Below, in pieces: positions 1 to 63,884 of a stretch of DNA of 63,884 nucleotides. The DNA lies in contig JBBTCJ010000068.1 of the NCBI GenBank assembly GCA_038043285.1, positions 1 through 63,884 of the forward strand. Reading direction: 5' to 3'. Numbering within the stretch: position 1 is the first letter of the stretch; each line of letters opens with the position of its first letter. A model generated the notes under the pieces. The model was given only the letters and a program-made list of their open reading frames with translations, made no database searches and was not told the DNA's origin. The DNA is from Planctomycetota bacterium. GTDB taxonomy: Bacteria > Planctomycetota > Phycisphaerae > UBA1845. The translations under genes were made by a program, and so were the position numbers.

Positions 1-400
1 TTCCGCCCGATCCACGCCGCGCCCCGACCGACGCCTCCATCCCCGCCGGTGGCGACGCGGGCAACCGTCGCTTCTATCGCCCCCTGCATCCGCCGAAAGA
101 GCTGTCCCCCTGGAGCACGATGGCTGCGGGGATCCTGGCCGAAGACGCCGTGGTCCGCGGCCAATCCCAAAGGTCTTCCCACCGTGGACTTTCGCTCGGC
201 ATGGCCTTTCCAATTGTCCGAGCCTCAGGGTATTGGGCGACACTGGCGGTTTGTCCGCCATTGCCGGAGTTCGGACGATGCGTCGCAAGGCCCACCACGG
301 TCCCCCCCAGGACGCCCGCGGCGGCGGGTTGAAAACCGCCCGGGTTCGGGTATGCTTCCCTCATCGGTCCTTGAGGACGGATCACACGCGCACGGAGGCG

Positions 401-1270
401 ATGGTCATGGCACGAGGGAAGCGGGGCCCAGCGCTGTTTGAGTTGTTGGAAGGGGCTGATTTGCCGGAGGTCATCACCCCACGAACCCCCGGCCAACCCG
501 AGCACCGCCGCGGGTTTTGGGCTCGCCTGGCCGAGTCGCGGCTCGGGGCCATGCCGCCTCAGGCGACTTGCCAGACGCAGGAGGATCCGGCGTTTGGAAG
601 CGAACCAACGCCGGCCGGACCGTGGGTCGAACTCGATGCAGACACGTTGCGGGTCCGCCTCACGACGACCCGCGCCGCGATCGTCGTTTTCGCACTCGTG
701 ATGTGCTTCACAGCCGCGTTCGGGTTGGGACGGCGATGGGCCGCGGAGGACTCGTTCAAACGCGGCTTCGCCGCGGGTCGTGACGCGAAGCAGGATGAAG
801 CCGCCGGAGAGATCGCGGAGGCCAAGCAGCAGCCGGCCGCCACCTACCTGGTCAGCGGGCTGGTGAACGCCGGCGAGCGTTCCGCGGGATCGACCGTCCA
901 GCGCCCTGCGGCCAACGAGCCGTCGCGGCGAGTCGACGATCGTCCGGCAGCGCCGGCGGATCTCGGAAAGTGGGTGGAAGGCCACACCTATGTGGTCGCC
1001 CAGGAGTTCGCCGCCGACCGCGCCGCCGACGCCGGGAAGGCCCAGGAGTTCCTGAAGACCAACGGCGTGGAATGCGCCGTGATTCGTAGACCGGACGGCG
1101 GTGCAAGGTTGATCACCGCCCAGGGTTTCAATCGTAAGGATTCCGGGCAGCGCGACGCTGCCGATAAACTGCTGGAAAAAGTCCGCTCGATGGGCGCCAA
1201 GTTTTACGCGTCGGGCGGTGGATACAGGCTTGAAGGGTATTTTCGAACGCGAAAAAGCGACGGCTGGTAG
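401..1270 (+). CDS. Single-pass membrane protein with C-terminal SPOR-like domain (hypothetical)
   Basis: GGAGG RBS before ATG at 401. TM segment AAIVVFALVMCFTAAFGLG. C-terminal YVVAQEF...AQEFLKTNGVE alpha/beta unit resembles SPOR-type domains. Confidence 0.55.
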   Translation: MVMARGKRGPALFELLEGADLPEVITPRTPGQPEHRRGFWARLAESRLGAMPPQATCQTQEDPAFGSEPTPAGPWVELDADTLRVRLTTTRAAIVVFALVMCFTAAFGLGRRWAAEDSFKRGFAAGRDAKQDEAAGEIAEAKQQPAATYLVSGLVNAGERSAGSTVQRPAANEPSRRVDDRPAAPADLGKWVEGHTYVVAQEFAADRAADAGKAQEFLKTNGVECAVIRRPDGGARLITAQGFNRKDSGQRDAADKLLEKVRSMGAKFYASGGGYRLEGYFRTRKSDGW

Positions 1271-1285
1271 AGGGAGCAATTTACG

Positions 1286-1579
1286 ATGTCCACCGACAAG
1301 TCACTCAAATCACGATCCACGCTGGCAAGACACCGCAACGTGCTCTCTCGCGACGAGCGCATTGACGTCATGAAAGACGCCGGAACATGGGACGAAGGCC
1401 GCAGCCCGTTGGGCCTGCCGAAGATCGCCCACCGCAAGGTCGCCGTCGGCAAGAAGGAAAAGGCCGAGAAGGTCGCCGCCGAGGGTGCCGCAGCCGCCGT
1501 AGGCGCCGCCCCCGCTGAGGGGGCTGCCGCCAAGCCGGCCGCCGGGGCCAAACCCGCCGGTGGAAAAACGGCAAAGTAG
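1286..1579 (+). CDS. PVC-superphylum small basic signature protein
   Basis: MSTDKSLKSRSTLARHRNVLSRDERI...W.EGRSPLGLPK matches the Chlamydiae/Verrucomicrobia/Planctomycetes small basic protein. Lys/Ala-rich tail. Confidence 0.9.
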   Translation: MSTDKSLKSRSTLARHRNVLSRDERIDVMKDAGTWDEGRSPLGLPKIAHRKVAVGKKEKAEKVAAEGAAAAVGAAPAEGAAAKPAAGAKPAGGKTAK

Positions 1580-1616
1580 CTTGGCGTTTACATTTCAGAT
1601 AGTCCACGGTTAGGCC

Positions 1617-2921
1617 TTATGGGCTTCCCGGTCGGCAGGCGCGGCACGGTTTTCGTCCCGCCGCGGTCGCCAGTTCCAGCGTGGAGTAACTCACACGGCG
1701 GTCGGCGCTGATCCGCGCCACGTGCGGGCAGTTGCTCCGATGGACGATCGTTGAGCCGATGCTGCCGACGAAATCGCCCGATGCCGCGGATCCCGATGCG
1801 ACATGGGGCGGTGCGGAAGCACCGGCCGGCGTCGGCTGCAACGATGGACTGCCCGCCTCCTTCCACGCCGCAACGATGAGCTGCGCGCCGAGAAGCGCCC
1901 CCGCTTCGATCCGTTCCTCCAGCAGCGGCGCCGTCTGATCCGCCAGCCGCGCCAGGTAGACGTCCGCGGACGCGGCAAAGACATCGACGCTCGAAGCGCC
2001 AAGCTCCGCGAGAACCGCGGCATCCAAGGCCGTTAATTCCTCCGCCGCGCGACGCGAATCGAGCAGGACGCCGAACGCCGTCTCCAGCGGATCTCGAAGC
2101 GGCGCCGCGCGCCCCGGCCAGACTCGCACCTCAAACCCCAGCCGGTCGCGAAGGCGCCGCACCAGCGTTCCGTGAAAGCGATCGGCAAGCCGCCGATCGT
2201 CTCCGGTCACCGCGCTTACTGAGTTTGCGGGGTCGTCGGCGACGCCCTCGGATCGTCTCGGCGCCCTGCCGAGAATCGTCGTGTTAAAGGGCAGCGCGGC
2301 ATCGGTCGCAAGGTGCAGGCAAACTCCTGCCTCCGACGCGATCCGATCCGGATCGCCCTCGCGAAACGCTTGGACCAGCCGGCCATACTGCTCCTGCAAG
2401 GTCCACGGCAACCATCCGCCCGCGTGGCCCGAGTGCTTTTCGTACAACCGTCGTGCGGCGGCTCGGTCGTGGGGAAAACGTTTGGCTGCTTCCTCGCGGG
2501 CGGAGGGAGAGTCCTGTTCCGCGTCAAGGAAATCCAAGATGACAAAATGTCGCTCTGCCTCCGTAGGTGCAGGCCCCGTTTTCGCCGACGGGCACGGCTG
2601 GCCTGCTACGGCGCTCAACCCGTCAAGGCGTTCATCAAAAAACTCCCGCAGCAGTGGCGGCAAGATCGGGACAGTCGCCACCACGGTAAGCTCAAAGACA
2701 TCCGACGCTTCCCCGGTTGGCGGCAACGGTCCGGCGAGGGCGAGAGAAGCTGCCATGACACCGGCGGCAGCGGTCCACCAGGCCGCGTCGAACCGAAGCG
2801 GACGTCGCGCATGGGATGCAAGGCAGCGTTGCCGCGGACACCTCGGCCACGCCGCCGTGGTCGAGGACTCAACCGGAGGCCGGCAACATGGGCTTGGATG
2901 AATTGGAGGCTGCATGGTCAT
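1617..2921 (-). CDS. Secreted S1/P1-nuclease/phospholipase C-like protein (degenerate) with C-terminal Ada-type Zn-finger-like domain
   Basis: GWLPW..YGRLVQAF..D....EAG..HLATDAALPFNTT core. C-terminal FVGS.GS.IVHRSNCPH...A..AGRKPCRACRP. ATG directly abuts the upstream stop. Confidence 0.65.
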   Translation of the reverse strand: MTMQPPIHPSPCCRPPVESSTTAAWPRCPRQRCLASHARRPLRFDAAWWTAAAGVMAASLALAGPLPPTGEASDVFELTVVATVPILPPLLREFFDERLDGLSAVAGQPCPSAKTGPAPTEAERHFVILDFLDAEQDSPSAREEAAKRFPHDRAAARRLYEKHSGHAGGWLPWTLQEQYGRLVQAFREGDPDRIASEAGVCLHLATDAALPFNTTILGRAPRRSEGVADDPANSVSAVTGDDRRLADRFHGTLVRRLRDRLGFEVRVWPGRAAPLRDPLETAFGVLLDSRRAAEELTALDAAVLAELGASSVDVFAASADVYLARLADQTAPLLEERIEAGALLGAQLIVAAWKEAGSPSLQPTPAGASAPPHVASGSAASGDFVGSIGSTIVHRSNCPHVARISADRRVSYSTLELATAAGRKPCRACRPGSP

Positions 2922-3527
2922 TCATGGAACCGCTGCCCCGGTTTCCATGGGAATCCCGGCGCGTCGGAGGATCAAGCCGCGCAGACGAGCCTCCATCGCC
3001 GCGTCTCGACCCAGGTCGATCCAGCGATCGTCTTGCGGCGTGACCCGCGGTTGACCGGTGGTCGAAGGCAGGCTGTCGCCGAAGAACTGGTAGGCGGCGC
3101 CGGTGCTGTTGAACTGGCGGTCCGGAGCGGACAGTCGTTCCTTGTGCACGATCACCGCGAGGGCCGGTAAGGATGTGTCGGTGTCTTCGGCAAGCGAAAC
3201 CTCCACCCACCGGCGGATCGGGTTCAGCGACGACTCGAACGCGTCCCGCGCCGTCGCCACGTCGCTGCGCCAGAACTCGAAGAACTGCGCCGACGTCTCC
3301 GGGAAGCTGGTCATGACCCCGGCACTGCGGTCCAGGCGATCAATCCGGAACAACTGTCGCCGCAACGTCTCCTGAGCCGCAGCCCACATACGGTCGGAGC
3401 TGGCGCCGACCGGCTCGTTGACCAGGGTATCCGGCGTCGGGGAGGTTCTCGGGGCGGCGCATCCCGAAAGGAAGAGCGCGGGCAGTGCAAAGTGAAGTGC
3501 CGATGGTATCCTCATCTGGGGGATCAT
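2922..3527 (-). CDS. Hypothetical lipoprotein
   Basis: Lipobox LFLSGC after a hydrophobic stretch. Conserved-looking WIDLGRD motif. Start uncertain (3527 or 3515). Confidence 0.65.
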   Translation of the reverse strand: MIPQMRIPSALHFALPALFLSGCAAPRTSPTPDTLVNEPVGASSDRMWAAAQETLRRQLFRIDRLDRSAGVMTSFPETSAQFFEFWRSDVATARDAFESSLNPIRRWVEVSLAEDTDTSLPALAVIVHKERLSAPDRQFNSTGAAYQFFGDSLPSTTGQPRVTPQDDRWIDLGRDAAMEARLRGLILRRAGIPMETGAAVP

Positions 3528-3615
3528 AGTACGCGGACGACGTGGGCGGTCAATCAAACGGCAAACCAGTTACGGGCCATTCAGGTGTCGGCCTGATAGG
3601 GCGGCCTCCGACTCC

Positions 3616-3647
3616 GGCACTGGCGAGCAAGCCACCAGTGGCACCCG
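3616..3647. repeat. Palindromic repeat family B (GCACTGGCGGACAAGCCGCCAGTGGCACCCG-like)
   Basis: ggcactggcgagcaagccaccagtggcacccg. Related copies at 8764-8823, 18321-18351 and 53766-53820. Confidence 0.75.
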
Positions 3648-3740
3648 AAATCGCGAAGCTCGGGCAATTGTCGGGTGCCCCATCCTCTCCGCAAGGACAG
3701 GGTGGCGTTGACCGCCAGGGGGACACCGATCTCGCGGTCC

Positions 3741-3766
3741 GGCCGGGGGTGGGACGGCCTCGCTAC
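3741..3766 (-). repeat. GTAG-headed REP-like hairpin
   Basis: Reverse complement gtagcgaggccgtcccacccccggcc. Related element at 56215-56239. Confidence 0.5.
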
Positions 3767-3945
3767 GCTCGGCCGCCCCGCCCCCACCCATCGCTGGTCG
3801 ATGGATGGGGCACCGACGCCGTCGCCGGATTGCTAGGCTGCATCTCTTCCGACGGAAATGTTGCGATCCCGCTTGCCTCTGTCCGATAAGGGCCGTAGAA
3901 TATCGTCGCGCGATGCTGCCCGTATGCGCGCTGGGGCTACGCCGC

Positions 3946-5274
3946 ATGAGCGATTGGCTGGAGGCCGAACAACGCGTCGAGCGGGCTCAACAGCTCTCCG
4001 AGTCGGCTCGCTGGGCGGAAGCCTTGGTCGAACTTGAGGCGGCCATCGCCATCAATCCCAACAACGCCCTGTGGCACGCTCAACGCGGGTTCATCCTCGA
4101 AGAGTTGGATCGAACTGAAGACGCCCTCGCCGCGTATGAAAGCTCCCTTTCGCTGGAGCCTGGAGACCGCGACGTGTTGATGGCCTTCGGCGCGGCGCTG
4201 ACGCGGCAGGGGCGATACGCTCGCGCGTTGTCCGTGTTCGAGGAGGTCGCCCGCCAATCCCCCGACTTTGAACCAGCCTACTGCCTGAGCATCCAGGTCT
4301 ATGCGGAACTAGGGCTGCACGATCGCGCTGAGGAGATGTTTTATCTCGCCCAGGAGTTGGACGATGCCTGCCCCCACTGCTTCTTCCACATGGGGATCTC
4401 GCTGACGGCGCGGGATCTCCCCGATCGAGCCATCTTTTGCTGGAGGCGCGTGCTGGAACTCGATCCGGGATATCTGGGCGTCAACCGGCGCATCGGACAG
4501 GCCTACCGCCGCAAGGGCGACCTGAAGCTCGCGCGGAAGTTCCTGATGCGCGAGTTGCGCGAGGATCCTGGAAACCCCGACCTGCTCTTTGAGTTGGCCG
4601 AGCTGGCCTGGGCATCGGGAAAACGGAACGCCGCCGCCGCGAAGTTCACGCAACTGCTGGAACTCGAGCCTGACCATCGGGAAGCCCGCATCGCCCTTGG
4701 GAGGCTTTGTCTGGAGCGAGGCAAGCCCGAGCGCGCCTTGGCGCTGTTCGAACGCGCTGAGGCCGCGGGATTGTCCGAGCAAGGCCCGGAGCTGGACTGG
4801 CGGATCGGCGAAGCCCTGGCGCAACTGAAACGCTGGGACGAAGCCCGCCGCCGTCTTGAAGCCGCCTCCGCCCGCGACCCGGAGAACGTATCCATCTGGT
4901 TGACGCTCGGATCGGTGCTTCGTGCCTCCGGGCGCACCGCGGACGCGGCCGATTGTTTCCGCAGGGTCTTGGCCAGGGACGCAACCTGCGTCCCTGCGCA
5001 GCGCGAATTGGCCGCATCCCATTTGGCCATGAATCGCCCCGACGCGGCCCTGGTGCATTGTCGACAGTTGCTGGCGTCCGACGCCGACGACCCGATCGCC
5101 CAGTACCTCTCCGCGATCGCGCACATGCTTGCGGGGCGGTGGAGCGAGGCCAAAACCTGCCTGCGGGCATGTGTTCGGATCGATGCTCAAAACGTCGAGG
5201 CGCGGCGACTGTTGGGCCGCCTGTGGAAGCTGCGCCTGCGCCATTTCCTTTCACGAATCCTGTCCCGACGGTAG
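3946..5274 (+). CDS. Tetratricopeptide repeat protein
   Basis: About ten TPR units ([28 protein letters not shown]). Likely start MSDWLEAE. Confidence 0.85.
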
Positions 5275-5366
5275 CCCCTTGGGGCCGCGTCGTCCGGCCG
5301 TTCAAGGTCTCGGTTGCGTGTCGCTCCGCGATCTTGTACCGTCGCCGTGGAGATCGGCGCGCCATC

Positions 5367-5927
5367 ATGACCCGCAAGAACGTAGAGAACAATATTCGCT
5401 CGACCACCATCCTTTCGGTGCGCCGCGGAGAACGCGTCGCCCTCGGCGGTGACGGGCAGGTGTCCATCGGGCATACGGCCATCAAGCACGACGCGCGCAA
5501 GATTCGCAGCCTGGCCGAGGGCAAGGTGCTCTGCGGTTTCGCCGGCTCGGCCGCCGACGCCTTCGCCCTGCTGGACCGGTTCGAAGGCAAGCTGGGACAA
5601 TTCCCCGGCAATCTCCGCCGGGCAGCGATCGAATTGGCCAAGGAATGGCGGACCGATCGCGCCCTGCGACGACTCGAATCGCTGCTGGTGGCGGTCTCGG
5701 CTGACGCGACGCTGATGATCGGCGGATCGGGTGACGTCATCGAACCCAGCGACGGGGTCATCGGCATCGGCTCGGGCGGAATGTACGCGACCGCGGCGGC
5801 GAAGGCCCTGCTGAACGCCACCGACCTGCCGCCCGAAGAAGTCGTGGAGCGTTCGCTGCGCATCGCCGCCGACATCTGCGTATATTCCAACGACAAAATC
5901 GTCGTCGAGATGCTGAAGGCCACGTGA
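5367..5927 (+). CDS. hslV: ATP-dependent protease subunit HslV
   Basis: STTILSVRR...GDGQVS...[12 protein letters not shown]...[11 protein letters not shown]...IGSGG...AADICVYSN. Confidence 0.97.
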
Positions 5928-5967
5928 CCGCCCGCGCCGGGCGATCCCGATCCGTCCACCAACGCCC

Positions 5968-7296
5968 ATGCAAGACCTGACCCCGCAACAGATCGTCGAG
6001 GAGCTCGACAAGTACATCATCGGGCAGCGCGCCGCCAAGCGCGCTGCGGCGGTGGCCATCCGCAACCGCTGGCGACGAAGGCAACTGCCCGAGGACTTCC
6101 GCTCCGAGGTCGGACCGGCCAACATCATCCTCATCGGACGAACCGGCATCGGAAAAACCGAGATCGCCCGACGGCTCGCCGCCCTGGTCAATGCGCCGTT
6201 CCTGAAGGTTGAAGCCACCAAATACACTGAGGTCGGCTACCACGGACGCGACGTCGAAAGCATGATCCGCGACCTGGTCGAGGCCGCCATCCGCATCGTC
6301 CGCGACGAACAGACCAAGGTCGTTCGCGGGGAAGCGGAGCGATTGGCGGAGGAACGACTCCTCGACGCCCTGATGCCTTCGGGCGGTGACGAACCAACCG
6401 GCGAGGCCGGCGAACGCCGTCAGCGAAGCCGCGAAAAACTCCGCGCCCAATTGGGCGCAGGCGAGCTGGAGGAACGCGTCGTCGAGTTGACCATTGAAAC
6501 GAAGGCGACGCCCGTCGGGGTCATGGCCACCGTGGGCATGGATCAACTCGATCCCGACATGCAGGGTTTCCTGGAGCGGCTCATGCCCCCGCAGCCCAAG
6601 TCCCGTTCGGTGTCGGTTCGCGAGGCCCGACGCATTCTCTTCGAGCAGCAATGCGACAAGCTGATCGACAGGGACAAGGTGATCGAGGTGGCGGTCAAGC
6701 GAACCGAGGAAGGCGGCATCATTTTTCTCGACGAACTCGACAAACTCGCGTCGCCGAACAAGGCCTACGGCCCCGACGTGTCTCGGCAAGGCGTGCAGCG
6801 CGATCTGCTGCCGATCATCGAGGGATGCACGGTGGGCACGCGCTACGGACCGGTGTGCACGGATCACGTCCTGTTCATCGCCGCGGGCGCGTTTCACGAC
6901 AGCAAGCCCAGCGACCTGATGCCCGAGCTTCAGGGCCGACTCCCCCTGCGCGTCGAGCTGGAGGATCTTACCCGCGACGATTTCGTACGCATTCTGAAAG
7001 AACCGCGCAATGCGCTGACCAAGCAGCACGTCGCGCTGCTGGCGACTGAAGGCGTGCTCGTCGAGTTCACCGACGACGGCATCGACGCGCTCGCCGACGC
7101 TGCGTGCCGTTTGAACGAAGCCTCGGACAACATCGGCGCCCGCCGGCTGATGACCGTGGTCGAACGGGTCATGGAGCCGATCGGCTTCGACGCCCCCAAC
7201 CGCCGGGGCGAGACGTTCCGCATCGATGGGCCGTATGTCCGCGAACGGTTGGACGCGATCATCGAGGACGCCGATCTTAGCCGGTTCATTCTATGA
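5968..7296 (+). CDS. hslU: ATP-dependent protease ATPase subunit HslU
   Basis: LTPQQIVEELDKYIIGQ, Walker A GRTGIGKT, KVEATKYTEVGY, DELDK, GVQRDLLPIIEG, C-terminal DLSRFIL. Confidence 0.97.
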   Translation: MQDLTPQQIVEELDKYIIGQRAAKRAAAVAIRNRWRRRQLPEDFRSEVGPANIILIGRTGIGKTEIARRLAALVNAPFLKVEATKYTEVGYHGRDVESMIRDLVEAAIRIVRDEQTKVVRGEAERLAEERLLDALMPSGGDEPTGEAGERRQRSREKLRAQLGAGELEERVVELTIETKATPVGVMATVGMDQLDPDMQGFLERLMPPQPKSRSVSVREARRILFEQQCDKLIDRDKVIEVAVKRTEEGGIIFLDELDKLASPNKAYGPDVSRQGVQRDLLPIIEGCTVGTRYGPVCTDHVLFIAAGAFHDSKPSDLMPELQGRLPLRVELEDLTRDDFVRILKEPRNALTKQHVALLATEGVLVEFTDDGIDALADAACRLNEASDNIGARRLMTVVERVMEPIGFDAPNRRGETFRIDGPYVRERLDAIIEDADLSRFIL

Positions 7297-7529
7297 GGCC
7301 GCAAAACAGAGATACTGCAATTTTATGCCAGTTATTATCGGACGTATTGTGTCGGGCACTCGGACAATGCGAGGCATGTGGCGGCGCCGAGGATTTCTAA
7401 GTTTGGTGCTGGCGAACTCCGATCCTTTGCCGTAGCATCACCCGCCCCGTGAGGGTGGCGGGTATTTCCGGGCGAAGGTCGTCCGGAGCGCAATGCGGGC
7501 TGTGAGTTTGTCGATCGTCGGGAGTCATC

Positions 7530-7727
7530 GTGATCAAGGTTCGTCCACGCGGAAACGAGTCCGTTCAGCAAATGTTGAAGCGCTTCAAGCGCCTTTGTCA
7601 GCGCGAGGGATTGATTCGCGACATGAAGCGGCACGCCTACTACGAGAAGCCCTCCGAGCGTAAGCGCCGGCAGTCGCGCAAGAGCGTCCGCAAGGTGGAC
7701 AAGGAGGTCGTACCCGTCGCCCGGTAG
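7530..7727 (+). CDS. rpsU: 30S ribosomal protein S21
   Basis: GTG start after GGAG. NESVQQMLKRFKR...EG...YYEKPSERKRR. Confidence 0.95.
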   Translation: MIKVRPRGNESVQQMLKRFKRLCQREGLIRDMKRHAYYEKPSERKRRQSRKSVRKVDKEVVPVAR

Positions 7728-7747
7728 GGACTGGAATCAGCAATTGC

Positions 7748-7785
7748 AACCGGACGGTCGATGAGCTATCGGCCTCCGGTTTTTT
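7748..7785 (+). terminator. Rho-independent terminator after rpsU
   Basis: aaccgga-cggtcgat(gagct)atcggcc-tccggtt hairpin followed by a T run. Confidence 0.75.
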
Positions 7786-7877
7786 GTTGCGCGCGTTGGG
7801 TGCGGAGGCGACCATCACGGTCCGTTCCGAATTGGGGTATACTCGCAACGGTTGCGTGGCGCACGGATAATCAAGCA

Positions 7878-8660
7878 ATGAACGATCGTAAAGTGGCATT
7901 GGTGACGGGCGGGTCGCGGGGAATCGGGCGGGCCATCTGCCTCGAAGTTGCCCGCGCGGGTTATGCGGTGCTGGTCAATTTCAACGAGAACCTCGGCGCC
8001 GCGGAGGAGGTCCGTGAGGAGGTGGAAAAGCTCGGCGCGCCGGTGGACATCTGCCAGGCCGATATCGCCACGGCCTCCCATCGCGATCTGCTCGTCGAGT
8101 TCACCATGGAGCGGTTCGGGCGGATCGACCTGCTGGTCAACAGCGCCGGCATCGCCCCGAAGGTCCGCAAGGACGTTCTGGAGACTGACGAGAAGACTTT
8201 CGATCGAATCCTCGACACCAACCTCCGCGCGCCGTATTTCCTCACCCAGCGGGTGGCGCGGCGAATGCTCGAGTTGATCGAGGAAAAGATCATCGGCGGC
8301 GGGGCGATCGTCAACATTTCGTCGCTTCGTTCCTACACCGCCGCCCGCAACTATGGTGAATACTGCATCAGCAAGGCGGGCATGAGCATGGTCACCAAGC
8401 TTTTCGCGGTTCGACTCGCGGAGCACGGCATTAAAGTCTACGAGGTCTGCCCCGGCATTATCGAGACGGACATGACTTCCGGCGATGCGACGAGGGAATA
8501 CTACGACGACAGGCTCTCCAAGGGCATGACGCCGATCAACCGCTGGGGCAAGCCCGAGGAGGTCGGCCGCGCCGTCGGCGCCATCGCCCGCGGCGATTTC
8601 CCGTTCAGCACCGGGGCCGTCTTCCACGTCGACGGCGGGTGGCATCTGAGACATTTGTAG
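7878..8660 (+). CDS. Short-chain dehydrogenase/reductase (3-ketoacyl-ACP reductase-like)
   Basis: TGGSRGIG, NSAG, catalytic S and YCISK, VDGG. Confidence 0.92.
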   Translation: MNDRKVALVTGGSRGIGRAICLEVARAGYAVLVNFNENLGAAEEVREEVEKLGAPVDICQADIATASHRDLLVEFTMERFGRIDLLVNSAGIAPKVRKDVLETDEKTFDRILDTNLRAPYFLTQRVARRMLELIEEKIIGGGAIVNISSLRSYTAARNYGEYCISKAGMSMVTKLFAVRLAEHGIKVYEVCPGIIETDMTSGDATREYYDDRLSKGMTPINRWGKPEEVGRAVGAIARGDFPFSTGAVFHVDGGWHLRHL

Positions 8661-8679
8661 ATTGCCAATTGCCGATTGC
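8660..8679. repeat. GATTGCC heptamer short tandem repeat
   Basis: gattgccaattgccgattgc. The same heptamer occurs at 22495-22525 and, inverted, at 63161-63183. Confidence 0.65.
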
Positions 8680-8763
8680 AGACGCCCGGTGCCACCCGCG
8701 AGGTTTGCACAAAGGCCACCCCGCTCATTCGAAACTTGCGGCCAATCTGGACAAATCGGTCGA

Positions 8764-8823
8764 GCGTTACAGGCGGCTTGTCCGCTCGTGCCAACGCCGG
8801 CAGGAAGCTGCCTGTGGCACCCG
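8764..8823. repeat. Repeat family B doublet between convergent genes
   Basis: Inverted copy gcgttacaggcggcttgtccgctcgtgcc followed by a degenerate direct copy ending gcctgtggcacccg. Confidence 0.65.
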
Positions 8824-8865
8824 CCCGTGATGGTGTTCATCGACAAGCGCGAACTGTGGCTGGTG

Positions 8866-10089
8866 TCATTCGGTCCGCAGCAGCTTTTCGATCGCGGGGA
8901 TCAACTTCTCGCCCAACGGATCGCGCTCCCGGATGATCCCCTCGGCGTCGATCAAATACCACGTAGGTAGGATTTGCGCGTTGTAGAGCGTCGCGACGGG
9001 GTTGTCGCGCCCGGACGGCTCCCACGTTTGAAGCCCCGGCATCTGCTGCTGCTGCACGGTGGCGGCCAACAGCTCGCGCACCTCGTCGAGCGACAGGCCG
9101 ACGACCTCAAACGGCTGATCTTTGAACTTCTTCGCCGCCGCCCGGAGAGTCGGCGTCTCGGTCAGGCAGCTCGCACACCACGTCGCCCAGAAGTCCAACA
9201 GCACCACTTTTCCACGAAGCGATTTGAGTGACACCGTTTTGCCGTCGAGCGTCTTGGTGGTGAAGTCCGGCGCCGCCATGCCGACCTGCAAGTGGTCGAT
9301 CTCGTGGACGTACCCGCGGGCAAGCGCGCCAAGTTCACCGTCCGGATCGAGGTCGACCGCCTCGGAGAAGAACGGCCTGGCCTCCCCGAGTAATCCGGCA
9401 TTGAGCCACACCTGTCCGGCGGCCGCGATCGCACGCAGCTTGACCGGCGGTTTTTTCGCCTGGTCCGCGATGCGCCGCAGTCCGTCGGTCCATTGCTTCG
9501 GCTCGCCGGCCAGCCTGTACACCTCCGGCGCCAGCAGCAGGACTTCCTCGAGATCGGGATCGAACGCATGGTGTTTGACGATGCGATCGAACCGCAGAAA
9601 GAGCTTCGCGGGATCCAGACGATACGCCCCCGACCAGACGAAGGTCTTGCGCGAGATCAATGCGCCATCGGATGCGGCGATCGTCGCGTCGGCCAGCGCG
9701 TCCATCTTCATCAAGACGTCCAGGCGTGGATCGGCCGTGCCGGCTGGACCGTCGGGCGACGTGCGGGGCGCATCGTCCTCCCTAACGCCTCCGCGCTGCG
9801 ATCGCTCCTTCGCCCGCGCCTCCACGGTCTTGACGTGCGTCTCGAACGCGGCCTCCATCTCGTCTTCGAGCTTGGAGAGCTCCTCCTTCGGCCCGGCGGA
9901 CAACTGCGGAGTGAGCGCCAGTACGGTGGACGTCGCAAGAATGACCAGCGGTCCAACACGCCGTAACCGATGCGTCAACGTTGGCCGCTCCCTGACGGTC
10001 GCGGGTCTGATCCGGCTCGGCGCGTTGGGAACAAACGGTAAGGGGGGTTGTTGGCCGCACTCGAAAATCGTGTTCCTCGCTCCGCTCAT
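8866..10089 (-). CDS. TlpA/ResA-family thiol-disulfide oxidoreductase with TPR-like N-terminal part
   Basis: APDFTTKTLDG..VSL..LRGKVVLLDFWATWCASC, LPTWYLIDAEG. Start either 10089 (ATGA overlap with the degP-like stop) or TTG at 9978. Confidence 0.88.
   Translation of the reverse strand: MSGARNTIFECGQQPPLPFVPNAPSRIRPATVRERPTLTHRLRRVGPLVILATSTVLALTPQLSAGPKEELSKLEDEMEAAFETHVKTVEARAKERSQRGGVREDDAPRTSPDGPAGTADPRLDVLMKMDALADATIAASDGALISRKTFVWSGAYRLDPAKLFLRFDRIVKHHAFDPDLEEVLLLAPEVYRLAGEPKQWTDGLRRIADQAKKPPVKLRAIAAAGQVWLNAGLLGEARPFFSEAVDLDPDGELGALARGYVHEIDHLQVGMAAPDFTTKTLDGKTVSLKSLRGKVVLLDFWATWCASCLTETPTLRAAAKKFKDQPFEVVGLSLDEVRELLAATVQQQQMPGLQTWEPSGRDNPVATLYNAQILPTWYLIDAEGIIRERDPLGEKLIPAIEKLLRTE
9985..10068 (-). 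repeat. Repeat family A composite element (degenerate doublet)
   Basis: ccgctccctgacggtcgcgggtctgat plus a flank resembling the reverse complement of 11320-11410. Confidence 0.7.
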
Positions 10090-11270
10090 CGCGAATCCAC
10101 CCCCTGCAAGCGCACCGTCGCCTCCTGGGGCTTCTCCTCCCGGATGAACGTCACGCGAACGTCGTCGCCGACTTTGAACTGCTCCAGCGCGTCGAGCAGT
10201 TCATACTGAGTGCGAACTTCCTTGTCCTGCACCTTGACGATCATATCTCCGAGCCGGCGGATGCGTCCGCCTGAGGTGAGCGTGGTCCCGCGAAGGCCCG
10301 CAATTGCGGCCGATCCGCCCGGCTGAAGGTCCATGATGAGCACCCCCTTCAATCCGAGTTGTTGCGCTAGATGATCGGGAAGCACCGCCACCCCGATCCC
10401 CGGGCGGATGACTCTCCCGTAGCGGATGATCTGCGGCACGACGCGACTGACGATGTCCACGGGAATGGCGAACCCGATGCCGATGTTGCCGCCCGAAGCG
10501 GTGGCGATCTGGGTGTTCACGCCGATCAGTCGTCCGGCGCTGTCCAGCAGCGGTCCGCCGGAGTTTCCGGGGTTGATGGCCGCGTCGGTCTGAATCGCGT
10601 CCTGAATCGGGCGACCTTCTACCGACTGAATCTCGCGCCCCAGCGCACTGACCACTCCGGTGGTCAGGGTGTGATCAAGTCCGAACGGATTGCCGATGGC
10701 GAACACCTTCTGCCCCACGAGCAGGTTATTCGAAGTGCCCAGGGTGGTTGGTTTCAGGCGTTCCGACGGGGCGTCGATTTTGAGCACCGCGAGATCCTTC
10801 TCCTGGGCCTGGCCGACGAGCTTCGCGTCCCAGACCGTCTGATCCGCCAGCGTCACGGTGTAGCGATCGCCGACCATGATGACGTGCGAGTTGGTCACCA
10901 CGTGACCGTCGCGGTCGTAAATGAACCCGGTTCCCGTCCCGCGTGGAATCTCAAACTGGTTGAGGCTGAAGAAGTCGCGGGCCACCTCGCTGCTTTGGAT
11001 GTACACGACGGAAGGAGACGCCTCCTTGAATATCTCGATGGTGGCCAGTTCGTCGGCTGCGAGGTCTCCGCGGGGCGTCACCGCCCTGGGTTCCGCCACG
11101 GGATTCGGCGGCGCCGTCGCCCCGTTGGGCGCCAGCCATTGCCAGACGAATAGGAATACGATCACCCACAGGGCGATCATCGTGCCCCAGCGGGGACCAC
11201 GGGAAGGGGTCATCATCTGGGGAGCAGTCCGCCCGCTGTTGGGATCAGAACCATCATCCGTTGAGTACAT
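10086..11270 (-). CDS. HtrA/DegP-family serine protease with one PDZ domain
   Basis: TM anchor, GTGTGF, TNSHV, DLAVLKI, AIGNPFGL, QTDAAINPGNSGGPL, C-terminal PDZ. Confidence 0.93.
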   Translation of the reverse strand: MYSTDDGSDPNSGRTAPQMMTPSRGPRWGTMIALWVIVFLFVWQWLAPNGATAPPNPVAEPRAVTPRGDLAADELATIEIFKEASPSVVYIQSSEVARDFFSLNQFEIPRGTGTGFIYDRDGHVVTNSHVIMVGDRYTVTLADQTVWDAKLVGQAQEKDLAVLKIDAPSERLKPTTLGTSNNLLVGQKVFAIGNPFGLDHTLTTGVVSALGREIQSVEGRPIQDAIQTDAAINPGNSGGPLLDSAGRLIGVNTQIATASGGNIGIGFAIPVDIVSRVVPQIIRYGRVIRPGIGVAVLPDHLAQQLGLKGVLIMDLQPGGSAAIAGLRGTTLTSGGRIRRLGDMIVKVQDKEVRTQYELLDALEQFKVGDDVRVTFIREEKPQEATVRLQGVDSR

Positions 11271-11340
11271 GGTCAATCATCCGACCTTTGCGTGCATAAC
11301 CACTGCGACGATACACCTAATTTTGCAGGTGGGCCAACCT

Positions 11341-11410
11341 CCGCTCCCTTACGGTCGCGGCTCTGTTCAAACGGCCACCTTTTATCAGAGCCGCGACCGT
11401 AAGGGAGCGG
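11341..11410. repeat. Repeat family A doublet, perfect 25-bp inverted repeat
   Basis: ccgctcccttacggtcgcggctctg (11341-11365) and cagagccgcgaccgtaagggagcgg (11386-11410). Confidence 0.9.
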
Positions 11411-11443
11411 TGGTTGTCACCCCGACAAATCAATCCCGGGAGA

Positions 11444-14400
11444 TCATTCGCGGCGATTTCCTCTATTCGACACCGGCGTGATCTTGAATCTGACCTCATG
11501 GCCAGGTTCGAGTTCGACGGTCACGTATCCGATCTCGCCCCCGACTGACCCCACCTCGAATTGGTTCGTTAGGGTCTCGTTACAGATCCTAAGCGTATGA
11601 GTTGTTACCGCATCTCTCACACGTTCAGATTCCGTCTCGCACCGCAGCTCGATCCGGTCCGCAATGTCCAAGCCTTGGTCCTTGCGCTGGTTTTGGACGT
11701 TTCGAATCAGTTCGCGGATCAATCCCTCTTTCTCTAGCTCCGGCGTCATGCGCTTGTCTAACAAAACTACTGTGTTTCCGAGTTCGGTCGCGCTCCGTGC
11801 TCCCGCGAAGTTTTCGTCGTACCACATTGAGTTTTCAAAAAACTCACTAGACAACGCAAATGTTTCGCCATCGATGTAGACCGAGTAAGTGTGCCCCGTC
11901 TCGTCCGAAAGTAGCGCCTCTGCGATCTCTTTGGCGGACGTCTTTGTAAGTTGGGTGATGATTTTTTTTGCCGAAGCCCCAAAATGCTGAAACAATGCTT
12001 TCGAGTTTGGGCACCACTGCGATTTTGCGAGCCAATCCGGAACGAACTCCATCACCTCAACTGCTTTGACGTTTAGCTCCTCCATGAGATCGTCCATGAA
12101 CAACTCGGTGCCTTTCGCATGCGTCGCAAGCTGTGTGCCAACGATCATCCGAGCAAGGGGCTGACGCACTTTCAGGCTGAACGCCTTACGGGCTGCCCGC
12201 CCGAGGGAGGCGATTTGAATCGAGGCCGCCACGTGCGACGAAAGCGTTTCGTCGATCAGTCCGCTGTCTGTTTGGGGAAACGGCGTCAGATGGACGCTGA
12301 CCGGGGAATCGCCCAACTGCTTCGCGACCAGGTTCTGATACATGGTCTCCGACAGAAACGGCAGGATCGGCGCCAGGACTCGGTTCAGCGTCGTGAGCAC
12401 TTCGTAGAGTGTCGCATAGGCCGCCCGCTTGTCCGCCGGCCAACCTTCGCCGTAGAATCGCCGGCGCGATCGACGAACGTACCAGGTGCTCAGGACGTCA
12501 ACAAACCGCTTCGCTTCGTCGCAGAGTCGGACGACCTCGAAACGACTGTAGGCCTCGTGGGCAACGCCGATCAAACGGTGCAGGTCGGAGAGAATCCATC
12601 GATCCAACAACGACCGCTCCGTCGGGTCGGCGGTATGAACGTTGGGCTTGAAGTCATCCACCCGCGCCAGATTGCAGAAAAAAGAGTAGACGTTCCACCA
12701 AGTCAGGATCACCTCGCGGCGGACGCTGTCGCAGTGGTGCGGGCCGAACAGCACGTTCCGTTCCGGCGGCGTCGAGGCGTAGAGCCAGCGCATCACGTCC
12801 ACGCCGAACCGCTCCGCAGCCTCTTCGAACCATATCGCGTTCCCGTCCGACTTGTGCATCGGTTTGCCCACGTCGTCCAGCACCAGGCCGTGACCCTTGA
12901 GCACTTTGAACGGAGCCTTGCCGGTCATCATCGTGCTCACCGCAAGCAGGGCATAGAACCAGTTGCGGAATTGTCCGGGAAGCGCTTCGACGACAAACTC
13001 CGCCGGGAACCACTGCTCCCAATGGGCGCGATCGCTGAAGTACCCCATCGTCGAGAAGGGCACGATGCTGGCGTCGAGCCACGGGTTGCCGACGTCCTTG
13101 ACGCGCGAGACGTCGGGATTTCCGCACTTGGCGCACCGAACTTTGACCTCGTCGACCCAGGGTCGGTGCGGGGAGTGGCCGTCGAACTTCTCCCAGCCGG
13201 AAACCGCGCGGCCTGCAAGCTCGTCCTTGCCGCCGATCACGTCGAAGTGACCGCACTTCTTGCATTCCCAAATGGGCAGCGCCAGGCCCCAGTAGCGCTT
13301 CTTGGAGATCATCCAGTCGCCCATGTTGCGAAGCCAATCCAGCTCCCGTTCCAGACCCCATTCGGGGATCCAGCGGGCTTGCTTAGCCGACTCCATGATC
13401 TCTTCGCGCCAACTCATGCCGACGAACCACTCATCGACGAGGCGATACACGAGTTCGTCCTTGCACCGCCAGCAATGCGGATAGCGATGCCAATACTGCT
13501 CCCTGGCGAACAGCACGCTGCGGCGCTTGAGGTCGCCGACCACGTCGTCGGCGACTTCGTCGAACCGCTTCCCGGACAGGAATCCGAACTGGGCGAGGAA
13601 TCGACCGTCCTCCTGCAACGGGGCGATCGACGGCAGGCTCATGTCTTTGCCGAGCTGATAGTCCTCCGCGCCACAACCGGGGGCGATGTGGACGATGCCG
13701 GTCCCTTCCGACTCGGTCACCGCGTCCCAGGCGATCACCCGATGAACCTTGGCCGCCTCGACTGCCCCGGGAAGATCGTCAAACGGGCCGACGTAGCGAA
13801 GGCCGACCAGTGCATCGCCAGAAACTTCTTCGACGACCTCAAAGGGGCCGTTGTTCTTGAATATGGCCTGGATGGACATCAACCCCGGAATCTTCGAACG
13901 ATCCGTCGTCTGCACCGGTTGGGATCGCGTGCTCTGCAAGTTCGCCTTTCCAACGTAATAAGCCCGCTCGCCTTGTCTGACCTTGACGTAGGTCATGTCA
14001 GACTTGACGGCGGCGGCGACGTTGCTGCTGAGCGTCCAGGGCGTGGTGGTCCAGACCAGCAGGCATTCAGTTGGACGATCCACCAAGGGGAAGGTTACGA
14101 AAACCGAGGTGTGCGGCACCTCGCGGTAGCCCTCGTTCATCTCCATTTGCGAGATGCCGGTTCCGCAGCGCGGGCACCACGGCATGACGTCGGCACCCTT
14201 GTAGAGCAGCCCGCGGTCGTGGCACTTCTTCAGGAATGCCCAGATTCCGTAATTGTTCTCGTCCGACATGGTGTAGTACGAGTTGTCCCAGTCCATCCAG
14301 TAGCCGAGCCGCTTGGATTGTTCGCTCTGGATCGCGGCGTACTTTCGTGCCCGGGCTTTGCACTCGTCGACGAACTTGTCGATGCCGAAAGATTCGATGT

Positions 14401-14722
14401 CCTTCTTGCTGGTAAACCCGTGCTCCTTCTCGACCTCGACTTCGACCCAAAGGCCCTGGCAGTCGAAGCCGTTCTGATAGCGCTGGTCGCGGCCCAGCGA
14501 GGCGAAGTAGCGTTGATAGACGTCTTTGTAGGTTCGCCCCCAGGCGTGGTGAACGCCCATGGGGTTGTTGGCGGTGATCGGTCCATCAAGGAACGACCAC
14601 TTCTGATTGCCGCGGTTCTGCTCGCGGAGCCTGTCGAACGCTTTGGTGCGTTCCCAAAAGGCGAGGATGTCCCGTTCCTGAGCCGGGAAATCCGCCTTGG
14701 GATCAACTTTCTCGAACGCCAT
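11444..14722 (-). CDS. ileS: Isoleucine--tRNA ligase (type 2)
   Basis: DGPITANNPMGVHH, GFDCQGL, WTTTPWTL, GTGIVHIAPG, DWMISKKRYWG, PMHKS, WYVRRSRRRF, anticodon domain. Confidence 0.95.
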   Translation of the reverse strand: MAFEKVDPKADFPAQERDILAFWERTKAFDRLREQNRGNQKWSFLDGPITANNPMGVHHAWGRTYKDVYQRYFASLGRDQRYQNGFDCQGLWVEVEVEKEHGFTSKKDIESFGIDKFVDECKARARKYAAIQSEQSKRLGYWMDWDNSYYTMSDENNYGIWAFLKKCHDRGLLYKGADVMPWCPRCGTGISQMEMNEGYREVPHTSVFVTFPLVDRPTECLLVWTTTPWTLSSNVAAAVKSDMTYVKVRQGERAYYVGKANLQSTRSQPVQTTDRSKIPGLMSIQAIFKNNGPFEVVEEVSGDALVGLRYVGPFDDLPGAVEAAKVHRVIAWDAVTESEGTGIVHIAPGCGAEDYQLGKDMSLPSIAPLQEDGRFLAQFGFLSGKRFDEVADDVVGDLKRRSVLFAREQYWHRYPHCWRCKDELVYRLVDEWFVGMSWREEIMESAKQARWIPEWGLERELDWLRNMGDWMISKKRYWGLALPIWECKKCGHFDVIGGKDELAGRAVSGWEKFDGHSPHRPWVDEVKVRCAKCGNPDVSRVKDVGNPWLDASIVPFSTMGYFSDRAHWEQWFPAEFVVEALPGQFRNWFYALLAVSTMMTGKAPFKVLKGHGLVLDDVGKPMHKSDGNAIWFEEAAERFGVDVMRWLYASTPPERNVLFGPHHCDSVRREVILTWWNVYSFFCNLARVDDFKPNVHTADPTERSLLDRWILSDLHRLIGVAHEAYSRFEVVRLCDEAKRFVDVLSTWYVRRSRRRFYGEGWPADKRAAYATLYEVLTTLNRVLAPILPFLSETMYQNLVAKQLGDSPVSVHLTPFPQTDSGLIDETLSSHVAASIQIASLGRAARKAFSLKVRQPLARMIVGTQLATHAKGTELFMDDLMEELNVKAVEVMEFVPDWLAKSQWCPNSKALFQHFGASAKKIITQLTKTSAKEIAEALLSDETGHTYSVYIDGETFALSSEFFENSMWYDENFAGARSATELGNTVVLLDKRMTPELEKEGLIRELIRNVQNQRKDQGLDIADRIELRCETESERVRDAVTTHTLRICNETLTNQFEVGSVGGEIGYVTVELEPGHEVRFKITPVSNRGNRRE

Positions 14723-14916
14723 TCAATCCTCCGTCGCCTCGCGGCCGCCGTCCGGTGCCTGCGGGGCACCTGCGAAGTGCTCCGCTTAGTCTCCCGAACC
14801 CAGCGGACGTGAATATATCGGGGTTGCGGACGATCGAAAACTACGCACCCTGCGTCGCGGCCAGGTACGCACGATCGGCAAGTTCGTTTCTTGCGGGACA
14901 AAGTTTGATCGTAGGT

Positions 14917-14948
14917 ACCCCCCTGAGTCCCCCCTATGCAAGGGGGGA
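14917..14948. repeat. C-rich/G-rich palindromic repeat (family C)
   Basis: acccccctgag-tcccccct(atgca)agggggga hairpin. Related to 16147-16190. Confidence 0.6.
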
Positions 14949-14997
14949 GGTGCAATCGCCCGCTCTGTGGTCGATGCGGGTATTGGTCGCGCCGCCC

Positions 14998-16110
14998 TCA
15001 GCCGGCCTGCGCCGAGTCAACGATGCCGTCACCCACCTGGCGACCGGCGAGCAGGTTGTCATAGACCCGCAGGTGTTGCTCGACGAAGCGGCGCAGGCCG
15101 AAAACTTCGTAGGCCTGACCCCGCGCGACCTCCTTGGCTTTCGCTTGCGCCTCGCGGTCGCGGAGCAATCGCACGACGGCGGGCGCGCTGCTGCCGCGGA
15201 GAGGCGGCTTGAAGAGCAACCCGCCGACTTTGTGACTGGCAAGTTCGGCGACCGCGTAGGTGGCTGCGCCGATCACCGCGACCCCTGCCGCCATCGCCCA
15301 GGCGATGCAGGTTGTGGAAACGTCGCCCCGCGCCGCCACCACCAGGGCATCGGAATGAACGAGCATATCCTCAAATGCGTACGAGCCTGCGCCGTGGACG
15401 ATGGGATTCTCCGTGGGCAAGCCGGCGGCAAATCGCTCGACTCGCCGCTGCTCCAGCGAATGCCCTGGGAGGATCACTCGGACTTTTTGGTCGAGATGGT
15501 TCAGCAGGGCGGCGGCCCACACCGTGTCGAAAGCGCCGCTTTCGCGGGTTACAGGATCGGGCACGATGACGACGAAGTCGTCGGGTGCGATTCCAAGCGC
15601 GTCGCGCAAGGGTTCCCGCCTCGCACCGCGAACCCAGCCGAAGTCCACAGCGGGGCGAACAAGCGCGCACCCATCCAGCGGAAATCCGCCTTCGATCAAC
15701 CGACGGCGGACCACGGCGCTGGCGCAGACAACCCCGAAGCCACGCGAGCGATGCACGGTTCGAAGAGCCTTCACGGACGCGGCAGCCAAGGCGGGATCGA
15801 ATAACTCAGCAACAACCGGGCGGCGGGCGGCCGAAGCGGCCTGGGCCGCAAACGGACCCCAGGCGTGAATCAGATCGACGCCCTCCCGGTCGGCATAGCG
15901 GGCAACCATTGCTCCGGTGAGGGCGGCTGCACCCAGGTTTGGAAGCGCATGGACGGGGCCAATGGCACGATGAACTTGTGACGCACGGTGCAAGTCGATA
16001 GCCGCCGCAACTCCCGTGCATTGAGCGGAGGGAAGGCGATCGAGAAGCTGAGAGATCGCGACGCGATGTTCCCAGGTTGCCGTTCGATCCAGCAAGTGGC
16101 AGATGCGCAT
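14998..16110 (-). CDS. Glycosyltransferase family 4 (GT-B) protein
   Basis: MRICHLLD N-terminus, DLIHAWG, VRPAVDF, IAWAMAAGVAVIG, GGLLF. Confidence 0.8.
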   Translation of the reverse strand: MRICHLLDRTATWEHRVAISQLLDRLPSAQCTGVAAAIDLHRASQVHRAIGPVHALPNLGAAALTGAMVARYADREGVDLIHAWGPFAAQAASAARRPVVAELFDPALAAASVKALRTVHRSRGFGVVCASAVVRRRLIEGGFPLDGCALVRPAVDFGWVRGARREPLRDALGIAPDDFVVIVPDPVTRESGAFDTVWAAALLNHLDQKVRVILPGHSLEQRRVERFAAGLPTENPIVHGAGSYAFEDMLVHSDALVVAARGDVSTTCIAWAMAAGVAVIGAATYAVAELASHKVGGLLFKPPLRGSSAPAVVRLLRDREAQAKAKEVARGQAYEVFGLRRFVEQHLRVYDNLLAGRQVGDGIVDSAQAG

Positions 16111-16146
16111 GGTGGTGTTGAAAACTCTGTAGGCCCGTCAAGAACG

Positions 16147-16190
16147 CCCCCTCACCCCGCCCCTCTCCCCCTACAACGGGGAAGAGGGAG
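16147..16190. repeat. CCCCTCACCCC..CTCTCCCC..GGGG.AGAGGG palindromic repeat (family C)
   Basis: ccccctcaccccgcccctctccccctacaacggggaagagggag. Confidence 0.7.
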
Positions 16191-16198
16191 AGCGGATG

Positions 16199-16960
16199 TC
16201 AGGAATCACCCTCGCGGTGCTCGTAGAACAACTTGGCAATATCAACGGCCAGCAGAACCGCAAGCTGTTTGGCGATCATGTCCTTGGTCTTCAGTCGCTG
16301 GATCTCGGCGCTATTGATGCCGATGGTGACGGTCTGACCCTCCGGGTGGACGGGCCAAACTCGCACGCGGTTCCGCGACTCCTTCTCCATGGCGTTGAGC
16401 ACCTTGACGGTGACCGTGAAGTAGGCGGCCGGGTCGATCCCGGTGATCTGCTCCTCGGCCAGGAAGTCGCGCACTTCGACCCACAACACCTGTTCGGCGC
16501 CGACTTGTTCGCCGAGCAGCCGGCAGCTCTTCTTGTTGAAGTCGGGGTCGGCTTGGCGGAGGGCGTCGATCGACTCCCGCGGAACAATCTTTTTTGCGGC
16601 CTCATGGCGTAGAAGTTCCTGGCTCAGTTCGTCAAACAGGAAGGCGCGGGCTTCTGGCCAATCCGCGCGGTCGTGGACGTCGTCGATGAAGACCAACAAA
16701 GGTCCGTCCCCGAGGCGGAACTGAGCCTGGACCTTCGCGCCTCGCCCTGAGCCGAGGTGAGCCAGGATCGCCGCGAAGGACCGACATCCGAGGCAGGGCG
16801 CGCAGGCGCAGATCGCCGCGATCAGGGTCACGTACCGGCGGGAAGCCGTCAGTCCCCAACCCGTCGCTACGCGCCGGACAGGGGACCGTGCGCAATGATG
16901 TTCGGCACTCGGGGGGAACGGCGAGAATGCCGCTTCCTGGTTGTCGCCGGTCTGATCCAT
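16199..16960 (-). CDS. Hypothetical lipoprotein (paralog of the upstream gene)
   Basis: Hydrophobic stretch ending PCLGC. KVQAQFRL...LLVFIDD...LGEQVGAEQVLWVEV...KLFYEH. Start uncertain (17017 or 16960). Confidence 0.65.
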   Translation of the reverse strand: MDQTGDNQEAAFSPFPPSAEHHCARSPVRRVATGWGLTASRRYVTLIAAICACAPCLGCRSFAAILAHLGSGRGAKVQAQFRLGDGPLLVFIDDVHDRADWPEARAFLFDELSQELLRHEAAKKIVPRESIDALRQADPDFNKKSCRLLGEQVGAEQVLWVEVRDFLAEEQITGIDPAAYFTVTVKVLNAMEKESRNRVRVWPVHPEGQTVTIGINSAEIQRLKTKDMIAKQLAVLLAVDIAKLFYEHREGDS

Positions 16961-16991
16961 TGCGGCGACTCGTGGAAGGAGCTGCGACCGA

Positions 16992-17633
16992 TCACGACTG
17001 TTCGAGGGTGTGCTCATAGAACTTCCGCGCAGTTTCCTCGGCGAACTTGCGATACACCGTCTCTCGAAACAACTGGACGTTCCCGGCCGACATCGGGATG
17101 GGTTGGTCCTCGGGATGAACCGTGTGCACCGGCGTCAGGTCGAACCTCCGGGTGCCAGCCGAATCCGCACGGACGTCGTGGACGGAAATGGCCGCCGTGA
17201 TCCGTCCCTGCATCAGCTGGGGCAGCCGCGGGTCGCGCATTTGGAATGCCGCGATTTCCAGAAAGACGACATAGTCGGCGTTGAAGTTCCTTCCGACCGC
17301 GTGAGGATCGACGAGGGTGGCGGGATGCCGCTGGAGAAAGTCTTCGACGTCGCGGGGGTCGATGAGCTGCGTGGCTGAGTTCCGTTGGGTCAGCTCGACC
17401 TGAAGCTTGTCGCCGACATAGGTGGCCAGCTCCATTCGGGCGTATTTGTAGTCAAACAGAGTGGCTGATTCGGTCCAGACAAGGATGGCGACGCGCTTGC
17501 CAGGCAGTTTGTCGAACTCCGGCGCGACCTTCTTCCGGGTATCCGCGAAGAACACCAGCGGGGTCAACAGGTTGCAGGCGGTCGCCAAAGGAACGCCGAA
17601 CAAGAGCAGCCAGCGGATTGCGGATGGGGCCAT
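16992..17633 (-). CDS. Hypothetical lipoprotein
   Basis: Lipobox LATAC. KVAPEFDKL...VAILVW...VGRNFNADYVVFLEI...RKFYEH. Confidence 0.7.
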   Translation of the reverse strand: MAPSAIRWLLLFGVPLATACNLLTPLVFFADTRKKVAPEFDKLPGKRVAILVWTESATLFDYKYARMELATYVGDKLQVELTQRNSATQLIDPRDVEDFLQRHPATLVDPHAVGRNFNADYVVFLEIAAFQMRDPRLPQLMQGRITAAISVHDVRADSAGTRRFDLTPVHTVHPEDQPIPMSAGNVQLFRETVYRKFAEETARKFYEHTLEQS

Positions 17634-17721
17634 TCGTAGGGGTCTCCCTGGGTCGTGTCCGGCGATTATGATCGAGAATGCTCGGGTCGGAAAGCGGCTC
17701 CCCGGCAAACAGGCTGCGGCC

Positions 17722-18300
17722 TCAAGCTCCCGCGGCGGCGCGGGTTGCCAAGGTAACGATGACCTTGTAGGCCCATCCCAACGCCACCGCGCCGCCGGTG
17801 ACGGCGCAAACGCGAACGGGGTTGCCAAAAACGCGGCCGAGTTCGATTGCCCTGCCGGTGGCGATTGCGGTCGCGGCGACCATGGCCGCGATGACCGTCG
17901 CCATCGCGAAGGCGAACCCGGCGGGTTGGGCGAGGAGGGACGCGATGAACTCGCCTCGGACAAAGTGGGCGAACGACGTGGTCATGCCGCAGGTGGGACA
18001 CGGGACGCCCGTCAGCATCAGGAGGCTGCACGGAGCGAAACCAAGTTGCTCGTGGGCCCCGGTTCCACCGGCAGGCGGTGAGACCCAGGTCGCGATCGTG
18101 AACACGCCGACGGCGGCGGCCAGAACACCCCAGGCCGAGGCACGACTCATGCTGGGTCGGAGGTCGTCGTGGGCGGCGCGAGAAATCACAGGGTTGACGG
18201 TAGGTGCCGAGGTCGGCGGCGTCAAGCCGGGCTTCGCGACGTCTGGGGAGCGACGGTCGGAAAGATAGGGGATCGACTTGCTTCCGCTCGCCGCTTTCAT
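17722..18300 (-). CDS. DUF2752-like membrane protein
   Basis: PCSLLMLTGVPCPTCGMTTSFAHFVRG motif between TM helices. Alternative start 18150. Confidence 0.8.
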   Translation of the reverse strand: MKAASGSKSIPYLSDRRSPDVAKPGLTPPTSAPTVNPVISRAAHDDLRPSMSRASAWGVLAAAVGVFTIATWVSPPAGGTGAHEQLGFAPCSLLMLTGVPCPTCGMTTSFAHFVRGEFIASLLAQPAGFAFAMATVIAAMVAATAIATGRAIELGRVFGNPVRVCAVTGGAVALGWAYKVIVTLATRAAAGA

Positions 18301-18320
18301 GGGGACGGCTGGTTACTCAC

Positions 18321-18351
18321 GCACCGGCGGGCAAGCCGCCAGTGACACCCG
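18321..18351. repeat. Repeat family B copy
   Basis: gcaccggcgggcaagccgccagtgacacccg. Confidence 0.75.
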
Positions 18352-18508
18352 AGCGGGTGGCGGGCGCGGACGCGGGCACTATAATCGCCGCCGGTGCGGC
18401 CTGAGTGGGCAGGCTCCTAATGATCTTGGAATGACGCAGCGCGGGAAGGACTTCCTGTTTGTCCGGGTTGTGGTGTCCGAAAGGAAGTTGAGCGTGTCGG
18501 AACACGCG

Positions 18509-19249
18509 ATGGAACCAACGTCGTCGCAGGACAAGCATTATTTTCTGGTTCGCCGGCTTCATTCGCTGAGTGGGTTGGTACCGGTGGGCGTGTTTCTCTG
18601 CGTGCACCTGTCCGCCAACGCGACGGTGCTAGTCGGCGCGGACGAGTTTCAGCGCAGCGTGGACCGCATCCACTCGCTGGGTCCGCTTCTCGTCCCGGTG
18701 GAGATCGTCGGCATCTTCATTCCTCTTCTGTTCCACGCGCTGCTGGGCTTTCAGATCATCTTCACCAGCAAATCCAATGCCCAGCAGTATCGCTACGGCA
18801 GCAATGTCCGTTACACGGCTCAGCGGACGACGGGCGTGATTGCATTCGTGTTCATTCTGTATCACGTTTGGCAGATGCACTGGTTCGGGACCGGCGTGGG
18901 CGGGGGACAGTTCGCGGCCCACGACGCTTCGGGCGCGCCGGCGGCAGCGGAGACCACGGCCGCCGCGCTACAATCGGCGTGGTGGATCGCGCCGGCGTAC
19001 GCGGTTGGCGTGGCCTCGTGCGTGTATCACCTGGCCAACGGGGTTTGGACGTCGCTGATCACCTGGGGCATCACCATCCGCCCGCGTTCGCAGCAAGTGG
19101 CGGGGTATTTTTGTGCGGCGTTCGGGTTCATCCTGCTGTTGGTGGGACTAGGCGCGCTGCGCGGGTTTAAGACGTTGGACGCGGGCAAGTCGTCGCCGCC
19201 GACTGTTGCTGAAGCGATCGCCAACGTCGGTGAGGGAGATGGAGGTTGA
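18509..19249 (+). CDS. sdhC: Succinate dehydrogenase cytochrome b558 subunit
   Basis: FLVRRLHSLSGLVPVG, PLLFHALLG, QRTTG...YHVW, YHLANG (Bacillus-type diheme anchor). Confidence 0.93.
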   Translation: MEPTSSQDKHYFLVRRLHSLSGLVPVGVFLCVHLSANATVLVGADEFQRSVDRIHSLGPLLVPVEIVGIFIPLLFHALLGFQIIFTSKSNAQQYRYGSNVRYTAQRTTGVIAFVFILYHVWQMHWFGTGVGGGQFAAHDASGAPAAAETTAAALQSAWWIAPAYAVGVASCVYHLANGVWTSLITWGITIRPRSQQVAGYFCAAFGFILLLVGLGALRGFKTLDAGKSSPPTVAEAIANVGEGDGG

Positions 19250-19257
19250 ACGGGGAT

Positions 19258-19602
19258 ATGGCGAAAAACAAAGATGACCGTTGGGTCCGTGAGCTTCCTC
19301 CGCCCGATCGCGCGAGGGAGGCTGACGCTGCAGAGGTTCTTCGCCTCTGGGTGGTCAATGGCGAATCGGATATCACCCTCCGGTCGGACGTCGTGACACA
19401 CCCGATTCTCTGGGGAGGTATCCTTGCCGACTTTGCCGTCGATGTAGCCACAATGTTTGCCGGAGGATCCCACTCGGTTGAAGAAGCGTTGCACAATGTG
19501 CAACTGGGTTTCGACGCCAGACTGCAGCATCCCAAGAAGAAACTGCACGTTCTCGACGATTGGAGCCCTGGGAGGGATTCTCGGACGGACGTCAGCGGAT
19601 AA
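19258..19602 (+). CDS. DUF5076-like small protein
   Basis: ELPPP...AAEVLRLWVV...WGGILAD pattern. Sits between sdhC and sdhA. Confidence 0.7.
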   Translation: MAKNKDDRWVRELPPPDRAREADAAEVLRLWVVNGESDITLRSDVVTHPILWGGILADFAVDVATMFAGGSHSVEEALHNVQLGFDARLQHPKKKLHVLDDWSPGRDSRTDVSG

Positions 19603-19610
19603 TGGAAACA

Positions 19611-19631
19611 GGGTGGGCATCGCCCACCATT
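19611..19631. repeat. REP-like palindrome GGTGGGCATCGCCCACC
   Basis: agggtgggcatcgcccacca immediately after the DUF5076-like gene. Confidence 0.6.
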
Positions 19632-19652
19632 TGTCGAATCAGGTAGTCGATC

Positions 19653-21650
<1,998 letters not shown>

Positions 21651-21663
21651 TCGACCATTCGCT

Positions 21664-22422
21664 ATGTCCAAAACCTTCAAAGTGAGAGTCCTTCGCCAGC
21701 CCGAACCGCACAGCGGGTCGCACTGGGAGACGTTCAACGTCCACCACGAAGATGGGATGAATATGACCACGGTGATGCAGCGGATCGCCGCCCATCCCGT
21801 CACCGTCGAAAACCAACCCACCACGCCGGTCGCCTACGACTGCTGCTGCCTCGAAGAGGTTTGCGGGGCGTGTACGATGGTCATCAACGGTTGCGTTCGG
21901 CAGGCGTGTTCCGCGTTGGTGGACGAACTTCTGAAGGATTCGCCGACGGGCGTCGAAGTCAGCCCGATGACCAAGTTCCCAGTGGTGCGCGACTTGGTCG
22001 TCGACCGCAAGCGGATGTTCGAGAGTCTTAAGCGGGTGAAGGCATGGGTGGCGGTCGACGGATATCATGATCTGGGTCCGGGTCCGCGACTCACTCCCGC
22101 GGAACAGGACGAAGCCTATCCCCTCTCCCGATGCATGACCTGCGGGTGCTGCGTCGAGGCGTGTCCGCAATTCAGCGACCGCTCGACGTTCATAGGCCCG
22201 GCCGCGGTCTCGCAGGTGATTTTCTTCAATGCCCATCCAACGGGGAGGGTGGACCGCGACGCCCGGTTGGAGATCCTCTCCGGCGTCGGCGGCATCGTGG
22301 ATTGCGGAAACAGTCAGAACTGCGTGAAGGTCTGCCCCAAGGACATCCCTCTGACGACCTCGATCGCCAAGGCCGGACGCGACACGACATTGTACAAGCT
22401 TCGCAAGTGGTTTGGGCGATAG
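21664..22422 (+). CDS. sdhB: Succinate dehydrogenase iron-sulfur subunit
   Basis: CLEEVCGAC, CMTCGCCVEACP, CGNSQNCVKVCP. Confidence 0.97.
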   Translation: MSKTFKVRVLRQPEPHSGSHWETFNVHHEDGMNMTTVMQRIAAHPVTVENQPTTPVAYDCCCLEEVCGACTMVINGCVRQACSALVDELLKDSPTGVEVSPMTKFPVVRDLVVDRKRMFESLKRVKAWVAVDGYHDLGPGPRLTPAEQDEAYPLSRCMTCGCCVEACPQFSDRSTFIGPAAVSQVIFFNAHPTGRVDRDARLEILSGVGGIVDCGNSQNCVKVCPKDIPLTTSIAKAGRDTTLYKLRKWFGR

Positions 22423-22494
22423 CAACCTAGAATTGGCCGACGGCTATCTTGCCGGGAACGATGAACGTCCCTTCGCCGCTTCATGGGAGGATTT

Positions 22495-22525
22495 GATTGC
22501 CGATTGCCGATTGCCAACTGCCGAT
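22495..22525. repeat. GATTGCC heptamer tandem repeat (about 4 units)
   Basis: gattgccgattgccgattgccaactgccgat. Confidence 0.75.
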
Positions 22526-24170
22526 GAGACGACCGTACCCCGTGTCCCGTGAGGCGTACCGTGGTGCACCATGCGCGACGCGAACGGGAGAATGCCATAC
22601 ACAGCAGATTGCTGCCTACTTCCGCGCCGCTGCATTTGCTTTGGCGGCGTGGGCGCCCTACGCCGTCGCTGTTCCCATTGATCCGAACAATCCGCCGTCG
22701 GGGCGTTTCAGCGACGAATGGATGGAAATCCACATGGGTCCGGGAAAGGTCGGCTACGCCCACTCCTCGATGACCCGCGAAGGCGATCTCGTGCATACGG
22801 ACATGCATTTCCATATCCGCATGGGCCGGGCGGAGCAGCCCGTCACCATTGAGATGAAACAACACGTCACCGAGACGGTCGCCGGCATTCCCAAGGCCTT
22901 TACCTCGGAGGTCAACATGGCCGCCGTGAAGCAATCCATCAAGGGCCTGGTGGCAGATGGAAAGGTCGAGGTGACGACGTCGCAGTTCGGACTTGACCAA
23001 ACGCAGGCGTTTGATTTCCCAGCCGGGGCGGTGATGGCGTGGGGAACGTATCGAGAAAGTTTGCTCCGCGGCTTCCAACCCGGGACGGAGTATACGCTGA
23101 GCACCTATGCCCCGGAGATGCGGCTGGACGGCGCGGTGTCGGCGGTCACGCGGGTCGGCGATTGGGAGGAGTTCGCGCATGCGGGGAACAAGCAACGAGG
23201 GCAGAAGATCCTGGTGTCGATGCAATCGCCGATGGGTTCGATGGAGATGACTTCGTGGGTGAACGGCGACGGTGTGCCGATCAAGTCGATCATGCCCGTG
23301 CCGGGAATGGGGGATTTCACGCTGCTGGCGGTGGATCAGAAGGCCGCCCTGTCCGACTTCCTGCCGCCGGAGTTTTTCAACACTACGGTGGTCAAGGCCA
23401 AGCGGAAGATCGATTACCAGTCCGCCCAGCGCATCAAGTACCGGGTGTTCGCCAAGGACGGCAAGACCGATCTCGGCGACCTGCCGGAGACCGACTCACA
23501 GAAGATCAACGCCAAGGGCGAGCACTGGGTCGAGCTGACGGTCTCGCGCTTGCGCCCACCGGCGCCTTCGAGGGGTCCGTCGAGTTCCAGCGGCCAAGGG
23601 AATCGGGTTGATCCCGCGAAATCACCCGGCGGCAAGGGCGACGCGAGCCTGGCGGAGTTCCTCGATGGCAACCTGATGATGAACCTCGAGGACGAAACGC
23701 TCAAGGATCTCGCCATGAGGGCGCGAGGCGATGGATCGCCCGAGCCTTCCGAGCTGGCCGACCGGCTGCGCAAGTTCGTCACCGAGTTTGTCCAAAGCAA
23801 GAACCTCAACGTCGGGTTTGCAACGGCCAACGAAGTCGCCCGAAACCGTGAAGGGGATTGCAGCGAGCACGGCGTTCTGCTGGCGGCGTTGGGTCGGCTC
23901 AACGGAATCCCCTCACGCGTCGCGGTGGGACTGGCCTACGTTCCGGTCTTCGGCAAGCAGGACGATATCTTCGGCTATCATCTTTGGACACAGTTTCACG
24001 TTGACGGGAGGTGGATTGACGTGGACGCGGCATTGCGGGAGACCGATTGCAGTCCCATCCGCATTGCCTTCGCGACGTCGTCGCTGAAGAACTCGGTGCT
24101 GGCGGACCTGTCGCTACCGCTGTTCACCAAGCTGGGCGCGATTGACATTGACGTACTCGAGATCGAGTAG
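22524..24170 (+). CDS. Secreted transglutaminase-like domain protein
   Basis: GDCSEHGVLLAALGR..GIPSRVAVGL, HLWTQ, WIDVDAA catalytic triad. Signal-like N-terminus; start uncertain. Confidence 0.85.
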   Translation: MRRPYPVSREAYRGAPCATRTGECHTQQIAAYFRAAAFALAAWAPYAVAVPIDPNNPPSGRFSDEWMEIHMGPGKVGYAHSSMTREGDLVHTDMHFHIRMGRAEQPVTIEMKQHVTETVAGIPKAFTSEVNMAAVKQSIKGLVADGKVEVTTSQFGLDQTQAFDFPAGAVMAWGTYRESLLRGFQPGTEYTLSTYAPEMRLDGAVSAVTRVGDWEEFAHAGNKQRGQKILVSMQSPMGSMEMTSWVNGDGVPIKSIMPVPGMGDFTLLAVDQKAALSDFLPPEFFNTTVVKAKRKIDYQSAQRIKYRVFAKDGKTDLGDLPETDSQKINAKGEHWVELTVSRLRPPAPSRGPSSSSGQGNRVDPAKSPGGKGDASLAEFLDGNLMMNLEDETLKDLAMRARGDGSPEPSELADRLRKFVTEFVQSKNLNVGFATANEVARNREGDCSEHGVLLAALGRLNGIPSRVAVGLAYVPVFGKQDDIFGYHLWTQFHVDGRWIDVDAALRETDCSPIRIAFATSSLKNSVLADLSLPLFTKLGAIDIDVLEIE

Positions 24171-24214
24171 TCGCTGGAGGGACATTGACGTGTCTCTACG
24201 GGATGCACGACGGC

Positions 24215-24290
24215 CCGCTCCCTCACGGTCGCGGCTCTGATCGAAGCGCCGCGCGGTCGCATCCGTACCGCGACCGTGAGGGAGCGGCCC
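24215..24290. repeat. Repeat family A doublet
   Basis: ccgctccctcacggtcgcggctctga ... taccgcgaccgtgagggagcggccc. Confidence 0.85.
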
Positions 24291-24390
24291 GGATAAGAAG
24301 CGGCTCGCCGTTTGATCTGAGCTACGAGCGCATGCGTGCGGGCCTTTTTTGAACCGCAACCCGAGTGAAACGAAATACTGGGAGCGTACC

Positions 24391-25113
24391 GTGAAACGAG
24401 CCGATGGCCGAAGCGGGAGTGACCTGCGACCGGTGCGCATTCTTCGCCGATACACGGCGAATCCGGCGGGGTCAGTGCTCATCGAAGCCGGACGGACCAA
24501 GGTTCTCTGCACCGCCTGCTGGGAGGTCGGCGTGCCCGCGTGGAAGAAGGGGCAGGGAAGCGGCTGGGTGACGGCCGAATACGATATGCTCCCCGGCGCG
24601 ACGGCGCAACGGCGGGGGAGGAACCGTCTGAAAGTTGACGGCCGCACGCAGGAAATCCAACGGCTCGTCGGGCGATCCCTTCGGGCGATCGTCGACCTCG
24701 ACGCCCTCGGTGAGAACTCCATCCTCATCGACTGCGACGTGCTGGAGGCCGACGGCGGCACGCGAACGGCGAGCATTACGGGCGCGTACGTCGCCCTGTG
24801 CGACGCCGTCAGCTTCGCACAGCGGAACAAGTTCATCACTGCCTCTCCGATCACCGACATGGTAGCGGCTGTGAGCGTCGGGCGCATCGGACGACGGTTG
24901 CTCTTGGACCTCGACTATCCCGAGGACGTCGCCGCTGAAGTGGATTTTAACGTGGTAATGACCGGCTCGGGGAGGTTCGTCGAGGTCCAGGGCACGGGCG
25001 AGGAGTCCACGTTCACGCAGGCTGAGTTGGATCGAATGGTCCGTCTGGCTGCGCGGGGCATTCGTCAACTCCACGCCATCCAGCAGCGGGCGCTTCGGAG
25101 CCGAAGTTCGTGA
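24391..25113 (+). CDS. rph: Ribonuclease PH
   Basis: RADGR...LRPV, GSVLIEAGRTKVLC, GWVTAEYDMLP, EIQRLVGRSLR, DVLEADGGTRTASITG, DLDYPED, VEVQGTGE. Confidence 0.96.
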   Translation: MKRADGRSGSDLRPVRILRRYTANPAGSVLIEAGRTKVLCTACWEVGVPAWKKGQGSGWVTAEYDMLPGATAQRRGRNRLKVDGRTQEIQRLVGRSLRAIVDLDALGENSILIDCDVLEADGGTRTASITGAYVALCDAVSFAQRNKFITASPITDMVAAVSVGRIGRRLLLDLDYPEDVAAEVDFNVVMTGSGRFVEVQGTGEESTFTQAELDRMVRLAARGIRQLHAIQQRALRSRSS

Positions 25114-26009
25114 GCGCCAGCCGCTGCCCTTCGGACTTGCAAACAACCGTAGGATCCGAGTCCGTTCCGCGACCGGCAGGAAGCGGCCCAGGCTCGGTCG
25201 GCTGGCGCCTTGTTCTGGCCATGCTGACGTTGGGCACGAACTTTCTTATGACCGCCTCAGGCTGCGCCACCACCGGTGGACGTTCCGTCGGCGGTCAGGG
25301 GAGCGGGGGCGCTCCCTGGACCATCCGATGCGTGGAAATCTCCGGCCCGCAGCGCGTGCAACAAATCCAGCAGTACACCGAGACGTTGCGCAACACGCCC
25401 GGCATCCGCGCAGGAGACGTTTTCTTCCGCGACGAAGAAGACGGCCAGGCTAGGTTGTACTACGGCTCGTACCGGCGGCGGGCGGACCCCAAGACCGGCA
25501 AGCGTCCGATTCCGCGGCCCATGCAACAAGACCTCGATCTCTTGCGCTCGTTGGGCGGCCCCGACGGCAAGCGGTATTTCTCGCGTGCAATCCCTTCCCG
25601 CGTTCCGCAGCCCGACGTCGGAAACCCCGAGTGGCGGCTGGAGAGCGCAGCCGGGGCGTACTCGTTGCAGGTCGCGGCGTTCGAACCGACGGATGATTTC
25701 TGGGAGTACAAGAAGGCCGCGGCGGAATACTGCGCCTACCTCCGAGGGAAGGGCTACGAAGCCTACTTTCACCACTCGGCCGTCGGAAGCGAAGTGACCG
25801 TCGGAGCATTCGGAGCGGACGCGATCGTGCGCGACGCGAGCGGAATCGTGAATTACAGCTTGCGGGTCATCGCTTTGCAGAAGGACGAGTTGCTGAAATA
25901 CAACCTGGTCAACGGCGGCGTGATCTATGTTCACGATCCGGGGCTGGGACGGACGGCGGTTCCCTCCCGACTCGTCGGAATCCCCAAGCCGCGTCCGCCA
26001 TCCCCATGA
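25110..26009 (+). CDS. Hypothetical lipoprotein with SPOR-like domain
   Basis: TASGC lipobox-like site. YSLQVAAF...AAEYCAYLRGKGYEAYF...VTVGAF. Confidence 0.6.
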   Translation: MSASRCPSDLQTTVGSESVPRPAGSGPGSVGWRLVLAMLTLGTNFLMTASGCATTGGRSVGGQGSGGAPWTIRCVEISGPQRVQQIQQYTETLRNTPGIRAGDVFFRDEEDGQARLYYGSYRRRADPKTGKRPIPRPMQQDLDLLRSLGGPDGKRYFSRAIPSRVPQPDVGNPEWRLESAAGAYSLQVAAFEPTDDFWEYKKAAAEYCAYLRGKGYEAYFHHSAVGSEVTVGAFGADAIVRDASGIVNYSLRVIALQKDELLKYNLVNGGVIYVHDPGLGRTAVPSRLVGIPKPRPPSP

Positions 26010-26161
26010 TCCTCGGCTGGGAATCCGGCGTTCTTAACCGGCGCGCATAAGATCGACAGCGTTGTTCGTTGGTCCCATGCACGGCGATCGTTACTATGAC
26101 CTGCGTGGCGTTCCATCGTGGATGGAACTTCCCATCGCGACCCGAAGGCTGCGAACACAGT

Positions 26162-28426
26162 ATGCTAACCTCGCTCAACACCGCGACAGCATCTCCCTCT
26201 GAACCACCCGGCTCGCCGCGCCAGGCCGGTCGGTATGTCATCATCCTGGTCCTGGCTATCTTCGTCGCCTGGCCGGCGATCCGCGGAGAGTTCGTCGGCG
26301 GCGACGATCATCGACTGGTTCTGAACCACGTTCTGGTCAACCACCCGTCGGTCGCTCACGCGATTGAGCTGTTCCAGATCGTCCATCGCGACCTCTATCA
26401 GCCGCTTCCGCTGTTGACCTTTCAACTGGAGTTCTTGGTCGCCAACGCCTTCGGCATGTTTGATCGCAGCGTGGAGGCCGGCGCCTGGCTGTTTCACTTC
26501 GACAACATGTGGCTTCATGCGCTCAACGCGCTGCTCGTCTTCTCACTGGTCCGGCGGCTTGTCGAAGGGGCCAAGGGTGCGGCCGCCGATCGCCTTGCGC
26601 TGATCGCAGCCGTTCTGTTCGCCTGCCATCCGCTACAAGTCGAGGTGATCGCCTGGATCAACGGACGGATGATGCTGTTGTCCACGTTGTTCGCCTTGCT
26701 CTCGGTCCTTTCGTTCGATCGCTTCCTGCAGCGCGGAGGGTTTGCGCGGGCGTTGCTGTCGGTGGTGCTGGCCTTGCTGTCCGCCATCAGCAAGGTTCGC
26801 GTCGGATTACCGCCGCTGATGCTTCTGGCGGCGTGGGCGACGCATCGCCGAATCGGCGCCCGTGGGTGGCTCGCGTGGGGGTGCTCAACTCTGGTGATCG
26901 GTGCGTTTGCGGTCGTCAACATCCACGCGACGGCCGAGGCGGACATGTTCGAAGGTGGCGCCGAGCAGCTTCACGGTCCGACGCCGGTTCGGGCGGGACT
27001 GGCGATGGCACACTATTTCCGCACGTTGGTTTGGCCGGTGGGACTGGGCAGTTACTACCCTGCGCCGATCACCGTGGAATGGTGGAGCGCCTCGACGTTG
27101 ACCGCGGGTGCGGTGACCTTGGTTGGCGTGGCCTTGATGGTCCTGGTCGCCTGGCGAGTTCGCGCCTGCGGATGGGCCGTGCCGTGGTTTTTCTTCGGTA
27201 TCGCCGACACCCTGCCCTTCGTGCCTGCCCGGAACATCCTGGCCGCCGACCGCTACCTGTACCTGCCGATCATCGGCCTCGTCGTTTTGGCCGCTGCGGT
27301 GGCTGACGCGGTTTTCCGCCGCGCGGGCGACCGCGTCCGGTCCCCTCGCTTCCGCGTTGCATCGTGGATGACGACCTGCGCGTTGCTCTGCCTGTTCCTG
27401 GGGATCGGGTGGCGCGTGGCGGACACCTATACAACGGCGCTGAAGAAGACCCTGCGCACGGCGACGACTTTCCCACATGAGCCGCGCGTCTGGGAGCGCG
27501 CCGGATGGGCGTACCATCGCGCCGGTTATTACCCTGAGGCGATCGAATTCGCCCAACGCGAACTCGTTCACGACAACGCCGTTCTCCGAAGCGCCGGGCT
27601 TCAACTCTGGGGCATGTCCGAACTTCGAAGGGGCAACGTTGACGAAGGCTTGCGCCTGTTGCACCGCGCCCGGGAGATTGCTCCCAAGGATCCTTTGGCG
27701 GTGTACCGGTTGGCGGCCGCCTATGATGAGCTTGGCCGATGGAAGGACGCGCTTCCGCTGTTCGAAGCCTCCGCCGAATATTCCCCCGGCGACAACGTCA
27801 CGCTCCGCCGACTGGCCGCCCTCTACCGCCGCGAGGGACGCCTCGACGAGGCTCGCCAGCTTTATGAACGCTCACTGACCAACAACGCGTTCGACATCGA
27901 GGCTGCCGTCGGGTTGGTCGAGTTGGACGTTGAGGCCGCAACGACGTCATCCTATGCGGCGGCGGAGCAGCGCCTGCGTAAGCTCCTGGATCATCTGCCC
28001 GAAGACGCGCGCCTCAACGCCAACCTGGGGATGATCCGCTTCTTAGAAGAACGTGCCGACGACGCCATGAAGCTCGCCTCAAGGGCGTTCGTCGCCTTGA
28101 TCGACGCGCGGTACGCGATGGCGGCCGCCAGGGTCGACGAACTCTGTGAATTGAGTACGTCCGAGGACGCCCGGTCGTGGCTGTTGACGGCGCTTCAGCG
28201 GCACGACGAGGAGCGTCCCGGTGAACCGTGGACCATCGGCCTGGCCACGCGGCTGCTGATTGTCGATGGACAACTCGACGCCGCGGAAGCATTCCTAGGG
28301 TTATTCCAAAAGCAATGCGCGTCCGAGGAATGCCGAGCCTACTCCGATCGGTTGGCGACAGAGTTGATCGCCGCACGGACCGTCTCGCTGGATCCGTCGC
28401 CCGCGGCGGATGACGCTCCGCCCTGA
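26162..28426 (+). CDS. TMTC-like (GT-C) membrane glycosyltransferase with C-terminal TPRs
   Basis: GDD luminal loop, YQPLPLLTF, HPLQVEVIAWINGR, SK, ADRYLYLP, about 11 TM helices followed by TPRs. Confidence 0.82.
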   Translation: MLTSLNTATASPSEPPGSPRQAGRYVIILVLAIFVAWPAIRGEFVGGDDHRLVLNHVLVNHPSVAHAIELFQIVHRDLYQPLPLLTFQLEFLVANAFGMFDRSVEAGAWLFHFDNMWLHALNALLVFSLVRRLVEGAKGAAADRLALIAAVLFACHPLQVEVIAWINGRMMLLSTLFALLSVLSFDRFLQRGGFARALLSVVLALLSAISKVRVGLPPLMLLAAWATHRRIGARGWLAWGCSTLVIGAFAVVNIHATAEADMFEGGAEQLHGPTPVRAGLAMAHYFRTLVWPVGLGSYYPAPITVEWWSASTLTAGAVTLVGVALMVLVAWRVRACGWAVPWFFFGIADTLPFVPARNILAADRYLYLPIIGLVVLAAAVADAVFRRAGDRVRSPRFRVASWMTTCALLCLFLGIGWRVADTYTTALKKTLRTATTFPHEPRVWERAGWAYHRAGYYPEAIEFAQRELVHDNAVLRSAGLQLWGMSELRRGNVDEGLRLLHRAREIAPKDPLAVYRLAAAYDELGRWKDALPLFEASAEYSPGDNVTLRRLAALYRREGRLDEARQLYERSLTNNAFDIEAAVGLVELDVEAATTSSYAAAEQRLRKLLDHLPEDARLNANLGMIRFLEERADDAMKLASRAFVALIDARYAMAAARVDELCELSTSEDARSWLLTALQRHDEERPGEPWTIGLATRLLIVDGQLDAAEAFLGLFQKQCASEECRAYSDRLATELIAARTVSLDPSPAADDAPP

Positions 28427-28510
28427 GAATTCACAGCAGATCGGCCAGGTCGCAAAGTGCTACTTTCAACGGGCATGACCGGTCGCTGGTAGGGTCAACC
28501 GAGATTCGTA

Positions 28511-28540
28511 TTTACATCTGACCCCGGATTCCAATATAAT
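28511..28540 (+). promoter_or_regulatory. Sigma70-type promoter for giant protein 1
   Basis: TTTACA-18 bp-TATAAT. Confidence 0.6.
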
Positions 28541-28664
28541 CTCGATTGCCGATGACCGTCTTCGATCTTCCCAGGGCGGCATGTTGGCGCACCGTTCTAT
28601 CTGACTGTTGGCGAATCCAGGGGTAAGGACATGGCCGTGCCCTTCCCCAGAGAAGGAGCAAGCA

Positions 28665-31600
28665 ATGCAAGTCCTTGCGCGGCTCTTCGGCTTTGCCGGC
28701 ACATTCGCCGGCTTGTTTTTTTTCGTAGGCGTGATCACGACGCGGCCGATCGCCGCGGTCTACGTGAAGGGCGTGGAAGCGGTCCATGCACCGATTGCTG
28801 ACGATGCGGAAGAGGGGTTGACAAAAGCGGGGCACTCTTACCCGCCTGCGACCGGCAACGTTGCACCTCGCCGCAGCGCCGCGACCGCGGGCGATTGGAC
28901 GTTGCGGAAGGGAGATGCTTCGAATCGTACGGCTCGATCGCCTCGAACTGTTTCGGCGGTCGGACACCTGCCGCCATCCACCCCGATGATCGTGAACTAC
29001 AAGGACGACGAGCCGTCGCGGATGCGGGCCGCCGGTTTGTTGAAGGGCGCACTTCCGCTTCCGCTGGAAGGATCCATCGCGGCGGGAGGGTGCACGTTCG
29101 ACATCGAGTGCGACGATGCCAACCCCTGCACGCGCGACGTTTGTGAGATTGACGTATCGCAGGGCATGGGGAGCGGAAAGTGCTCGCACGCCGCGGTCTC
29201 GCCCGGCGAACCCGGCGATTGCGACGACGGAGTGTTCTGCAACGGGCGAGAGTTCTGCAACAGCGGCGGAGTGTGCCAATCCGGTCTTGCGGCAACGTGT
29301 TGCACGGGCGGACCAGGAAATGACCCGCCGCAGCAGTACTGCTCCGAGAACGCCGGCCTGTGTGCCGACGACGCGCCACTTCCGGGGAAGCTCTGCGCCG
29401 CAGACGCCGATTGCGGCGGCAAGGAATGCAACCATTGTCGAGCGATCTGTTCCACGAACGCGGATTGCGGCGATGGCTACGTTTGCAACGGCGTGGAAAC
29501 TTGTGCCGGCGGCCAGTGCGTTGCAGGAGTTCCGCCGTGCGGCGGAGGGGCCTTGTGCTCGGAGAAGAAATGTAGCGGCACCCCTACGACTGCCTGTGTC
29601 GACGACGCCGACTGCCCCAGCGGGCAGACGTGCACGGGAGCAGGGCCTGTCTGCTACTTCGGACGATGCTGCGATCCCATCAACCCGGCGACGTGCAGCA
29701 CTCTGAAGCTTGCGAACTGCACCGGTGGCAAACACTGGTACGCCGGTGACGCCGGTAGAGAGAACGGCGCCGCCAACACCTGTGGTGGAGTCAGCCCGAT
29801 CAACCCGGGCGTACAACTTGGCTGTCCAAGGTACACCAGCGGCATTTCCCAGCTCGGATTGACGCTCCCGTCTCATCCCGTGACCGTCGGACCGGTGTCG
29901 GCTTCGGTTGTCGCGGTTTCCCCACCGAACGGACCGGGAGCGGCGCTGAACCGTCTGGGTGACGACTACCAATTCGATCCTTTCGACCCTTCCACGCACA
30001 TGATGCTCGTGGCCGTCCGATTCGTCGGCTATGTGTCGGTTCCGGACGCAATCTTCGTCGAGTTCTGGGACGAGAACGGGAACTTCATCGAAGAACTCCA
30101 AGTGCGACCTTCCCTGGCTGCGGCCGTCAACCTGGTTTACCTCGAAGAGCCTCTGGTGATTCCGCCACGCGGGTACATGACCGCCGTGACCAAGCGTGAG
30201 ACCGGACCGGATGTGAGGTTCTTTTGGTTGTCGGCAACGACGGTGAACGAGGGCGCGAACGACCCGAGCAAGCTGTTCGTCAACAACGACCCGAACGCGG
30301 CCAACTTCATGGGCTTGTCGCCCGGAATCCTCTCTTTTGAGCTGGTTGGGTCGATTGTCATCCCGCCGCTTGGCGGATGCTGCGATCCGATGACCGGTGC
30401 GTGCGGCAACGAGTTGGAATGGGTCTGCCGGGGCGATGGGCGTACCTTTCAAGGCGTTGGAAGCTACTGCAACACTTGCCTGTTCGGCAGCAACACCGGC
30501 GCTCCTTGCAGCCGGTGCTCGGGCGGGGGAACGCCGGGCGCGTCGTGCAACGCCGACGCGGATTGCTCAGGGGGAACCTGCACCGCGGATAACGCCGTGT
30601 GCAATGTCGGCTCGAGCACGTGCAGCAACGACGCGTCGAACACCTGCACGTCCAGCGCGGAATGCGTGGCTCGTTCGAATGTCTGCAGCAATCGGGACCA
30701 GGGTTGCGTGTTCAGCAGCGACTGCCCGCCGGGCGGCGTTTGTGGCGGCGCGGGAACCTGCGAAGCGGGCCTTTGTGCGACCCTCGATGCGTGCGGCGTC
30801 GGTGCCTGCTGCAACTCGACCACGGGAGCTTGCACGCCCGACACCGCCCTCGGCGGATGCACAGGAGGCGGCGAAACGTTCCTCGGCCTGGGCACGGACT
30901 GCGACCCGAACTGCTGTCCGCAGCCGGCTGGCGGCTGGACCGGGGCCGATGACTGTCAGAATGCCGTCATTCACTGGATTCCTACGCTGAACCCCTACGA
31001 TCCACCCTATGTCATCACCATCACCGGCGACGATTCGTACGCATCCAGCACGCTGGCGAATCCCGATTCCTGTTTCGGACCGCCGACGTCGGTGGCGAGC
31101 GACCTCGGTTGGTGGCAGAGTTTCTTCTTGACCGGAAGCTGCACCCGCGTACGAATCGACCATTGCGGCTCATCCCCGACGCAACGCGGGAGCTGGTCCT
31201 GGCTGGCGAGAGATTGCTCGTGCAACGAGATGGTCAACGCGACCCCAGATCCCTACATCACCGGAGTGGGCGCCACGGGGTACGGATCTCCATACTGCGA
31301 CGATGCGAATGTGTGGATGCAATTCGGGTTGCTGGGCCCGGGCGAGTATTTTTATTCCACGCTAAACAGCCTGCAAGTCGGCGGCGGACCGTACCAGATG
31401 CACATCGTCGCCGAGGGCTGTCCCACGGCAGCTTGCTGCCGACCCGACGGAAGCTGCATCGACGACGTCAACCAACACGAATGCGACGCTCTCGGAGGCA
31501 TCTTCCTCGCTCCACCCCAGCAGTCCCCGGCCATTGCGCTTTGTGTGGGAAGCCCGGGAGCCTGTGCCACGGGTTCGTGCTGCACCGGGCCTGGTCAGTG

Positions 31601-34600
31601 TCAGGACGAGGTCTTTGGCGCTGCCATCGACATGCCAACATGCGAGGGCCTGGGTGGTCGGTATCTCGGCGGCATTAGGTGCCAAGGCGGATACTGCCAA
31701 AACGATCCACGCTTCTCGTGCGGGTCGGACGCCGATTGTGCCTCGCCCGGTCCGGGCGGAATGTGCGTAGGCCTGGCGCAATCGGAGGCTCAACCCAACC
31801 CCTGCCCGGCCTGCGAGATCACCGGCGTAGGCAACTGCCAGACGTGGGACGATCACGGAAGTCTCACGCCGTCCGACGTTCGAATGGGCGCAATCGTGGC
31901 CGATGATTTGATAGCCGGTCCTGGAACGGGCCAGATTTCCCAGGTCTGCGTGTGGGGCGCGTATCTGGTCAGCGACGCGGATCGATCGTCGATGATCGAC
32001 TGTTGGCAGGCTGCGCCGTCTGACAACTTCAGCGTGAGGATTCTCGCCGACACAGGGTTCCATTTCCCTGACCGCAACGTCGTCGTGGGACAGTCCGCCG
32101 TGATGGTGCAGCGGGCCATCGAAGAAACGGCGTCCTCTCGCACGGCCGACCCTCCCTACGAGACCTTCGGGTACCAGCTCACGCTGATAACGCCGATCAC
32201 TGGGTTGGTTCCCGGCACGGTTTACTGGCTTGAAGTGACCAACGACCTGCCGGCATCCATCGACTGCAACTGGAATTGGAGCTCCCTTCGTCCGGGTTCT
32301 AGCGCCGGGAACCAATACTCTGTCTTAGGCACCGCCGATTTCGGATACCCGCCCTGCGGCGGCGCGTCACCGCAGGACTTCGCCTGGTGCGTGGGGGGGG
32401 CGATTGAGGTTCCAGCGCCGCCGGTCCGATCCGTCTGCGACTGCATGGGCAACTGTCAGTACCAAACTGCCGCGGAAGCGATCGTCAATCGTCATGAATG
32501 GTGTGCGAACGCCGTCGACGATGGTGGCGGCCCGCTCATTTGTGGATTGAACTACTTCTGTCCGTCCGACCCGTCGCCGTCCAACGACGAATGTTCGGCG
32601 GCGGCGCCAATCCCCGTCGGCCTGACGACGTTCAACAACGCATGTGCGGCCACCGACGGCTTGCCGACGATCAAGACCGACGATCGAGGGAATCGGACGC
32701 CGATCGTGGACGACGTTTGGTACAAGTTCGCCCCCCGCCAGAACTGCTTTCTCAACATCTCCATGTGCGGGATGGGAAGCCCGAACGCCAGTGGATTCGA
32801 TCCGGTCATGGCCGTGTACTCAGACGGAACGAGCCGATGTCCATGCCCTTTGGATGACGCGAACGCAGCCAGTACCTGGGTCGGGGGCAACGACAACGGG
32901 TGCATGGGCACGATGCTGGGCGGACCGTCGAGCGTGTCCGGCATACCCGTAAGTGCGGGGGAGTGCGTCACGATTCGCGTCGGGGGATCGCCGGGTCTGG
33001 GGTACGAGCGCGGCGCGGGCCTCCTCAACGTCACCTGCGGTGGTCCGGTTTGTGGCGACAACCTTGCGCAGCCGGGAATCGGCGAGGAGTGCGACGGCGT
33101 CGATGACGCGGCCTGTCCAGGCGGATGCAATCCGCCGGGCGATCCGAATGCGTGCAAGTGCTCGACTCCAGTTTGCCCGAACGGAAACCGCGAAGGTGCA
33201 GAGGAGTGCGATGGCGTCGACGCGGCTGCCTGTCCGGGTCTGTGCCAGTTTGACTGCACCTGCAGCGCAATCTGCGGCAACGGCCAGAAGGAACCGGACG
33301 AAGAGTGCGATAGTTCGGACGCAACGGCTTGCCCGGGTCGATGCCAGGGCGATTGCATCTGCCCACCGAGGATTTGCGGAAACGACTTCGTCGAGTTCCC
33401 CGAGGAGTGCGACGGAACGGATAACGAGAGCTGCGGCGGATATTTCTGTCGCCCGCCCGGCAACGCCGCAGGCGAGTGCACCTGTACTTGCGGCGCGCTC
33501 CCCATCGACGCGCTTCCGCTTTTGCCCGAACCGAATCCGACGGAGAAAAACCGATACATCTCGTTCGTAGTTGACCCCTTCGGCGCGGGTCAGCAGACGG
33601 CCCTGCGGGTGCGCCTGACGTCCTTGCACCACCCCATCGATCCGCCGCCCGGAACGCCGAACTTCACGGCGTTTGAGGGGCAATATCGCTACGTGAACGT
33701 CGTGGGAACAGGCACTTGCCCCGACTCACCGGTATTCGCCACGACTTTCAAGTGCGGCACGTTGTCCTGCACCCCCCAGTATCGTGACTGGGCCGCGGAA
33801 TTGGCCGGCGCGGTGTTGCACGTGACCGGGGCGGATATCGTCCCCAGCTCCATCTATGACGTAGCGATCCTTCCGGTGAGCTGCGCCGGGGTTGAGCTGG
33901 CCTGTGCAGGCGCGTCGACCGAATTGCCCGTTCGAACGTCGTTGTGGGGCGATATCACCGCCTACTTCGACGGTAGCCGCTGGCTCGCGCCGGACGGGTT
34001 CTATCCGAACTTCGATGACATCATGGCTGTCGTCCAGAAGTTCAAGGACACTGCAAGTGCGCCGATCAAGCCCCGCGTTCAAATGTACCCCAATGTGCCG
34101 AACCCGATGAATGATGTAAGTGCGATCGACATCGCGATGATCGTCGATGCGTTCAAAGGGCGTCCCTATGCGCTCCCCGGTCCGCAGACATGTGCCCTGG
34201 CCACGATCGGCAACGCACCCTCGCCAGGCGAAGCGATCGCGGTTGAATTGCTGGCACGGATAGGCCGAGTTCCTTCTTTGTCCGATGCGCCAGCGACAAT
34301 CGTCTCCGCAGCGGTTGCCGGCGTACCGAACATCAGCTTCGTTCCGGTGAAGGCCACCGGTCTTTATGCCGTCAATGGGAGCGAAATCCTCCTGGAACAG
34401 GGCGGCGTCAACGTCTTCCTGGAGATTCGACTCTCGGGTTGGGATCCCAACGGCGACGCCGTACCGACGCTGTCGTACTTCCAGGCCACGGTGGATCCCA
34501 TGAGCTACTTGGGGTTCAACGCGCAAACGACAGAACCGTTTGTCGATCTGTCGGCGGCCAGCGTGCCCTGCGCAACCACCGCAGAATGTACGGCGGCCTA

Positions 34601-35762
34601 CGGGCAGCCGGGGGCAAGTTGCGGTGCCGGCAAATGTGCTCCGGCTTTCCAGGACGTCACCAGGACGGACTGGGTATTCGCCGAATTTCAATCGAATGAC
34701 GTCATCGCCGCCATCCGCACGGCGCGACCTGAGTTTGCGTGGGGCGCCGCGGTCGGGTCATCGGGAGAAGGCGCATTGGACCGGGGGGCGTCGCTCTATG
34801 GCGGTACCCTTGTCCTAAACGTTCCGGCCGCGGCTGACGGAACCTATACCATCAACTTGATCAACAACCTGGCGCTGACCTTCCTGGTGGGCAACGATCT
34901 TCTGAGGGTTCCGGGACTCACGTTGACTCCCGCCAAGATCACAGTGAACAGGCTGCCCAAGGGCCGTTATCTGCCGGTAAGGACGATGAACGCCGGGCCG
35001 ACGGCGCTGCGAGTCTCGATGCTCGAGCTGTTCCGCCCCGTCCCACCGCACCTCGGCGCGCCGCCCGGCAGGCCGCTCCCTGATTTCTCGGCTTTCGAGC
35101 ATGGCATCTGCACCGCCGCCGGCGAGCAGAACAGTTGCTATCGCTGGGTCGGCCCGCCGGAACTGGTGTGCGAATACGGAGGACGGCCTCCGTGTATCGC
35201 CCCCGGGGAGGAGATGTGGATTGCACGTCTCCAATGCGAACCATACTTCGGCGAGTGGTGGCATATGCCGGACCCCATCTTTCTCACGGTGCACGTGACC
35301 GGGGCCGAAGTGCTTCCAAGTTCGCTGTATCGCATTGACCAGTGCACCGGCGTACTCGGTTGCGAGGACGTGATCTACAGCTTCGAGGTCCGCACCAGTC
35401 GTTGGGGCGACGTGGCTCCGCCCTTCCAGGACCGGGCCCGCGATCCCTCGACTCAGCCCACCATTGCCGACGTGACCGAGCTAGTGGATAAAGTCAAGCA
35501 ACTTCCCGGGAAGGCCCCTCGAGTCCGCGCCCAGCTTCAACCGAGCGTGCCCGGCATCGTTTCGGGCGTGAACGTTTTGGACATCGCCAACGGCGTGGAC
35601 GCACTGAAGGGGTTCCCGTACCCGTTCAGCGGACCATGCATTTGTCCGTCGGAGATGACCTGCGAGGTGCCCGGCGATTGCGCGTCGAGCACGGACTGCA
35701 CCGGAGGACGCAGCTGTGTCAACGGAAAATGCGGGGATTTGTGTGGACAATGCCGGCCATGA
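28665..35762 (+). CDS. Giant secreted Cys-rich modular protein (about 2365 aa) with two beta+dockerin-like modules and a cohesin-like domain
   Basis: AAGGAG RBS, signal-like N-terminus, GACC and CG...EECDG Cys repeats, two K.RY...VTG..IVPSS.Y...WGD modules. Confidence 0.85.
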   Translation: MQVLARLFGFAGTFAGLFFFVGVITTRPIAAVYVKGVEAVHAPIADDAEEGLTKAGHSYPPATGNVAPRRSAATAGDWTLRKGDASNRTARSPRTVSAVGHLPPSTPMIVNYKDDEPSRMRAAGLLKGALPLPLEGSIAAGGCTFDIECDDANPCTRDVCEIDVSQGMGSGKCSHAAVSPGEPGDCDDGVFCNGREFCNSGGVCQSGLAATCCTGGPGNDPPQQYCSENAGLCADDAPLPGKLCAADADCGGKECNHCRAICSTNADCGDGYVCNGVETCAGGQCVAGVPPCGGGALCSEKKCSGTPTTACVDDADCPSGQTCTGAGPVCYFGRCCDPINPATCSTLKLANCTGGKHWYAGDAGRENGAANTCGGVSPINPGVQLGCPRYTSGISQLGLTLPSHPVTVGPVSASVVAVSPPNGPGAALNRLGDDYQFDPFDPSTHMMLVAVRFVGYVSVPDAIFVEFWDENGNFIEELQVRPSLAAAVNLVYLEEPLVIPPRGYMTAVTKRETGPDVRFFWLSATTVNEGANDPSKLFVNNDPNAANFMGLSPGILSFELVGSIVIPPLGGCCDPMTGACGNELEWVCRGDGRTFQGVGSYCNTCLFGSNTGAPCSRCSGGGTPGASCNADADCSGGTCTADNAVCNVGSSTCSNDASNTCTSSAECVARSNVCSNRDQGCVFSSDCPPGGVCGGAGTCEAGLCATLDACGVGACCNSTTGACTPDTALGGCTGGGETFLGLGTDCDPNCCPQPAGGWTGADDCQNAVIHWIPTLNPYDPPYVITITGDDSYASSTLANPDSCFGPPTSVASDLGWWQSFFLTGSCTRVRIDHCGSSPTQRGSWSWLARDCSCNEMVNATPDPYITGVGATGYGSPYCDDANVWMQFGLLGPGEYFYSTLNSLQVGGGPYQMHIVAEGCPTAACCRPDGSCIDDVNQHECDALGGIFLAPPQQSPAIALCVGSPGACATGSCCTGPGQCQDEVFGAAIDMPTCEGLGGRYLGGIRCQGGYCQNDPRFSCGSDADCASPGPGGMCVGLAQSEAQPNPCPACEITGVGNCQTWDDHGSLTPSDVRMGAIVADDLIAGPGTGQISQVCVWGAYLVSDADRSSMIDCWQAAPSDNFSVRILADTGFHFPDRNVVVGQSAVMVQRAIEETASSRTADPPYETFGYQLTLITPITGLVPGTVYWLEVTNDLPASIDCNWNWSSLRPGSSAGNQYSVLGTADFGYPPCGGASPQDFAWCVGGAIEVPAPPVRSVCDCMGNCQYQTAAEAIVNRHEWCANAVDDGGGPLICGLNYFCPSDPSPSNDECSAAAPIPVGLTTFNNACAATDGLPTIKTDDRGNRTPIVDDVWYKFAPRQNCFLNISMCGMGSPNASGFDPVMAVYSDGTSRCPCPLDDANAASTWVGGNDNGCMGTMLGGPSSVSGIPVSAGECVTIRVGGSPGLGYERGAGLLNVTCGGPVCGDNLAQPGIGEECDGVDDAACPGGCNPPGDPNACKCSTPVCPNGNREGAEECDGVDAAACPGLCQFDCTCSAICGNGQKEPDEECDSSDATACPGRCQGDCICPPRICGNDFVEFPEECDGTDNESCGGYFCRPPGNAAGECTCTCGALPIDALPLLPEPNPTEKNRYISFVVDPFGAGQQTALRVRLTSLHHPIDPPPGTPNFTAFEGQYRYVNVVGTGTCPDSPVFATTFKCGTLSCTPQYRDWAAELAGAVLHVTGADIVPSSIYDVAILPVSCAGVELACAGASTELPVRTSLWGDITAYFDGSRWLAPDGFYPNFDDIMAVVQKFKDTASAPIKPRVQMYPNVPNPMNDVSAIDIAMIVDAFKGRPYALPGPQTCALATIGNAPSPGEAIAVELLARIGRVPSLSDAPATIVSAAVAGVPNISFVPVKATGLYAVNGSEILLEQGGVNVFLEIRLSGWDPNGDAVPTLSYFQATVDPMSYLGFNAQTTEPFVDLSAASVPCATTAECTAAYGQPGASCGAGKCAPAFQDVTRTDWVFAEFQSNDVIAAIRTARPEFAWGAAVGSSGEGALDRGASLYGGTLVLNVPAAADGTYTINLINNLALTFLVGNDLLRVPGLTLTPAKITVNRLPKGRYLPVRTMNAGPTALRVSMLELFRPVPPHLGAPPGRPLPDFSAFEHGICTAAGEQNSCYRWVGPPELVCEYGGRPPCIAPGEEMWIARLQCEPYFGEWWHMPDPIFLTVHVTGAEVLPSSLYRIDQCTGVLGCEDVIYSFEVRTSRWGDVAPPFQDRARDPSTQPTIADVTELVDKVKQLPGKAPRVRAQLQPSVPGIVSGVNVLDIANGVDALKGFPYPFSGPCICPSEMTCEVPGDCASSTDCTGGRSCVNGKCGDLCGQCRP

Positions 35763-36007
35763 ACGCCTTGACGATATTGGGGTAAGCGTTAACGGGCGTG
35801 GGTTGTGCGTTGAATCTTGTGAAAGAAAAACGGTTGTGTAATTGTGGGGGATTTGCAATGTCATCGCAGGTGAAGACGCATATGCCGAATCAGTCTACGG
35901 AAAAGGGAAGGTGCCGCCCCACCGTCATTCTTGGCCAAGCAGGAAATCTCGAAATGCCGTACCCCATTGCGCTTCGAAATTCTACGTGCGCCTTCGACTT
36001 CCTTACA

Positions 36008-39000
36008 ATGGAAGGAACTCGCCGCGGCGATTTTCGCAGGACGCCCGGTTCCATTTCTGTCCCATTGGCGCGTCTGTGCTTGGTTGCGTACGGGGTGGTC
36101 GGCGTCGCTTTGTTCTGCGCGCCGGCCTGGGGCCAAGAGATCATTCGGCCCAAATCGTCTTTCGAGGTGACAAGGGGCGTGCAGACGGGCACGGGCGTCG
36201 CGCCCCAATGGACTGCCGGTTGCCCAGTGACGGACGCTCCCACGGATGAACCGACGCCCATTCGCAAGAACCGATACCTATCCCTGCAACCTGGCAACGC
36301 CGGCATCCAGGTTGCTCTTCAGGTCGAGCTGATCGCCAGCGAGTATTTCCCCGCCTGCGTGGGGATTAAGAAGTGGGTTGGTCCGCCCGACGCCGCGACG
36401 GGAATCGTGCGGTTACAGGATGTACCCGAGTATCGCGACTGGAGCCTGGATCCGACCGTCATCCACGTCGGGGACGTGGAGATTGTCCCGGTTGCCTCCT
36501 ACGAGGTCCGCGCTATCGCGTTAGGGTGCGACACCGCCGAACCACTCAACTTTTCCGCCGCATTGGCGGTTTCGACGATCGATCGGCCCGGGTTCGAGTT
36601 TTGGGGTGATTGCGTGGGCTTGTTCAGCGGAACGTGGCCTGGTCCCGACGGCGTCGTGAATTTTGACGACATTGTGGCCATGGTTCAGTTGTTCAACGAG
36701 ACCGCGAACGCTCCCCCCATCGTTCAAATGGACCTCGCCGGCGCGCGCCCCGACGGCGTACTTAATTACGACGACATTTTTTGGGTGGTCCGCGCCTTCG
36801 ATTCCCAGCCCTACCCCTTCCAGTCTCCTTGTGGAGCAGTCGGGCAGACGGCCAGGGTCGCCGAACAACAGGCTCCGGCGCTCATGAGCTGCACCCTCGC
36901 CCACGACACGGTCGTCGTGGGCACGACGGAGGAGTTCACGATCTTCCTGGGCGATGCCGCGAACTTAGGCGCGTACCAGACCCAGGTGCGGATCACACCG
37001 GTCGGTACGGCCATCGACGGCGGGTTGTACATCGGATGCCCGCCACCGCCTCCCCCGCCGCCTCCCGGCGTCGAGGTATACACCACAGACGGTCGCTTTG
37101 TATTCCTTCCGGTCGGGATCCGCGACGTGACCCGTTCCTGCCCGACGCGGCGCCTGGGGGCCATGACGGCCGTCGGCGTAGGCGTGACCGTGCCGGCGAG
37201 TCCGCCGGGATACGTAGCCACCTACGCGCTGACGGTCAACAACACCGCGGTCCCGGGAACCGAGTACCGCGTCGCTATCGTGCCGAGCCGTGAGCCGTAC
37301 AACTCGCCCCTGGCCCCCAGGGAGGAATCCTTCGTGCGCGACTCCTCCGGCCTGCCGTTGCCCATGAGCACTGGATCCGAATGCCTCCTGCGGATTGCCG
37401 TGGACTGCCAGACCGTCGGGGTCGTCGGGCACGGAGTACCCGACATCTGCGACGTGACCCATCCGGGGAATTGTTCTTCGGTTTCCGGTTGTCGCGGCTA
37501 CGTCTGCGGGACGAGCGCCGACTGCGATGCCGATCTGAGACCGGATGAATGCGAGACCGACTTCGACGCCGATACGGTCATCGATGATTGTGACAATTGC
37601 CCGATGGTGTCCAACCAGAGCCAGTTCGACACCGATAGCGACGGCGTAGGAAACAATTGCGATAGCTGTCAGTCGGTTCCCAACCCCATGTTGGTCTCCG
37701 ACGGAACTCTCCCATGTGCGCCCGCAGCGGGCGAAATGTGGCAACTGGATTCGGATTGCGATGATTTCGGGGATCCATGCGACAAGTGTCCTGGTTTCGA
37801 TGATGCGCTGGATGCCGACTTCGACACCATTCCCGACGGGTGTGACGTGTGTGCAGGCGGTGACGACCGCGTAGACTGCGACCGGGATTTCATCCCCAAC
37901 CGGTGCGAAATCCGCACCAGTGACCAGGGGTTATGCACCGGTCCGGATTGTTCGACCGATTGCCTCACCTTCCAGGGACCGGTCACCATCGGCCCCGACG
38001 GCATGCCCGATGAATGCCAGATAGCGTGCGGGGAGACCTGCCATTTTCTGCCGGACACCGCGGGCATTGATAGTCCGACAGTGGAAGGCGCATTCGAGAT
38101 CCTCCTGCTGGACGGAACGTCGATGAGTGTTTCGGTTGGTGGCGGGGGTTCCACCTTGATTTCGAGAGGAATACCGCACAGTCATGGAGATGCGTTCGAC
38201 CTCAACGCGTCTGATGAGCCTTGCGCGCCGCCCGTGGACTTCCTGGCCAACCCGTCCGTCGGGCGCGAGACGCACGTGGCCATCGGAAATATGGAACTCT
38301 CGAACGGCGCCGTGACCGTCCGTGCGGGCCAGGCATACTTCGCCACAGTCAGCGGAAGCTCCCGGCAGACCTGGTACCAGGACACGCTCGGCGAGGTACA
38401 GGGGACCTGCTTCGACTTCCCGGCGGAATCCTTCTTTGACCTGTTCATGGAAATCGACACCGGCACGATGAAACTCTACAACAAGTCGCCGGTTGTGGTT
38501 CGGGCGGCGATCGCGGATCTTGGGTGGACGTTCCCAACAGCCGCGTCCATATTTGTGAATGCACCTGCGACGCCGGCTGTCCCACTCGTTGACGAATCCG
38601 GGGTGCAACGGGGTTACTTGCAGCGAGCGCAACTCGGGCGTGCGGCAAGGTTTCTCCCTGCTCAAGCCCTCGGATGCCGAACGTCGCCGGGACTGGGCGC
38701 ACCGCTGTCGTTCGTCATCGACGTGGATACGACGGGGCTACCTGTAGGAAGCTCACCCGACCCGAATGACGTTCGCAGCGACGCACCGCTCCTGCGAAAG
38801 AAGGTGACGGTCTACCAGGCACCGGGCGACCCATCCACGGCCGGTCCAAACCTGACCAACATGCGAGACAATACCTTGACCGGCAACGCCCCGGCCGAGT
38901 TTACCAGCGGCAATGCGATTCGAAGTCTGTCTTTCGGGCGTGACGGCAGCGGCGTTACGTCAACCGATCGAACGTCGCCGGCGATCGTGTTTTCCGTCGC

Positions 39001-40630
39001 CCCGAGCGCGCGTGGCACAGCCTGTTCCGACGTTTCCTCGGAAGCGCCCGACCCGCTGGCAAGCCCCGCGGATGGCGATCGAGTCGCGGCCGACTTGTTC
39101 GTCGCACAGGCAGGCCCGTTTGGGACTTACAATGGACCCGTCCTCCCCTGGTGTGACTCGAACCACGGCAACTGCCTGATCGCCGATCAGACTGTCCTGG
39201 GGCTGGGGCCTCTGGTTTCCGGCGGAGCCGGCGCGTCGGACAACCTGGTCGCGCTCGAGTTGAGCGAGTTCAACCCGACCAGCGGGCTGGCGTACCTCAC
39301 CTTCGATCAACCGTCGTTCGGTGGCGACAGCGCGACCATCTTCGTTTTCGATCCCCTCAACGGTCCGTTTCGACCAAGCTCATTGCGGACCTTCGCCGCC
39401 GCGGCCAATCTCGGCCTTGCGTCAGCGGACGAAATCGACGCGCTTGCGGTCTCGGACGTTTCACCACTCGGTCAATGGAGCGCCGGCGATGAAGTTCTCT
39501 TCTCCCTGACCCCCGGCTCCCCGGTCGCCGTAGCAAACGGGTGGTCCGGCGCGCATGTGTTCAAAGTCATGTTTGGTCAAGCGGCGGGGTTGGGACCGGG
39601 GAACATCTATATGGATCCCTCAGACCTCGGCATGCTTCCCGCGGATGACGTGGACGCTATCGACGTCGCCGTGATGGTGTTGGCGGATTGCAACAACAAC
39701 GGCCTCGAAGACCGTTGCGAGATCGCCCTGGGCCTCAGCGAAGATGGAGAGTCCGACGGTATCCCCGACGAGTGCGAGGACAAAAACCGATATGTGACCG
39801 TCCCGCCGAACGTCCTTCCCGCTGGTGCACGAGCGATCCGCGTCGAACTGATAACCCTCATGCAGCCGAATCCGCCGAACATTCCCCAGAATCCTCCGCC
39901 GGACTTCTCGGCCTTCCACGGCAAGACGCGATACGTCAACCTGGTGAGGATGTGTCGGGGCGGCGCGGAACCGGGCACGGTAATCTGTCGCGGTCAAGCA
40001 GAGTGCGACGCCCGTGGACTGGGTGGAAGCTGCGAGCAAATGCACACCTGCCAGGGGGGAAGCGAACCGGGCGGCATTCCTTGCGGCGGTTCCGGGGATT
40101 GCGATGGCCGCGGTCGAGGCGGAGTCTGTGCCCCGAGCATCATCTGCCGCGATTCGGAATCACTCGAGACGACGTTCCGCTGCGCCGTCGTGGATTGCGA
40201 CCCAGAATATTACGACTGGGGGACGGAACTGGGTGGGGCGGCGCTTCACGTGACCGGATCCGTCGTGGTACCCAGCTCTCTGTATCATGTACGAACCCTT
40301 GCCGCCAGCTGCCAGGGCAACGAAGACGTGTGCCTGGACGTGTCGCAAACCATCGTGGTGAAAACGTCCCGTTGGGGAGACACCGGCGCCCCATTCCAAC
40401 GTGCCGCCCCGATGGCCCTGGCCCAGCCCAACGTGCTCGACATCGCAGGCGAGGTCGACAAAGTGAAGGATCTGCTCACGGGCGTGTTGATCAAGCAGCG
40501 GGCCCAACTGCAACCCAACCGGCCCAACCCGATGGCCAACGTGAATGTGCTCGACATCGCCAACGTCGTCGACGCCGTCAAGGGGATTGAGTACCGGTTT
40601 CCCGGGCCGGAGCCTTGTGCTTCGGATTGA
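36008..40630 (+). CDS. Giant secreted modular protein (about 1540 aa): beta+dockerin-like module, cohesin-like domain, TSP3-like Ca repeats, second module
   Basis: Signal peptide ending APAWGQ. KNRY modules at both ends. DNCP..SNQSQFDTDSDGVGNNCD repeats. DGIPDECE. Start uncertain. Confidence 0.85.
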   Translation: MEGTRRGDFRRTPGSISVPLARLCLVAYGVVGVALFCAPAWGQEIIRPKSSFEVTRGVQTGTGVAPQWTAGCPVTDAPTDEPTPIRKNRYLSLQPGNAGIQVALQVELIASEYFPACVGIKKWVGPPDAATGIVRLQDVPEYRDWSLDPTVIHVGDVEIVPVASYEVRAIALGCDTAEPLNFSAALAVSTIDRPGFEFWGDCVGLFSGTWPGPDGVVNFDDIVAMVQLFNETANAPPIVQMDLAGARPDGVLNYDDIFWVVRAFDSQPYPFQSPCGAVGQTARVAEQQAPALMSCTLAHDTVVVGTTEEFTIFLGDAANLGAYQTQVRITPVGTAIDGGLYIGCPPPPPPPPPGVEVYTTDGRFVFLPVGIRDVTRSCPTRRLGAMTAVGVGVTVPASPPGYVATYALTVNNTAVPGTEYRVAIVPSREPYNSPLAPREESFVRDSSGLPLPMSTGSECLLRIAVDCQTVGVVGHGVPDICDVTHPGNCSSVSGCRGYVCGTSADCDADLRPDECETDFDADTVIDDCDNCPMVSNQSQFDTDSDGVGNNCDSCQSVPNPMLVSDGTLPCAPAAGEMWQLDSDCDDFGDPCDKCPGFDDALDADFDTIPDGCDVCAGGDDRVDCDRDFIPNRCEIRTSDQGLCTGPDCSTDCLTFQGPVTIGPDGMPDECQIACGETCHFLPDTAGIDSPTVEGAFEILLLDGTSMSVSVGGGGSTLISRGIPHSHGDAFDLNASDEPCAPPVDFLANPSVGRETHVAIGNMELSNGAVTVRAGQAYFATVSGSSRQTWYQDTLGEVQGTCFDFPAESFFDLFMEIDTGTMKLYNKSPVVVRAAIADLGWTFPTAASIFVNAPATPAVPLVDESGVQRGYLQRAQLGRAARFLPAQALGCRTSPGLGAPLSFVIDVDTTGLPVGSSPDPNDVRSDAPLLRKKVTVYQAPGDPSTAGPNLTNMRDNTLTGNAPAEFTSGNAIRSLSFGRDGSGVTSTDRTSPAIVFSVAPSARGTACSDVSSEAPDPLASPADGDRVAADLFVAQAGPFGTYNGPVLPWCDSNHGNCLIADQTVLGLGPLVSGGAGASDNLVALELSEFNPTSGLAYLTFDQPSFGGDSATIFVFDPLNGPFRPSSLRTFAAAANLGLASADEIDALAVSDVSPLGQWSAGDEVLFSLTPGSPVAVANGWSGAHVFKVMFGQAAGLGPGNIYMDPSDLGMLPADDVDAIDVAVMVLADCNNNGLEDRCEIALGLSEDGESDGIPDECEDKNRYVTVPPNVLPAGARAIRVELITLMQPNPPNIPQNPPPDFSAFHGKTRYVNLVRMCRGGAEPGTVICRGQAECDARGLGGSCEQMHTCQGGSEPGGIPCGGSGDCDGRGRGGVCAPSIICRDSESLETTFRCAVVDCDPEYYDWGTELGGAALHVTGSVVVPSSLYHVRTLAASCQGNEDVCLDVSQTIVVKTSRWGDTGAPFQRAAPMALAQPNVLDIAGEVDKVKDLLTGVLIKQRAQLQPNRPNPMANVNVLDIANVVDAVKGIEYRFPGPEPCASD

Positions 40631-40829
40631 CCACGCTCGAAATGTCGGCGGTTCGACAGGCGAGGCCGGCTGCACCGGCGGAGTTCTGCGCAGGCGATTT
40701 CTTATCAACCCAACTTGTTGCCGTCGTTCCATCGTGCCGTGCAATTCAAATTGAATGCTGCCGTATGACACATGCGAGAGTCAAACAAAGACTTCTCCAC
40801 CGCGAGCCTATCTGAAATGCCTTTCCTTC

Positions 40830-41972
40830 CTACGCGGTGGCCGCCATCCCCATTCGCCGCAGCCAGCGGAAGTGCGACGCCACGCCTGCCAGGAAGGTCT
40901 CATTGGCCGAGTACTTCAGTCCAAACTCCCGGCACGTCTCCTCCACAAGCGGCGCCAGCGATCGGTAATGCACATGACAAATCTGCGGAAACAGGTGGTG
41001 CTCAATCTGAAAGTTCAGCCCCCCGATGAACCAGGAAAGCAGTCGGTTCCGTTGCGCAAAGTCCACGGTGGTTCCGACTTGATGGGCCGCCCAACTGGTC
41101 TCCATCCGGCCTGTGTCTTCTCGCGGCATGGGAAAACCAGCTTCCTCCACGCAGTGAGCTAACTGAAACACGACGCCGAGCACCACGCCCTGGATATGGG
41201 TTACCACGAGGTAGAACAGGAGCACCGCCCAAACGGGATGAAACAGGGAAGGGATCACAAACGCCAGCGAGAAGAAAAACATCTTGCCGCCCACGAAGGT
41301 CACGAGATCCCACCCCTTCGGCCTGGGGAACCGATGTCCGGCGATTCGGCCGGTGACCATATCGCGGAAGTCGTCAACGAGATGCCACTTGGCCGGTAGG
41401 AATCCGTACAAGGCCCACAGGTAGAAGTGCTGCAGGCGGTGAAACTTCAACCGCTTCTGGTGCGGCGACAGCCGACCGAGCAAGCCGAGGTTGATGTCGT
41501 CATCATGGCCGGTGATGTTGGCGAAGCTGTGATGGATTGAATTGTGCTTCCGCGCCCAAACGTACGAACTGCCGCCCAACATATCGAGTGTCATGGCCAT
41601 CAGCTTGTTGATCCAACGGCGGCTCGAGTACGCGTGGTGCCCGCCGTCGTGCTGGATGTTGAACCCAACGCCTGCCGTCGCCAACGCCAACGAGATCGCC
41701 AGCAGCGCAGCGACCCACCAAGTCGCCGCACTGAATACCAGCAGCGCGTAGGACGTGGCGAACCAACCGAGAACCAGCGCCGACTTCAGGTACATCTGCG
41801 GGCAGTCGCGCTCCGCCAAGCCGGTGCTTTGGAAGTACCCGTCGACCCGTCGCCGCAGCTCACGGTCGAATCCGCCGGCGGCGCAAAACTTCAGCCCGGG
41901 TGAAGCCAGGGAAGGCGCTTCCCGGTCCGGCTCGCCTCCCACGTCCTTTGCTTCCACCGCAATTCCATCCAC
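40830..41972 (-). CDS. Membrane fatty acid (acyl-CoA/lipid) desaturase
   Basis: His boxes HDGGH, HNSIHH and QIEHH (front-end type). Confidence 0.92.
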   Translation of the reverse strand: MDGIAVEAKDVGGEPDREAPSLASPGLKFCAAGGFDRELRRRVDGYFQSTGLAERDCPQMYLKSALVLGWFATSYALLVFSAATWWVAALLAISLALATAGVGFNIQHDGGHHAYSSRRWINKLMAMTLDMLGGSSYVWARKHNSIHHSFANITGHDDDINLGLLGRLSPHQKRLKFHRLQHFYLWALYGFLPAKWHLVDDFRDMVTGRIAGHRFPRPKGWDLVTFVGGKMFFFSLAFVIPSLFHPVWAVLLFYLVVTHIQGVVLGVVFQLAHCVEEAGFPMPREDTGRMETSWAAHQVGTTVDFAQRNRLLSWFIGGLNFQIEHHLFPQICHVHYRSLAPLVEETCREFGLKYSANETFLAGVASHFRWLRRMGMAATA

Positions 41973-42519
41973 GATCTTGACGTCTCCTATCCGTGCAAGG
42001 GGAACCGTGACTTCTCGCTGTTGTTCGCTGTGTCCTCGGACCTGCCGCTCCGCTCGCCGCTGCCGAACCTCGAACCGAGGTCATGCCGGTATTGTTTGGG
42101 GTGTCCGGCACCTGCGCAGGTGGCTGAGCAGGACGGAGAGTCGCGCGACGGCCAAGGCCACGCATGTGTCGACCCCTCCATCATCGAGGCGGATTCTACC
42201 GCTCACCGTGCCACGAATCCAGCCACACAGAAAAAACACATCGTCAACATCTCCCCTAACGCTCGTAGGGTGCCTCGCGAGCGGCGATCCACCCGTCGCT
42301 ACGGCTACAAACCCGGCATGGATATTTCAGGTCAAGCTGGGCGAATCCCAAGCGACACCGACAGGCGTCCGCCCGTGTAAGCTCCGAAACCCCCGACCGC
42401 TTCCGGAAGCCATGCCCGTACTGGAGGCCGGGATTTCCGGCGGCGCCGCGTCGCCTACGCCAGGCGCTCGGGGCGCTCCGCGGCGATGGCCAGAGGCTTC
42501 GAGTGTCGAGCGGCGGCCG

Positions 42520-43791
42520 TCAGCGCATGGAGGCGGTAGACGCCGGCCGGTAACGGCCTCGGCTCCGCTGCGAAGGAACCCGACGCCGCCCACGCAGTCT
42601 GAGGTTGTCGGTCAGCGTTTTTCTCGCACTGTGCGGCGCCGGCGTGGTCAACGGTCCGGGTTCCGGAGAGCCGTCTGCCCGCTGAAGCGGTTGCTGAAGC
42701 AACCGCTCGATAGACCGGAGGTCGCCGCGCTCATCCGAAGTGCAGAACGATACCGCGGTGCCCGTGGCCCCGGCCCGGCCTGCGCGCCCGATGCGATGCA
42801 CATAGGTCTCCGGATCAGGCGTCATGTCATAGTTGATGACGTGGGAGATGTCCTTCACGTCAAGACCCCGCGCCGCAATGTCGGTTGCGACCAGAACCGC
42901 CGTTCGTGCCGATTTGAACTCAGTCAGCGCCCGCGTCCGCGCGCCCTGGCTCTTGTTCCCGTGCAGCGCGGCGGCGGGGATGCCGGCGCGGAGCAGCTGA
43001 ACGACCACTTTGTCTGCCCCGTGTTTGGTGCGCGTAAACACCAGGGTCCGTGTGCGAGGCGTCTGACCAAGGAGCTCCACCAACAGGGTCGGCTTGCCCA
43101 CCTTCTCAACATGGTGGACCCAGTGGTCAACGGTCGGCACCGGCGACGATACCCGCGCCACCTCGACTGGCACCGGATCATGCAGGATCTTGCCCGCCAG
43201 GTCGCGAATCGCGGTTGGCATGGTCGCCGAGAAGAGCAGGGTTTGGCGCTTCTGCGGCAATCGGGCGAGAATCCGCTGCACGTCAGGGAGAAATCCCATG
43301 TCCAGCATCCGATCAGCCTCGTCGAGAACCAGGATCTCGACCACGGAAAGGTTGACCAATCCCTGGTTCAGCAGGTCAAGCAACCGTCCCGGGGTGGCGA
43401 CCAGGACGTCGACGCCCCCGCGCAGCTTCCGGGCCTGCGGGTTCTGGCCGACTCCGCCGAAGACTACACCGTACGCTAGCTTGCAATAGCGGCCGTACGT
43501 GCGAAAGCTGTCGTAAATCTGCTGGGCCAATTCGCGGGTCGGGCAGAGGATCAGGGCACGGGCCGCTTCGGGGCGTCCCGATGCGCGTGCCGAGCGCTCA
43601 CTCAACCGTTGCAGGATGGGCAGCGCAAACGCCGCCGTCTTGCCGGTCCCCGTCTGGGCGGAGCCAAGAACGTCCCGACCAGCGAGTACGTGGGGAATAG
43701 CGGCGGCTTGAATGGGGGTTGGATGGCGGTAATCCGCCTCGCGTAATGCACGACGGAACGGGTCGGAAAGTCGAAGGTCTTCAAACTGCAT
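42520..43791 (-). CDS. rhlE: DEAD-box RNA helicase (RhlE-like)
   Basis: PTPIQ, AQTGTGKT, PTRELA, TPGRL, DEAD, SAT, ARGLD, HRIGRAGR. Confidence 0.9.
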   Translation of the reverse strand: MQFEDLRLSDPFRRALREADYRHPTPIQAAAIPHVLAGRDVLGSAQTGTGKTAAFALPILQRLSERSARASGRPEAARALILCPTRELAQQIYDSFRTYGRYCKLAYGVVFGGVGQNPQARKLRGGVDVLVATPGRLLDLLNQGLVNLSVVEILVLDEADRMLDMGFLPDVQRILARLPQKRQTLLFSATMPTAIRDLAGKILHDPVPVEVARVSSPVPTVDHWVHHVEKVGKPTLLVELLGQTPRTRTLVFTRTKHGADKVVVQLLRAGIPAAALHGNKSQGARTRALTEFKSARTAVLVATDIAARGLDVKDISHVINYDMTPDPETYVHRIGRAGRAGATGTAVSFCTSDERGDLRSIERLLQQPLQRADGSPEPGPLTTPAPHSARKTLTDNLRLRGRRRVPSQRSRGRYRPASTASMR

Positions 43792-43908
43792 TCACTGATT
43801 CTCTCTGAAGTTTCCAGGCGAAGATGTGTCGGACGCGCCTCGCGTCTGCCTCTGCCACCGGTACCTGGCGATCGCACCAATGGCTGTCATTCCACGGGAT
43901 GCACCTTC

Positions 43909-43937
43909 AGGATAGTCGCTAGGCAGGGGCGTGTCAA
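43909..43937 (-). promoter_or_regulatory. Sigma70-type promoter for the helicase
   Basis: Minus strand TTGACA-17 bp-TATCCT. Confidence 0.65.
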
Positions 43938-44077
43938 CCGCCGACTTCAGGCCGCTTAGGGCCTTAGGAGTCGTCGCCTTATGGGCGGGCCAGGGTCCAG
44001 GCTTCGTCGGGATGGGTGGCTTGGCCGCGGAAGGTCGGCGGCTTTTCTCTGGACGGCGTGCCTCTTCACCAGAGCGA

Positions 44078-44224
44078 TCATGGCCCGGTGAAGCTGTTCA
44101 GGAAGATCGCCAAGTCACGCAGGTTGATGTCGAAATCGCGGTCGCCGTCGAAGCGATCAAGGCACGGTTGTGATTGCGGCCCCATGAAGCACCCGTTCAG
44201 CGCCGCGAAATCGTCGAGGTCGAC
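44078..44224 (-). pseudogene. Orphan 3' fragment of a gene encoding a dockerin-like C-terminal domain
   Basis: Unlisted frame reads VDLDDFAALNGCFMGP...CLDRFDGDRDFDINLRDLAIFLNSFTGP*, similar to the C-terminus of 51544-52371. Confidence 0.75.
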
Positions 44225-44586
44225 GCCGATGACGCCGGCGAGTTCGTGAACGACTCGCCAAGGGTCGTCTCGATGGCCGCCTCGAGGTCCAGCTTGTCGA
44301 TCCGCGTTTCGATCCGCTGTACCGCCATGTCGATCATCCGCCGCTGGGCCTCGACGGCTTTGGCGAGGTCGTTTCGGCCCAAGCCACGGAAAAAATGGAC
44401 GAGTTCCTCGTACAGCGCTGTCTGCGCCGCCAGGATCGCCTCGCCGCCCAAGGCCGCGCCGAACTGCTCGTCGGTGACGCCGGCGGTGTCGGCCTGTGGC
44501 TTGATCAAGGCGAAGATCACGTCGCGCAGCAGGATCACGTCGGTTCCTAGCCGGGTCAGCAGCGGCGGGTCACCCGCTTCGAGTTC
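44197..44586 (-). pseudogene. 5'-truncated phage tail-assembly-chaperone-like gene fragment
   Basis: ELEAGDPPLLTRLGTDVILL.DVIFALIKPQAD..GVTDEQFGAALGG...EELV.FFR resembles planctomycete prophage tail-region proteins. No N-terminus and no other phage genes nearby. Confidence 0.65.
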
Positions 44587-44693
44587 GCGCGGGGGTGCGA
44601 TAATCCGACCTGTTCACGAGGTTTCCTTGTCGGCGTCATTTGGATCGCGTAATTGCCTGCGTCGAAGTGGATACGTCCGATAACTGTTGCGGG

Positions 44694-44722
44694 TTGAAAA
44701 GCTGGTAAATGTATCGTAGGAT
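44694..44722 (+). promoter_or_regulatory. Sigma70-type promoter
   Basis: TTGAAA-17 bp-TAGGAT upstream of 44823. Confidence 0.55.
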
Positions 44723-44822
44723 CGGCGACCCAGATTAGTGTTCACATGCCCATGCAGTCAGCTTCTATGCGCTGATTCAATCTGGGGCAATGGGGTAAAA
44801 CCAGAGGAACAAAAGGAGAACA

Positions 44823-46820
44823 ATGGTGATGAACAGGGGAAAGTTGTTGGAGTCCGGCGTTCGGGTGGCGGCCGTCGTGGCAACGTTAGCGCTGAGTGGT
44901 ACGGTCCTTGCGCAAGAGCACGGTCTCGGCGCGACCAAGGGCTGCAATCCGCGCTGCGTCGGTGAGAACATGAACTGCACCATGACGGCGCGGTTCCTGG
45001 ATGACTTTGATGACGTGATCGTGTTGTCAGCCGCGTGGGACGAAGTGGCCTCGACGGGCGGAACGGTCCGCGTTCCCGCGGTGGGCGACCTGCCGATCAT
45101 CGCGGTGGTCGGCAATGCGGTGTGTACGGACGACGGCGGCGTTTGCAACCCAGCCACGGGTGCGAATTGCGCTCTTCCGTGTCGGATGGCCCAATCGGGC
45201 AGCACGGTCGGCGGACTGCCGGGATTGACGGGCAGCGGCCGCGTCCAGTTCGCTCAGAAAACGTACGTGATTCAGCCGGACGACCCGGCCAACCTCGCGG
45301 ACACCGTACAGTTCGCGTGGTCGGACGAGTGCAATTCGGGGCGCTTCGACTGCCCGCAGACGACGCTGGTGACGCCGGCCGGGTCCGCAACGATCGTGAA
45401 AACCTGCGGGGACGGCAACGCATGCACGGAAGACGTGTGCGAGTTGGGCGTGTGCAGCTACATCGCCGAGTGCGGCAGCGCCGCGGACTGCGCGGACGGC
45501 GACGAGTGCACGCAGGACGTGTGTACGCCCGACGGATGTTGCGAGCACCCGCCGGTCGTCTGCGATGACGACAACGGTTGCACGGAGGATTCGTGCGACT
45601 CGGCTGCCGGATGCGTCTATACGCCGGAGTGCCTGGGCGCGGATGATTGCGACGACCAGGACGCCTGCACGAGCGACACCTGCTCGGTTGCCGGATGCTG
45701 CGAACATGCGCCGGTCGTGTGCGACGACAACAACAGTTGCACCGAGGATACCTGCGACTCGGGCACGGGCTGCGTCAACATTCCGCAATGCGTAAACGCC
45801 GATGACTGTGGCGACAACGATGCGTGCACCAACGACATCTGCACGCCCGACGGTTGCTGTGAGCACACCCCGGTGGTCTGTGACGACAACGACGCCTGCA
45901 CGCGGGACTCGTGCGACGCGGCCACGGGTTGCGTTCGCGACGCGATCACGTGCGAGGACAACAATTCCTGCACGGCGAATTCGTGCGTTCCCGCCACGGG
46001 TTGCGTCTACACGCCGGAATGCACGTCGGACGCGGATTGTGAAGACCAGGACGCCTGCATCAGCAATACCTGCTCGGCCGAGGGCTGCTGCGAAGATGCA
46101 CCGGTTATTTGCGACGACCGCAACTCCTGCACAACGGACTCGTGCGATTCGGCCAGCGGCTGCGTCTACGTACCGGAATGCACGTCGGACGCGGATTGCG
46201 ACGATCAGAACGCGTGCACGACGGACAGCTGCTCGGCTTCGGGTTGCTGCGAGCACGCGCTGACCATCTGCGAGCACCGCGCCTGCTACACCGGAACCTG
46301 TGACCCGGCAGGCGGTTGCGCGTTTGAACCGGTGGTTTGTTCACCGGACAATGACGTCTGCACGACGGAATACTGTGATCCGACGCAAGACGCTTGCGTG
46401 TCCGCTCCGGCGAATCCGATGCCTCCGGAGTGCGTCGAGGGCGAAGGGTGCACGCCGGGCTTCTGGAAGCAGCCGCAGCACTTGCAGTATTGGATCGGGT
46501 ACACCCCGACCGACGTCTACGATAAGGTCTTCGGGGTCAGTTCATTCGGCAACATGACGCTGCTTCAGGTGCTGGGCCAGGGCGGCGGCGGCAAGATCGC
46601 GCTGGGTCGGCACTCGGTCGCGGCGTTGCTCAATGCGACCAGCGGCGAGGTTGATTATGCCTACACCGTCGATCAGATCATCGCGATGGTGCAGGAGGCC
46701 TACGCCACCGGCGATTTCGAGGGCGCCAAGAACTTGCTGGCGACGGAGAACGAGCGGGGTTGCTCGGTCGACAAGTCCCGGTCTGGCGGGAAGACGGGAA
46801 TTTCGCGCGGCGGACGGTAG
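44823..46820 (+). CDS. Secreted Cys-rich repeat protein with C-terminal GCTPGFWK domain
   Basis: AAGGAG RBS, signal peptide (VLA|Q), five ~53-aa units of CDD.N.CT.D.C type. Confidence 0.88.
   Translation: MVMNRGKLLESGVRVAAVVATLALSGTVLAQEHGLGATKGCNPRCVGENMNCTMTARFLDDFDDVIVLSAAWDEVASTGGTVRVPAVGDLPIIAVVGNAVCTDDGGVCNPATGANCALPCRMAQSGSTVGGLPGLTGSGRVQFAQKTYVIQPDDPANLADTVQFAWSDECNSGRFDCPQTTLVTPAGSATIVKTCGDGNACTEDVCELGVCSYIAECGSAADCADGDECTQDVCTPDGCCEHPPVVCDDDNGCTEDSCDSAAGCVYTPECLGADDCDDQDACTSDTCSVAGCCEHAPVVCDDNNSCTEDTCDSGTGCVNIPQCVNADDCGDNDACTNDICTPDGCCEHTPVVCDDNDACTRDSCDAATGCVRDAITCEDNNSCTANSCVPATGCVYTPECTSDADCEDQDACISNTCSAEGCCEDAPVICDDRNSCTTDSCDSASGCVYVPECTSDADCDDQNACTTDSCSASGCCEHALTICEHRACYTGTCDPAGGCAFEPVVCSPDNDVCTTEYCDPTQDACVSAPANPMPPECVEGEGCTPGFWKQPQHLQYWIGYTPTDVYDKVFGVSSFGNMTLLQVLGQGGGGKIALGRHSVAALLNATSGEVDYAYTVDQIIAMVQEAYATGDFEGAKNLLATENERGCSVDKSRSGGKTGISRGGR
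45468..46330 (+). repeat. Intragenic ~159-bp tandem repeat (about 5 units)
   Basis: For example ccggaatgcacgtcggacgcggattg recurs 159 bp apart near 46015 and 46174. Confidence 0.8.
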
Positions 46821-46869
46821 CAGGCCTTGACCCGGTCGTGACGTGGCTGGGGACGGCGTGACGCAACAC

Positions 46870-46902
46870 AAAGGGGGGCGAGTGATCCTCGCCCCCCTTT
46901 TT
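46870..46902 (+). terminator. Rho-independent (possibly bidirectional) terminator
   Basis: aaaggggggcgag(tgatc)ctcgccccccttttt. Confidence 0.85.
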
Positions 46903-47108
46903 CCTGTCCATGGCATCGAGTCAACGCGAGCGGACTGCCCGTGGCGTACGGCGTGGCCCTTACAGAAAACTCACTTTTTGCGTACCGGGTTCCAAGAGCA
47001 CGTGCCCCGGTTCTCCAGTGATCGGTCGCTCAGTCTGACCCTCGACGCTCCGCAACAAGCGAAGCAGCTCCCGGTCCGGGTAACGGCAGACTGAAACCAA
47101 GGTGGGCA

Positions 47109-47876
47109 TTACTCCATCTGATGACAGGTCATGCAGAGCCGGGAGCCTTCGATGGGCACACTGAGGAGCTTGGGCGTGGAGGCATAGAGGTTGTGACACG
47201 AGAGGCAACTGACGGCCCCGCCGGGCAGTCGGACGGCTTCGGGAAGCAGCGTCGCCGGGCGCAGCCGCACGTTGGCCCGCGTTTTTCCGGCTCTGGGATA
47301 AGACACGCCCACGGGGTGGTTGCGACCGCTGTCGCCCACGGATCCACCGCCGCGGTTCCAGGGCGTGTCATAGGCGGCCTCCCCCGCATTCACGCCGTCG
47401 TGACACGACAGGCATTGTCGCGTGCCGTCGTCGACCGATCGGGCTGACTCGCGTTCGTCCGACTCCGGCGTCACGTGGGCTCGTGACATCGCCATCCAGT
47501 GCATTCCGGCGGCCGTCCAATGCGTCGGGTCGCGGTGGCAGTTCAGGCAGAAGTCCGTTGGATCGTCCGCGGGTTCATGCCCCCCACGAAGCATCGGCTT
47601 GCCCTGCCCGCTAAGCGAAGGAAGGGATGCGTGACAGGTGGTGCAGGTGATCGTTCCGTCCGGGGCCAAGGGCCAGCCGGTTGGAACCTTCACCGACGAC
47701 GAAGGCACAACCCCGACCGGGTGATTCAGCATCCCCGGCCCCTTCCGGAGGCGATCGGCGAGGTTCGCCTCCTGGTCCGGCCAGCCGGCGGCCAGGGTCA
47801 GCGTCGCAAGGCACGGCATGGTCAGGAGAACGTAGAACGGTCCTATCGCGTGAACACGCGGGCGCTTCTTCCCCAT
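47109..47876 (-). CDS. Pentaheme cytochrome c (doubled-CxxCH family)
   Basis: Signal peptide. CTTCH, CLNCH, CLSCH, CLSCH, CMTCH. Two NHPVGV motifs. Confidence 0.9.
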   Translation of the reverse strand: MGKKRPRVHAIGPFYVLLTMPCLATLTLAAGWPDQEANLADRLRKGPGMLNHPVGVVPSSSVKVPTGWPLAPDGTITCTTCHASLPSLSGQGKPMLRGGHEPADDPTDFCLNCHRDPTHWTAAGMHWMAMSRAHVTPESDERESARSVDDGTRQCLSCHDGVNAGEAAYDTPWNRGGGSVGDSGRNHPVGVSYPRAGKTRANVRLRPATLLPEAVRLPGGAVSCLSCHNLYASTPKLLSVPIEGSRLCMTCHQME

Positions 47877-48350
47877 GCAATTCTCTCAGGACGATTTCGA
47901 ACCGGGGCGTAGAGTGCGGACCGGGGACAGAATCATCCCACGGTCGGCGTGGCGGATCGCGCGAACGTCCGGCTGCGCTGCGCGGAGGATTAGACCGGTC
48001 CAACTCGAACCGGGTCGCCAGGGAACGCCCTATTTCGGACGTACGATATCGACGGTAAGAACCTGCCCGCGCGGATCGGCAATCTCCGCCGCCCGAAAGT
48101 GGCGTTCGCCACAGACCCGTAAGAACGGGGATCTTCGGACGACGCGCCAGTCGCAAGAATCTTCCCAGACTTGGGAACTCGGCATGACCTCTGCGGCGCG
48201 AAAGGACTGGTTGCGCCGCACTGGACGGCCTCGACATCGTCTCCACCCAGCGGATCCTCGTGCGGCACGACTCTTGCACACCATCGGTCCGGTAGGGTGA
48301 GGCCGCGCGCGGAGCCGGCGCATCTCCTCTCGTCCTGGAGCGGGAACACC

Positions 48351-51300
48351 ATGTTCACAATCGCCATCGGTCCAATGCTTGGATTGGCTGTCGGTCAGCT
48401 CTCACCGCTGACCCACCAGATGACCTGGACGCAGGGGCTGGACAACCCCGCGCGCCTTGCCGAGGCCGACGGAACGTGGTTGATCGCGGACACCCGCGCC
48501 GACCGCGTGGTCCGGTACGACTCGTCCGGGGCGTACCTCGGCGAATGGGCGGAACCGGCGGGTCCGGTGGGAATTGCGGCGCATCCCGACGGACGGATCT
48601 TCGTGTCGCGGCGTGACGATCGGCGCGTGGCCGTCCATGACGCCCAATACGCTTTTCTTGGGTTCCTCGGAATCGGCGCGGTCAGTTTCGTTGAACCGAC
48701 GGACCTGGCGATTGATCCTCTCACGGGACGAATCTACGTCGTTGATACCGGGGCCGATCGCGTCTATGCCTTCCACTCGAGCGGAACCCTCGCGGTGATG
48801 TTCGGCTCCTGCGGCAGCGGCTTCGGACAGTTCAAATACCAGACGGCCGTCGCCGTTGATCCGTTCACCAGCCGCGTGCTGGTCGCTGACCAGGACAACT
48901 TTCGCGTGCAGGTCTTCGACACCGCGGGCATGTTCCTGTTCTCGTTCGGGTATCGCATCAAGTATCTTCCGAGCGGAACGAGCGCCGGTTGGTTCACGCG
49001 GACCGCGGGGCTGGCGACGGACGGCGCCGGGCGCATCTACGTCACCGATGCGCTGATGGGAACGCTGCGTATCTTTTCCCCAAGCGGACTTGAGCTGGGA
49101 GAGGTCGTCGGTTTTGGCGCCAATCCCGGTGAACTCCAAAACCCCGGCGAGGTCGCGCTCGACGGATCGGGTCGGGTGTACGTTGCGAACGCCAACGTCG
49201 GCACGGTCGAGGTCTACGATGCCCCGTCGCCGTCAATGCTCGCCGCCGTCTCGCCGGAGTGGTTTTCCGGAACCAATGAAACGGTCTCTGATCGCCTGAC
49301 GAGTCCGGTGCGGCGCACGCTTCCGTGGTATGACAAGCTACGTCGAGGCACGCAGCGGTTGACTGAAGAGGGAGTCACTGCGACCTCCAGTTGGGACGCG
49401 CCGCACATGTTGTCCGACCTGAGCTGCGGGCGGTGTCACAACGTGCCCGACCAGCCCTTGGGACACCTCGGCACGCTCGACGGGCAGACCAACCTGTGCC
49501 TCTCGTGCCACAACGGCGCGGGTCAGGCACTGGAAGCCTCGTTGCGAACGGCGGACCGGGTGTTGATCTCGCTAAACACGGACAGCGGCGGGCGATCGCA
49601 CGCCTGGGGTGTGTCGGCGATCAACTCCGCCGTCGGGTCGGTTGGACCGCCGGCCGGCAGCGAGATGGCGCGTTATCTTTCCTCCGGGAAGATCAAGTGC
49701 GCTACTTGTCACGACCAGCATTCGCAGATCGCGGGCAGGCCCTACCTGCGAACGAAGAATGACTCCGGCGGGTTGTGCAAACAGTGCCACGCCGAGCACG
49801 TCGGTCACACGCCGCGAGGATCGTGGCAGCCGACGTGCAACGAGTGCCACGACGCGCACAACCCGAACAGCGACAATCTTGGGCTGATCCGTACCGACGT
49901 GCGTAACCGCACGCTCGGCCTCGACAAGGCGGTGACGCTCGTCGCACGAACGGGTCCGGGCAGCTTCGACGACGGCGACCCTGCGGCCAACGACGGGCTT
50001 TGTCAGGTCTGCCACCTGACGACAGCCTATCATCGTCACGACGGATCGGGCGCCCCGCACAACAACGGGCAGGACTGTATCTCGTGCCATCCGCACGACA
50101 ACGGGTTTCTGCCCGTGAGCGGAGGCGACTGCACGTCGTGCCATGCCGTGGCACAGGACAACGGCGACGGCGTCCCGGTCGGCGGCCGCCGCGCGGTCGT
50201 CGGCGAATTCCCCGCGACCGACGCCCACGCCCATTACGGCGCGACGCTGGGAGGCGACGCCTGCGTCGTCTGTCACGACATGACCACGCATCAGGACGGC
50301 TACGTCGACCTGCTCGACGCCGACGACGGGAGTTTGTACAGGTTCCAGAAGCCCGGCGACCTGGCCGGCGACCCCGACGTTTCCAACTTCTGCATGAGCT
50401 GCCACGACCCGGACGGAGCAAGCAGATTTACGACGCCGCTGGATCCGTTCAACAACGGCAATTCCCCGCCCGCGGTGGCCGCGAAGTTCCTGGGCACGCT
50501 GCAATGGGACGAGCAGTACGGCGACTTCTGCTTCGGAACGGAGGGAACCCTGCGCGGCGTCAACAGCCACCACGACGTCCGCGACGCCGATCAGGCGTTT
50601 AGCGGGGCGAAGATCGAATGCCTTGACTGCCATGGCGCACACTCCGCCGGAGCATCGCAGCCGCTCGTGGATCCGTTCCACGCCACGCAACCTTGGACCG
50701 GGAGCAACAATGCCTTCTGCTTATCGTGCCACAACGGCGGCACCGGTCCGCTGGATCCGGGATTCCCCGCCGGCGTGTTCGGTCCGGCGATCGACACCAC
50801 TGACCCACGTTGGGCGTCCTTGGGCATCAACTGGACGACAACGCTCGGCGGCGCCTGCGTCGGCGGCGGGTGCTCCTCACTGCGCGGCATCGACTCCTGC
50901 GACTATGTGGATGGACCCTGGTACGTCGATTACTCGTGGACCCACTCCGCCCACGGACCGGATTCGAAGCGCGGGTGGAACGGCTATTCCGGCGCGCCGG
51001 GCGCGGACATGGATTGCACGACCTGTCACGACCCGCACGGTTCGACGACAGCCACGAACCCAGCAGGCAACCCCTACATGATTCGCGACGCCATCGACGG
51101 GACGGCCTTCGTCGACGACGGCACGCGCAGCGGCGGATTCAACGGTCCGCCGTGGAACGCCTACGGCACGGGCCGCCCCGTCGTCGTCCCGGTCAGTGGG
51201 ACGACCGTCGGCTGGGGAGCGGGCAGCGGTCTCTGCGGAGCTTGTCACGCCAACTGGATACAGGCCTATGATTGGCATGAGTTCTGCAACGGCTGCCAGA

Positions 51301-51488
51301 CCTGTCATGGTCATGGGATGGCCTGGGGCGAGGCGGACTGGGTCGGGTTCGATAACGATACGCCGTGTCCGATACCCAACGCCGCGTCCTTGGGTGAGTT
51401 TTCGGTCCCCGCGGCGATGCCTGGTGAACCGGAATCGCCGACACGAATGGAACCCCAATTGCACCGTATAGATAGGCGGCGAGAGTAG
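48351..51488 (+). CDS. NHL beta-propeller fused to a 15-heme cytochrome c
   Basis: N-terminal NHL repeats (P.GIA, P.DLAID, VADQDNFRVQVFD). I counted 15 CxxCH motifs in the C-terminal ~680 aa. GGAG RBS. Confidence 0.9.
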   Translation: MFTIAIGPMLGLAVGQLSPLTHQMTWTQGLDNPARLAEADGTWLIADTRADRVVRYDSSGAYLGEWAEPAGPVGIAAHPDGRIFVSRRDDRRVAVHDAQYAFLGFLGIGAVSFVEPTDLAIDPLTGRIYVVDTGADRVYAFHSSGTLAVMFGSCGSGFGQFKYQTAVAVDPFTSRVLVADQDNFRVQVFDTAGMFLFSFGYRIKYLPSGTSAGWFTRTAGLATDGAGRIYVTDALMGTLRIFSPSGLELGEVVGFGANPGELQNPGEVALDGSGRVYVANANVGTVEVYDAPSPSMLAAVSPEWFSGTNETVSDRLTSPVRRTLPWYDKLRRGTQRLTEEGVTATSSWDAPHMLSDLSCGRCHNVPDQPLGHLGTLDGQTNLCLSCHNGAGQALEASLRTADRVLISLNTDSGGRSHAWGVSAINSAVGSVGPPAGSEMARYLSSGKIKCATCHDQHSQIAGRPYLRTKNDSGGLCKQCHAEHVGHTPRGSWQPTCNECHDAHNPNSDNLGLIRTDVRNRTLGLDKAVTLVARTGPGSFDDGDPAANDGLCQVCHLTTAYHRHDGSGAPHNNGQDCISCHPHDNGFLPVSGGDCTSCHAVAQDNGDGVPVGGRRAVVGEFPATDAHAHYGATLGGDACVVCHDMTTHQDGYVDLLDADDGSLYRFQKPGDLAGDPDVSNFCMSCHDPDGASRFTTPLDPFNNGNSPPAVAAKFLGTLQWDEQYGDFCFGTEGTLRGVNSHHDVRDADQAFSGAKIECLDCHGAHSAGASQPLVDPFHATQPWTGSNNAFCLSCHNGGTGPLDPGFPAGVFGPAIDTTDPRWASLGINWTTTLGGACVGGGCSSLRGIDSCDYVDGPWYVDYSWTHSAHGPDSKRGWNGYSGAPGADMDCTTCHDPHGSTTATNPAGNPYMIRDAIDGTAFVDDGTRSGGFNGPPWNAYGTGRPVVVPVSGTTVGWGAGSGLCGACHANWIQAYDWHEFCNGCQTCHGHGMAWGEADWVGFDNDTPCPIPNAASLGEFSVPAAMPGEPESPTRMEPQLHRIDRRRE

Positions 51489-51543
51489 ACCTAGGCCCCG
51501 GCGCCACGACGGAAGCCGAGGCCGAGGTCGCCGGCGAACTGAC

Positions 51544-52371
51544 ATGGCCCGGAAGAACACCAACCGATTCCGCGGAGGCATGGCTGCGGCGATGGTCTGG
51601 CTGTGGACCGCCGGGTACGTCCCGGCGGCCGACGTCACGGTTAACCCCGGCGCGGATGGAACTCTTGTTGACGGCGGTGTATTCGGGCTGTTTGACGGAA
51701 CCGCCGATGCCGCTGACTGGTACTTCAACGAATCGACCTACGAGGGCGCGATCTCGCTCTCGCGATCGGGGAATCTTCTGGAGCATCGCGTGGTCTTCGA
51801 GTTTAACCTGGGCACGGTCACCTATCCGACGCCGGTTCGTGCGATGTTCAAGTTCAAGTTACGCGGCGCGGCGCGGTTCCCGGCTGACCCGGCCGACGTC
51901 GCGGTCTTTTCGTATCCCGCGGACGTGCAGGAAACGCTGACGGATTTTTCCGCGGGTCCGGCGCAGCGCCTGGCGGTGCTGTCGGTTTCGCCGTTTCAGG
52001 CGCTGACGTCCTACACGATCGACGTGAGCGGTCCGGTGAACGCAGCCATTACGGGCGGGACCAAGAAGGTGGGGTTTCGCCTTCAGATCGACCCGCTGAC
52101 GTCGAGCCTCTCAAGCCAGGCGTTCATGGACATCCTGGAGAGCGATCCAACGACCAAACCGAGCCTGCGGATCTCGGACCAGGTGGCCGGAGATTTCGAC
52201 GGGGACCGCGACGTGGACCTCCACGATTTGGCCGCCCTTCCGTCGTGCATGAGAGGTCCGGCGATTACGGCAACCAGCGCCTGTCAGCCGCTTGACGCGG
52301 ACCTTGACGCCGACGTGGACCTTCTTGATTACGCCCGCGTGCTCCCAACGTTTACGGCTCCGCCGGTCTAA
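51544..52371 (+). CDS. Secreted protein with beta-sandwich and C-terminal dockerin-like domain
   Basis: Signal peptide. GDFDGDRDVDLHDLAAL..CMRGP...C..LDADLDADVDLLDYA duplicated Ca-loop. Confidence 0.8.
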   Translation: MARKNTNRFRGGMAAAMVWLWTAGYVPAADVTVNPGADGTLVDGGVFGLFDGTADAADWYFNESTYEGAISLSRSGNLLEHRVVFEFNLGTVTYPTPVRAMFKFKLRGAARFPADPADVAVFSYPADVQETLTDFSAGPAQRLAVLSVSPFQALTSYTIDVSGPVNAAITGGTKKVGFRLQIDPLTSSLSSQAFMDILESDPTTKPSLRISDQVAGDFDGDRDVDLHDLAALPSCMRGPAITATSACQPLDADLDADVDLLDYARVLPTFTAPPV

Positions 52372-53132
52372 GAACCGGACGCGGCCTTGCCGCGAACGAT
52401 GAGCCTGGATGCGGCATGGCCGAGGAAGTAGGTGAGGAAGGCCAGCACGATCCCGACGATCAACGAGGCAAGAATGATCGTAAACCCGCCCACGAAAGAG
52501 CCGCCGTTGGTAACGCCGAGTTCAGCCGGCCGAACGAAAAAGTCCTCGAAGAGCTTGAAGATGTCGTCGGAGCGGAGCTTTTCAAAGATCGGGGTTCCGG
52601 ATCGCCCGCTCATCAAGGTGACGGTCCGGGTGACGACGGTCGAACCCATTTCGTAATAGTCGCCCTGGAGGTTGTAAAAGGGCGCGAGGCCAACGACGAC
52701 GGCCATCGGGAAGAGGATCGGGCGGTAGCTTCGTCCGGCGACCTTCAGCAATGGGACGCCGAGCAGTACGGTCAGAAGGAAGGGGCCGAAGTCGGTGGCC
52801 AGATAGATCAAGTCGTTGCCGCGGGTGTCGAATCCGGAAAGCCGGCCGGCGTACTCCCCGCCAGTCACCACGAATGGGAAAAAGTTAGCGAGAATGGCGC
52901 CGCCGTACCGGGCCTGGATTTCCAGCTTGCTGATCGCGCCGCCGGAAACCACGCACCCCGCCGCGTGCAGCAACTCGTGGATCGGGACGTAGACGAACCA
53001 GGTGGCGACGCCGACGAGCATCCAGCCGGCCATCATCAGTCCCGGACTCTTGGTGGCCGCCAGCTTTTCCAGGCAAGCGAGCACGTCGTCCAGGGGTTGG
53101 CGGAAAAACCTTCGCATCATGTCACCCGGCAT
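52368..53132 (-). CDS. Membrane protein with HExxH motif (putative zinc metallopeptidase)
   Basis: YVPIHELLHAAG in a TM context. Several TM helices and a GDY motif. Confidence 0.7.
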   Translation of the reverse strand: MPGDMMRRFFRQPLDDVLACLEKLAATKSPGLMMAGWMLVGVATWFVYVPIHELLHAAGCVVSGGAISKLEIQARYGGAILANFFPFVVTGGEYAGRLSGFDTRGNDLIYLATDFGPFLLTVLLGVPLLKVAGRSYRPILFPMAVVVGLAPFYNLQGDYYEMGSTVVTRTVTLMSGRSGTPIFEKLRSDDIFKLFEDFFVRPAELGVTNGGSFVGGFTIILASLIVGIVLAFLTYFLGHAASRLIVRGKAASGS

Positions 53133-53396
53133 CCCTTACGCACAGAACCTTCGCGTGCCTGCCGGCGCCGGCCCGAGCGCCTCATCCTGGCCGCCGCGCT
53201 GCAAGTAGTTTACACGCGCACAGGCATCCGAGGAACGATCAACCTGCGGTTTGCCCTTCACTCGGCGGTCAAGAGTGACGACAATACCTCCGTCGGCCTT
53301 CCCGTCGATCGGCCGCCGGACCGATGGTCGAACGGGGCCGAAATGACTACCATCGTCGTCGAAACCATCGAACCAACATAGTTTAGGAGCCAACAC

Positions 53397-53720
53397 ATGG
53401 TCACGATCGGAATGAACTATGCGGTCATCCAGGGCAAGGAGCAGACCTTCGAGAGCGCCTTCAACAAGGTGCTGAAGGCCATGCAGGGCATCGGTGGCCA
53501 CGGCGAGACCCAGATGTATCGCGACATCAACAACCCGCAACAGTACCTGATCGTCTCGCTTTGGACCGACAAGGCCGCCTTCGACGCCTTCATCGGTTCA
53601 GAGACCTTCAAGAGCGTGGCCAACTGGGGCAAGGAGCAGATTCTCTCCGGGCGTCCGCGGCACGAGGTTTATGGCGGCAACGAACCCGCGGCAGCCCGCT
53701 GCCCGGCGCACGCAGGGTAG
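53397..53720 (+). CDS. Antibiotic-biosynthesis-monooxygenase (ABM/HmoA-like) family protein
   Basis: AGGAG RBS. GKEQTFE..F...YLIVSLWTDKAAFDAFIGSE.F...RPRHEVY. Confidence 0.85.
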   Translation: MVTIGMNYAVIQGKEQTFESAFNKVLKAMQGIGGHGETQMYRDINNPQQYLIVSLWTDKAAFDAFIGSETFKSVANWGKEQILSGRPRHEVYGGNEPAAARCPAHAG

Positions 53721-53765
53721 GACTGCGTCGGACCACGAGCCAGTACCTCGATTCATCGGAACCTG

Positions 53766-53820
53766 CGGGTGGACTGGGCAAGCGACGGGCACGGGCAGAC
53801 AAGCTTTCCCAGGCCACCCA
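53766..53820. repeat. Degenerate repeat family B element
   Basis: gggtgg-actggg...gcacgggcagacaagct...cccagg-ccaccc inverted arms. Confidence 0.55.
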
Positions 53821-54181
53821 TGCGGCGCCCGTCACTTCGGGTCAATCGGTTCGCTACGGGTTGCGGGGCATGGTCCCAAGCCCCAGGCACCAGCCCACCG
53901 ACTCGCTCGGATCGAGGAAGAAGCCGGGCCGGCCAGATGCCGAGCGGCAGGCGGCCAGCCCGGTCGGCCGACTAACCTTCTCAAATGCACTGTGTCGATA
54001 TTGCCGAGGGAAACGGTCTATCGACGTCGGTCGACCCGGGCGTCTCAGTCGTCCCGAGGAAATACCTCCGAACGCCCGAAACGCGTTGTAAATCGCGCAG
54101 GAGACCATGCCCACGCAAGCGTGAGCATGGCACGCCAGGCGTGGGCCGAAGACCGGTCGTTTCCCGAAGGGAGGACTTTAC

Positions 54182-54793
54182 ATGACGACGCGTCACGTTC
54201 TTGGACCGGCCGGGCTTTCCGCCGCCTTGTTCATGCTCGGTTGCGAAGGCGGCGTACAATTCCATTATCACGATGACGATCCGCCGCCCCATGCGGTGAT
54301 TGTCGAATACGGGCACGCCTGCACGCCCGCGTGCGTGCATTATTGGGATGGCACCCGGTTCGTTGTCGTGCGTCGCGGGCATCACCACGGCCCCCGATGC
54401 GGGCACGTCCTCAGCGACGGCAAGTGGACCCTCAGCGTGTCGGTCGGCGATGATCACCTGCGCGTGGCGGCCGGGCACGTTTGCACACCCGGATGCCATG
54501 AACACTACTGGGACGGTTCGAGCGTGGTGGTGCTGCGAGGCCACCGGCACACTCCGGGGTGCGGACATGCGTTTGAAGGCGGTCGCTGGATCATCGTCGC
54601 CGGAACGCCGGTTCGCGTTCAGAAGGCACCAGCACAGGAGGTGCGGGTAGTCAGGATTCCGCCGCCGCCGGGGCACGTCAATCTTCACGTCTACGACCGC
54701 AGCGGAAGCAAGTGGATTCGTCTGAAAGCCGGGCACGTGCACGGGCCAAGTTGCGGACACCTGCTTGTCGAAGGACATTGGTGTTTGCGCTAA
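54182..54793 (+). CDS. His/Cys-rich repeat lipoprotein (putative metal-binding)
   Basis: GGAGG RBS, lipobox FMLGC, five GH-x-[HC]-x-P-x-C units. Confidence 0.8.
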   Translation: MTTRHVLGPAGLSAALFMLGCEGGVQFHYHDDDPPPHAVIVEYGHACTPACVHYWDGTRFVVVRRGHHHGPRCGHVLSDGKWTLSVSVGDDHLRVAAGHVCTPGCHEHYWDGSSVVVLRGHRHTPGCGHAFEGGRWIIVAGTPVRVQKAPAQEVRVVRIPPPPGHVNLHVYDRSGSKWIRLKAGHVHGPSCGHLLVEGHWCLR

Positions 54794-54857
54794 TATGACA
54801 GGGCTACCTTCGCGAGAGCGGTTACAGGGATGTCTCGATGCCGCGCGGTCCGAGGCA

Positions 54858-54916
54858 TCAGAGCACCGGGCGCAAGCCCGGTGACCTGTCCGCGGGTTTG
54901 CGCCCCGCGGCTCTGA
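54858..54916. repeat. TCAGAGC-headed palindrome doublet (family A-related)
   Basis: tcagagcaccgggcgcaagcccggtg ... cgcgggtttgcgccccgcggctctga. Confidence 0.65.
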
Positions 54917-55119
54917 ACATCGCGTTGCGCTCTCCTACCAGCGCATCCGGCGTCGTCCTTCTCTATCCGTTCGCCGATCCCATCAACGACTGCCTTGCCC
55001 GGCTGAGCCGCCGGCCTTAGTCTGCGCGCGCCTGTGCATCGTAATGTGTCCGAGGAAGAATTCCCGCGCGGGAGTTCCGCCTGTGGCTCGGCCGACGATG
55101 CGCCCGTCGGATTGGTACA

Positions 55120-56301
55120 TTGAACGGCGGCTCGGACATCCTGGTCATCGGCGGCGGAGTGATCGGGTTGACGATCGCTCGCCGGCTGGCGCGCGATGGG
55201 ATCCGCGTTACCGTCCTGGAGCGCGGGCGTTGCGGCGGCGAATCCTCGTGGGCCGGCGCGGGCGTGCTGGCGCCTTGCAATCCGCATCGTCATGACGCAG
55301 TGGCGGCACTTCGGCTCCGAAGTCTGGCGATGTACCCCGCCTTCTGCCGCGAGCTGCTGGACGAGACCGGAATCGATCCGGAATACGACGCCTGCGGTGA
55401 GCTGGAGATCGCGATGAACGAAGACGCTTTGCGTTCGTTGCGCGACGACGCGCAGGCGGGCGCGGAGATGAAGACGCCGGACGGCTCGCCGGCCTACGTC
55501 TTGCACGAGCCGGCATCCGCTCGACGACTGGAGCCGCTGGTCAGTGAGCAAGCCCTCGGGGCACTGGAAGTCCGGCAGACGGCCCAGGTGCGAAACCCTC
55601 GACTTCTTCGCGCGCTGACGACCTCCTGCGTCCGATCCGGTGTGACCCTCCGCGAGAACACGCCGGCGCACGACCTTGAACTCACGGGCGACCGGGTGAC
55701 GGGCGTCGTCACCAACGGCGGGGTGCTGAGAGCCGACCGAGTCGTGCTCTGCGCCGGAGCGTGGTCTTCGCAGATCAGCGGGCGACTGGCGGAACTGATG
55801 CCGGTCCATCCCGTCCGAGGACAGGTCGTATTGATGAAGTTCGAAGCGCGAGCGTTGGCCCACGTCATTGCGCGGGGAAAGACCTATCTGGTTCCTCGCC
55901 GGGACGGGCACGTCATCCTGGGTGCGACCGAGGAGCACCGATCGGGATTCAGCAAGCGGAACACGGCCAAAGGCATTGCCGGGTTGATCGAGAAAGGCGT
56001 ACAGCTGGTTCCGTCGATCGCGGACGCGCAGGTGGAAGCGACCTGGGCAGGGCTTCGACCGGGAACGCCGGACGACAATCCCTACATCGGAGCGGTCCCC
56101 GGGCTGGATGGGTTGATCGCCGCGACGGGACACTTCCGCGCGGGATTGATCCTCGCGCCAATCACTTCGGAAATTGTGGCTGAGTTGGCGACGCCGAAGA
56201 CGTCTGGGAACGTCCCGGCTGGGGGCACGGCCCCCCTACCGACGGCGGGACTCGATCTCTCTGCGTGCCGGTCCGGCCGACAACTAAAGGCAGCGCCTTA
56301 A
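55120..56301 (+). CDS. thiO: Glycine oxidase ThiO (FAD-dependent DAO family)
   Basis: IGGGVIG, SSWAGAGVL, PVRGQ, YLVPRRDG...GAT.E, WAGLRPGTPD..PYIG, GHFRAGLILAP. Confidence 0.85.
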   Translation: MNGGSDILVIGGGVIGLTIARRLARDGIRVTVLERGRCGGESSWAGAGVLAPCNPHRHDAVAALRLRSLAMYPAFCRELLDETGIDPEYDACGELEIAMNEDALRSLRDDAQAGAEMKTPDGSPAYVLHEPASARRLEPLVSEQALGALEVRQTAQVRNPRLLRALTTSCVRSGVTLRENTPAHDLELTGDRVTGVVTNGGVLRADRVVLCAGAWSSQISGRLAELMPVHPVRGQVVLMKFEARALAHVIARGKTYLVPRRDGHVILGATEEHRSGFSKRNTAKGIAGLIEKGVQLVPSIADAQVEATWAGLRPGTPDDNPYIGAVPGLDGLIAATGHFRAGLILAPITSEIVAELATPKTSGNVPAGGTAPLPTAGLDLSACRSGRQLKAAP

Positions 56302-56433
56302 GAGGAATCTCGCCGATACGCCGCGCGTTCGCGAAACGTCATTTCCGAGGTGCGCGCGGAGTATTGTAGCACTGTGGCGTTTGTGCTTGCCAATCCGCTT
56401 CACGTCACCCGTTGATGCGCCGCCCATGCACGC

Positions 56434-59400
56434 TTACGCGGCGGACAGGCTCCGCCGACCAAAGAAAATCTTGCCGCCGGTCAGAAGCAGCAGACTCAGC
56501 ACCACCAGCCCCCACTCCGACACGGTGGGAATCGGGCAGAATTCGTGTATCACCGGAACGATGCAATCAGCAGCAATGTTTCCGCATTCGTCGCGAGCCT
56601 CGCAACTGATGGTCACTGAGTCGGACTCCACCGGATCATTCAGCGGTTTTCCGTCGCTTCGGGTGCAGGTCACATCGCACATGCCGCAGCTGTCGGTGCA
56701 CGTCGGAGGCGTAAACGGAACGGGTTGCCCCGGACACACCGCGACGCTCGTCGGACAGTTTTGCATCGTTGGCGGATGCGTGTCGATGATCAGAATGTGC
56801 TGAACGCATTGGGTGACGTTTCCAGTGTTTCCCGTCGCGACGATGGACGTGGCCCCTCCGTCCGTCGCGCTGATGGTACGCGTAACGTCAAGCTTTGGCA
56901 GCGGACTGATACCGGCGACCACCTGGGGCGTACAGTCCTTCACGGTCTGTTCGACTTCGATGGTGATCTCGGGATCGGGGTCGCAATTGTCGGTCACGAT
57001 CGGATCGCCGAAATCGCCGATGGCGTCACACTGGAAGGTGAGATCCGGCGGACAGATGATGACCGGCGCCGTGGTGTCCACGATTCGGATCGTGTGCTGG
57101 CAGCTGGCCGACTTGCCGCAAGCGTTGGTGACCGTGCAGGTGCGGGTGACCGTGCTCTCCTGCGTAAGTTTGCCGGGAACCACGACCTCGACGCATTCCA
57201 CGGTCGCACTCGGCGTGCAAGTATCATTGACCGTCGGGTCGCCGAAACTGCCCACCGCGTCGCACTCGTACGTCAGGTCGGGTGGACAGGTGATGCCCGG
57301 CGTGGGGCAGGTATACACGCAGAGGTCGCCGGCCTCGTCGCACGAATCTTGCGTGCAGGCGACGAGGTCGTCACACGGCGGATCCCCCGGTACGCACACG
57401 GCAGCCAGGCACGTTTCGTCGCCGTTGCAGTAGAGACCGTCTCCGCAGGACGTGCCGTCGGGCGCGTCCGGAAGATCGACGCAGGTGCCAGACAGTGGGT
57501 TACATTCCTGCCCGCTCTCACATGGGGGAACGGCCCCGGCGCATGAAACCTCGCTGAGCCTCGCGCATTGCCCCAGGCCGTTGCAGTGATCGTGGGTACA
57601 GAGATTGCCGTCCGCCTCGCACGGCGTGCTCAGCACCGGATCGGAAAGCTGATCGCACGCGCCGGTGGCCGGGTTGCACCGCGTTCCGGCGTCACAGAAT
57701 CCCGTCGGACCCGGACAGACGCGGTCTTCGATAAACACGCAGGCGCCTGTCCCGTCGCACTCTTCCAGGGTGCAGCGGTCGTTGTCGCCTTCGCACGGCG
57801 TTCCCGCGGCCGGGTCGGTCAGATTCATGCACATGCCGGTTCGGGATGCGCAAACCTGCCCGGCGTCGCACGGACCGGATGGATCGAGGCACACGACGTC
57901 ATCCAGGAACACGCAACTTCCGGTCCCGTCACAATGATCATTGGTACAGAGATCACCATCCCGCTCGCAGGGCGTGCTGAGAGGCTTCGGCGATAGGACG
58001 CAATTGCCGGTCGTCGGATTGCAGGCTGCGGTGGTGCAAGGACCGGCCAGCCCGGAACAATCGACCGCACCGACCGGCGCGCACCCGCCGCTGCCGTTGC
58101 ATTCCTCGATAGTGCACAGATTTCCGTCCGCCTCGCACGGTGTTCCGCTCGGCGGGTTGGGAAGCATGACGCACTGCCCGGTCTGCGGATCGCATTGCTC
58201 GCCGGCGCTGCAGGTGTCGCCGCTGCCGCAGACGACGTTGTTGTACGTCACGCAGGCTCCGGCACCGTCGCAGTGGTCGATCGTGCAGGCGTTGTCATCT
58301 CGATTGCACGGCGTGCTCAGCGGAGGATCGGGCAGCGGGTTGCACCCGCCGGTGCTCGGATCACACACGGTTCCGCCGTCACAAACGTGGATCGGCCCGG
58401 GGCACGATACGTTGTTGTAAGTCACGCACAAACCCTGACCGTCACAATGGTCGATCGTGCAGAAGCTTGCGTCCGCCTCGCACGAAGTGCTCAGCGGCGC
58501 GTCCGCCTGGGCAACGCACAACCCGGTGCCCGGGCTGCATACCTCTCCGCCGTCGCACGGCGGGTTGGGGGCCTGACAGCTTACGTCATCAAAGGTCACG
58601 CAGGCGCCGCTGCCGTTGCAATGGTCGATGGTGCAAAGGTTGCCGTCGGCCTCGCAGGTCGTGCTCAGCGGAAGCGGCGGGTTGGAACATGAATCGTTGA
58701 TCTCGTCGCAAACGCAACCCGTGCAGGGGTTGCCGTCGTCGCACTTTCCCCCGGACGAACAGGCGTCCGCCGGGCAAAACGGCAAACGCACGTCGGCGCC
58801 CTTGAGCTGGTTGTCTTGCGATCCCAGCGAAATCCCGTCCACGTTGCTGAGCTTGAAGTGGTACGGTCCACCGCTGATGGCCGAAGCCCCGCGCCCGGCG
58901 CCATACCCGATCCCTATGCCGGTCGCGCCGTCGATCCCGACGGAAATATGGCCGGCGACCTCGACGAGAACCATCGCCGCGTCTGAGGTCCAATGAACCG
59001 TGTAGGCGGCATCCGAATCGGAACCGCCGGTGTACCCGTCGAAGGTCATGGACACGCCGGTCAGCGCGCTCGCCGAGGACGGGGCACAAATGCGGAACGT
59101 TCGATTACCCATGCTCGACTCGTAGGCGGTCACGCTCGCGGCGACGTTGTCGCCCAAGAGTGTTCCCATGTTGTCGGGCAGATTGGCGTTGACGCAGTTG
59201 GTGCTTGCCGAGAGCGCCGTGCAGAGGGCGGTCGTCGCCGGCGGGCCGATCGCGGGACCGCACTCATCGACGAACAGATCGGCGAGCAGACCCGGCGGAG
59301 GAGGTTCCAGCAGGTTGGCGGCGGCGTACGCCTGGCTCCAAGAGGTCAGATAGTCGTAGGCATGAATGGTCGCGCTCTTGTTCGCCTGATGGCTGAGCGA

Positions 59401-59730
59401 CAGCGCGTGGGTGTTGCCGGACGTCGCCGGAATGTCCTCCAGGATCGCCCGTTGCGGAACGGACATCCCCTCCAGATACAGCGAGTTGTTTTGCTGCAGG
59501 ATGGAGTTGATCCACTTGATGCCGCCCAGCGTCGGATCCTCGTTGGCCGGTTGACGAAAATCAGTCCCGATCGAGGTGGTCACCGTGATCTGGGCACGAA
59601 CGAGAATCGGCAGCGCGCAAAACCCGATGCCCACACAAACCATCAGGCCGGAGAACCGGACCGAGGGTCGGCGAAGCCATTGCGAAGCAGACGAAATCCA
59701 ACGCGGAAAAGTCCGATAGGCGGGGCGCAT
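56434..59730 (-). CDS. Cys-rich surface protein with IPTL-CTERM sorting signal
   Basis: Signal peptide. Seven ~58-aa 8-Cys repeats. HYR-like DTTAPVIICPPD domains. C-terminal IPTVSEWGLVVLSLLLL...RR. Confidence 0.9.
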   Translation of the reverse strand: MRPAYRTFPRWISSASQWLRRPSVRFSGLMVCVGIGFCALPILVRAQITVTTSIGTDFRQPANEDPTLGGIKWINSILQQNNSLYLEGMSVPQRAILEDIPATSGNTHALSLSHQANKSATIHAYDYLTSWSQAYAAANLLEPPPPGLLADLFVDECGPAIGPPATTALCTALSASTNCVNANLPDNMGTLLGDNVAASVTAYESSMGNRTFRICAPSSASALTGVSMTFDGYTGGSDSDAAYTVHWTSDAAMVLVEVAGHISVGIDGATGIGIGYGAGRGASAISGGPYHFKLSNVDGISLGSQDNQLKGADVRLPFCPADACSSGGKCDDGNPCTGCVCDEINDSCSNPPLPLSTTCEADGNLCTIDHCNGSGACVTFDDVSCQAPNPPCDGGEVCSPGTGLCVAQADAPLSTSCEADASFCTIDHCDGQGLCVTYNNVSCPGPIHVCDGGTVCDPSTGGCNPLPDPPLSTPCNRDDNACTIDHCDGAGACVTYNNVVCGSGDTCSAGEQCDPQTGQCVMLPNPPSGTPCEADGNLCTIEECNGSGGCAPVGAVDCSGLAGPCTTAACNPTTGNCVLSPKPLSTPCERDGDLCTNDHCDGTGSCVFLDDVVCLDPSGPCDAGQVCASRTGMCMNLTDPAAGTPCEGDNDRCTLEECDGTGACVFIEDRVCPGPTGFCDAGTRCNPATGACDQLSDPVLSTPCEADGNLCTHDHCNGLGQCARLSEVSCAGAVPPCESGQECNPLSGTCVDLPDAPDGTSCGDGLYCNGDETCLAAVCVPGDPPCDDLVACTQDSCDEAGDLCVYTCPTPGITCPPDLTYECDAVGSFGDPTVNDTCTPSATVECVEVVVPGKLTQESTVTRTCTVTNACGKSASCQHTIRIVDTTAPVIICPPDLTFQCDAIGDFGDPIVTDNCDPDPEITIEVEQTVKDCTPQVVAGISPLPKLDVTRTISATDGGATSIVATGNTGNVTQCVQHILIIDTHPPTMQNCPTSVAVCPGQPVPFTPPTCTDSCGMCDVTCTRSDGKPLNDPVESDSVTISCEARDECGNIAADCIVPVIHEFCPIPTVSEWGLVVLSLLLLTGGKIFFGRRSLSAA

Positions 59731-59827
59731 CACTTCTCTCCCAGTTCCACAACGATCCACGGCCAAGTTCGCAGCAGCACATTGCGTCCGGGTGGACGGA
59801 TGGCGCTCGCGAAAAGTTCAAGGCCGT

Positions 59828-59857
59828 ATCTTACGCATTTTTACGGCGGCCTGTCAA
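59828..59857 (-). promoter_or_regulatory. Sigma70-type promoter
   Basis: Minus strand TTGACA-18 bp-TAAGAT. Confidence 0.6.
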
Positions 59858-60072
59858 CCAGATTCTCAGGAAGCGTTATTCCAGGCCCAAGGGGGGTCCG
59901 CGGCGTATTGACGCAGACCTTGGTGCCAACGATCAAGTAGTCCTCCTTTATCCGGTTATCCCGTCTTGCCAAATCACTACTGGATCGCCCAAGGTTCGTC
60001 CGAATAAGTTAACTGGCGCTGTTCAGGTTGGTTGGTCCGGGAAGGATTGACCGGCGCGACCAGAGAAAAGTG

Positions 60073-60101
60073 TTGACGCGACGATGTGCGGTGTGTATCG
60101 T
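60073..60101 (+). promoter_or_regulatory. Sigma70-type promoter for the regulator cluster
   Basis: TTGACG-17 bp-TATCGT. Confidence 0.55.
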
Positions 60102-60175
60102 ATAGGAAATATAGGGGGGTTGGACAAATTGCGAAGAATTGGGGATGCATCGGAGGCAGCCTCGGAGATCGGATC

Positions 60176-60775
60176 ATGGCGGATGGATTGCAAACGAAAC
60201 AACTGCAAACGAAACAAGTGTTCACGACCGGCGAGGTCGCGCAGATCTGCAAGGTGAGCCAGCAGACCGTAATCCGCTGTTTCGACAGCGGACGGTTGAA
60301 GGGCTTTCGGGTGCCGGGGTCGCGCTTTCGACGAATTCCGCGGGACGCGCTGGTGGCGTTCATGAAAGGCAACCAGATTCCAATGGAGAATCTGGAGACC
60401 GGCAAGCGGCGGATTCTGGTGGTCGACGACGACGAAGCGATCATCGAGATGTTCTCGGACTTGCTGGAGCGCGACGGGCGGTTCGAAGTGCGGACCGCGA
60501 CCACGGGCTACGACGCGGGAATCATGACCGAACAGTTTCGTCCGGACGTTTTGCTGCTGGACTACAAGCTTCCGGACATCAACGGGACGGCCGTCTGTCG
60601 CACGATCCGGGGGAACGCGGCGTTTCGGCACATGCAGATCCTCATCATCAGCGGCGTGGCCGACCCGGATGAGGTAGAGGAGTTACGACGCGCCGGGGCG
60701 AACGAGTTCATTCGCAAGCCGTTCGACATTACCAATGTCATCAACCGCGTCGCGGAGTTACTGAAGGTGGCGTAG
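60176..60775 (+). CDS. Response regulator with N-terminal excisionase-like HTH
   Basis: VFTTGEVAQICKVSQQTVIRCFDSGRLKGFRVPGS. Receiver with VDDD, LLD and KPF. Confidence 0.92.
   Translation: MADGLQTKQLQTKQVFTTGEVAQICKVSQQTVIRCFDSGRLKGFRVPGSRFRRIPRDALVAFMKGNQIPMENLETGKRRILVVDDDEAIIEMFSDLLERDGRFEVRTATTGYDAGIMTEQFRPDVLLLDYKLPDINGTAVCRTIRGNAAFRHMQILIISGVADPDEVEELRRAGANEFIRKPFDITNVINRVAELLKVA
60189..60218 (+). repeat. 15-bp tandem duplication at the 5' end of the regulator
   Basis: tgcaaacgaaacaac tgcaaacgaaacaag (LQTKQ LQTKQ). Confidence 0.85.
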
Positions 60776-60821
60776 CCGTTCGCGGCGGCGCGGCGGGTCA
60801 AGCCGGGGGGTGTTGCATCCA

Positions 60822-63065
60822 ATGGCCATGGTCGCGCCGTCACCACCGAGCGTCGTGCCCGTTCCGCGCGAACGGGTGGAGCTGATTCTCGGACACGTCG
60901 ATCGCCTGCCGACGCTTCCGCCGGTGGCGGCCAAACTGCTCTCTGTCGTTTCTTCGGAGGCGTCCTCGGCGCAGGACGTGGCCCGGATTCTGCGGTTGGA
61001 CGCCTCATTGACCACGGGCATTCTGCGAATGCTGCGTCGCGCCGACCTGGGGGTCCGAAATGATCGCGTGACCATCGACCAGGCGGTAGCACTGCTCGGG
61101 CTGCGAGCGGTGCGCAATGCGGTGCTTTCAGAACAGGTTTTTTCGGTGTTTTCAGGGCGCGGCGAGGACGTCGACCCGGAGACGCGCAAGGGACTTTGGC
61201 GGCACAACCTGGCGGTGGCCTGCGCCGCGGAGGGACTGGCGGAGCGTTTGAACGATCGAGGACTTGCGTCCGACGCCTTCGTCTGCGGGCTGCTGCACGA
61301 CGTCGGAAAGATTGCGTTACAGGCGTGCCTTCCCAAGAGCTATGCACGGGTGGTGCAGTTGGTCAACGCGAAGCGTCGCTGCATCAATGACGTCGAACGA
61401 GACGTTCTGGGATTGGACCACACGGTGGCCGGGAAGCGCCTTGCGGCGCGGTGGGGTTTGCCGCAGGCGATCATCGACGCGATCTGGCTGCACCACCAGG
61501 ATCCCGATGCTCTTCCCGCGTCGGTGCAGAATCGCAAGCTGGTGGCCATCGTCCACGCGGCGGACGCCCTGGTGCGACGAACGGGCATCGGGTTTTCGGG
61601 GTATCAGCCTTGTGAGGATATTGAGGCTTCTTCGGGGTTGGAGCTTGGTCCAGAGGATTTCGGCGCGGTGGCCGCCTCGCTTCCCAAGCGGATGGCGCCA
61701 CTGGTGGAGACGCTGGGGCTGGACGCGGAAGTCTCGTTGGACGAATCGTTGCAGATCGTCGCCGAGCGACTGGCGCAGCACAACGCGGAGCTCAGCGAGC
61801 AGAACCGGACTCTGTCGATCCCTGCGGCGTTGTTCGGCGTCGTTCAACGATTCACCCAGGCTGCGACGGGGGTACGAGATGCGGTACAGGTGTGCGAGGC
61901 CGCGGCGGAGGCGTTGCGAGCCGGGCTGCCGGTGCGTGCGGCGTGCGTGGCGCTAAGCCGCGGCGATGCCCTCCCGCCGGCGATCGCCTGGAGCGCCATC
62001 CCCGGTGAATCCTCGCCTCAGGCAAGCGACGGGCTGAGCGCGACGTTTTCCGCATTGTGCGAGGCGGCGTCATCGGCGACGGCGCTGCGTCCGGCGCCGT
62101 TGGCGGCCGGGCCGCTTTGGCGGGAATGCCTGAGAGAGGCTCCTCCGTCCACGCTTTGGATGCTGCGTCTGGGACCGGAACCCTTGGGAGTCGTGCTGTT
62201 CGACGCGGATACGGCGGCGATCGCTCCGTTCATCGACGCGGTGGGCGAGATGGCGGCCCTGGCGCGAACCTTCACGCTGGCGCTGTCGGCCGCAGTGGAT
62301 ACGTCGCGAGCGGAGCACATGACCGACGAGCTGCTGGACGTGAATCGTCGGCTCCGGGACGCGCAGGCGGGGCTGGTGCGGATGCGGTCGATGTCGATGA
62401 TCACGGAGATGGCGGGCGGGGCGGCGCACGAGATGAACAACCCTCTGGCGGTGATTTCCGGGCGGGCGCAGATGGAACTCGCAACGGCCGAATCTGCGGA
62501 GCGCCGCAAGGCCATGGAGACGATCGTCGAGCAGACCAAGAAGGCGGCGCAAATTGTGCTTGAGCTGATGCAGTTCGCCAAGCCCGATCCGCCCAAGCCG
62601 GTTCAACAGTCGTTGGGGGGGGCGATCGAGGCGTGCTTCCAGCATTGGCAGGCGTCGCTGGGGGAACGCTCGGAACGGCTCTCCGCCCAGGTGCTCGACG
62701 AAAACGCCGTCATCTACGCTGACGCGGCGCACGTGATGGAAATCCTCAATCGGGTCGTGGAAAACGCGGCCTGGGCAACCGACGGGAACGGCGGGCGGAT
62801 TGCGGTTCATTCGCGCTCGCGATCGTCCGATGAAGCCGTGCGCATCGTGGTCGAGGACGGCGGCGTTGGCATGACGCCGCAGGTGCTCGAGCACGCCCTC
62901 GACCCGTTCTATTCGCACCGCCCTGCCGGGCGGGGACGGGGCCTGGGACTCTCGCGGGCCTATCGACTCGCAGAGGTCAACGGCGGACGACTGTGGCTCC
63001 AATCTACGCCCAACGTCGGAACGACCGTCACCATCGAGCTTCCGTCGCGCGCACCGATCGCGTAA
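60822..63065 (+). CDS. HDOD-domain sensor histidine kinase
   Basis: LPTLPPVA, LLHDVGK, WGLP, H-box AHEMNNPL, ENA, DGGVGM, GRGLGL. Confidence 0.9.
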   Translation: MAMVAPSPPSVVPVPRERVELILGHVDRLPTLPPVAAKLLSVVSSEASSAQDVARILRLDASLTTGILRMLRRADLGVRNDRVTIDQAVALLGLRAVRNAVLSEQVFSVFSGRGEDVDPETRKGLWRHNLAVACAAEGLAERLNDRGLASDAFVCGLLHDVGKIALQACLPKSYARVVQLVNAKRRCINDVERDVLGLDHTVAGKRLAARWGLPQAIIDAIWLHHQDPDALPASVQNRKLVAIVHAADALVRRTGIGFSGYQPCEDIEASSGLELGPEDFGAVAASLPKRMAPLVETLGLDAEVSLDESLQIVAERLAQHNAELSEQNRTLSIPAALFGVVQRFTQAATGVRDAVQVCEAAAEALRAGLPVRAACVALSRGDALPPAIAWSAIPGESSPQASDGLSATFSALCEAASSATALRPAPLAAGPLWRECLREAPPSTLWMLRLGPEPLGVVLFDADTAAIAPFIDAVGEMAALARTFTLALSAAVDTSRAEHMTDELLDVNRRLRDAQAGLVRMRSMSMITEMAGGAAHEMNNPLAVISGRAQMELATAESAERRKAMETIVEQTKKAAQIVLELMQFAKPDPPKPVQQSLGGAIEACFQHWQASLGERSERLSAQVLDENAVIYADAAHVMEILNRVVENAAWATDGNGGRIAVHSRSRSSDEAVRIVVEDGGVGMTPQVLEHALDPFYSHRPAGRGRGLGLSRAYRLAEVNGGRLWLQSTPNVGTTVTIELPSRAPIA

Positions 63066-63109
63066 CGCCTACCTCATCCAATCATCGTGTTGTGTCCGTC
63101 GTCCAAGAC

Positions 63110-63134
63110 GGGCCGCTCCCTCACGGTCGCGGTA
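63110..63134. repeat. Repeat family A single copy
   Basis: gggccgctccctcacggtcgcggta is the exact reverse complement of 24266-24290. Confidence 0.85.
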
Positions 63135-63160
63135 TGGGGTGGCTTCGCAGTAAGGTTGAA

Positions 63161-63183
63161 ATCGGCGATCGGCAATCGGCAAT
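63161..63183. repeat. GATTGCC heptamer repeat (inverted)
   Basis: atcggcgatcggcaatcggcaat. Confidence 0.65.
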
Positions 63184-63233
63184 TCGACCGCTCGCTTGCG
63201 CCCCCGGCAAAGGGACGGGAGGATCCGCCGCCC

Positions 63234-63788
63234 GTGGCTGATCGCCCCTACAAGATCATGCTCGTGGAGCCGGATCCGCCGCTGGTGGAGATCCTGGTCC
63301 ACGTTTTCTCCGAGCAGTTCGAGGCGCACATCACCTGCGTGGCCGAGGCCAAGACCTGCTTGGACGTTGAGCTGGTCGAGCCGCACGATCTGGTCGTGGC
63401 GGAGCGGGACTTGTCCGATGCGAAAGGGCTGGCTCTGGCGGAGCAGTTGCTGGCGCTGAGTCATCGTCCGGTCATCCTTCTGGGCGAGAATTGGTCGGCG
63501 TCGGAGTCGCTTGCAGCCCTGCGCATGGGGGTCAAGGATCTCTTGACCAAGCCGTTTCCCGTTGCCGAGCTGGTGGAAACGTCTCGCCGGGCGTTGTACG
63601 GCATGGCGTTGAAGCGCAAGCACCAGGTGAGATATCACCGTCTTCGGGAGATGGTTCGGCGAGCGGTCCGCGAGCGGCGGGATTTGAACAGCCGCATTGA
63701 CCTGGTCTGCCGCGACCTTGTCGAAGCCCAGCGACGACTGGTGCGCCGGGTAGTGGAGCTGGAAGGCGCAAGGTCAACCAAGTACTAA
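63234..63788 (+). CDS. Atypical receiver-domain protein with coiled-coil C-terminus
   Basis: KIMLVEPD, DLVVAE (no phospho-Asp), TKPF. GTG start after GGAGG. Confidence 0.8.
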   Translation: MADRPYKIMLVEPDPPLVEILVHVFSEQFEAHITCVAEAKTCLDVELVEPHDLVVAERDLSDAKGLALAEQLLALSHRPVILLGENWSASESLAALRMGVKDLLTKPFPVAELVETSRRALYGMALKRKHQVRYHRLREMVRRAVRERRDLNSRIDLVCRDLVEAQRRLVRRVVELEGARSTKY

Positions 63789-63798
63789 TCCTGAGTGC

Positions 63799-63834
63799 TT
63801 AGTACAGCACCCCACAGGAGGGGTGCTGTACTAA
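63799..63834. other. Perfect 15-bp inverted repeat
   Basis: ttagtacagcacccc(acagga)ggggtgctgtactaa. Confidence 0.8.
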
Positions 63835-63884
63835 CCCGGATTTCTCACCGAGGGGATAGATAAAGGCTGCATCCTGTGGCATAA

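Follow-up and report, generated by a model that had tools for sequence, protein, structure and literature searches.

Two tandem giant proteins of a groundwater planctomycete as candidate components of a Pfam-invisible cohesin-dockerin-type assembly system

The window analysed here is a 63,884-nucleotide contig (JBBTCJ010000068.1) of a Planctomycetota bacterium. Two long ORFs, P0001 and P0002, both on the + strand, occupy the interval from 28665 to 40630. We favor, with some reserve, the reading that both are components of a lineage-restricted cohesin-dockerin-type system of extracellular assembly that Pfam models do not see. The two proteins belong to an unannotated, genome-wide set of about 45 proteins that probably assembles on the cell surface. 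The plug of this system would be a dyad of about 200 aa, in which an FN3-like sandwich is fused to a dockerin-derived three-helix subdomain; in this genome the dyad usually stands at the extreme C-terminus of secreted proteins, including at least six peptidases. The socket would be a cohesin-fold domain, X, or its divergent relative, Y; in scaffold or anchor proteins it usually follows immediately on the signal peptide. Docking of plugs into sockets would gather cargo proteins at the cell surface. With two plugs and one socket apiece, P0001 and P0002 could both dock and be docked upon, which would make them adaptors or chain-extending units. Such a system would be a non-cellulolytic variant of cohesin-dockerin assembly, close to the hypothesised "planctosome", with plug-socket binding as the presumed link.

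Layout of the two window proteins

All features described below are on the + strand. The ATG of P0001 (28665..35762), a giant secreted protein, is residue 20 of an ORF that opens at TTG 28608 and encodes 2384 aa from there; its N-terminus contains a hydrophobic stretch. Over residues 1-1854, P0001 shares 50-54% identity with three further giant ORFs of the same genome. Two of these paralogs (1947 and 1940 aa) terminate with the module and a stop codon, and the third is truncated by the end of its contig. Module copy 1 of P0001 (33546..34193, with the dockerin-derived subdomain at 33936-34193) sits at the position of the terminal module in the complete paralogs, and a 44-aa linker (34194..34325) follows at the site of their stop codon. 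Judged from sequence, this linker is a read-through fusion point. Beyond it are domain X (34326..34949), which carries a small cystine-rich insert, module copy 2 (34959..35640, dockerin-derived part 35394-35640), and, according to the translation, a Cys-rich tail of about 39 aa and the stop codon (35641..35762). Contigs from four other public runs (three studies) span the junction between copy 1 and the beta-domain and show 0 differences there, so that an assembly slip does not account for the uninterrupted frame of P0001.

P0002 (35798..40630) encodes 1610 aa from GTG 35798, but its start is ambiguous (GTG 35798 or ATG 35858, 35954 or 36008; genes called in the databases have lengths of 1590, 1557, and 1467 aa). 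By eye, a stretch resembling a signal peptide is located at about aa 88-112. The most divergent module, copy 3 (36266..36832, dockerin-derived part 36575-36832), lacks 4 of the 6 conserved cysteines and retains two half loops of the form PDG-V-(V/L)-N-x-D-D-I. It is followed by the cohesin-like domain Y (36866..37414), assigned by profile comparison, and by thrombospondin type 3 (Ca-binding) repeats at 37490..37675 (Pfam TSP_3, E 2.5e-5; 24.3 bits, just under the cut-off of 25), a region that also contains an NCBIfam MtsC-like stretch. The C-terminal copy 4 (39782..40619, dockerin-derived part 40364-40619) has a Cys/Gly-rich insert of about 60 aa within the sandwich.

The module and its relationship to dockerins

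The first-pass annotation, made from the sequence alone, had reported one module in four copies. All four are present at the positions it gave, with 39-47% identity to copy 1, and its consensus was recovered in our alignment as an invariant K, R, Y...W...HV...P...Y...C...WGD...DI...V.A...Y...P...C. Scored with a profile derived mainly from 24 further paralogs, the window copies gave E values of 5.5e-88, 1.3e-83, 4.9e-60, and 2.9e-41; at the level of sequence, the similarity among the four repeats is far beyond chance. The genome-wide count that had been proposed gave 37 copies in 35 ORFs of the 3.8-Mb genome of this groundwater planctomycete, and the public data hold 2914 representative proteins of the plug family. 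Neither Pfam nor NCBIfam has a model that matches this module of approximately 200 aa.

The predicted structure of copy 1 (pLDDT 91.5, pTM 0.87) begins with an FN3-like beta-sandwich, after which come three helices: one spans residues 156-167, another residues 193-203, and a short one lies in the middle. The sandwich makes up the first ~135 aa of the module and the dockerin-derived part the last ~85 aa. Six cysteines are conserved, one of them the very last residue, and they probably lock the dyad of sandwich and helices by disulfides.

A dockerin consists of two tandem 12-residue EF-hand-type Ca loops, each followed by a helix. The first-pass annotation had read the module as having this architecture, with duplicated pairs of Ca loop and helix. 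That description holds for the last third of the module only, the first ~135 aa being FN3-like; the helices are present in the copy 1 model, but the Ca loops are degenerate. Counted with the textbook pattern, canonical loops are absent from all 4 window copies and survive in only 2 of 28 copies genome-wide and 5 of 174 in the database; no module has two of them. The Pfam dockerin model (PF00404) has no match in P0001 or P0002 at E<=1, and Dockerin_1 touched only one of the 28 genome modules (E 0.64).

The link to dockerins was found through intermediate paralogs. Six divergent modules from the same genome bear loops such as WGDADGDQRIDVLDV. Their profile matched the 13 Pfam-grade dockerins of the genome in hhalign (95.9%, E 6.4e-9, 53 columns) as well as the core module tail that includes the four window copies (99.7%, E 2.1e-26), whereas the controls gave 14.5% (reversed dockerins) and 0.1% (X). 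The homology rests on these intermediates because the direct comparison of core module tail and dockerins (probability 9.5%, E 0.0034) was no better than the reversed control. In ORF C145, a dockerin HMM match (2.6e-5) falls inside the module match. On these profile links, the helical part of the module is homologous to true dockerins. The C-terminal position of most copies, in this genome and in the database, is also that of a dockerin. In fold searches with the whole module, FN3 matches to residues 1-160 crowded out the helical part, which was barely probed, and no solved XDoc chain was matched.

XDoc dyads are found in the type II/III cohesin-dockerin pairs of clostridial and ruminococcal cellulosomes. 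They resemble the module in that a beta-sandwich directly precedes a C-terminal dockerin, and the module is likewise modelled as one compact unit. The module differs in the missing fold match, in the loss of most Ca loops, and in its six conserved cysteines; moreover, the dyad described here is found on cargo enzymes and not on scaffoldins alone.

Cohesin-like domains and their possible pairing with the module

The beta-rich domain noticed at 34326-34949 coincides with the envelope of an independent domain family, X, whose model is almost all strand. A second such domain, first placed at 36878-37402 and here extended to about 36866-37414, is also real and is related to X at the profile level. 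The suggested likeness to cohesins was borne out for X by its modelled fold and for Y by its remote homology to X. The X model is a flattened beta-sandwich of nine strands and superposes along its full length on solved cohesins; in the fold search, the cohesin matches scored well above the adhesin rows and spanned entire cohesin chains, at sequence identities of 7-18%. Among the matches were 2b59, 5k39, and 5m0y, which we take to be type II/III cohesin-dockerin complexes with X-module-dockerin dyads. The Pfam cohesin model (PF00963) has no match in P0001 or P0002 at E<=1; across the genome it matches only C23 (46.4 bits) and C78 (22 bits), both outside the window.

X and Y are unlike each other in BLASTP (E 1.8), and Y as a single sequence matched the X family in hhalign at 0.95%. 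A three-sequence Y profile matched it at 97.1% (E 5e-11; controls 0.7% and 0.3%), and by this profile evidence Y belongs to the X cohesin-like family. Cohesin-like domains are encoded by 12 ORFs of the genome, and X occurs in 11 ORFs besides the window pair.

Modelling of module and domain together, as the first-pass annotation had proposed, separated the pair from its controls but placed it in a weak band. The complex of X and copy 1 scored 0.56, against 0.02 for the best of three controls, in a prediction without interface output; the runs agreed in at least 96% of contacts, with a partner pLDDT of at least 91. Of 80 solved complexes, 58 reached the complex-score mark, as did 2 of 110 mismatched pairs; passing scores of 0.60 or less came from only 7 of the 80 and from both of those mismatches. 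Because cohesin-dockerin complexes have already been solved, the score may reflect likeness to these rather than binding.

Of 31 related genomes searched, 8 contain 20-77 module matches each, and all 8 of these module-rich genomes also have X. X is also present in 35 of the best 150 database module proteins. Canonical dockerins number 11-20 in the 8 module-rich genomes versus 16-136 in 11 same-family sister genera, as if, judging by these counts, the module had taken over from the canonical dockerin. This phyletic pattern may be that of a single clade, and so may count as roughly one event. The co-existence of the 13 Pfam-grade dockerins speaks against pairing of module and X, and these canonical dockerins could be the real ligands of X. 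In other genomes X occurs where the module is rare or was not found (11 X and 0 modules in G011, 12 and 2 in G017, 7 and 2 in G004). The module presumably binds X or Y.

These same observations lend something to another reading, which we regard as unlikely: the module would be a C-terminal domain for sorting, export, or envelope attachment that marks about 35 proteins for a secretion or anchoring route of their own, and X and Y would bind canonical dockerins or something else. Most copies are indeed at the extreme C-terminus with an invariant Cys as last residue (26 of the 34 complete copies in this genome end within 5 aa of the stop; 107 of the best 150 database module proteins end within 2 aa), and the degenerate Ca loops and the weak-band complex score fit this reading too. 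In contrast, 8 of the 34 copies are not terminal, and 22 of the same 150 database proteins have at least two full copies, often with one immediately after the signal peptide (P0002 is an example); a C-terminal signal would not work there. Sorting domains such as T9SS CTD and PEP-CTERM occur once only and at the extreme C-terminus only, a pattern that the module does not follow. The homology of the module tail to dockerins, the joint occurrence of module and X in the same proteins and genomes, and the scarcity of canonical dockerins exactly where the module is abundant also argue against sorting and for a plug-and-socket system.

The genome-wide set and known assembly systems

Six peptidases end in the module: Trypsin_2, M14, S8 (two ORFs), M12B, and M4. 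Among the ORFs concerned, C41 combines Reprolysin_5/3/4 with the module and C118 combines Peptidase_M14 (E 5.7e-88) with it; much of the module-bearing cargo is without an enzymatic domain. On the socket side, C145 is a multi-cohesin scaffold with a signal peptide, three X domains, and a terminal dockerin-like module. Cohesin-bearing anchors, the other element of a cellulosome-type arrangement, are represented by the C7 ORF (FG-GAP, X, and Pfam IPTL-CTERM) and a 498-aa ORF on C185 (X and, by eye, an IPT..-type hydrophobic tail). We infer that the complexes form on the surface and serve protein degradation.

The two plugs and one socket per protein that the first-pass annotation had described were confirmed, but the closed, self-polymerising pair it built from them was not borne out, given 35 module-bearing and 12 cohesin-like-bearing ORFs in the genome. 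A narrower version, in which binding between P0001 and P0002 yields a self-contained polymer network at the surface, rich in disulfides, would account for the matching parts of each protein, the adjacency of the genes, the Cys-rich composition of both, and the single protein of about 2400 aa, equally in line with the favored system, that corresponds, in other genomes, to module-X plus all of P0002. It is nevertheless improbable: the same module terminates about 30 other proteins, X is shared with 11 other ORFs, and in cellulosomes a scaffoldin is not known to bind its own cohesins through its own dockerin. That the module and the cohesin-fold domains are spacers or adhesins for external substrates such as polysaccharide, protein, or mineral surfaces, without a partner in the cell, would suit the non-enzymatic cargo but is very improbable in view of the whole-chain cohesin matches above the adhesin rows, the dockerin homology of the module tail, and the scaffoldin-like architectures.

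The favored cohesin-dockerin-type system resembles the type I cellulosome in having many secreted proteins with a C-terminal plug, fewer proteins with one to three sockets, adaptors with both, and the same socket fold. Unlike in cellulosomes, peptidases are among the cargo, the host is a Gram-negative-type planctomycete, and no glycoside hydrolase was found. The earlier suggestion of a non-cellulolytic scaffold stands on this last point: no glycoside hydrolase family was found in P0001 and P0002, and none matched at E<=1e-3 in 40 of the 43 ORFs with a plug or a socket (C99 is outside the scan). Among the 40 scanned ORFs, no lamin-tail (LTD) domain or P-domain was listed. Peer et al. (in 2009) reportedly found cohesin- and dockerin-type modules outside cellulose degraders, including in Planctomycetes, by means of recognisable modules, whereas the present family is detectable only by fold and profile-to-profile links.

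Andrei et al. (2019, ISME J, PMC6461901) hypothesised the "planctosome" for freshwater Phycisphaerae: a non-cellulolytic cohesin/dockerin machinery by which the cell would retain M12B reprolysin-like and M14 peptidases. In that model the cohesin and dockerin modules are recognisable, and the anchor combines a lamin-tail domain with P-domains. Large proteins of both systems contain thrombospondin type 3 repeats, and here an M12B and an M14 ORF also end in the plug module. In the present genome, neither plug nor socket is visible to Pfam, an FN3-dockerin dyad whose Ca loops are degenerate takes the place of the plug, the anchors seen have IPTL-CTERM-type tails, and the module reaches 20-77 copies per genome.

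A more specific picture is possible but doubtful. In a family of groundwater Planctomycetota, the Ca-dependent dockerin would have been replaced by a disulfide-locked, largely Ca-independent FN3-dockerin dyad and a Pfam-invisible cohesin. Plug-socket-plug proteins (the tail of P0001, the head of P0002) would polymerise head to tail and display peptidases and giant Cys-rich proteins, as a self-extending proteolytic "planctosome" rather than as a fixed scaffold.

Cohesin-dockerin assembly outside cellulose degraders is known mostly through domain counts, and here an entire system of this type would have been missed by standard annotation. If the binding is real, the set described here would give the hypothesised peptide-degrading "planctosome" a concrete list of parts that can be tested, show a route by which a dockerin loses its calcium loops and gains a fused sandwich, supply new orthogonal plug-socket pairs for protein assembly, and give a domain name to many "hypothetical" giant proteins of uncultured planctomycetes.

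Architecture of the two giant proteins

The first of two adjacent giant proteins, P0001, is encoded on the + strand by a 2384-aa ORF at 28608-35762, in which the ATG at 28665 encodes residue 20 and stands at the head of a hydrophobic stretch; the second, P0002, is encoded by a 1610-aa ORF at 35798-40630 (+ strand). Each carries two copies of a module of ~200 aa (copies 1 and 2 in P0001 at 33546-34193 and 34959-35640; copies 3 and 4 in P0002 at 36266-36832 and 39782-40619) and one beta-rich domain, called X in P0001 (34326-34949, behind copy 1) and Y in P0002 (about 36866-37414, behind copy 3). The four module copies proposed in the first-pass annotation were recovered: identity to copy 1 is 39-47%, and the invariant residues that it had named are present. 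P0002 consists of a putative signal peptide, a module, Y, thrombospondin type 3 repeats, ~600 aa without a match, and a terminal module; its residues 740-1320 had no usable match in the ESM Atlas. Residues ~1094-1226 of P0001 (~31887-32285) gave a weak DUF7901 match under the cut-off (E 0.04). Five strong copies of this domain (E 4e-179) and a Pfam dockerin occur in a module-bearing 1828-aa ORF on contig C27 of the same genome.

Contigs from four other public runs (three studies), labeled groundwater metagenome, bridge the junction of copy 1 and the beta-rich domain with 0 differences; the long frame of P0001 is therefore real. Misassembly as the source of its internal module was rejected on the strength of these independent contigs and of the database proteins P0010 and P0018, which have the same ...-module-X-module order as P0001. 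Residues 1-1854 of P0001 share 50-54% identity with three further giant ORFs of the genome. Two of these (1947 and 1940 aa) end right behind the module, so that P0001 corresponds to such a giant with an extra X-module-Cys tail; the third is truncated by the contig end. On contig C78 of the genome, a P0001-like giant and, behind it, a protein that begins with a signal peptide and X are encoded by separate genes, and in the database proteins P0019, P0023, and P0039 (about 2400 aa) a module-X unit is joined to the entire P0002. Together with the order in P0010 and P0018, these arrangements indicate that the gene neighborhood of the pieces is conserved.

Several other genes of the window were annotated. 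Near the two giants, a Cys-rich, secreted-looking ORF of 665 aa (44823-46820, + strand) has strong Dicty_CTDC repeats (E 5.8e-41). Two multihaem cytochromes with Cytochrome_C7 matches and paired CXXCH motifs lie at 47109-47876 (- strand) and 48171-51488 (+ strand; 1105 aa, also with NHL repeats). A sub-threshold Pfam Dockerin_1 match at 52186-52341 (+ strand; 21 bits, E 0.0015) sits at the end of a 275-aa ORF (51544-52371) otherwise devoid of Pfam matches. A Cys-rich ORF of 1110 aa at 56434-59766 (- strand) contains Dictyostelium-type repeats (Dicty_CTDC) and a terminal Pfam IPTL-CTERM sorting motif; a tail of this type is also found on two proteins bearing the cohesin-like domain elsewhere in the genome.

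A dockerin-derived module and its putative cohesin-like partner domains

Pfam and NCBIfam have no model for the module; scans of the two window proteins and 28 modules returned nothing relevant. In its own genome (3.81 Mb, 192 contigs) a profile of the four copies had 37 matches, or 36 domains in 34 ORFs when ORFs of at least 150 aa were searched, and a wider profile built mostly from 24 other paralogs had 37 matches in 35 ORFs. The latter profile found the four window copies with E values of 5.5e-88, 1.3e-83, 4.9e-60, and 2.9e-41. Among the 34 own-genome copies that reach the profile end, 26 end at most 5 aa from the stop codon; three of the four window copies are among the eight that are not terminal. 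A search of 1.84 billion representative proteins returned 2914 matches at E<=1e-3, 2059 at E<=1e-10, and 784 at E<=1e-30, the named entries being "hypothetical protein" from Planctomycetota. With copy 1 alone as query, a search for related loci yielded one, titled as a Planctomycetota MAG. In the best 150 of the 2914, the module ends at most 2 aa from the C-terminus in 107 and at least two full copies occur in 22; a form of ~700 aa recurs, in which a first module follows the signal peptide and a second is terminal. In four metagenome runs, contigs from other paralogs aligned only to ~50 bases of the window (35563-35612), which encode the conserved NVNVLDIA..VDA helix; in assemblies, this stretch thus acts like a short, dispersed repeat.

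An AlphaFold model of copy 1, based on 28 paralogs (pLDDT 91.5, pTM 0.87), has a beta-sandwich (residues 1-135) and, C-terminal to it, helices at 156-167, 175-178, and 193-203. Six Cys columns are kept in 22-28 of 28 copies, and all 28 end in Cys; copy 3 has two of the six conserved Cys only. The tail comprises two half-repeats, each with a helix, of the form (N/D)V(L/x)D(I/V)A..VD. Full EF-hand-type loops are found in several divergent paralogs, e.g., WGDADGDQRIDVLDV and CGSDGLVNVLDI on contig C145. In hhalign, a profile of six divergent tails matched the 13 Pfam-grade dockerins of the genome at 95.9% (E 6.4e-9; 53 columns, with both repeats in register) and the core module tail, window copies included, at 99.7% (E 2.1e-26). 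The controls gave 14.5% (E 0.0019) for reversed dockerins and 0.1% (E 0.49) for the X family. Compared directly with the dockerins, the core tail reached 9.5%, which is not above the reversed control of 14.5%; the homology is therefore transitive.

The description of the module as dockerin-like is thus borne out for the ancestry of its tail, through intermediates, but not for its calcium loops: the canonical pattern is present in none of the four window copies, 2 of 28 genome copies, and 5 of 174 database copies. The module, as the putative plug, is dockerin-derived, yet fails the sequence definition of the dockerin family. We read it as an FN3-like sandwich joined to a dockerin with its calcium ligands largely lost. 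Its layout is similar to that of the X-module-dockerin dyads in type II and type III systems; fold searches returned no solved dyad of this kind. PDB sequence searches with the module-tail and X profiles returned cystine-knot or chance matches only (E>=0.18).

X founds its own family, with 15 domains in 12 ORFs of the genome and 44 domains in 35 of the best 150 module proteins. Y showed no similarity to X in BLASTP (E 1.8) or in hhalign as a single sequence (0.95%); the link emerged only when Y was used as a three-sequence profile, which matched the X family at 97.1% (E 5e-11; controls 0.7% and 0.3%). Both domains had been called cohesin-like, and both assignments stand, that of Y through homology alone. 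In the ESM Atlas, the leads for Y were all below 0.9, one being a cluster in which 13% of the members have Cohesin. The putative socket belongs to the cohesin fold family.

Cargo, binding, and distribution

Of the 43 ORFs with a module or X, 40 went through a joint Pfam scan and the two window proteins through a separate one, with one ORF left out; about half of the scanned ORFs had no match. Peptidases ending in a module include Trypsin_2, Peptidase_M14, Peptidase_S8 (two ORFs), M12B reprolysin-like, and M4 thermolysin, and other module-terminated proteins are two GSDH propellers, RCC1, BNR, DUF7901, and RHS proteins. No glycoside hydrolase family was found in the scanned set, in agreement with the earlier view of a non-cellulolytic scaffold. 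X usually lies directly behind the signal peptide. Architectures of X-bearing proteins include three X domains with a terminal dockerin-like module (C145), X with a weak match to Pfam cohesin and one to Pfam dockerin (C78), FG-GAP repeats with X and Pfam IPTL-CTERM (C7), and X with a terminal IPT..-type hydrophobic tail (C185). Judged by domain content, these ORFs are the putative scaffold, adaptor, anchor, and cargo parts of one system. Five adjacent genes on C78 (about 7239-28957) each carry a module, X, or both. They encode two GSDH-module proteins, one X...module protein, the 1940-aa P0001 paralog, and the X, cohesin, and Dockerin_1 protein. Smaller clusters of module or X genes are present on C133 and C185.

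X and module copy 1, each supplied as an alignment, gave a predicted complex score of 0.56 (runs 0.59, 0.56, and 0.56), in the weak band, with 0.02 for the best of three controls; contact agreement between the runs was at least 96% and partner pLDDT at least 91. Of 80 solved complexes, 58 reached the mark, as did 2 of 110 mismatched pairs; the passes at 0.60 or lower comprise only seven of the solved complexes and both passing mismatches. Since cohesin-dockerin complexes have already been solved, the score may reflect likeness rather than binding. The predicted complex lends weak support to X-module binding and raises its odds modestly. The main rival reading, that the module serves for sorting or anchoring and X has different ligands, appears unlikely.

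Among 31 related genomes, own genome included, eight have at least 20 module matches (37, 34, 21, 20, 77, 23, 26, and 67), three have one or two weak matches, and the profile search found none in 20, including all 12 from the order's other families. X is present in 11: the eight module-rich genomes, G011 (0 modules), G017 (2), and G004 (2). No module was detected at E<=1e-10 in 400 genomes sampled evenly across the rest of the phylum, with at most seven candidates scored per genome. Within one family (G000-G018), there is an inverse relation between the copy number of the module and the count of Pfam Dockerin_1, with 11-20 Dockerin_1 matches in the eight module-rich genomes versus 16-136 in the family's 11 other genomes. 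The lower counts fit a scenario in which the module took the place of the classical dockerin; as related genomes are not independent, the pattern may represent a single event. Pfam cohesin counts in the 31 genomes (0-9 each) showed no pattern against the module.

Relation to the planctosome

The closest precedent is the "planctosome", proposed for freshwater Phycisphaerae as a cohesin/dockerin complex that is non-cellulolytic and holds M12B and M14 peptidases (PMC6461901); the parts of the literature available to us that use the term contained no experimental test of it. The logic is the same and the cargo partly so. What sets the present system apart is that Pfam recognizes neither of the two partners, both divergent variants, that the plug combines a sandwich with a dockerin whose calcium loops are degenerate, that the module occurs in high copy number, and that some proteins have a plug-socket-plug build. 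We consider it reasonably probable that the set of module and X proteins functions like a cohesin-dockerin system.

Follow-up and report, generated by a model that had tools for sequence, protein, structure and literature searches.

Three genes occupy positions 47,109 to 52,371 of the contig analysed here, a 63,884-nt stretch of Planctomycetota DNA that is referred to as the window. A pentaheme protein (PENTA) is encoded on the minus strand at 47109-47876, and an NHL beta-propeller joined to a multiheme cytochrome lies on the plus strand in the ORF 48171-51488, which is followed after a gap of 55 nt by the gene of a third protein, DOCK. Exact motif counts give 15 CxxCH in the fusion ORF, every one on the C-terminal side of the propeller, and 5 in PENTA, with just four scattered CxxCH in the remainder of the 64-kb window when all six frames are counted. 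A first-pass annotation had proposed 15 such motifs behind about six NHL blades in one ORF, a divergently transcribed five-heme cytochrome and a co-oriented third ORF with a dockerin-like tail; these counts, a six-bladed AF2 model and the duplicated Ca-loop of DOCK bear it out, and its remark that no porin is visible in the locus holds for the whole window. The fusion is not an assembly artefact, a possibility raised at that stage, because an independent contig from another sample (X3) spans 48763-51446 unbroken, with 2 differences, and 81 of the 120 homologs listed, the window's own protein included, are fusions. The architecture thus defines a real family. Planctomycetota is named in 24 of 26 record titles, mostly as Phycisphaerae. 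No plasmid match was found for the locus, and the window's other neighbours (CTDC-repeat, ABM and a 254-aa membrane protein) show no synteny in the loci of annotated relatives.

Translation of the fusion most likely starts at ATG 48351, giving 1045 aa, rather than at TTG 48171, because the N-termini of homologs align there and a sigma54-type site (48263-48278) lies downstream of the TTG. Homolog alignment, AF2 and Foldseek delimit a first segment (48351-49250, plus strand) composed of a short leader, whose last residue is an invariant Gln16, and an NHL beta-propeller of six blades (about residues 16-300). The AF2 model comprises 24 strands, with block pLDDT mostly 77-92, and Foldseek matches it to the NHL domains of TRIM2 and TRIM3 with a target-TM of 0.88. 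A conserved insertion loop occupies residues 199-217, several polar residues are invariant (D180, R185, R202, R217 and D233), and no invariant His or Cys emerges in the propeller from the homolog comparison. Of the 81 fusions among the homologs listed, 56 have [GASV]Q at the end of the leader and 2 have a lipobox. Fused propellers form a clade of their own, apart from the free propellers of OmcE clusters (in this tree the automatic label 'free_cluster' took in one unrelated long-branch propeller, L040:16183), and therefore need not share the job of the free ones; the tree lends no support to a derivation of the fusion from the cluster's own propeller lipoproteins.

Behind the propeller, residues 346-483 (49386-49799, plus strand) form a tetraheme module containing hemes 1-4. 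Its profile (A6) has 9YUQ (E 1.5e-7) and 7TFS (E 7.2e-7) as top PDB matches, in alignments that cover hemes 2-4, and hhalign against an alignment of OmcE-like proteins covers all four hemes (98.6% over 114 columns). Profile comparison thereby shows homology and collinearity with OmcE, and the module is found in 81 of 81 fusions among the homologs listed. The relationship of both the fusion heme region and PENTA to OmcE emerges only with profiles: single-sequence PDB searches with either return no OmcE match, the best being cytochrome c7 (E 0.008). The remainder of the protein (49800-51488, plus strand), delimited by motif count and homolog alignment, adds eleven more CxxCH hemes and a low-complexity tail. 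This extension varies by lineage, with 5-32 hemes in the family, and the tail ends in a conserved His of P-[LI]-H type (H1038) that is kept in 33 of the 36 homologs possessing a tail. As a general sorting signal the C-terminal P-L-H motif was rejected, since 6 of 1482 proteins above 300 aa match it, mostly unrelated ones. For its 15 hemes the fusion has 17 invariant non-proximal His, and the motif count shows no CX3CH or CX4CH motif, nor any CxxC heme site in which the His is replaced. For the heme region the AF2 model cannot be used (pLDDT <50). Fusion paralogs occur up to four in tandem; some homologs carry Cys-rich non-heme domains inserted ahead of the tail, and in one (P0263) a dockerin-like tail is fused straight onto the cytochrome.

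According to motif count, profile search and AF2, PENTA (255 aa) is a pentaheme paralog of OmcE, in which an N-terminal leader devoid of a lipobox and one extra heme module precede four hemes collinear with those of OmcE. Homology over these four hemes (hemes 2-5) is shown at the sequence level by the profile's best PDB matches (9YUQ, E 1.7e-10; 7TFS, E 1.6e-6) and by the match of residues 110-253 to an OmcE-like HMM (E 3.5e-15); 7TFS is also the top VIA match of the AF2 model, though a weak one (Z 4.1, rmsd 3.9 over 99 residues). The protein does not conform to the OmcE pattern of four CxxCH and four conserved distal His. Only 9 His are invariant in 120 of 120 homologs for 5 hemes, the distal ones being H52, H126, H134 and H187, and no His follows the equivalents of OmcE hemes 1 and 3, the latter being replaced by Tyr or Phe. 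Tyr231 is kept in 115 of 120 homologs, and its exchange for Phe in the other 5 argues for packing rather than ligation. Two short contigs of depth 2 from RNA run X17 lie at the ends of the gene and have no bearing on expression.

Fold matches, profile matches and synteny describe DOCK (51544-52371, plus strand; 275 aa) as a signal peptide, a CBM96/DNRLRE-like beta-sandwich (about residues 29-213) and a tail with two DxDxDxDxDxxD Ca-loops. The N-domain resembles CBM96-type models (Atlas feature score 0.93-0.94, TM 0.7-0.8), scores 16.8 bits against NCBIfam DNRLRE (E 0.005; cut-off 34) and has no Pfam match. Its tail is termed dockerin-like, and a dockerin is not established, because the scores against Pfam Dockerin_1 (PF00404), 18.3 bits for the whole protein and 22.3 for the tail alone, both fall below the cut-off of 22.9. 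Among 26 DOCK homologs, 23 retain the tail, which is replaced in homolog L077, gives way to IPTL-CTERM in one ortholog, and is generic in this genome, where 39 of 2826 called proteins bear it, large secreted proteins among them. Synteny of the gene with the cytochromes, on which the first-pass annotation depended, is confirmed by a fusion match in 23 of 26 DOCK loci and a multiheme neighbour in the other three. The tethering to cohesin-like scaffolds at 28.6-40.6 kb that it envisaged finds no support: besides the generic nature of the tail, neither protein of that region has a Pfam Cohesin match, whole or as fragments (E up to 10 on fragments), and hhalign with shallow profiles gives them a probability of 0.2-1.1% against the genome's Pfam-positive cohesin. 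Two Pfam cohesin matches occur in the genome, on contigs C23 and C78, and one of them exceeds the cut-off; none of the annotated loci contains a syntenic cohesin gene.

The region between PENTA and the fusion holds candidate promoter elements for both directions. A motif conserved in relatives (48042-48049, minus strand; TACGATAT on the plus strand, ATATCGTA on the minus strand) is exact in 8 of 19 orthologous intergenic regions and has one mismatch in 10 of 19, with 0.004 occurrences expected per 600 nt; ATATCGTA, which precedes the ATG of PENTA by about 170 nt, may act as a -10-type element of that gene. For the fusion/DOCK unit, a sigma54 -24/-12 promoter is predicted at 48263-48278 on the plus strand, where CGGCACGACTCTTGCA agrees with 11 of 12 positions of the consensus. 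A score of 11 is reached in 18 of 2642 upstream regions of the genome, and scores of at least 10 in 11 of 18 relatives' regions versus 60 of 2642 background regions. A sigma54 two-component pair encoded in the relatives' cluster likely drives this unit.

The distribution of these genes was compared across 61 genomes, which are kin and not independent, with ortholog cut-offs fixed after the score gap was seen. A barrel of the type encoded on contig C63 and an OmcE of the type encoded on contig C111 occur in the same 19 genomes, and the fusion in 18, counting only matches that include the propeller; 17 genomes have both the fusion and this OmcE/barrel core and 41 have neither. PENTA is found in 18 genomes, 17 in common with the fusion, and DOCK in 16, all within the fusion-bearing set. 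A paralogous C38-type cluster, present in most of 47 matched genomes, does not track this set. In 9 of 17 relatives a single contig carries PENTA and the barrel within 10 kb of each other, and the full gene order is visible in L038, L040, L059, L068 and L080. The core without the fusion in two genomes (G005, 87% complete; G027, 94%) and fusions without a DOCK match in a third (G017, 96%) mean that the arm is not obligatory. Judged by gene content, the locus belongs, as a conserved accessory, to an OmcE-type cluster of uncultured Phycisphaerae.

In the genome under study, C111 encodes a tetraheme OmcE homolog (7TFS, E 8.6e-23), of which the window holds no stand-alone version, and C63 a pentaheme protein, a 670-aa barrel-type protein, an NHL protein and an 11-heme protein. 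The Atlas model of the 670-aa protein is that of a putative beta-barrel, with TM 0.87 to Thermodesulfobacteriota clusters and 0.53 to an MtrB/PioB cluster. Since the arm co-occurs with the OmcE and barrel cluster, the missing porin would therefore sit on another contig, C63. Barrel and OmcE genes, adjacent in relatives, are here on separate contigs whose ends share no sequence overlap, so that their adjacency in this genome is extrapolated from relatives only; arm and core are likewise not linked here. The fused propeller, genetically tied to a cytochrome filament, can be likened by description only to OscD, the propeller of the Geobacter omcS-companion cluster, reportedly a stand-alone protein found with OmcS (ascribed to Shen et al. 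2025); unlike OscD, it does not stand alone.

Several known systems offer points of comparison. The minimal OmcE cluster combines OmcE and a barrel with a pair of multiheme cytochromes and a pair of propeller lipoproteins, and the available text lists such clusters in five phyla, Planctomycetota not among them, and notes that the operons encode no tip candidate (PMC13712944). The locus shares with the omcE nanowire cluster of Geobacter sulfurreducens and Desulfuromonas soudanensis (7TFS, 9YUQ; PMC13712944) the OmcE-type tetraheme fold, in the fusion and PENTA, and the pairing of multiheme cytochromes with an NHL propeller; it is also inherited together with a gene for OmcE and one for a large barrel-type protein. 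It differs from that cluster, as far as the available description goes, in a propeller that is fused to an OmcE-like module and 11 hemes, lacks a lipobox and falls in a separate clade, in the five hemes and rearranged, one-short His set of PENTA, and in DOCK, which has no counterpart there. Predicted five-heme OmcE-like proteins of uncultured bacteria, compared by description only, have a similar length to PENTA and a fifth CxxCH, but their available text mentions no His deficit (PMC13712944). Uet of Ca. Tenderia and Gallionella, with undecaheme, tetraheme and NHL proteins and a barrel (PMC10734462), and DFE_0448-0451 and 0461-0465 of Desulfovibrio ferrophilus (PMC9769857) resemble the C63/C111/C38 core in make-up; unlike in the window, their NHL units are separate genes, and the accessible parts of both sources mention neither an NHL-multiheme fusion nor a dockerin-tailed partner. 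With type I dockerin-cohesin systems and 'planctosomes' (PMC6461901), the locus has in common a duplicated Ca-loop tail on secreted proteins and cohesin-like domains in the genome, but the DOCK tail is a generic and replaceable one that falls short of the Pfam cut-off, and its cargo is a CBM96-like domain beside cytochromes instead of a hydrolase.

The three genes probably form a co-inherited accessory arm, in which the 15-heme fusion would be an exported bis-His wire that plugs into the conduit via its OmcE-like hemes 1-4. Inner-membrane quinol-oxidising cytochromes may feed the barrel/cytochrome core (C63/C111), which would carry electrons across the outer membrane; the fusion would then lengthen the heme chain by a variable number of at least 11 hemes (up to 32 in the family) in the direction of a partner cell or of an acceptor outside the cell, and its propeller would offer a platform for docking or assembly. 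PENTA has one His too few for bis-His ligation; the missing ligand is likely supplied in trans, by OmcE or by the His-rich fusion, which would make PENTA a cap or adaptor. DOCK, which carries no heme, would be an accessory at the surface and is likely to bind the fusion or to be located with it, its tail being a general-purpose Ca-binding tag. The absence of a lipobox from PENTA and the window's fusion counts against this exported wire. Fe(III) oxide reduction was, moreover, not impaired when related clusters were deleted singly in D. ferrophilus (PMC9769857), and what cytochrome filaments do is a matter of dispute (PMC11077965). A more specific proposal, which we advance only tentatively and consider unlikely, is that the arm encodes dedicated end pieces of the OmcE filament: PENTA would be a His-acceptor cap, the fusions swappable conductive tip adhesins that dock by donating spare or tethered C-terminal His, and DOCK the tip attachment to surfaces or polysaccharide. 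If true, cytochrome nanowires would follow a tip/terminator logic like that of chaperone-usher systems.

The fusion could instead stay in the periplasm as a wire or electron store, spanning the considerable width of this compartment in planctomycetes and supplying the barrel from its inner side without ever arriving at the surface. Its Sec-type leader, with no lipobox or recognised sorting signal, and its freely varying heme number (5-32) agree with this, as do the long periplasm-spanning multihemes proposed for PCC3 (PMC10734462). Such a location is nonetheless rather improbable given the constant neighbour DOCK, whose fold is CBM96-like and whose tail, common to large secreted proteins, is exchanged for IPTL-CTERM in one ortholog; moreover, P0263 bears that tail on the cytochrome itself, some homologs insert Cys-rich non-heme domains before it, and the OmcE fold is familiar from extracellular filaments.

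The first-pass annotation spoke of an electron-transfer or redox-enzyme module in a planctomycete, of which the electron-transfer and planctomycete parts stand; the enzymatic part is weak because every motif is an ordinary CxxCH and conserved His are in surplus. Propeller-plus-heme enzymes do exist, cytochrome cd1 and hydrazine synthase being precedents, and in a terminal enzyme of this kind substrate would bind at the propeller, which has invariant polar residues and a conserved loop, and the 15-heme chain would feed a catalytic heme in PENTA, the one that is deficient in His (His/Tyr or open). We hold this to be very unlikely: Phe can take the place of Tyr231, neither His nor Cys is invariant in the propeller, unusual heme-binding motifs are absent, PENTA is transcribed divergently, and the best PDB matches include no enzyme. 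A similarly slim prospect is that DOCK acts as a true dockerin adaptor tethering the cytochrome to a cohesin scaffold in a cellulosome-like redox array. The retention of the tail in most homologs, the two cohesin matches in the genome and the 'planctosomes' hypothesised for Phycisphaerae (PMC6461901) speak for such an array, but the tail scores below cut-off and is replaceable (L077), 39 tail proteins face 2 cohesin matches, the 28.6-40.6 kb proteins give no cohesin signal in tests that are weak, and a syntenic cohesin gene is missing from the annotated loci.

No published description of a propeller-multiheme fusion was found in the openly accessible text that was searched, nor any work joining three or more of Phycisphaerae, multiheme, beta-propeller and dockerin. 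New to this analysis are the OmcE-like modules in the fusion and PENTA, the His deficit of PENTA beside the His surplus of the fusion, and co-inheritance with the OmcE/barrel cluster. A 2026 structure paper describes the beginning and the end of OmcE filaments, and their contact with minerals, as still awaiting explanation (PMC13712944). Two proteins derived from OmcE are inherited together with the OmcE/barrel cluster and often lie next to it: PENTA, which lacks one axial His, and the fusion, which has His to spare and a long run of added hemes. Together with DOCK they are named candidates for the end pieces of such filaments and likely extend or cap the outward electron path. The metal-cycling potential of this groundwater and sediment Phycisphaerae family has so far been proposed, in the accessible text of PMC10732223, only from generic marker matches, and the locus reveals in it a family of very large multiheme proteins that is both modular and expanding. 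The genome as a whole encodes 28 ORFs with at least two CxxCH, two heme-attachment (PF01578) genes, two multiheme/cytochrome-b fusions on contig C12, and free propellers on C63, C111 and C38.

The three open reading frames of the locus lie where the first-pass annotation placed them, with CxxCH counts of 15 in the fusion of an NHL propeller with a multiheme cytochrome (+ strand, ending at 51488), five in the divergent pentaheme protein PENTA (47109..47876, - strand) and none in the 275-aa protein DOCK (51544..52371, + strand), which begins 55 nt after the fusion. The propeller of about six blades reappears in a confident AF2 model (residues 16-300, 24 strands, six blades), which Foldseek groups with NHL domains (TRIM2/3, target TM 0.88); confidence is limited to the propeller, the heme region giving no usable model. 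The fusion is real rather than an assembly artefact, as a single contig from another groundwater sample covers the propeller and all hemes. Its start is most likely ATG 48351, giving 1045 aa, rather than the TTG chosen earlier, because 20 full-length homologs align there, with a short hydrophobic leader followed by an invariant Gln16, and the interval separating the two codons contains a sigma54-type site.

On contig C111 of the same genome, a tetraheme protein is clearly homologous to OmcE (7TFS, E 8.6e-23). A profile of fusion hemes 1-4 has two OmcE structures as its best PDB matches (E 1.5e-7 and 7.2e-7), followed by MccA (E 5.5e-5), and aligns by hhalign with OmcE-like proteins at 98.6% across all four hemes, in an alignment that includes four PENTA rows. 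This module is present in all 81 fusions among the 120 homologs listed. The PENTA profile (120 sequences) likewise finds OmcE first (E 1.7e-10); PENTA hemes 2-5 are collinear with the four OmcE hemes and one additional module precedes them. Compared with 48,161 chains, the PENTA model also ranks OmcE top, as a weak match (Z 4.1).

All 120 PENTA homologs contain five CxxCH motifs and only four invariant further histidines, therefore one heme lacks an internal His; the position of the His following heme 3 in OmcE is occupied by Tyr (115/120) or Phe (5/120). In the 15-heme family, 17 additional histidines are invariant (21/21 sequences), and a P-[LI]-H-type His ends the unconserved tail in 33 of 36 tailed homologs, persisting despite insertion of a whole domain ahead of it. 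At the sequence level, PENTA's shortage and its neighbour's excess of His are compatible with ligation in trans. In OmcE and OmcS, according to the portion of PMC9473688 available, a His from one subunit serves as ligand to a heme in the adjacent subunit.

Among the 120 homologs listed from 434 matches to the fusion, 81, some of them fragments, join a propeller of this type to 5-32 CxxCH motifs; the number is exactly 15 in 25 of these. Taxon labels, where present, are Planctomycetes/Phycisphaerae or unclassified. In a sample of 301 genomes of the class, the profile of hemes 1-4 matches six, of which five, the present genome included, belong to the family of the present genome. Fused propellers form one branch of the tree (support 100/99), divided into two subfamilies and separate from the free propellers of cytochrome clusters. 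Similar heme regions without a propeller occur in other organisms; the blocks are therefore widespread and the fusion itself is the lineage-specific step. The second subfamily includes a 19-heme paralog in the same genome (C192, 6330-11120, L054), with a single dockerin/EF-hand-like loop in the linker joining propeller to first heme and a sigma54-like site of its own (10/12). In G022, contig C124 carries four tandem propeller-multiheme paralogs (17, 24, 9 and at least 10 hemes) and one DOCK gene (L032, 3557-19998), with more fusion copies elsewhere. Of the full-length orthologs in the genomes searched, the closest (G007, C227, 11250-14393, L031) has one TAG within the propeller region, a sign of a split gene, a pseudogene or an assembly error. 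Three secreted proteins of 2,200-3,000 aa (P0317, P0326, P0348) contain 30-38 hemes and one to three OmcE-like modules, with no propeller.

In relatives, the gene order is 11-heme, NHL, barrel, pentaheme, NHL, OmcE and 13-heme, then an unknown protein, a sigma54 regulator, a kinase and PENTA, and finally divergent DOCK with at least one fusion. In the present genome these parts are scattered over C63, C111, C45, C68 (the window) and C192. C45 (75-7584, L055) holds the 13-heme gene, a 378-aa unknown protein and the regulator/kinase; an adjoining ORF, presumably transposase-like, is a possible cause of the break-up. The fusion occurs in 18 of 61 genomes (two more with heme-part matches only were left out), PENTA in 18 and DOCK in 16, and the C63-type barrel (a model-based assignment) and C111-type OmcE, the core, in an identical set of 19. 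Fusion and core are found together in 17 genomes and both are missing from 41; G033 (65% complete) has the fusion without the core, G005 and G027 the reverse. No P value is given, since the genomes are kin and the ortholog cut-offs were chosen where the scores visibly separate. The barrel lies within 10 kb of PENTA in 9 of 17 relatives. A second, paralogous and complete OmcE-type cluster (C38, 2217-9926, L051: pentaheme, barrel, NHL, 11-heme, tetraheme, NHL) is of the type accounting for most of the 47/61 genomes with a barrel match, and does not track with the fusion.

DOCK had been proposed to tether the cytochromes to cohesin-like scaffolds at 28.6-40.6 kb. Its synteny stands: of the 26 loci retrieved with DOCK as the query, 23 contain a fusion match (18 of 21 once five query seeds are removed), and in the other three, all located on short contigs, a multiheme gene is adjacent; the barrel is within the 10-kb flanks at three of 26. 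The specific tether is not supported, since the tail is generic and scores under the Pfam dockerin cut-off, and neither Pfam (whole and fragments) nor hhalign with shallow profiles picked up a cohesin in the 28.6-40.6 kb proteins. Such tails occur on 39 of 2826 called proteins of the genome (29 C-terminal) and in 23 of 26 DOCK homologs, IPTL-CTERM substituting in one; the N-domain, resembling CBM96/DNRLRE sandwiches, is single-copy. A cohesin-anchored array is improbable. The genome has two cohesin matches, both on other contigs. The two giant Cys-rich secreted proteins concerned (28986-35762 and 36080-40630, + strand) have a second dockerin-like repeat type and match no Pfam family. A domain of about 200 aa in the former has 12 further copies in the proteins searched, three in tandem on C145 of the present genome (10734-14039) in a scaffold-like layout with a weak terminal dockerin match.

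The best reading, which we consider rather probable, is that fusion, PENTA and DOCK form an exported accessory arm extending or capping an OmcE-type conduit. A periplasmic wire or store is unlikely, and a terminal enzyme is as doubtful as the anchored array. The arm would work like part of an OmcE system, yet qualifies neither as core cluster nor as OmcE subunit; it is real, and a variant of an established system. In the sections of PMC13712944 at hand, OmcE operons encode no tip candidate, Planctomycetota are not among the five phyla given, and predicted five-heme OmcE-like proteins resemble PENTA by description. The accessible parts of PMC10732223 and bioRxiv 2022.03.26.485925 report Phycisphaerae with DFE-like or porin-cytochrome markers and do not mention NHL or propellers; those of PMC13264449 and PMC12133095 add nothing on the propeller-multiheme architecture. 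Two points caution against over-reading: single related clusters of D. ferrophilus are dispensable for Fe(III) oxide reduction (PMC9769857, in part), and electrons could run in either direction, since oxidisers too possess Uet clusters of a similar kind (PMC10734462, in part).

The site CGGCACGACTCTTGCA at 48263 agrees with the sigma54 consensus at 11 of 12 positions; among 2642 upstream regions, 18 do equally well. A score of at least 10 is reached by 11 of the 18 orthologous regions, against a 2.3% background. The cluster's own regulator and kinase, on C45 here, are the likely activators. A motif at 48042, conserved in 10 of 19 orthologous regions, reads on the minus strand like a -10 box for PENTA. 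C12 (4417-10336) carries a tandem pair of multiheme/cytochrome-b fusions with 19 and 11 CxxCH (PF01292 over cut-off), the second preceded by a sigma54-like site; the pair is CbcL-like and a candidate inner-membrane electron source.

One kilobase from the locus, an ABM-family protein (53397-53720, + strand) is weakly similar, below cut-off, to the heme-degrading HmuQ and lacks synteny in annotated relatives. Secreted Cys-rich Dictyostelium-type (CTDC) repeat proteins lie at 44823-46820 (+ strand) and, with an IPTL-CTERM tail, at 56434-59643 (- strand).
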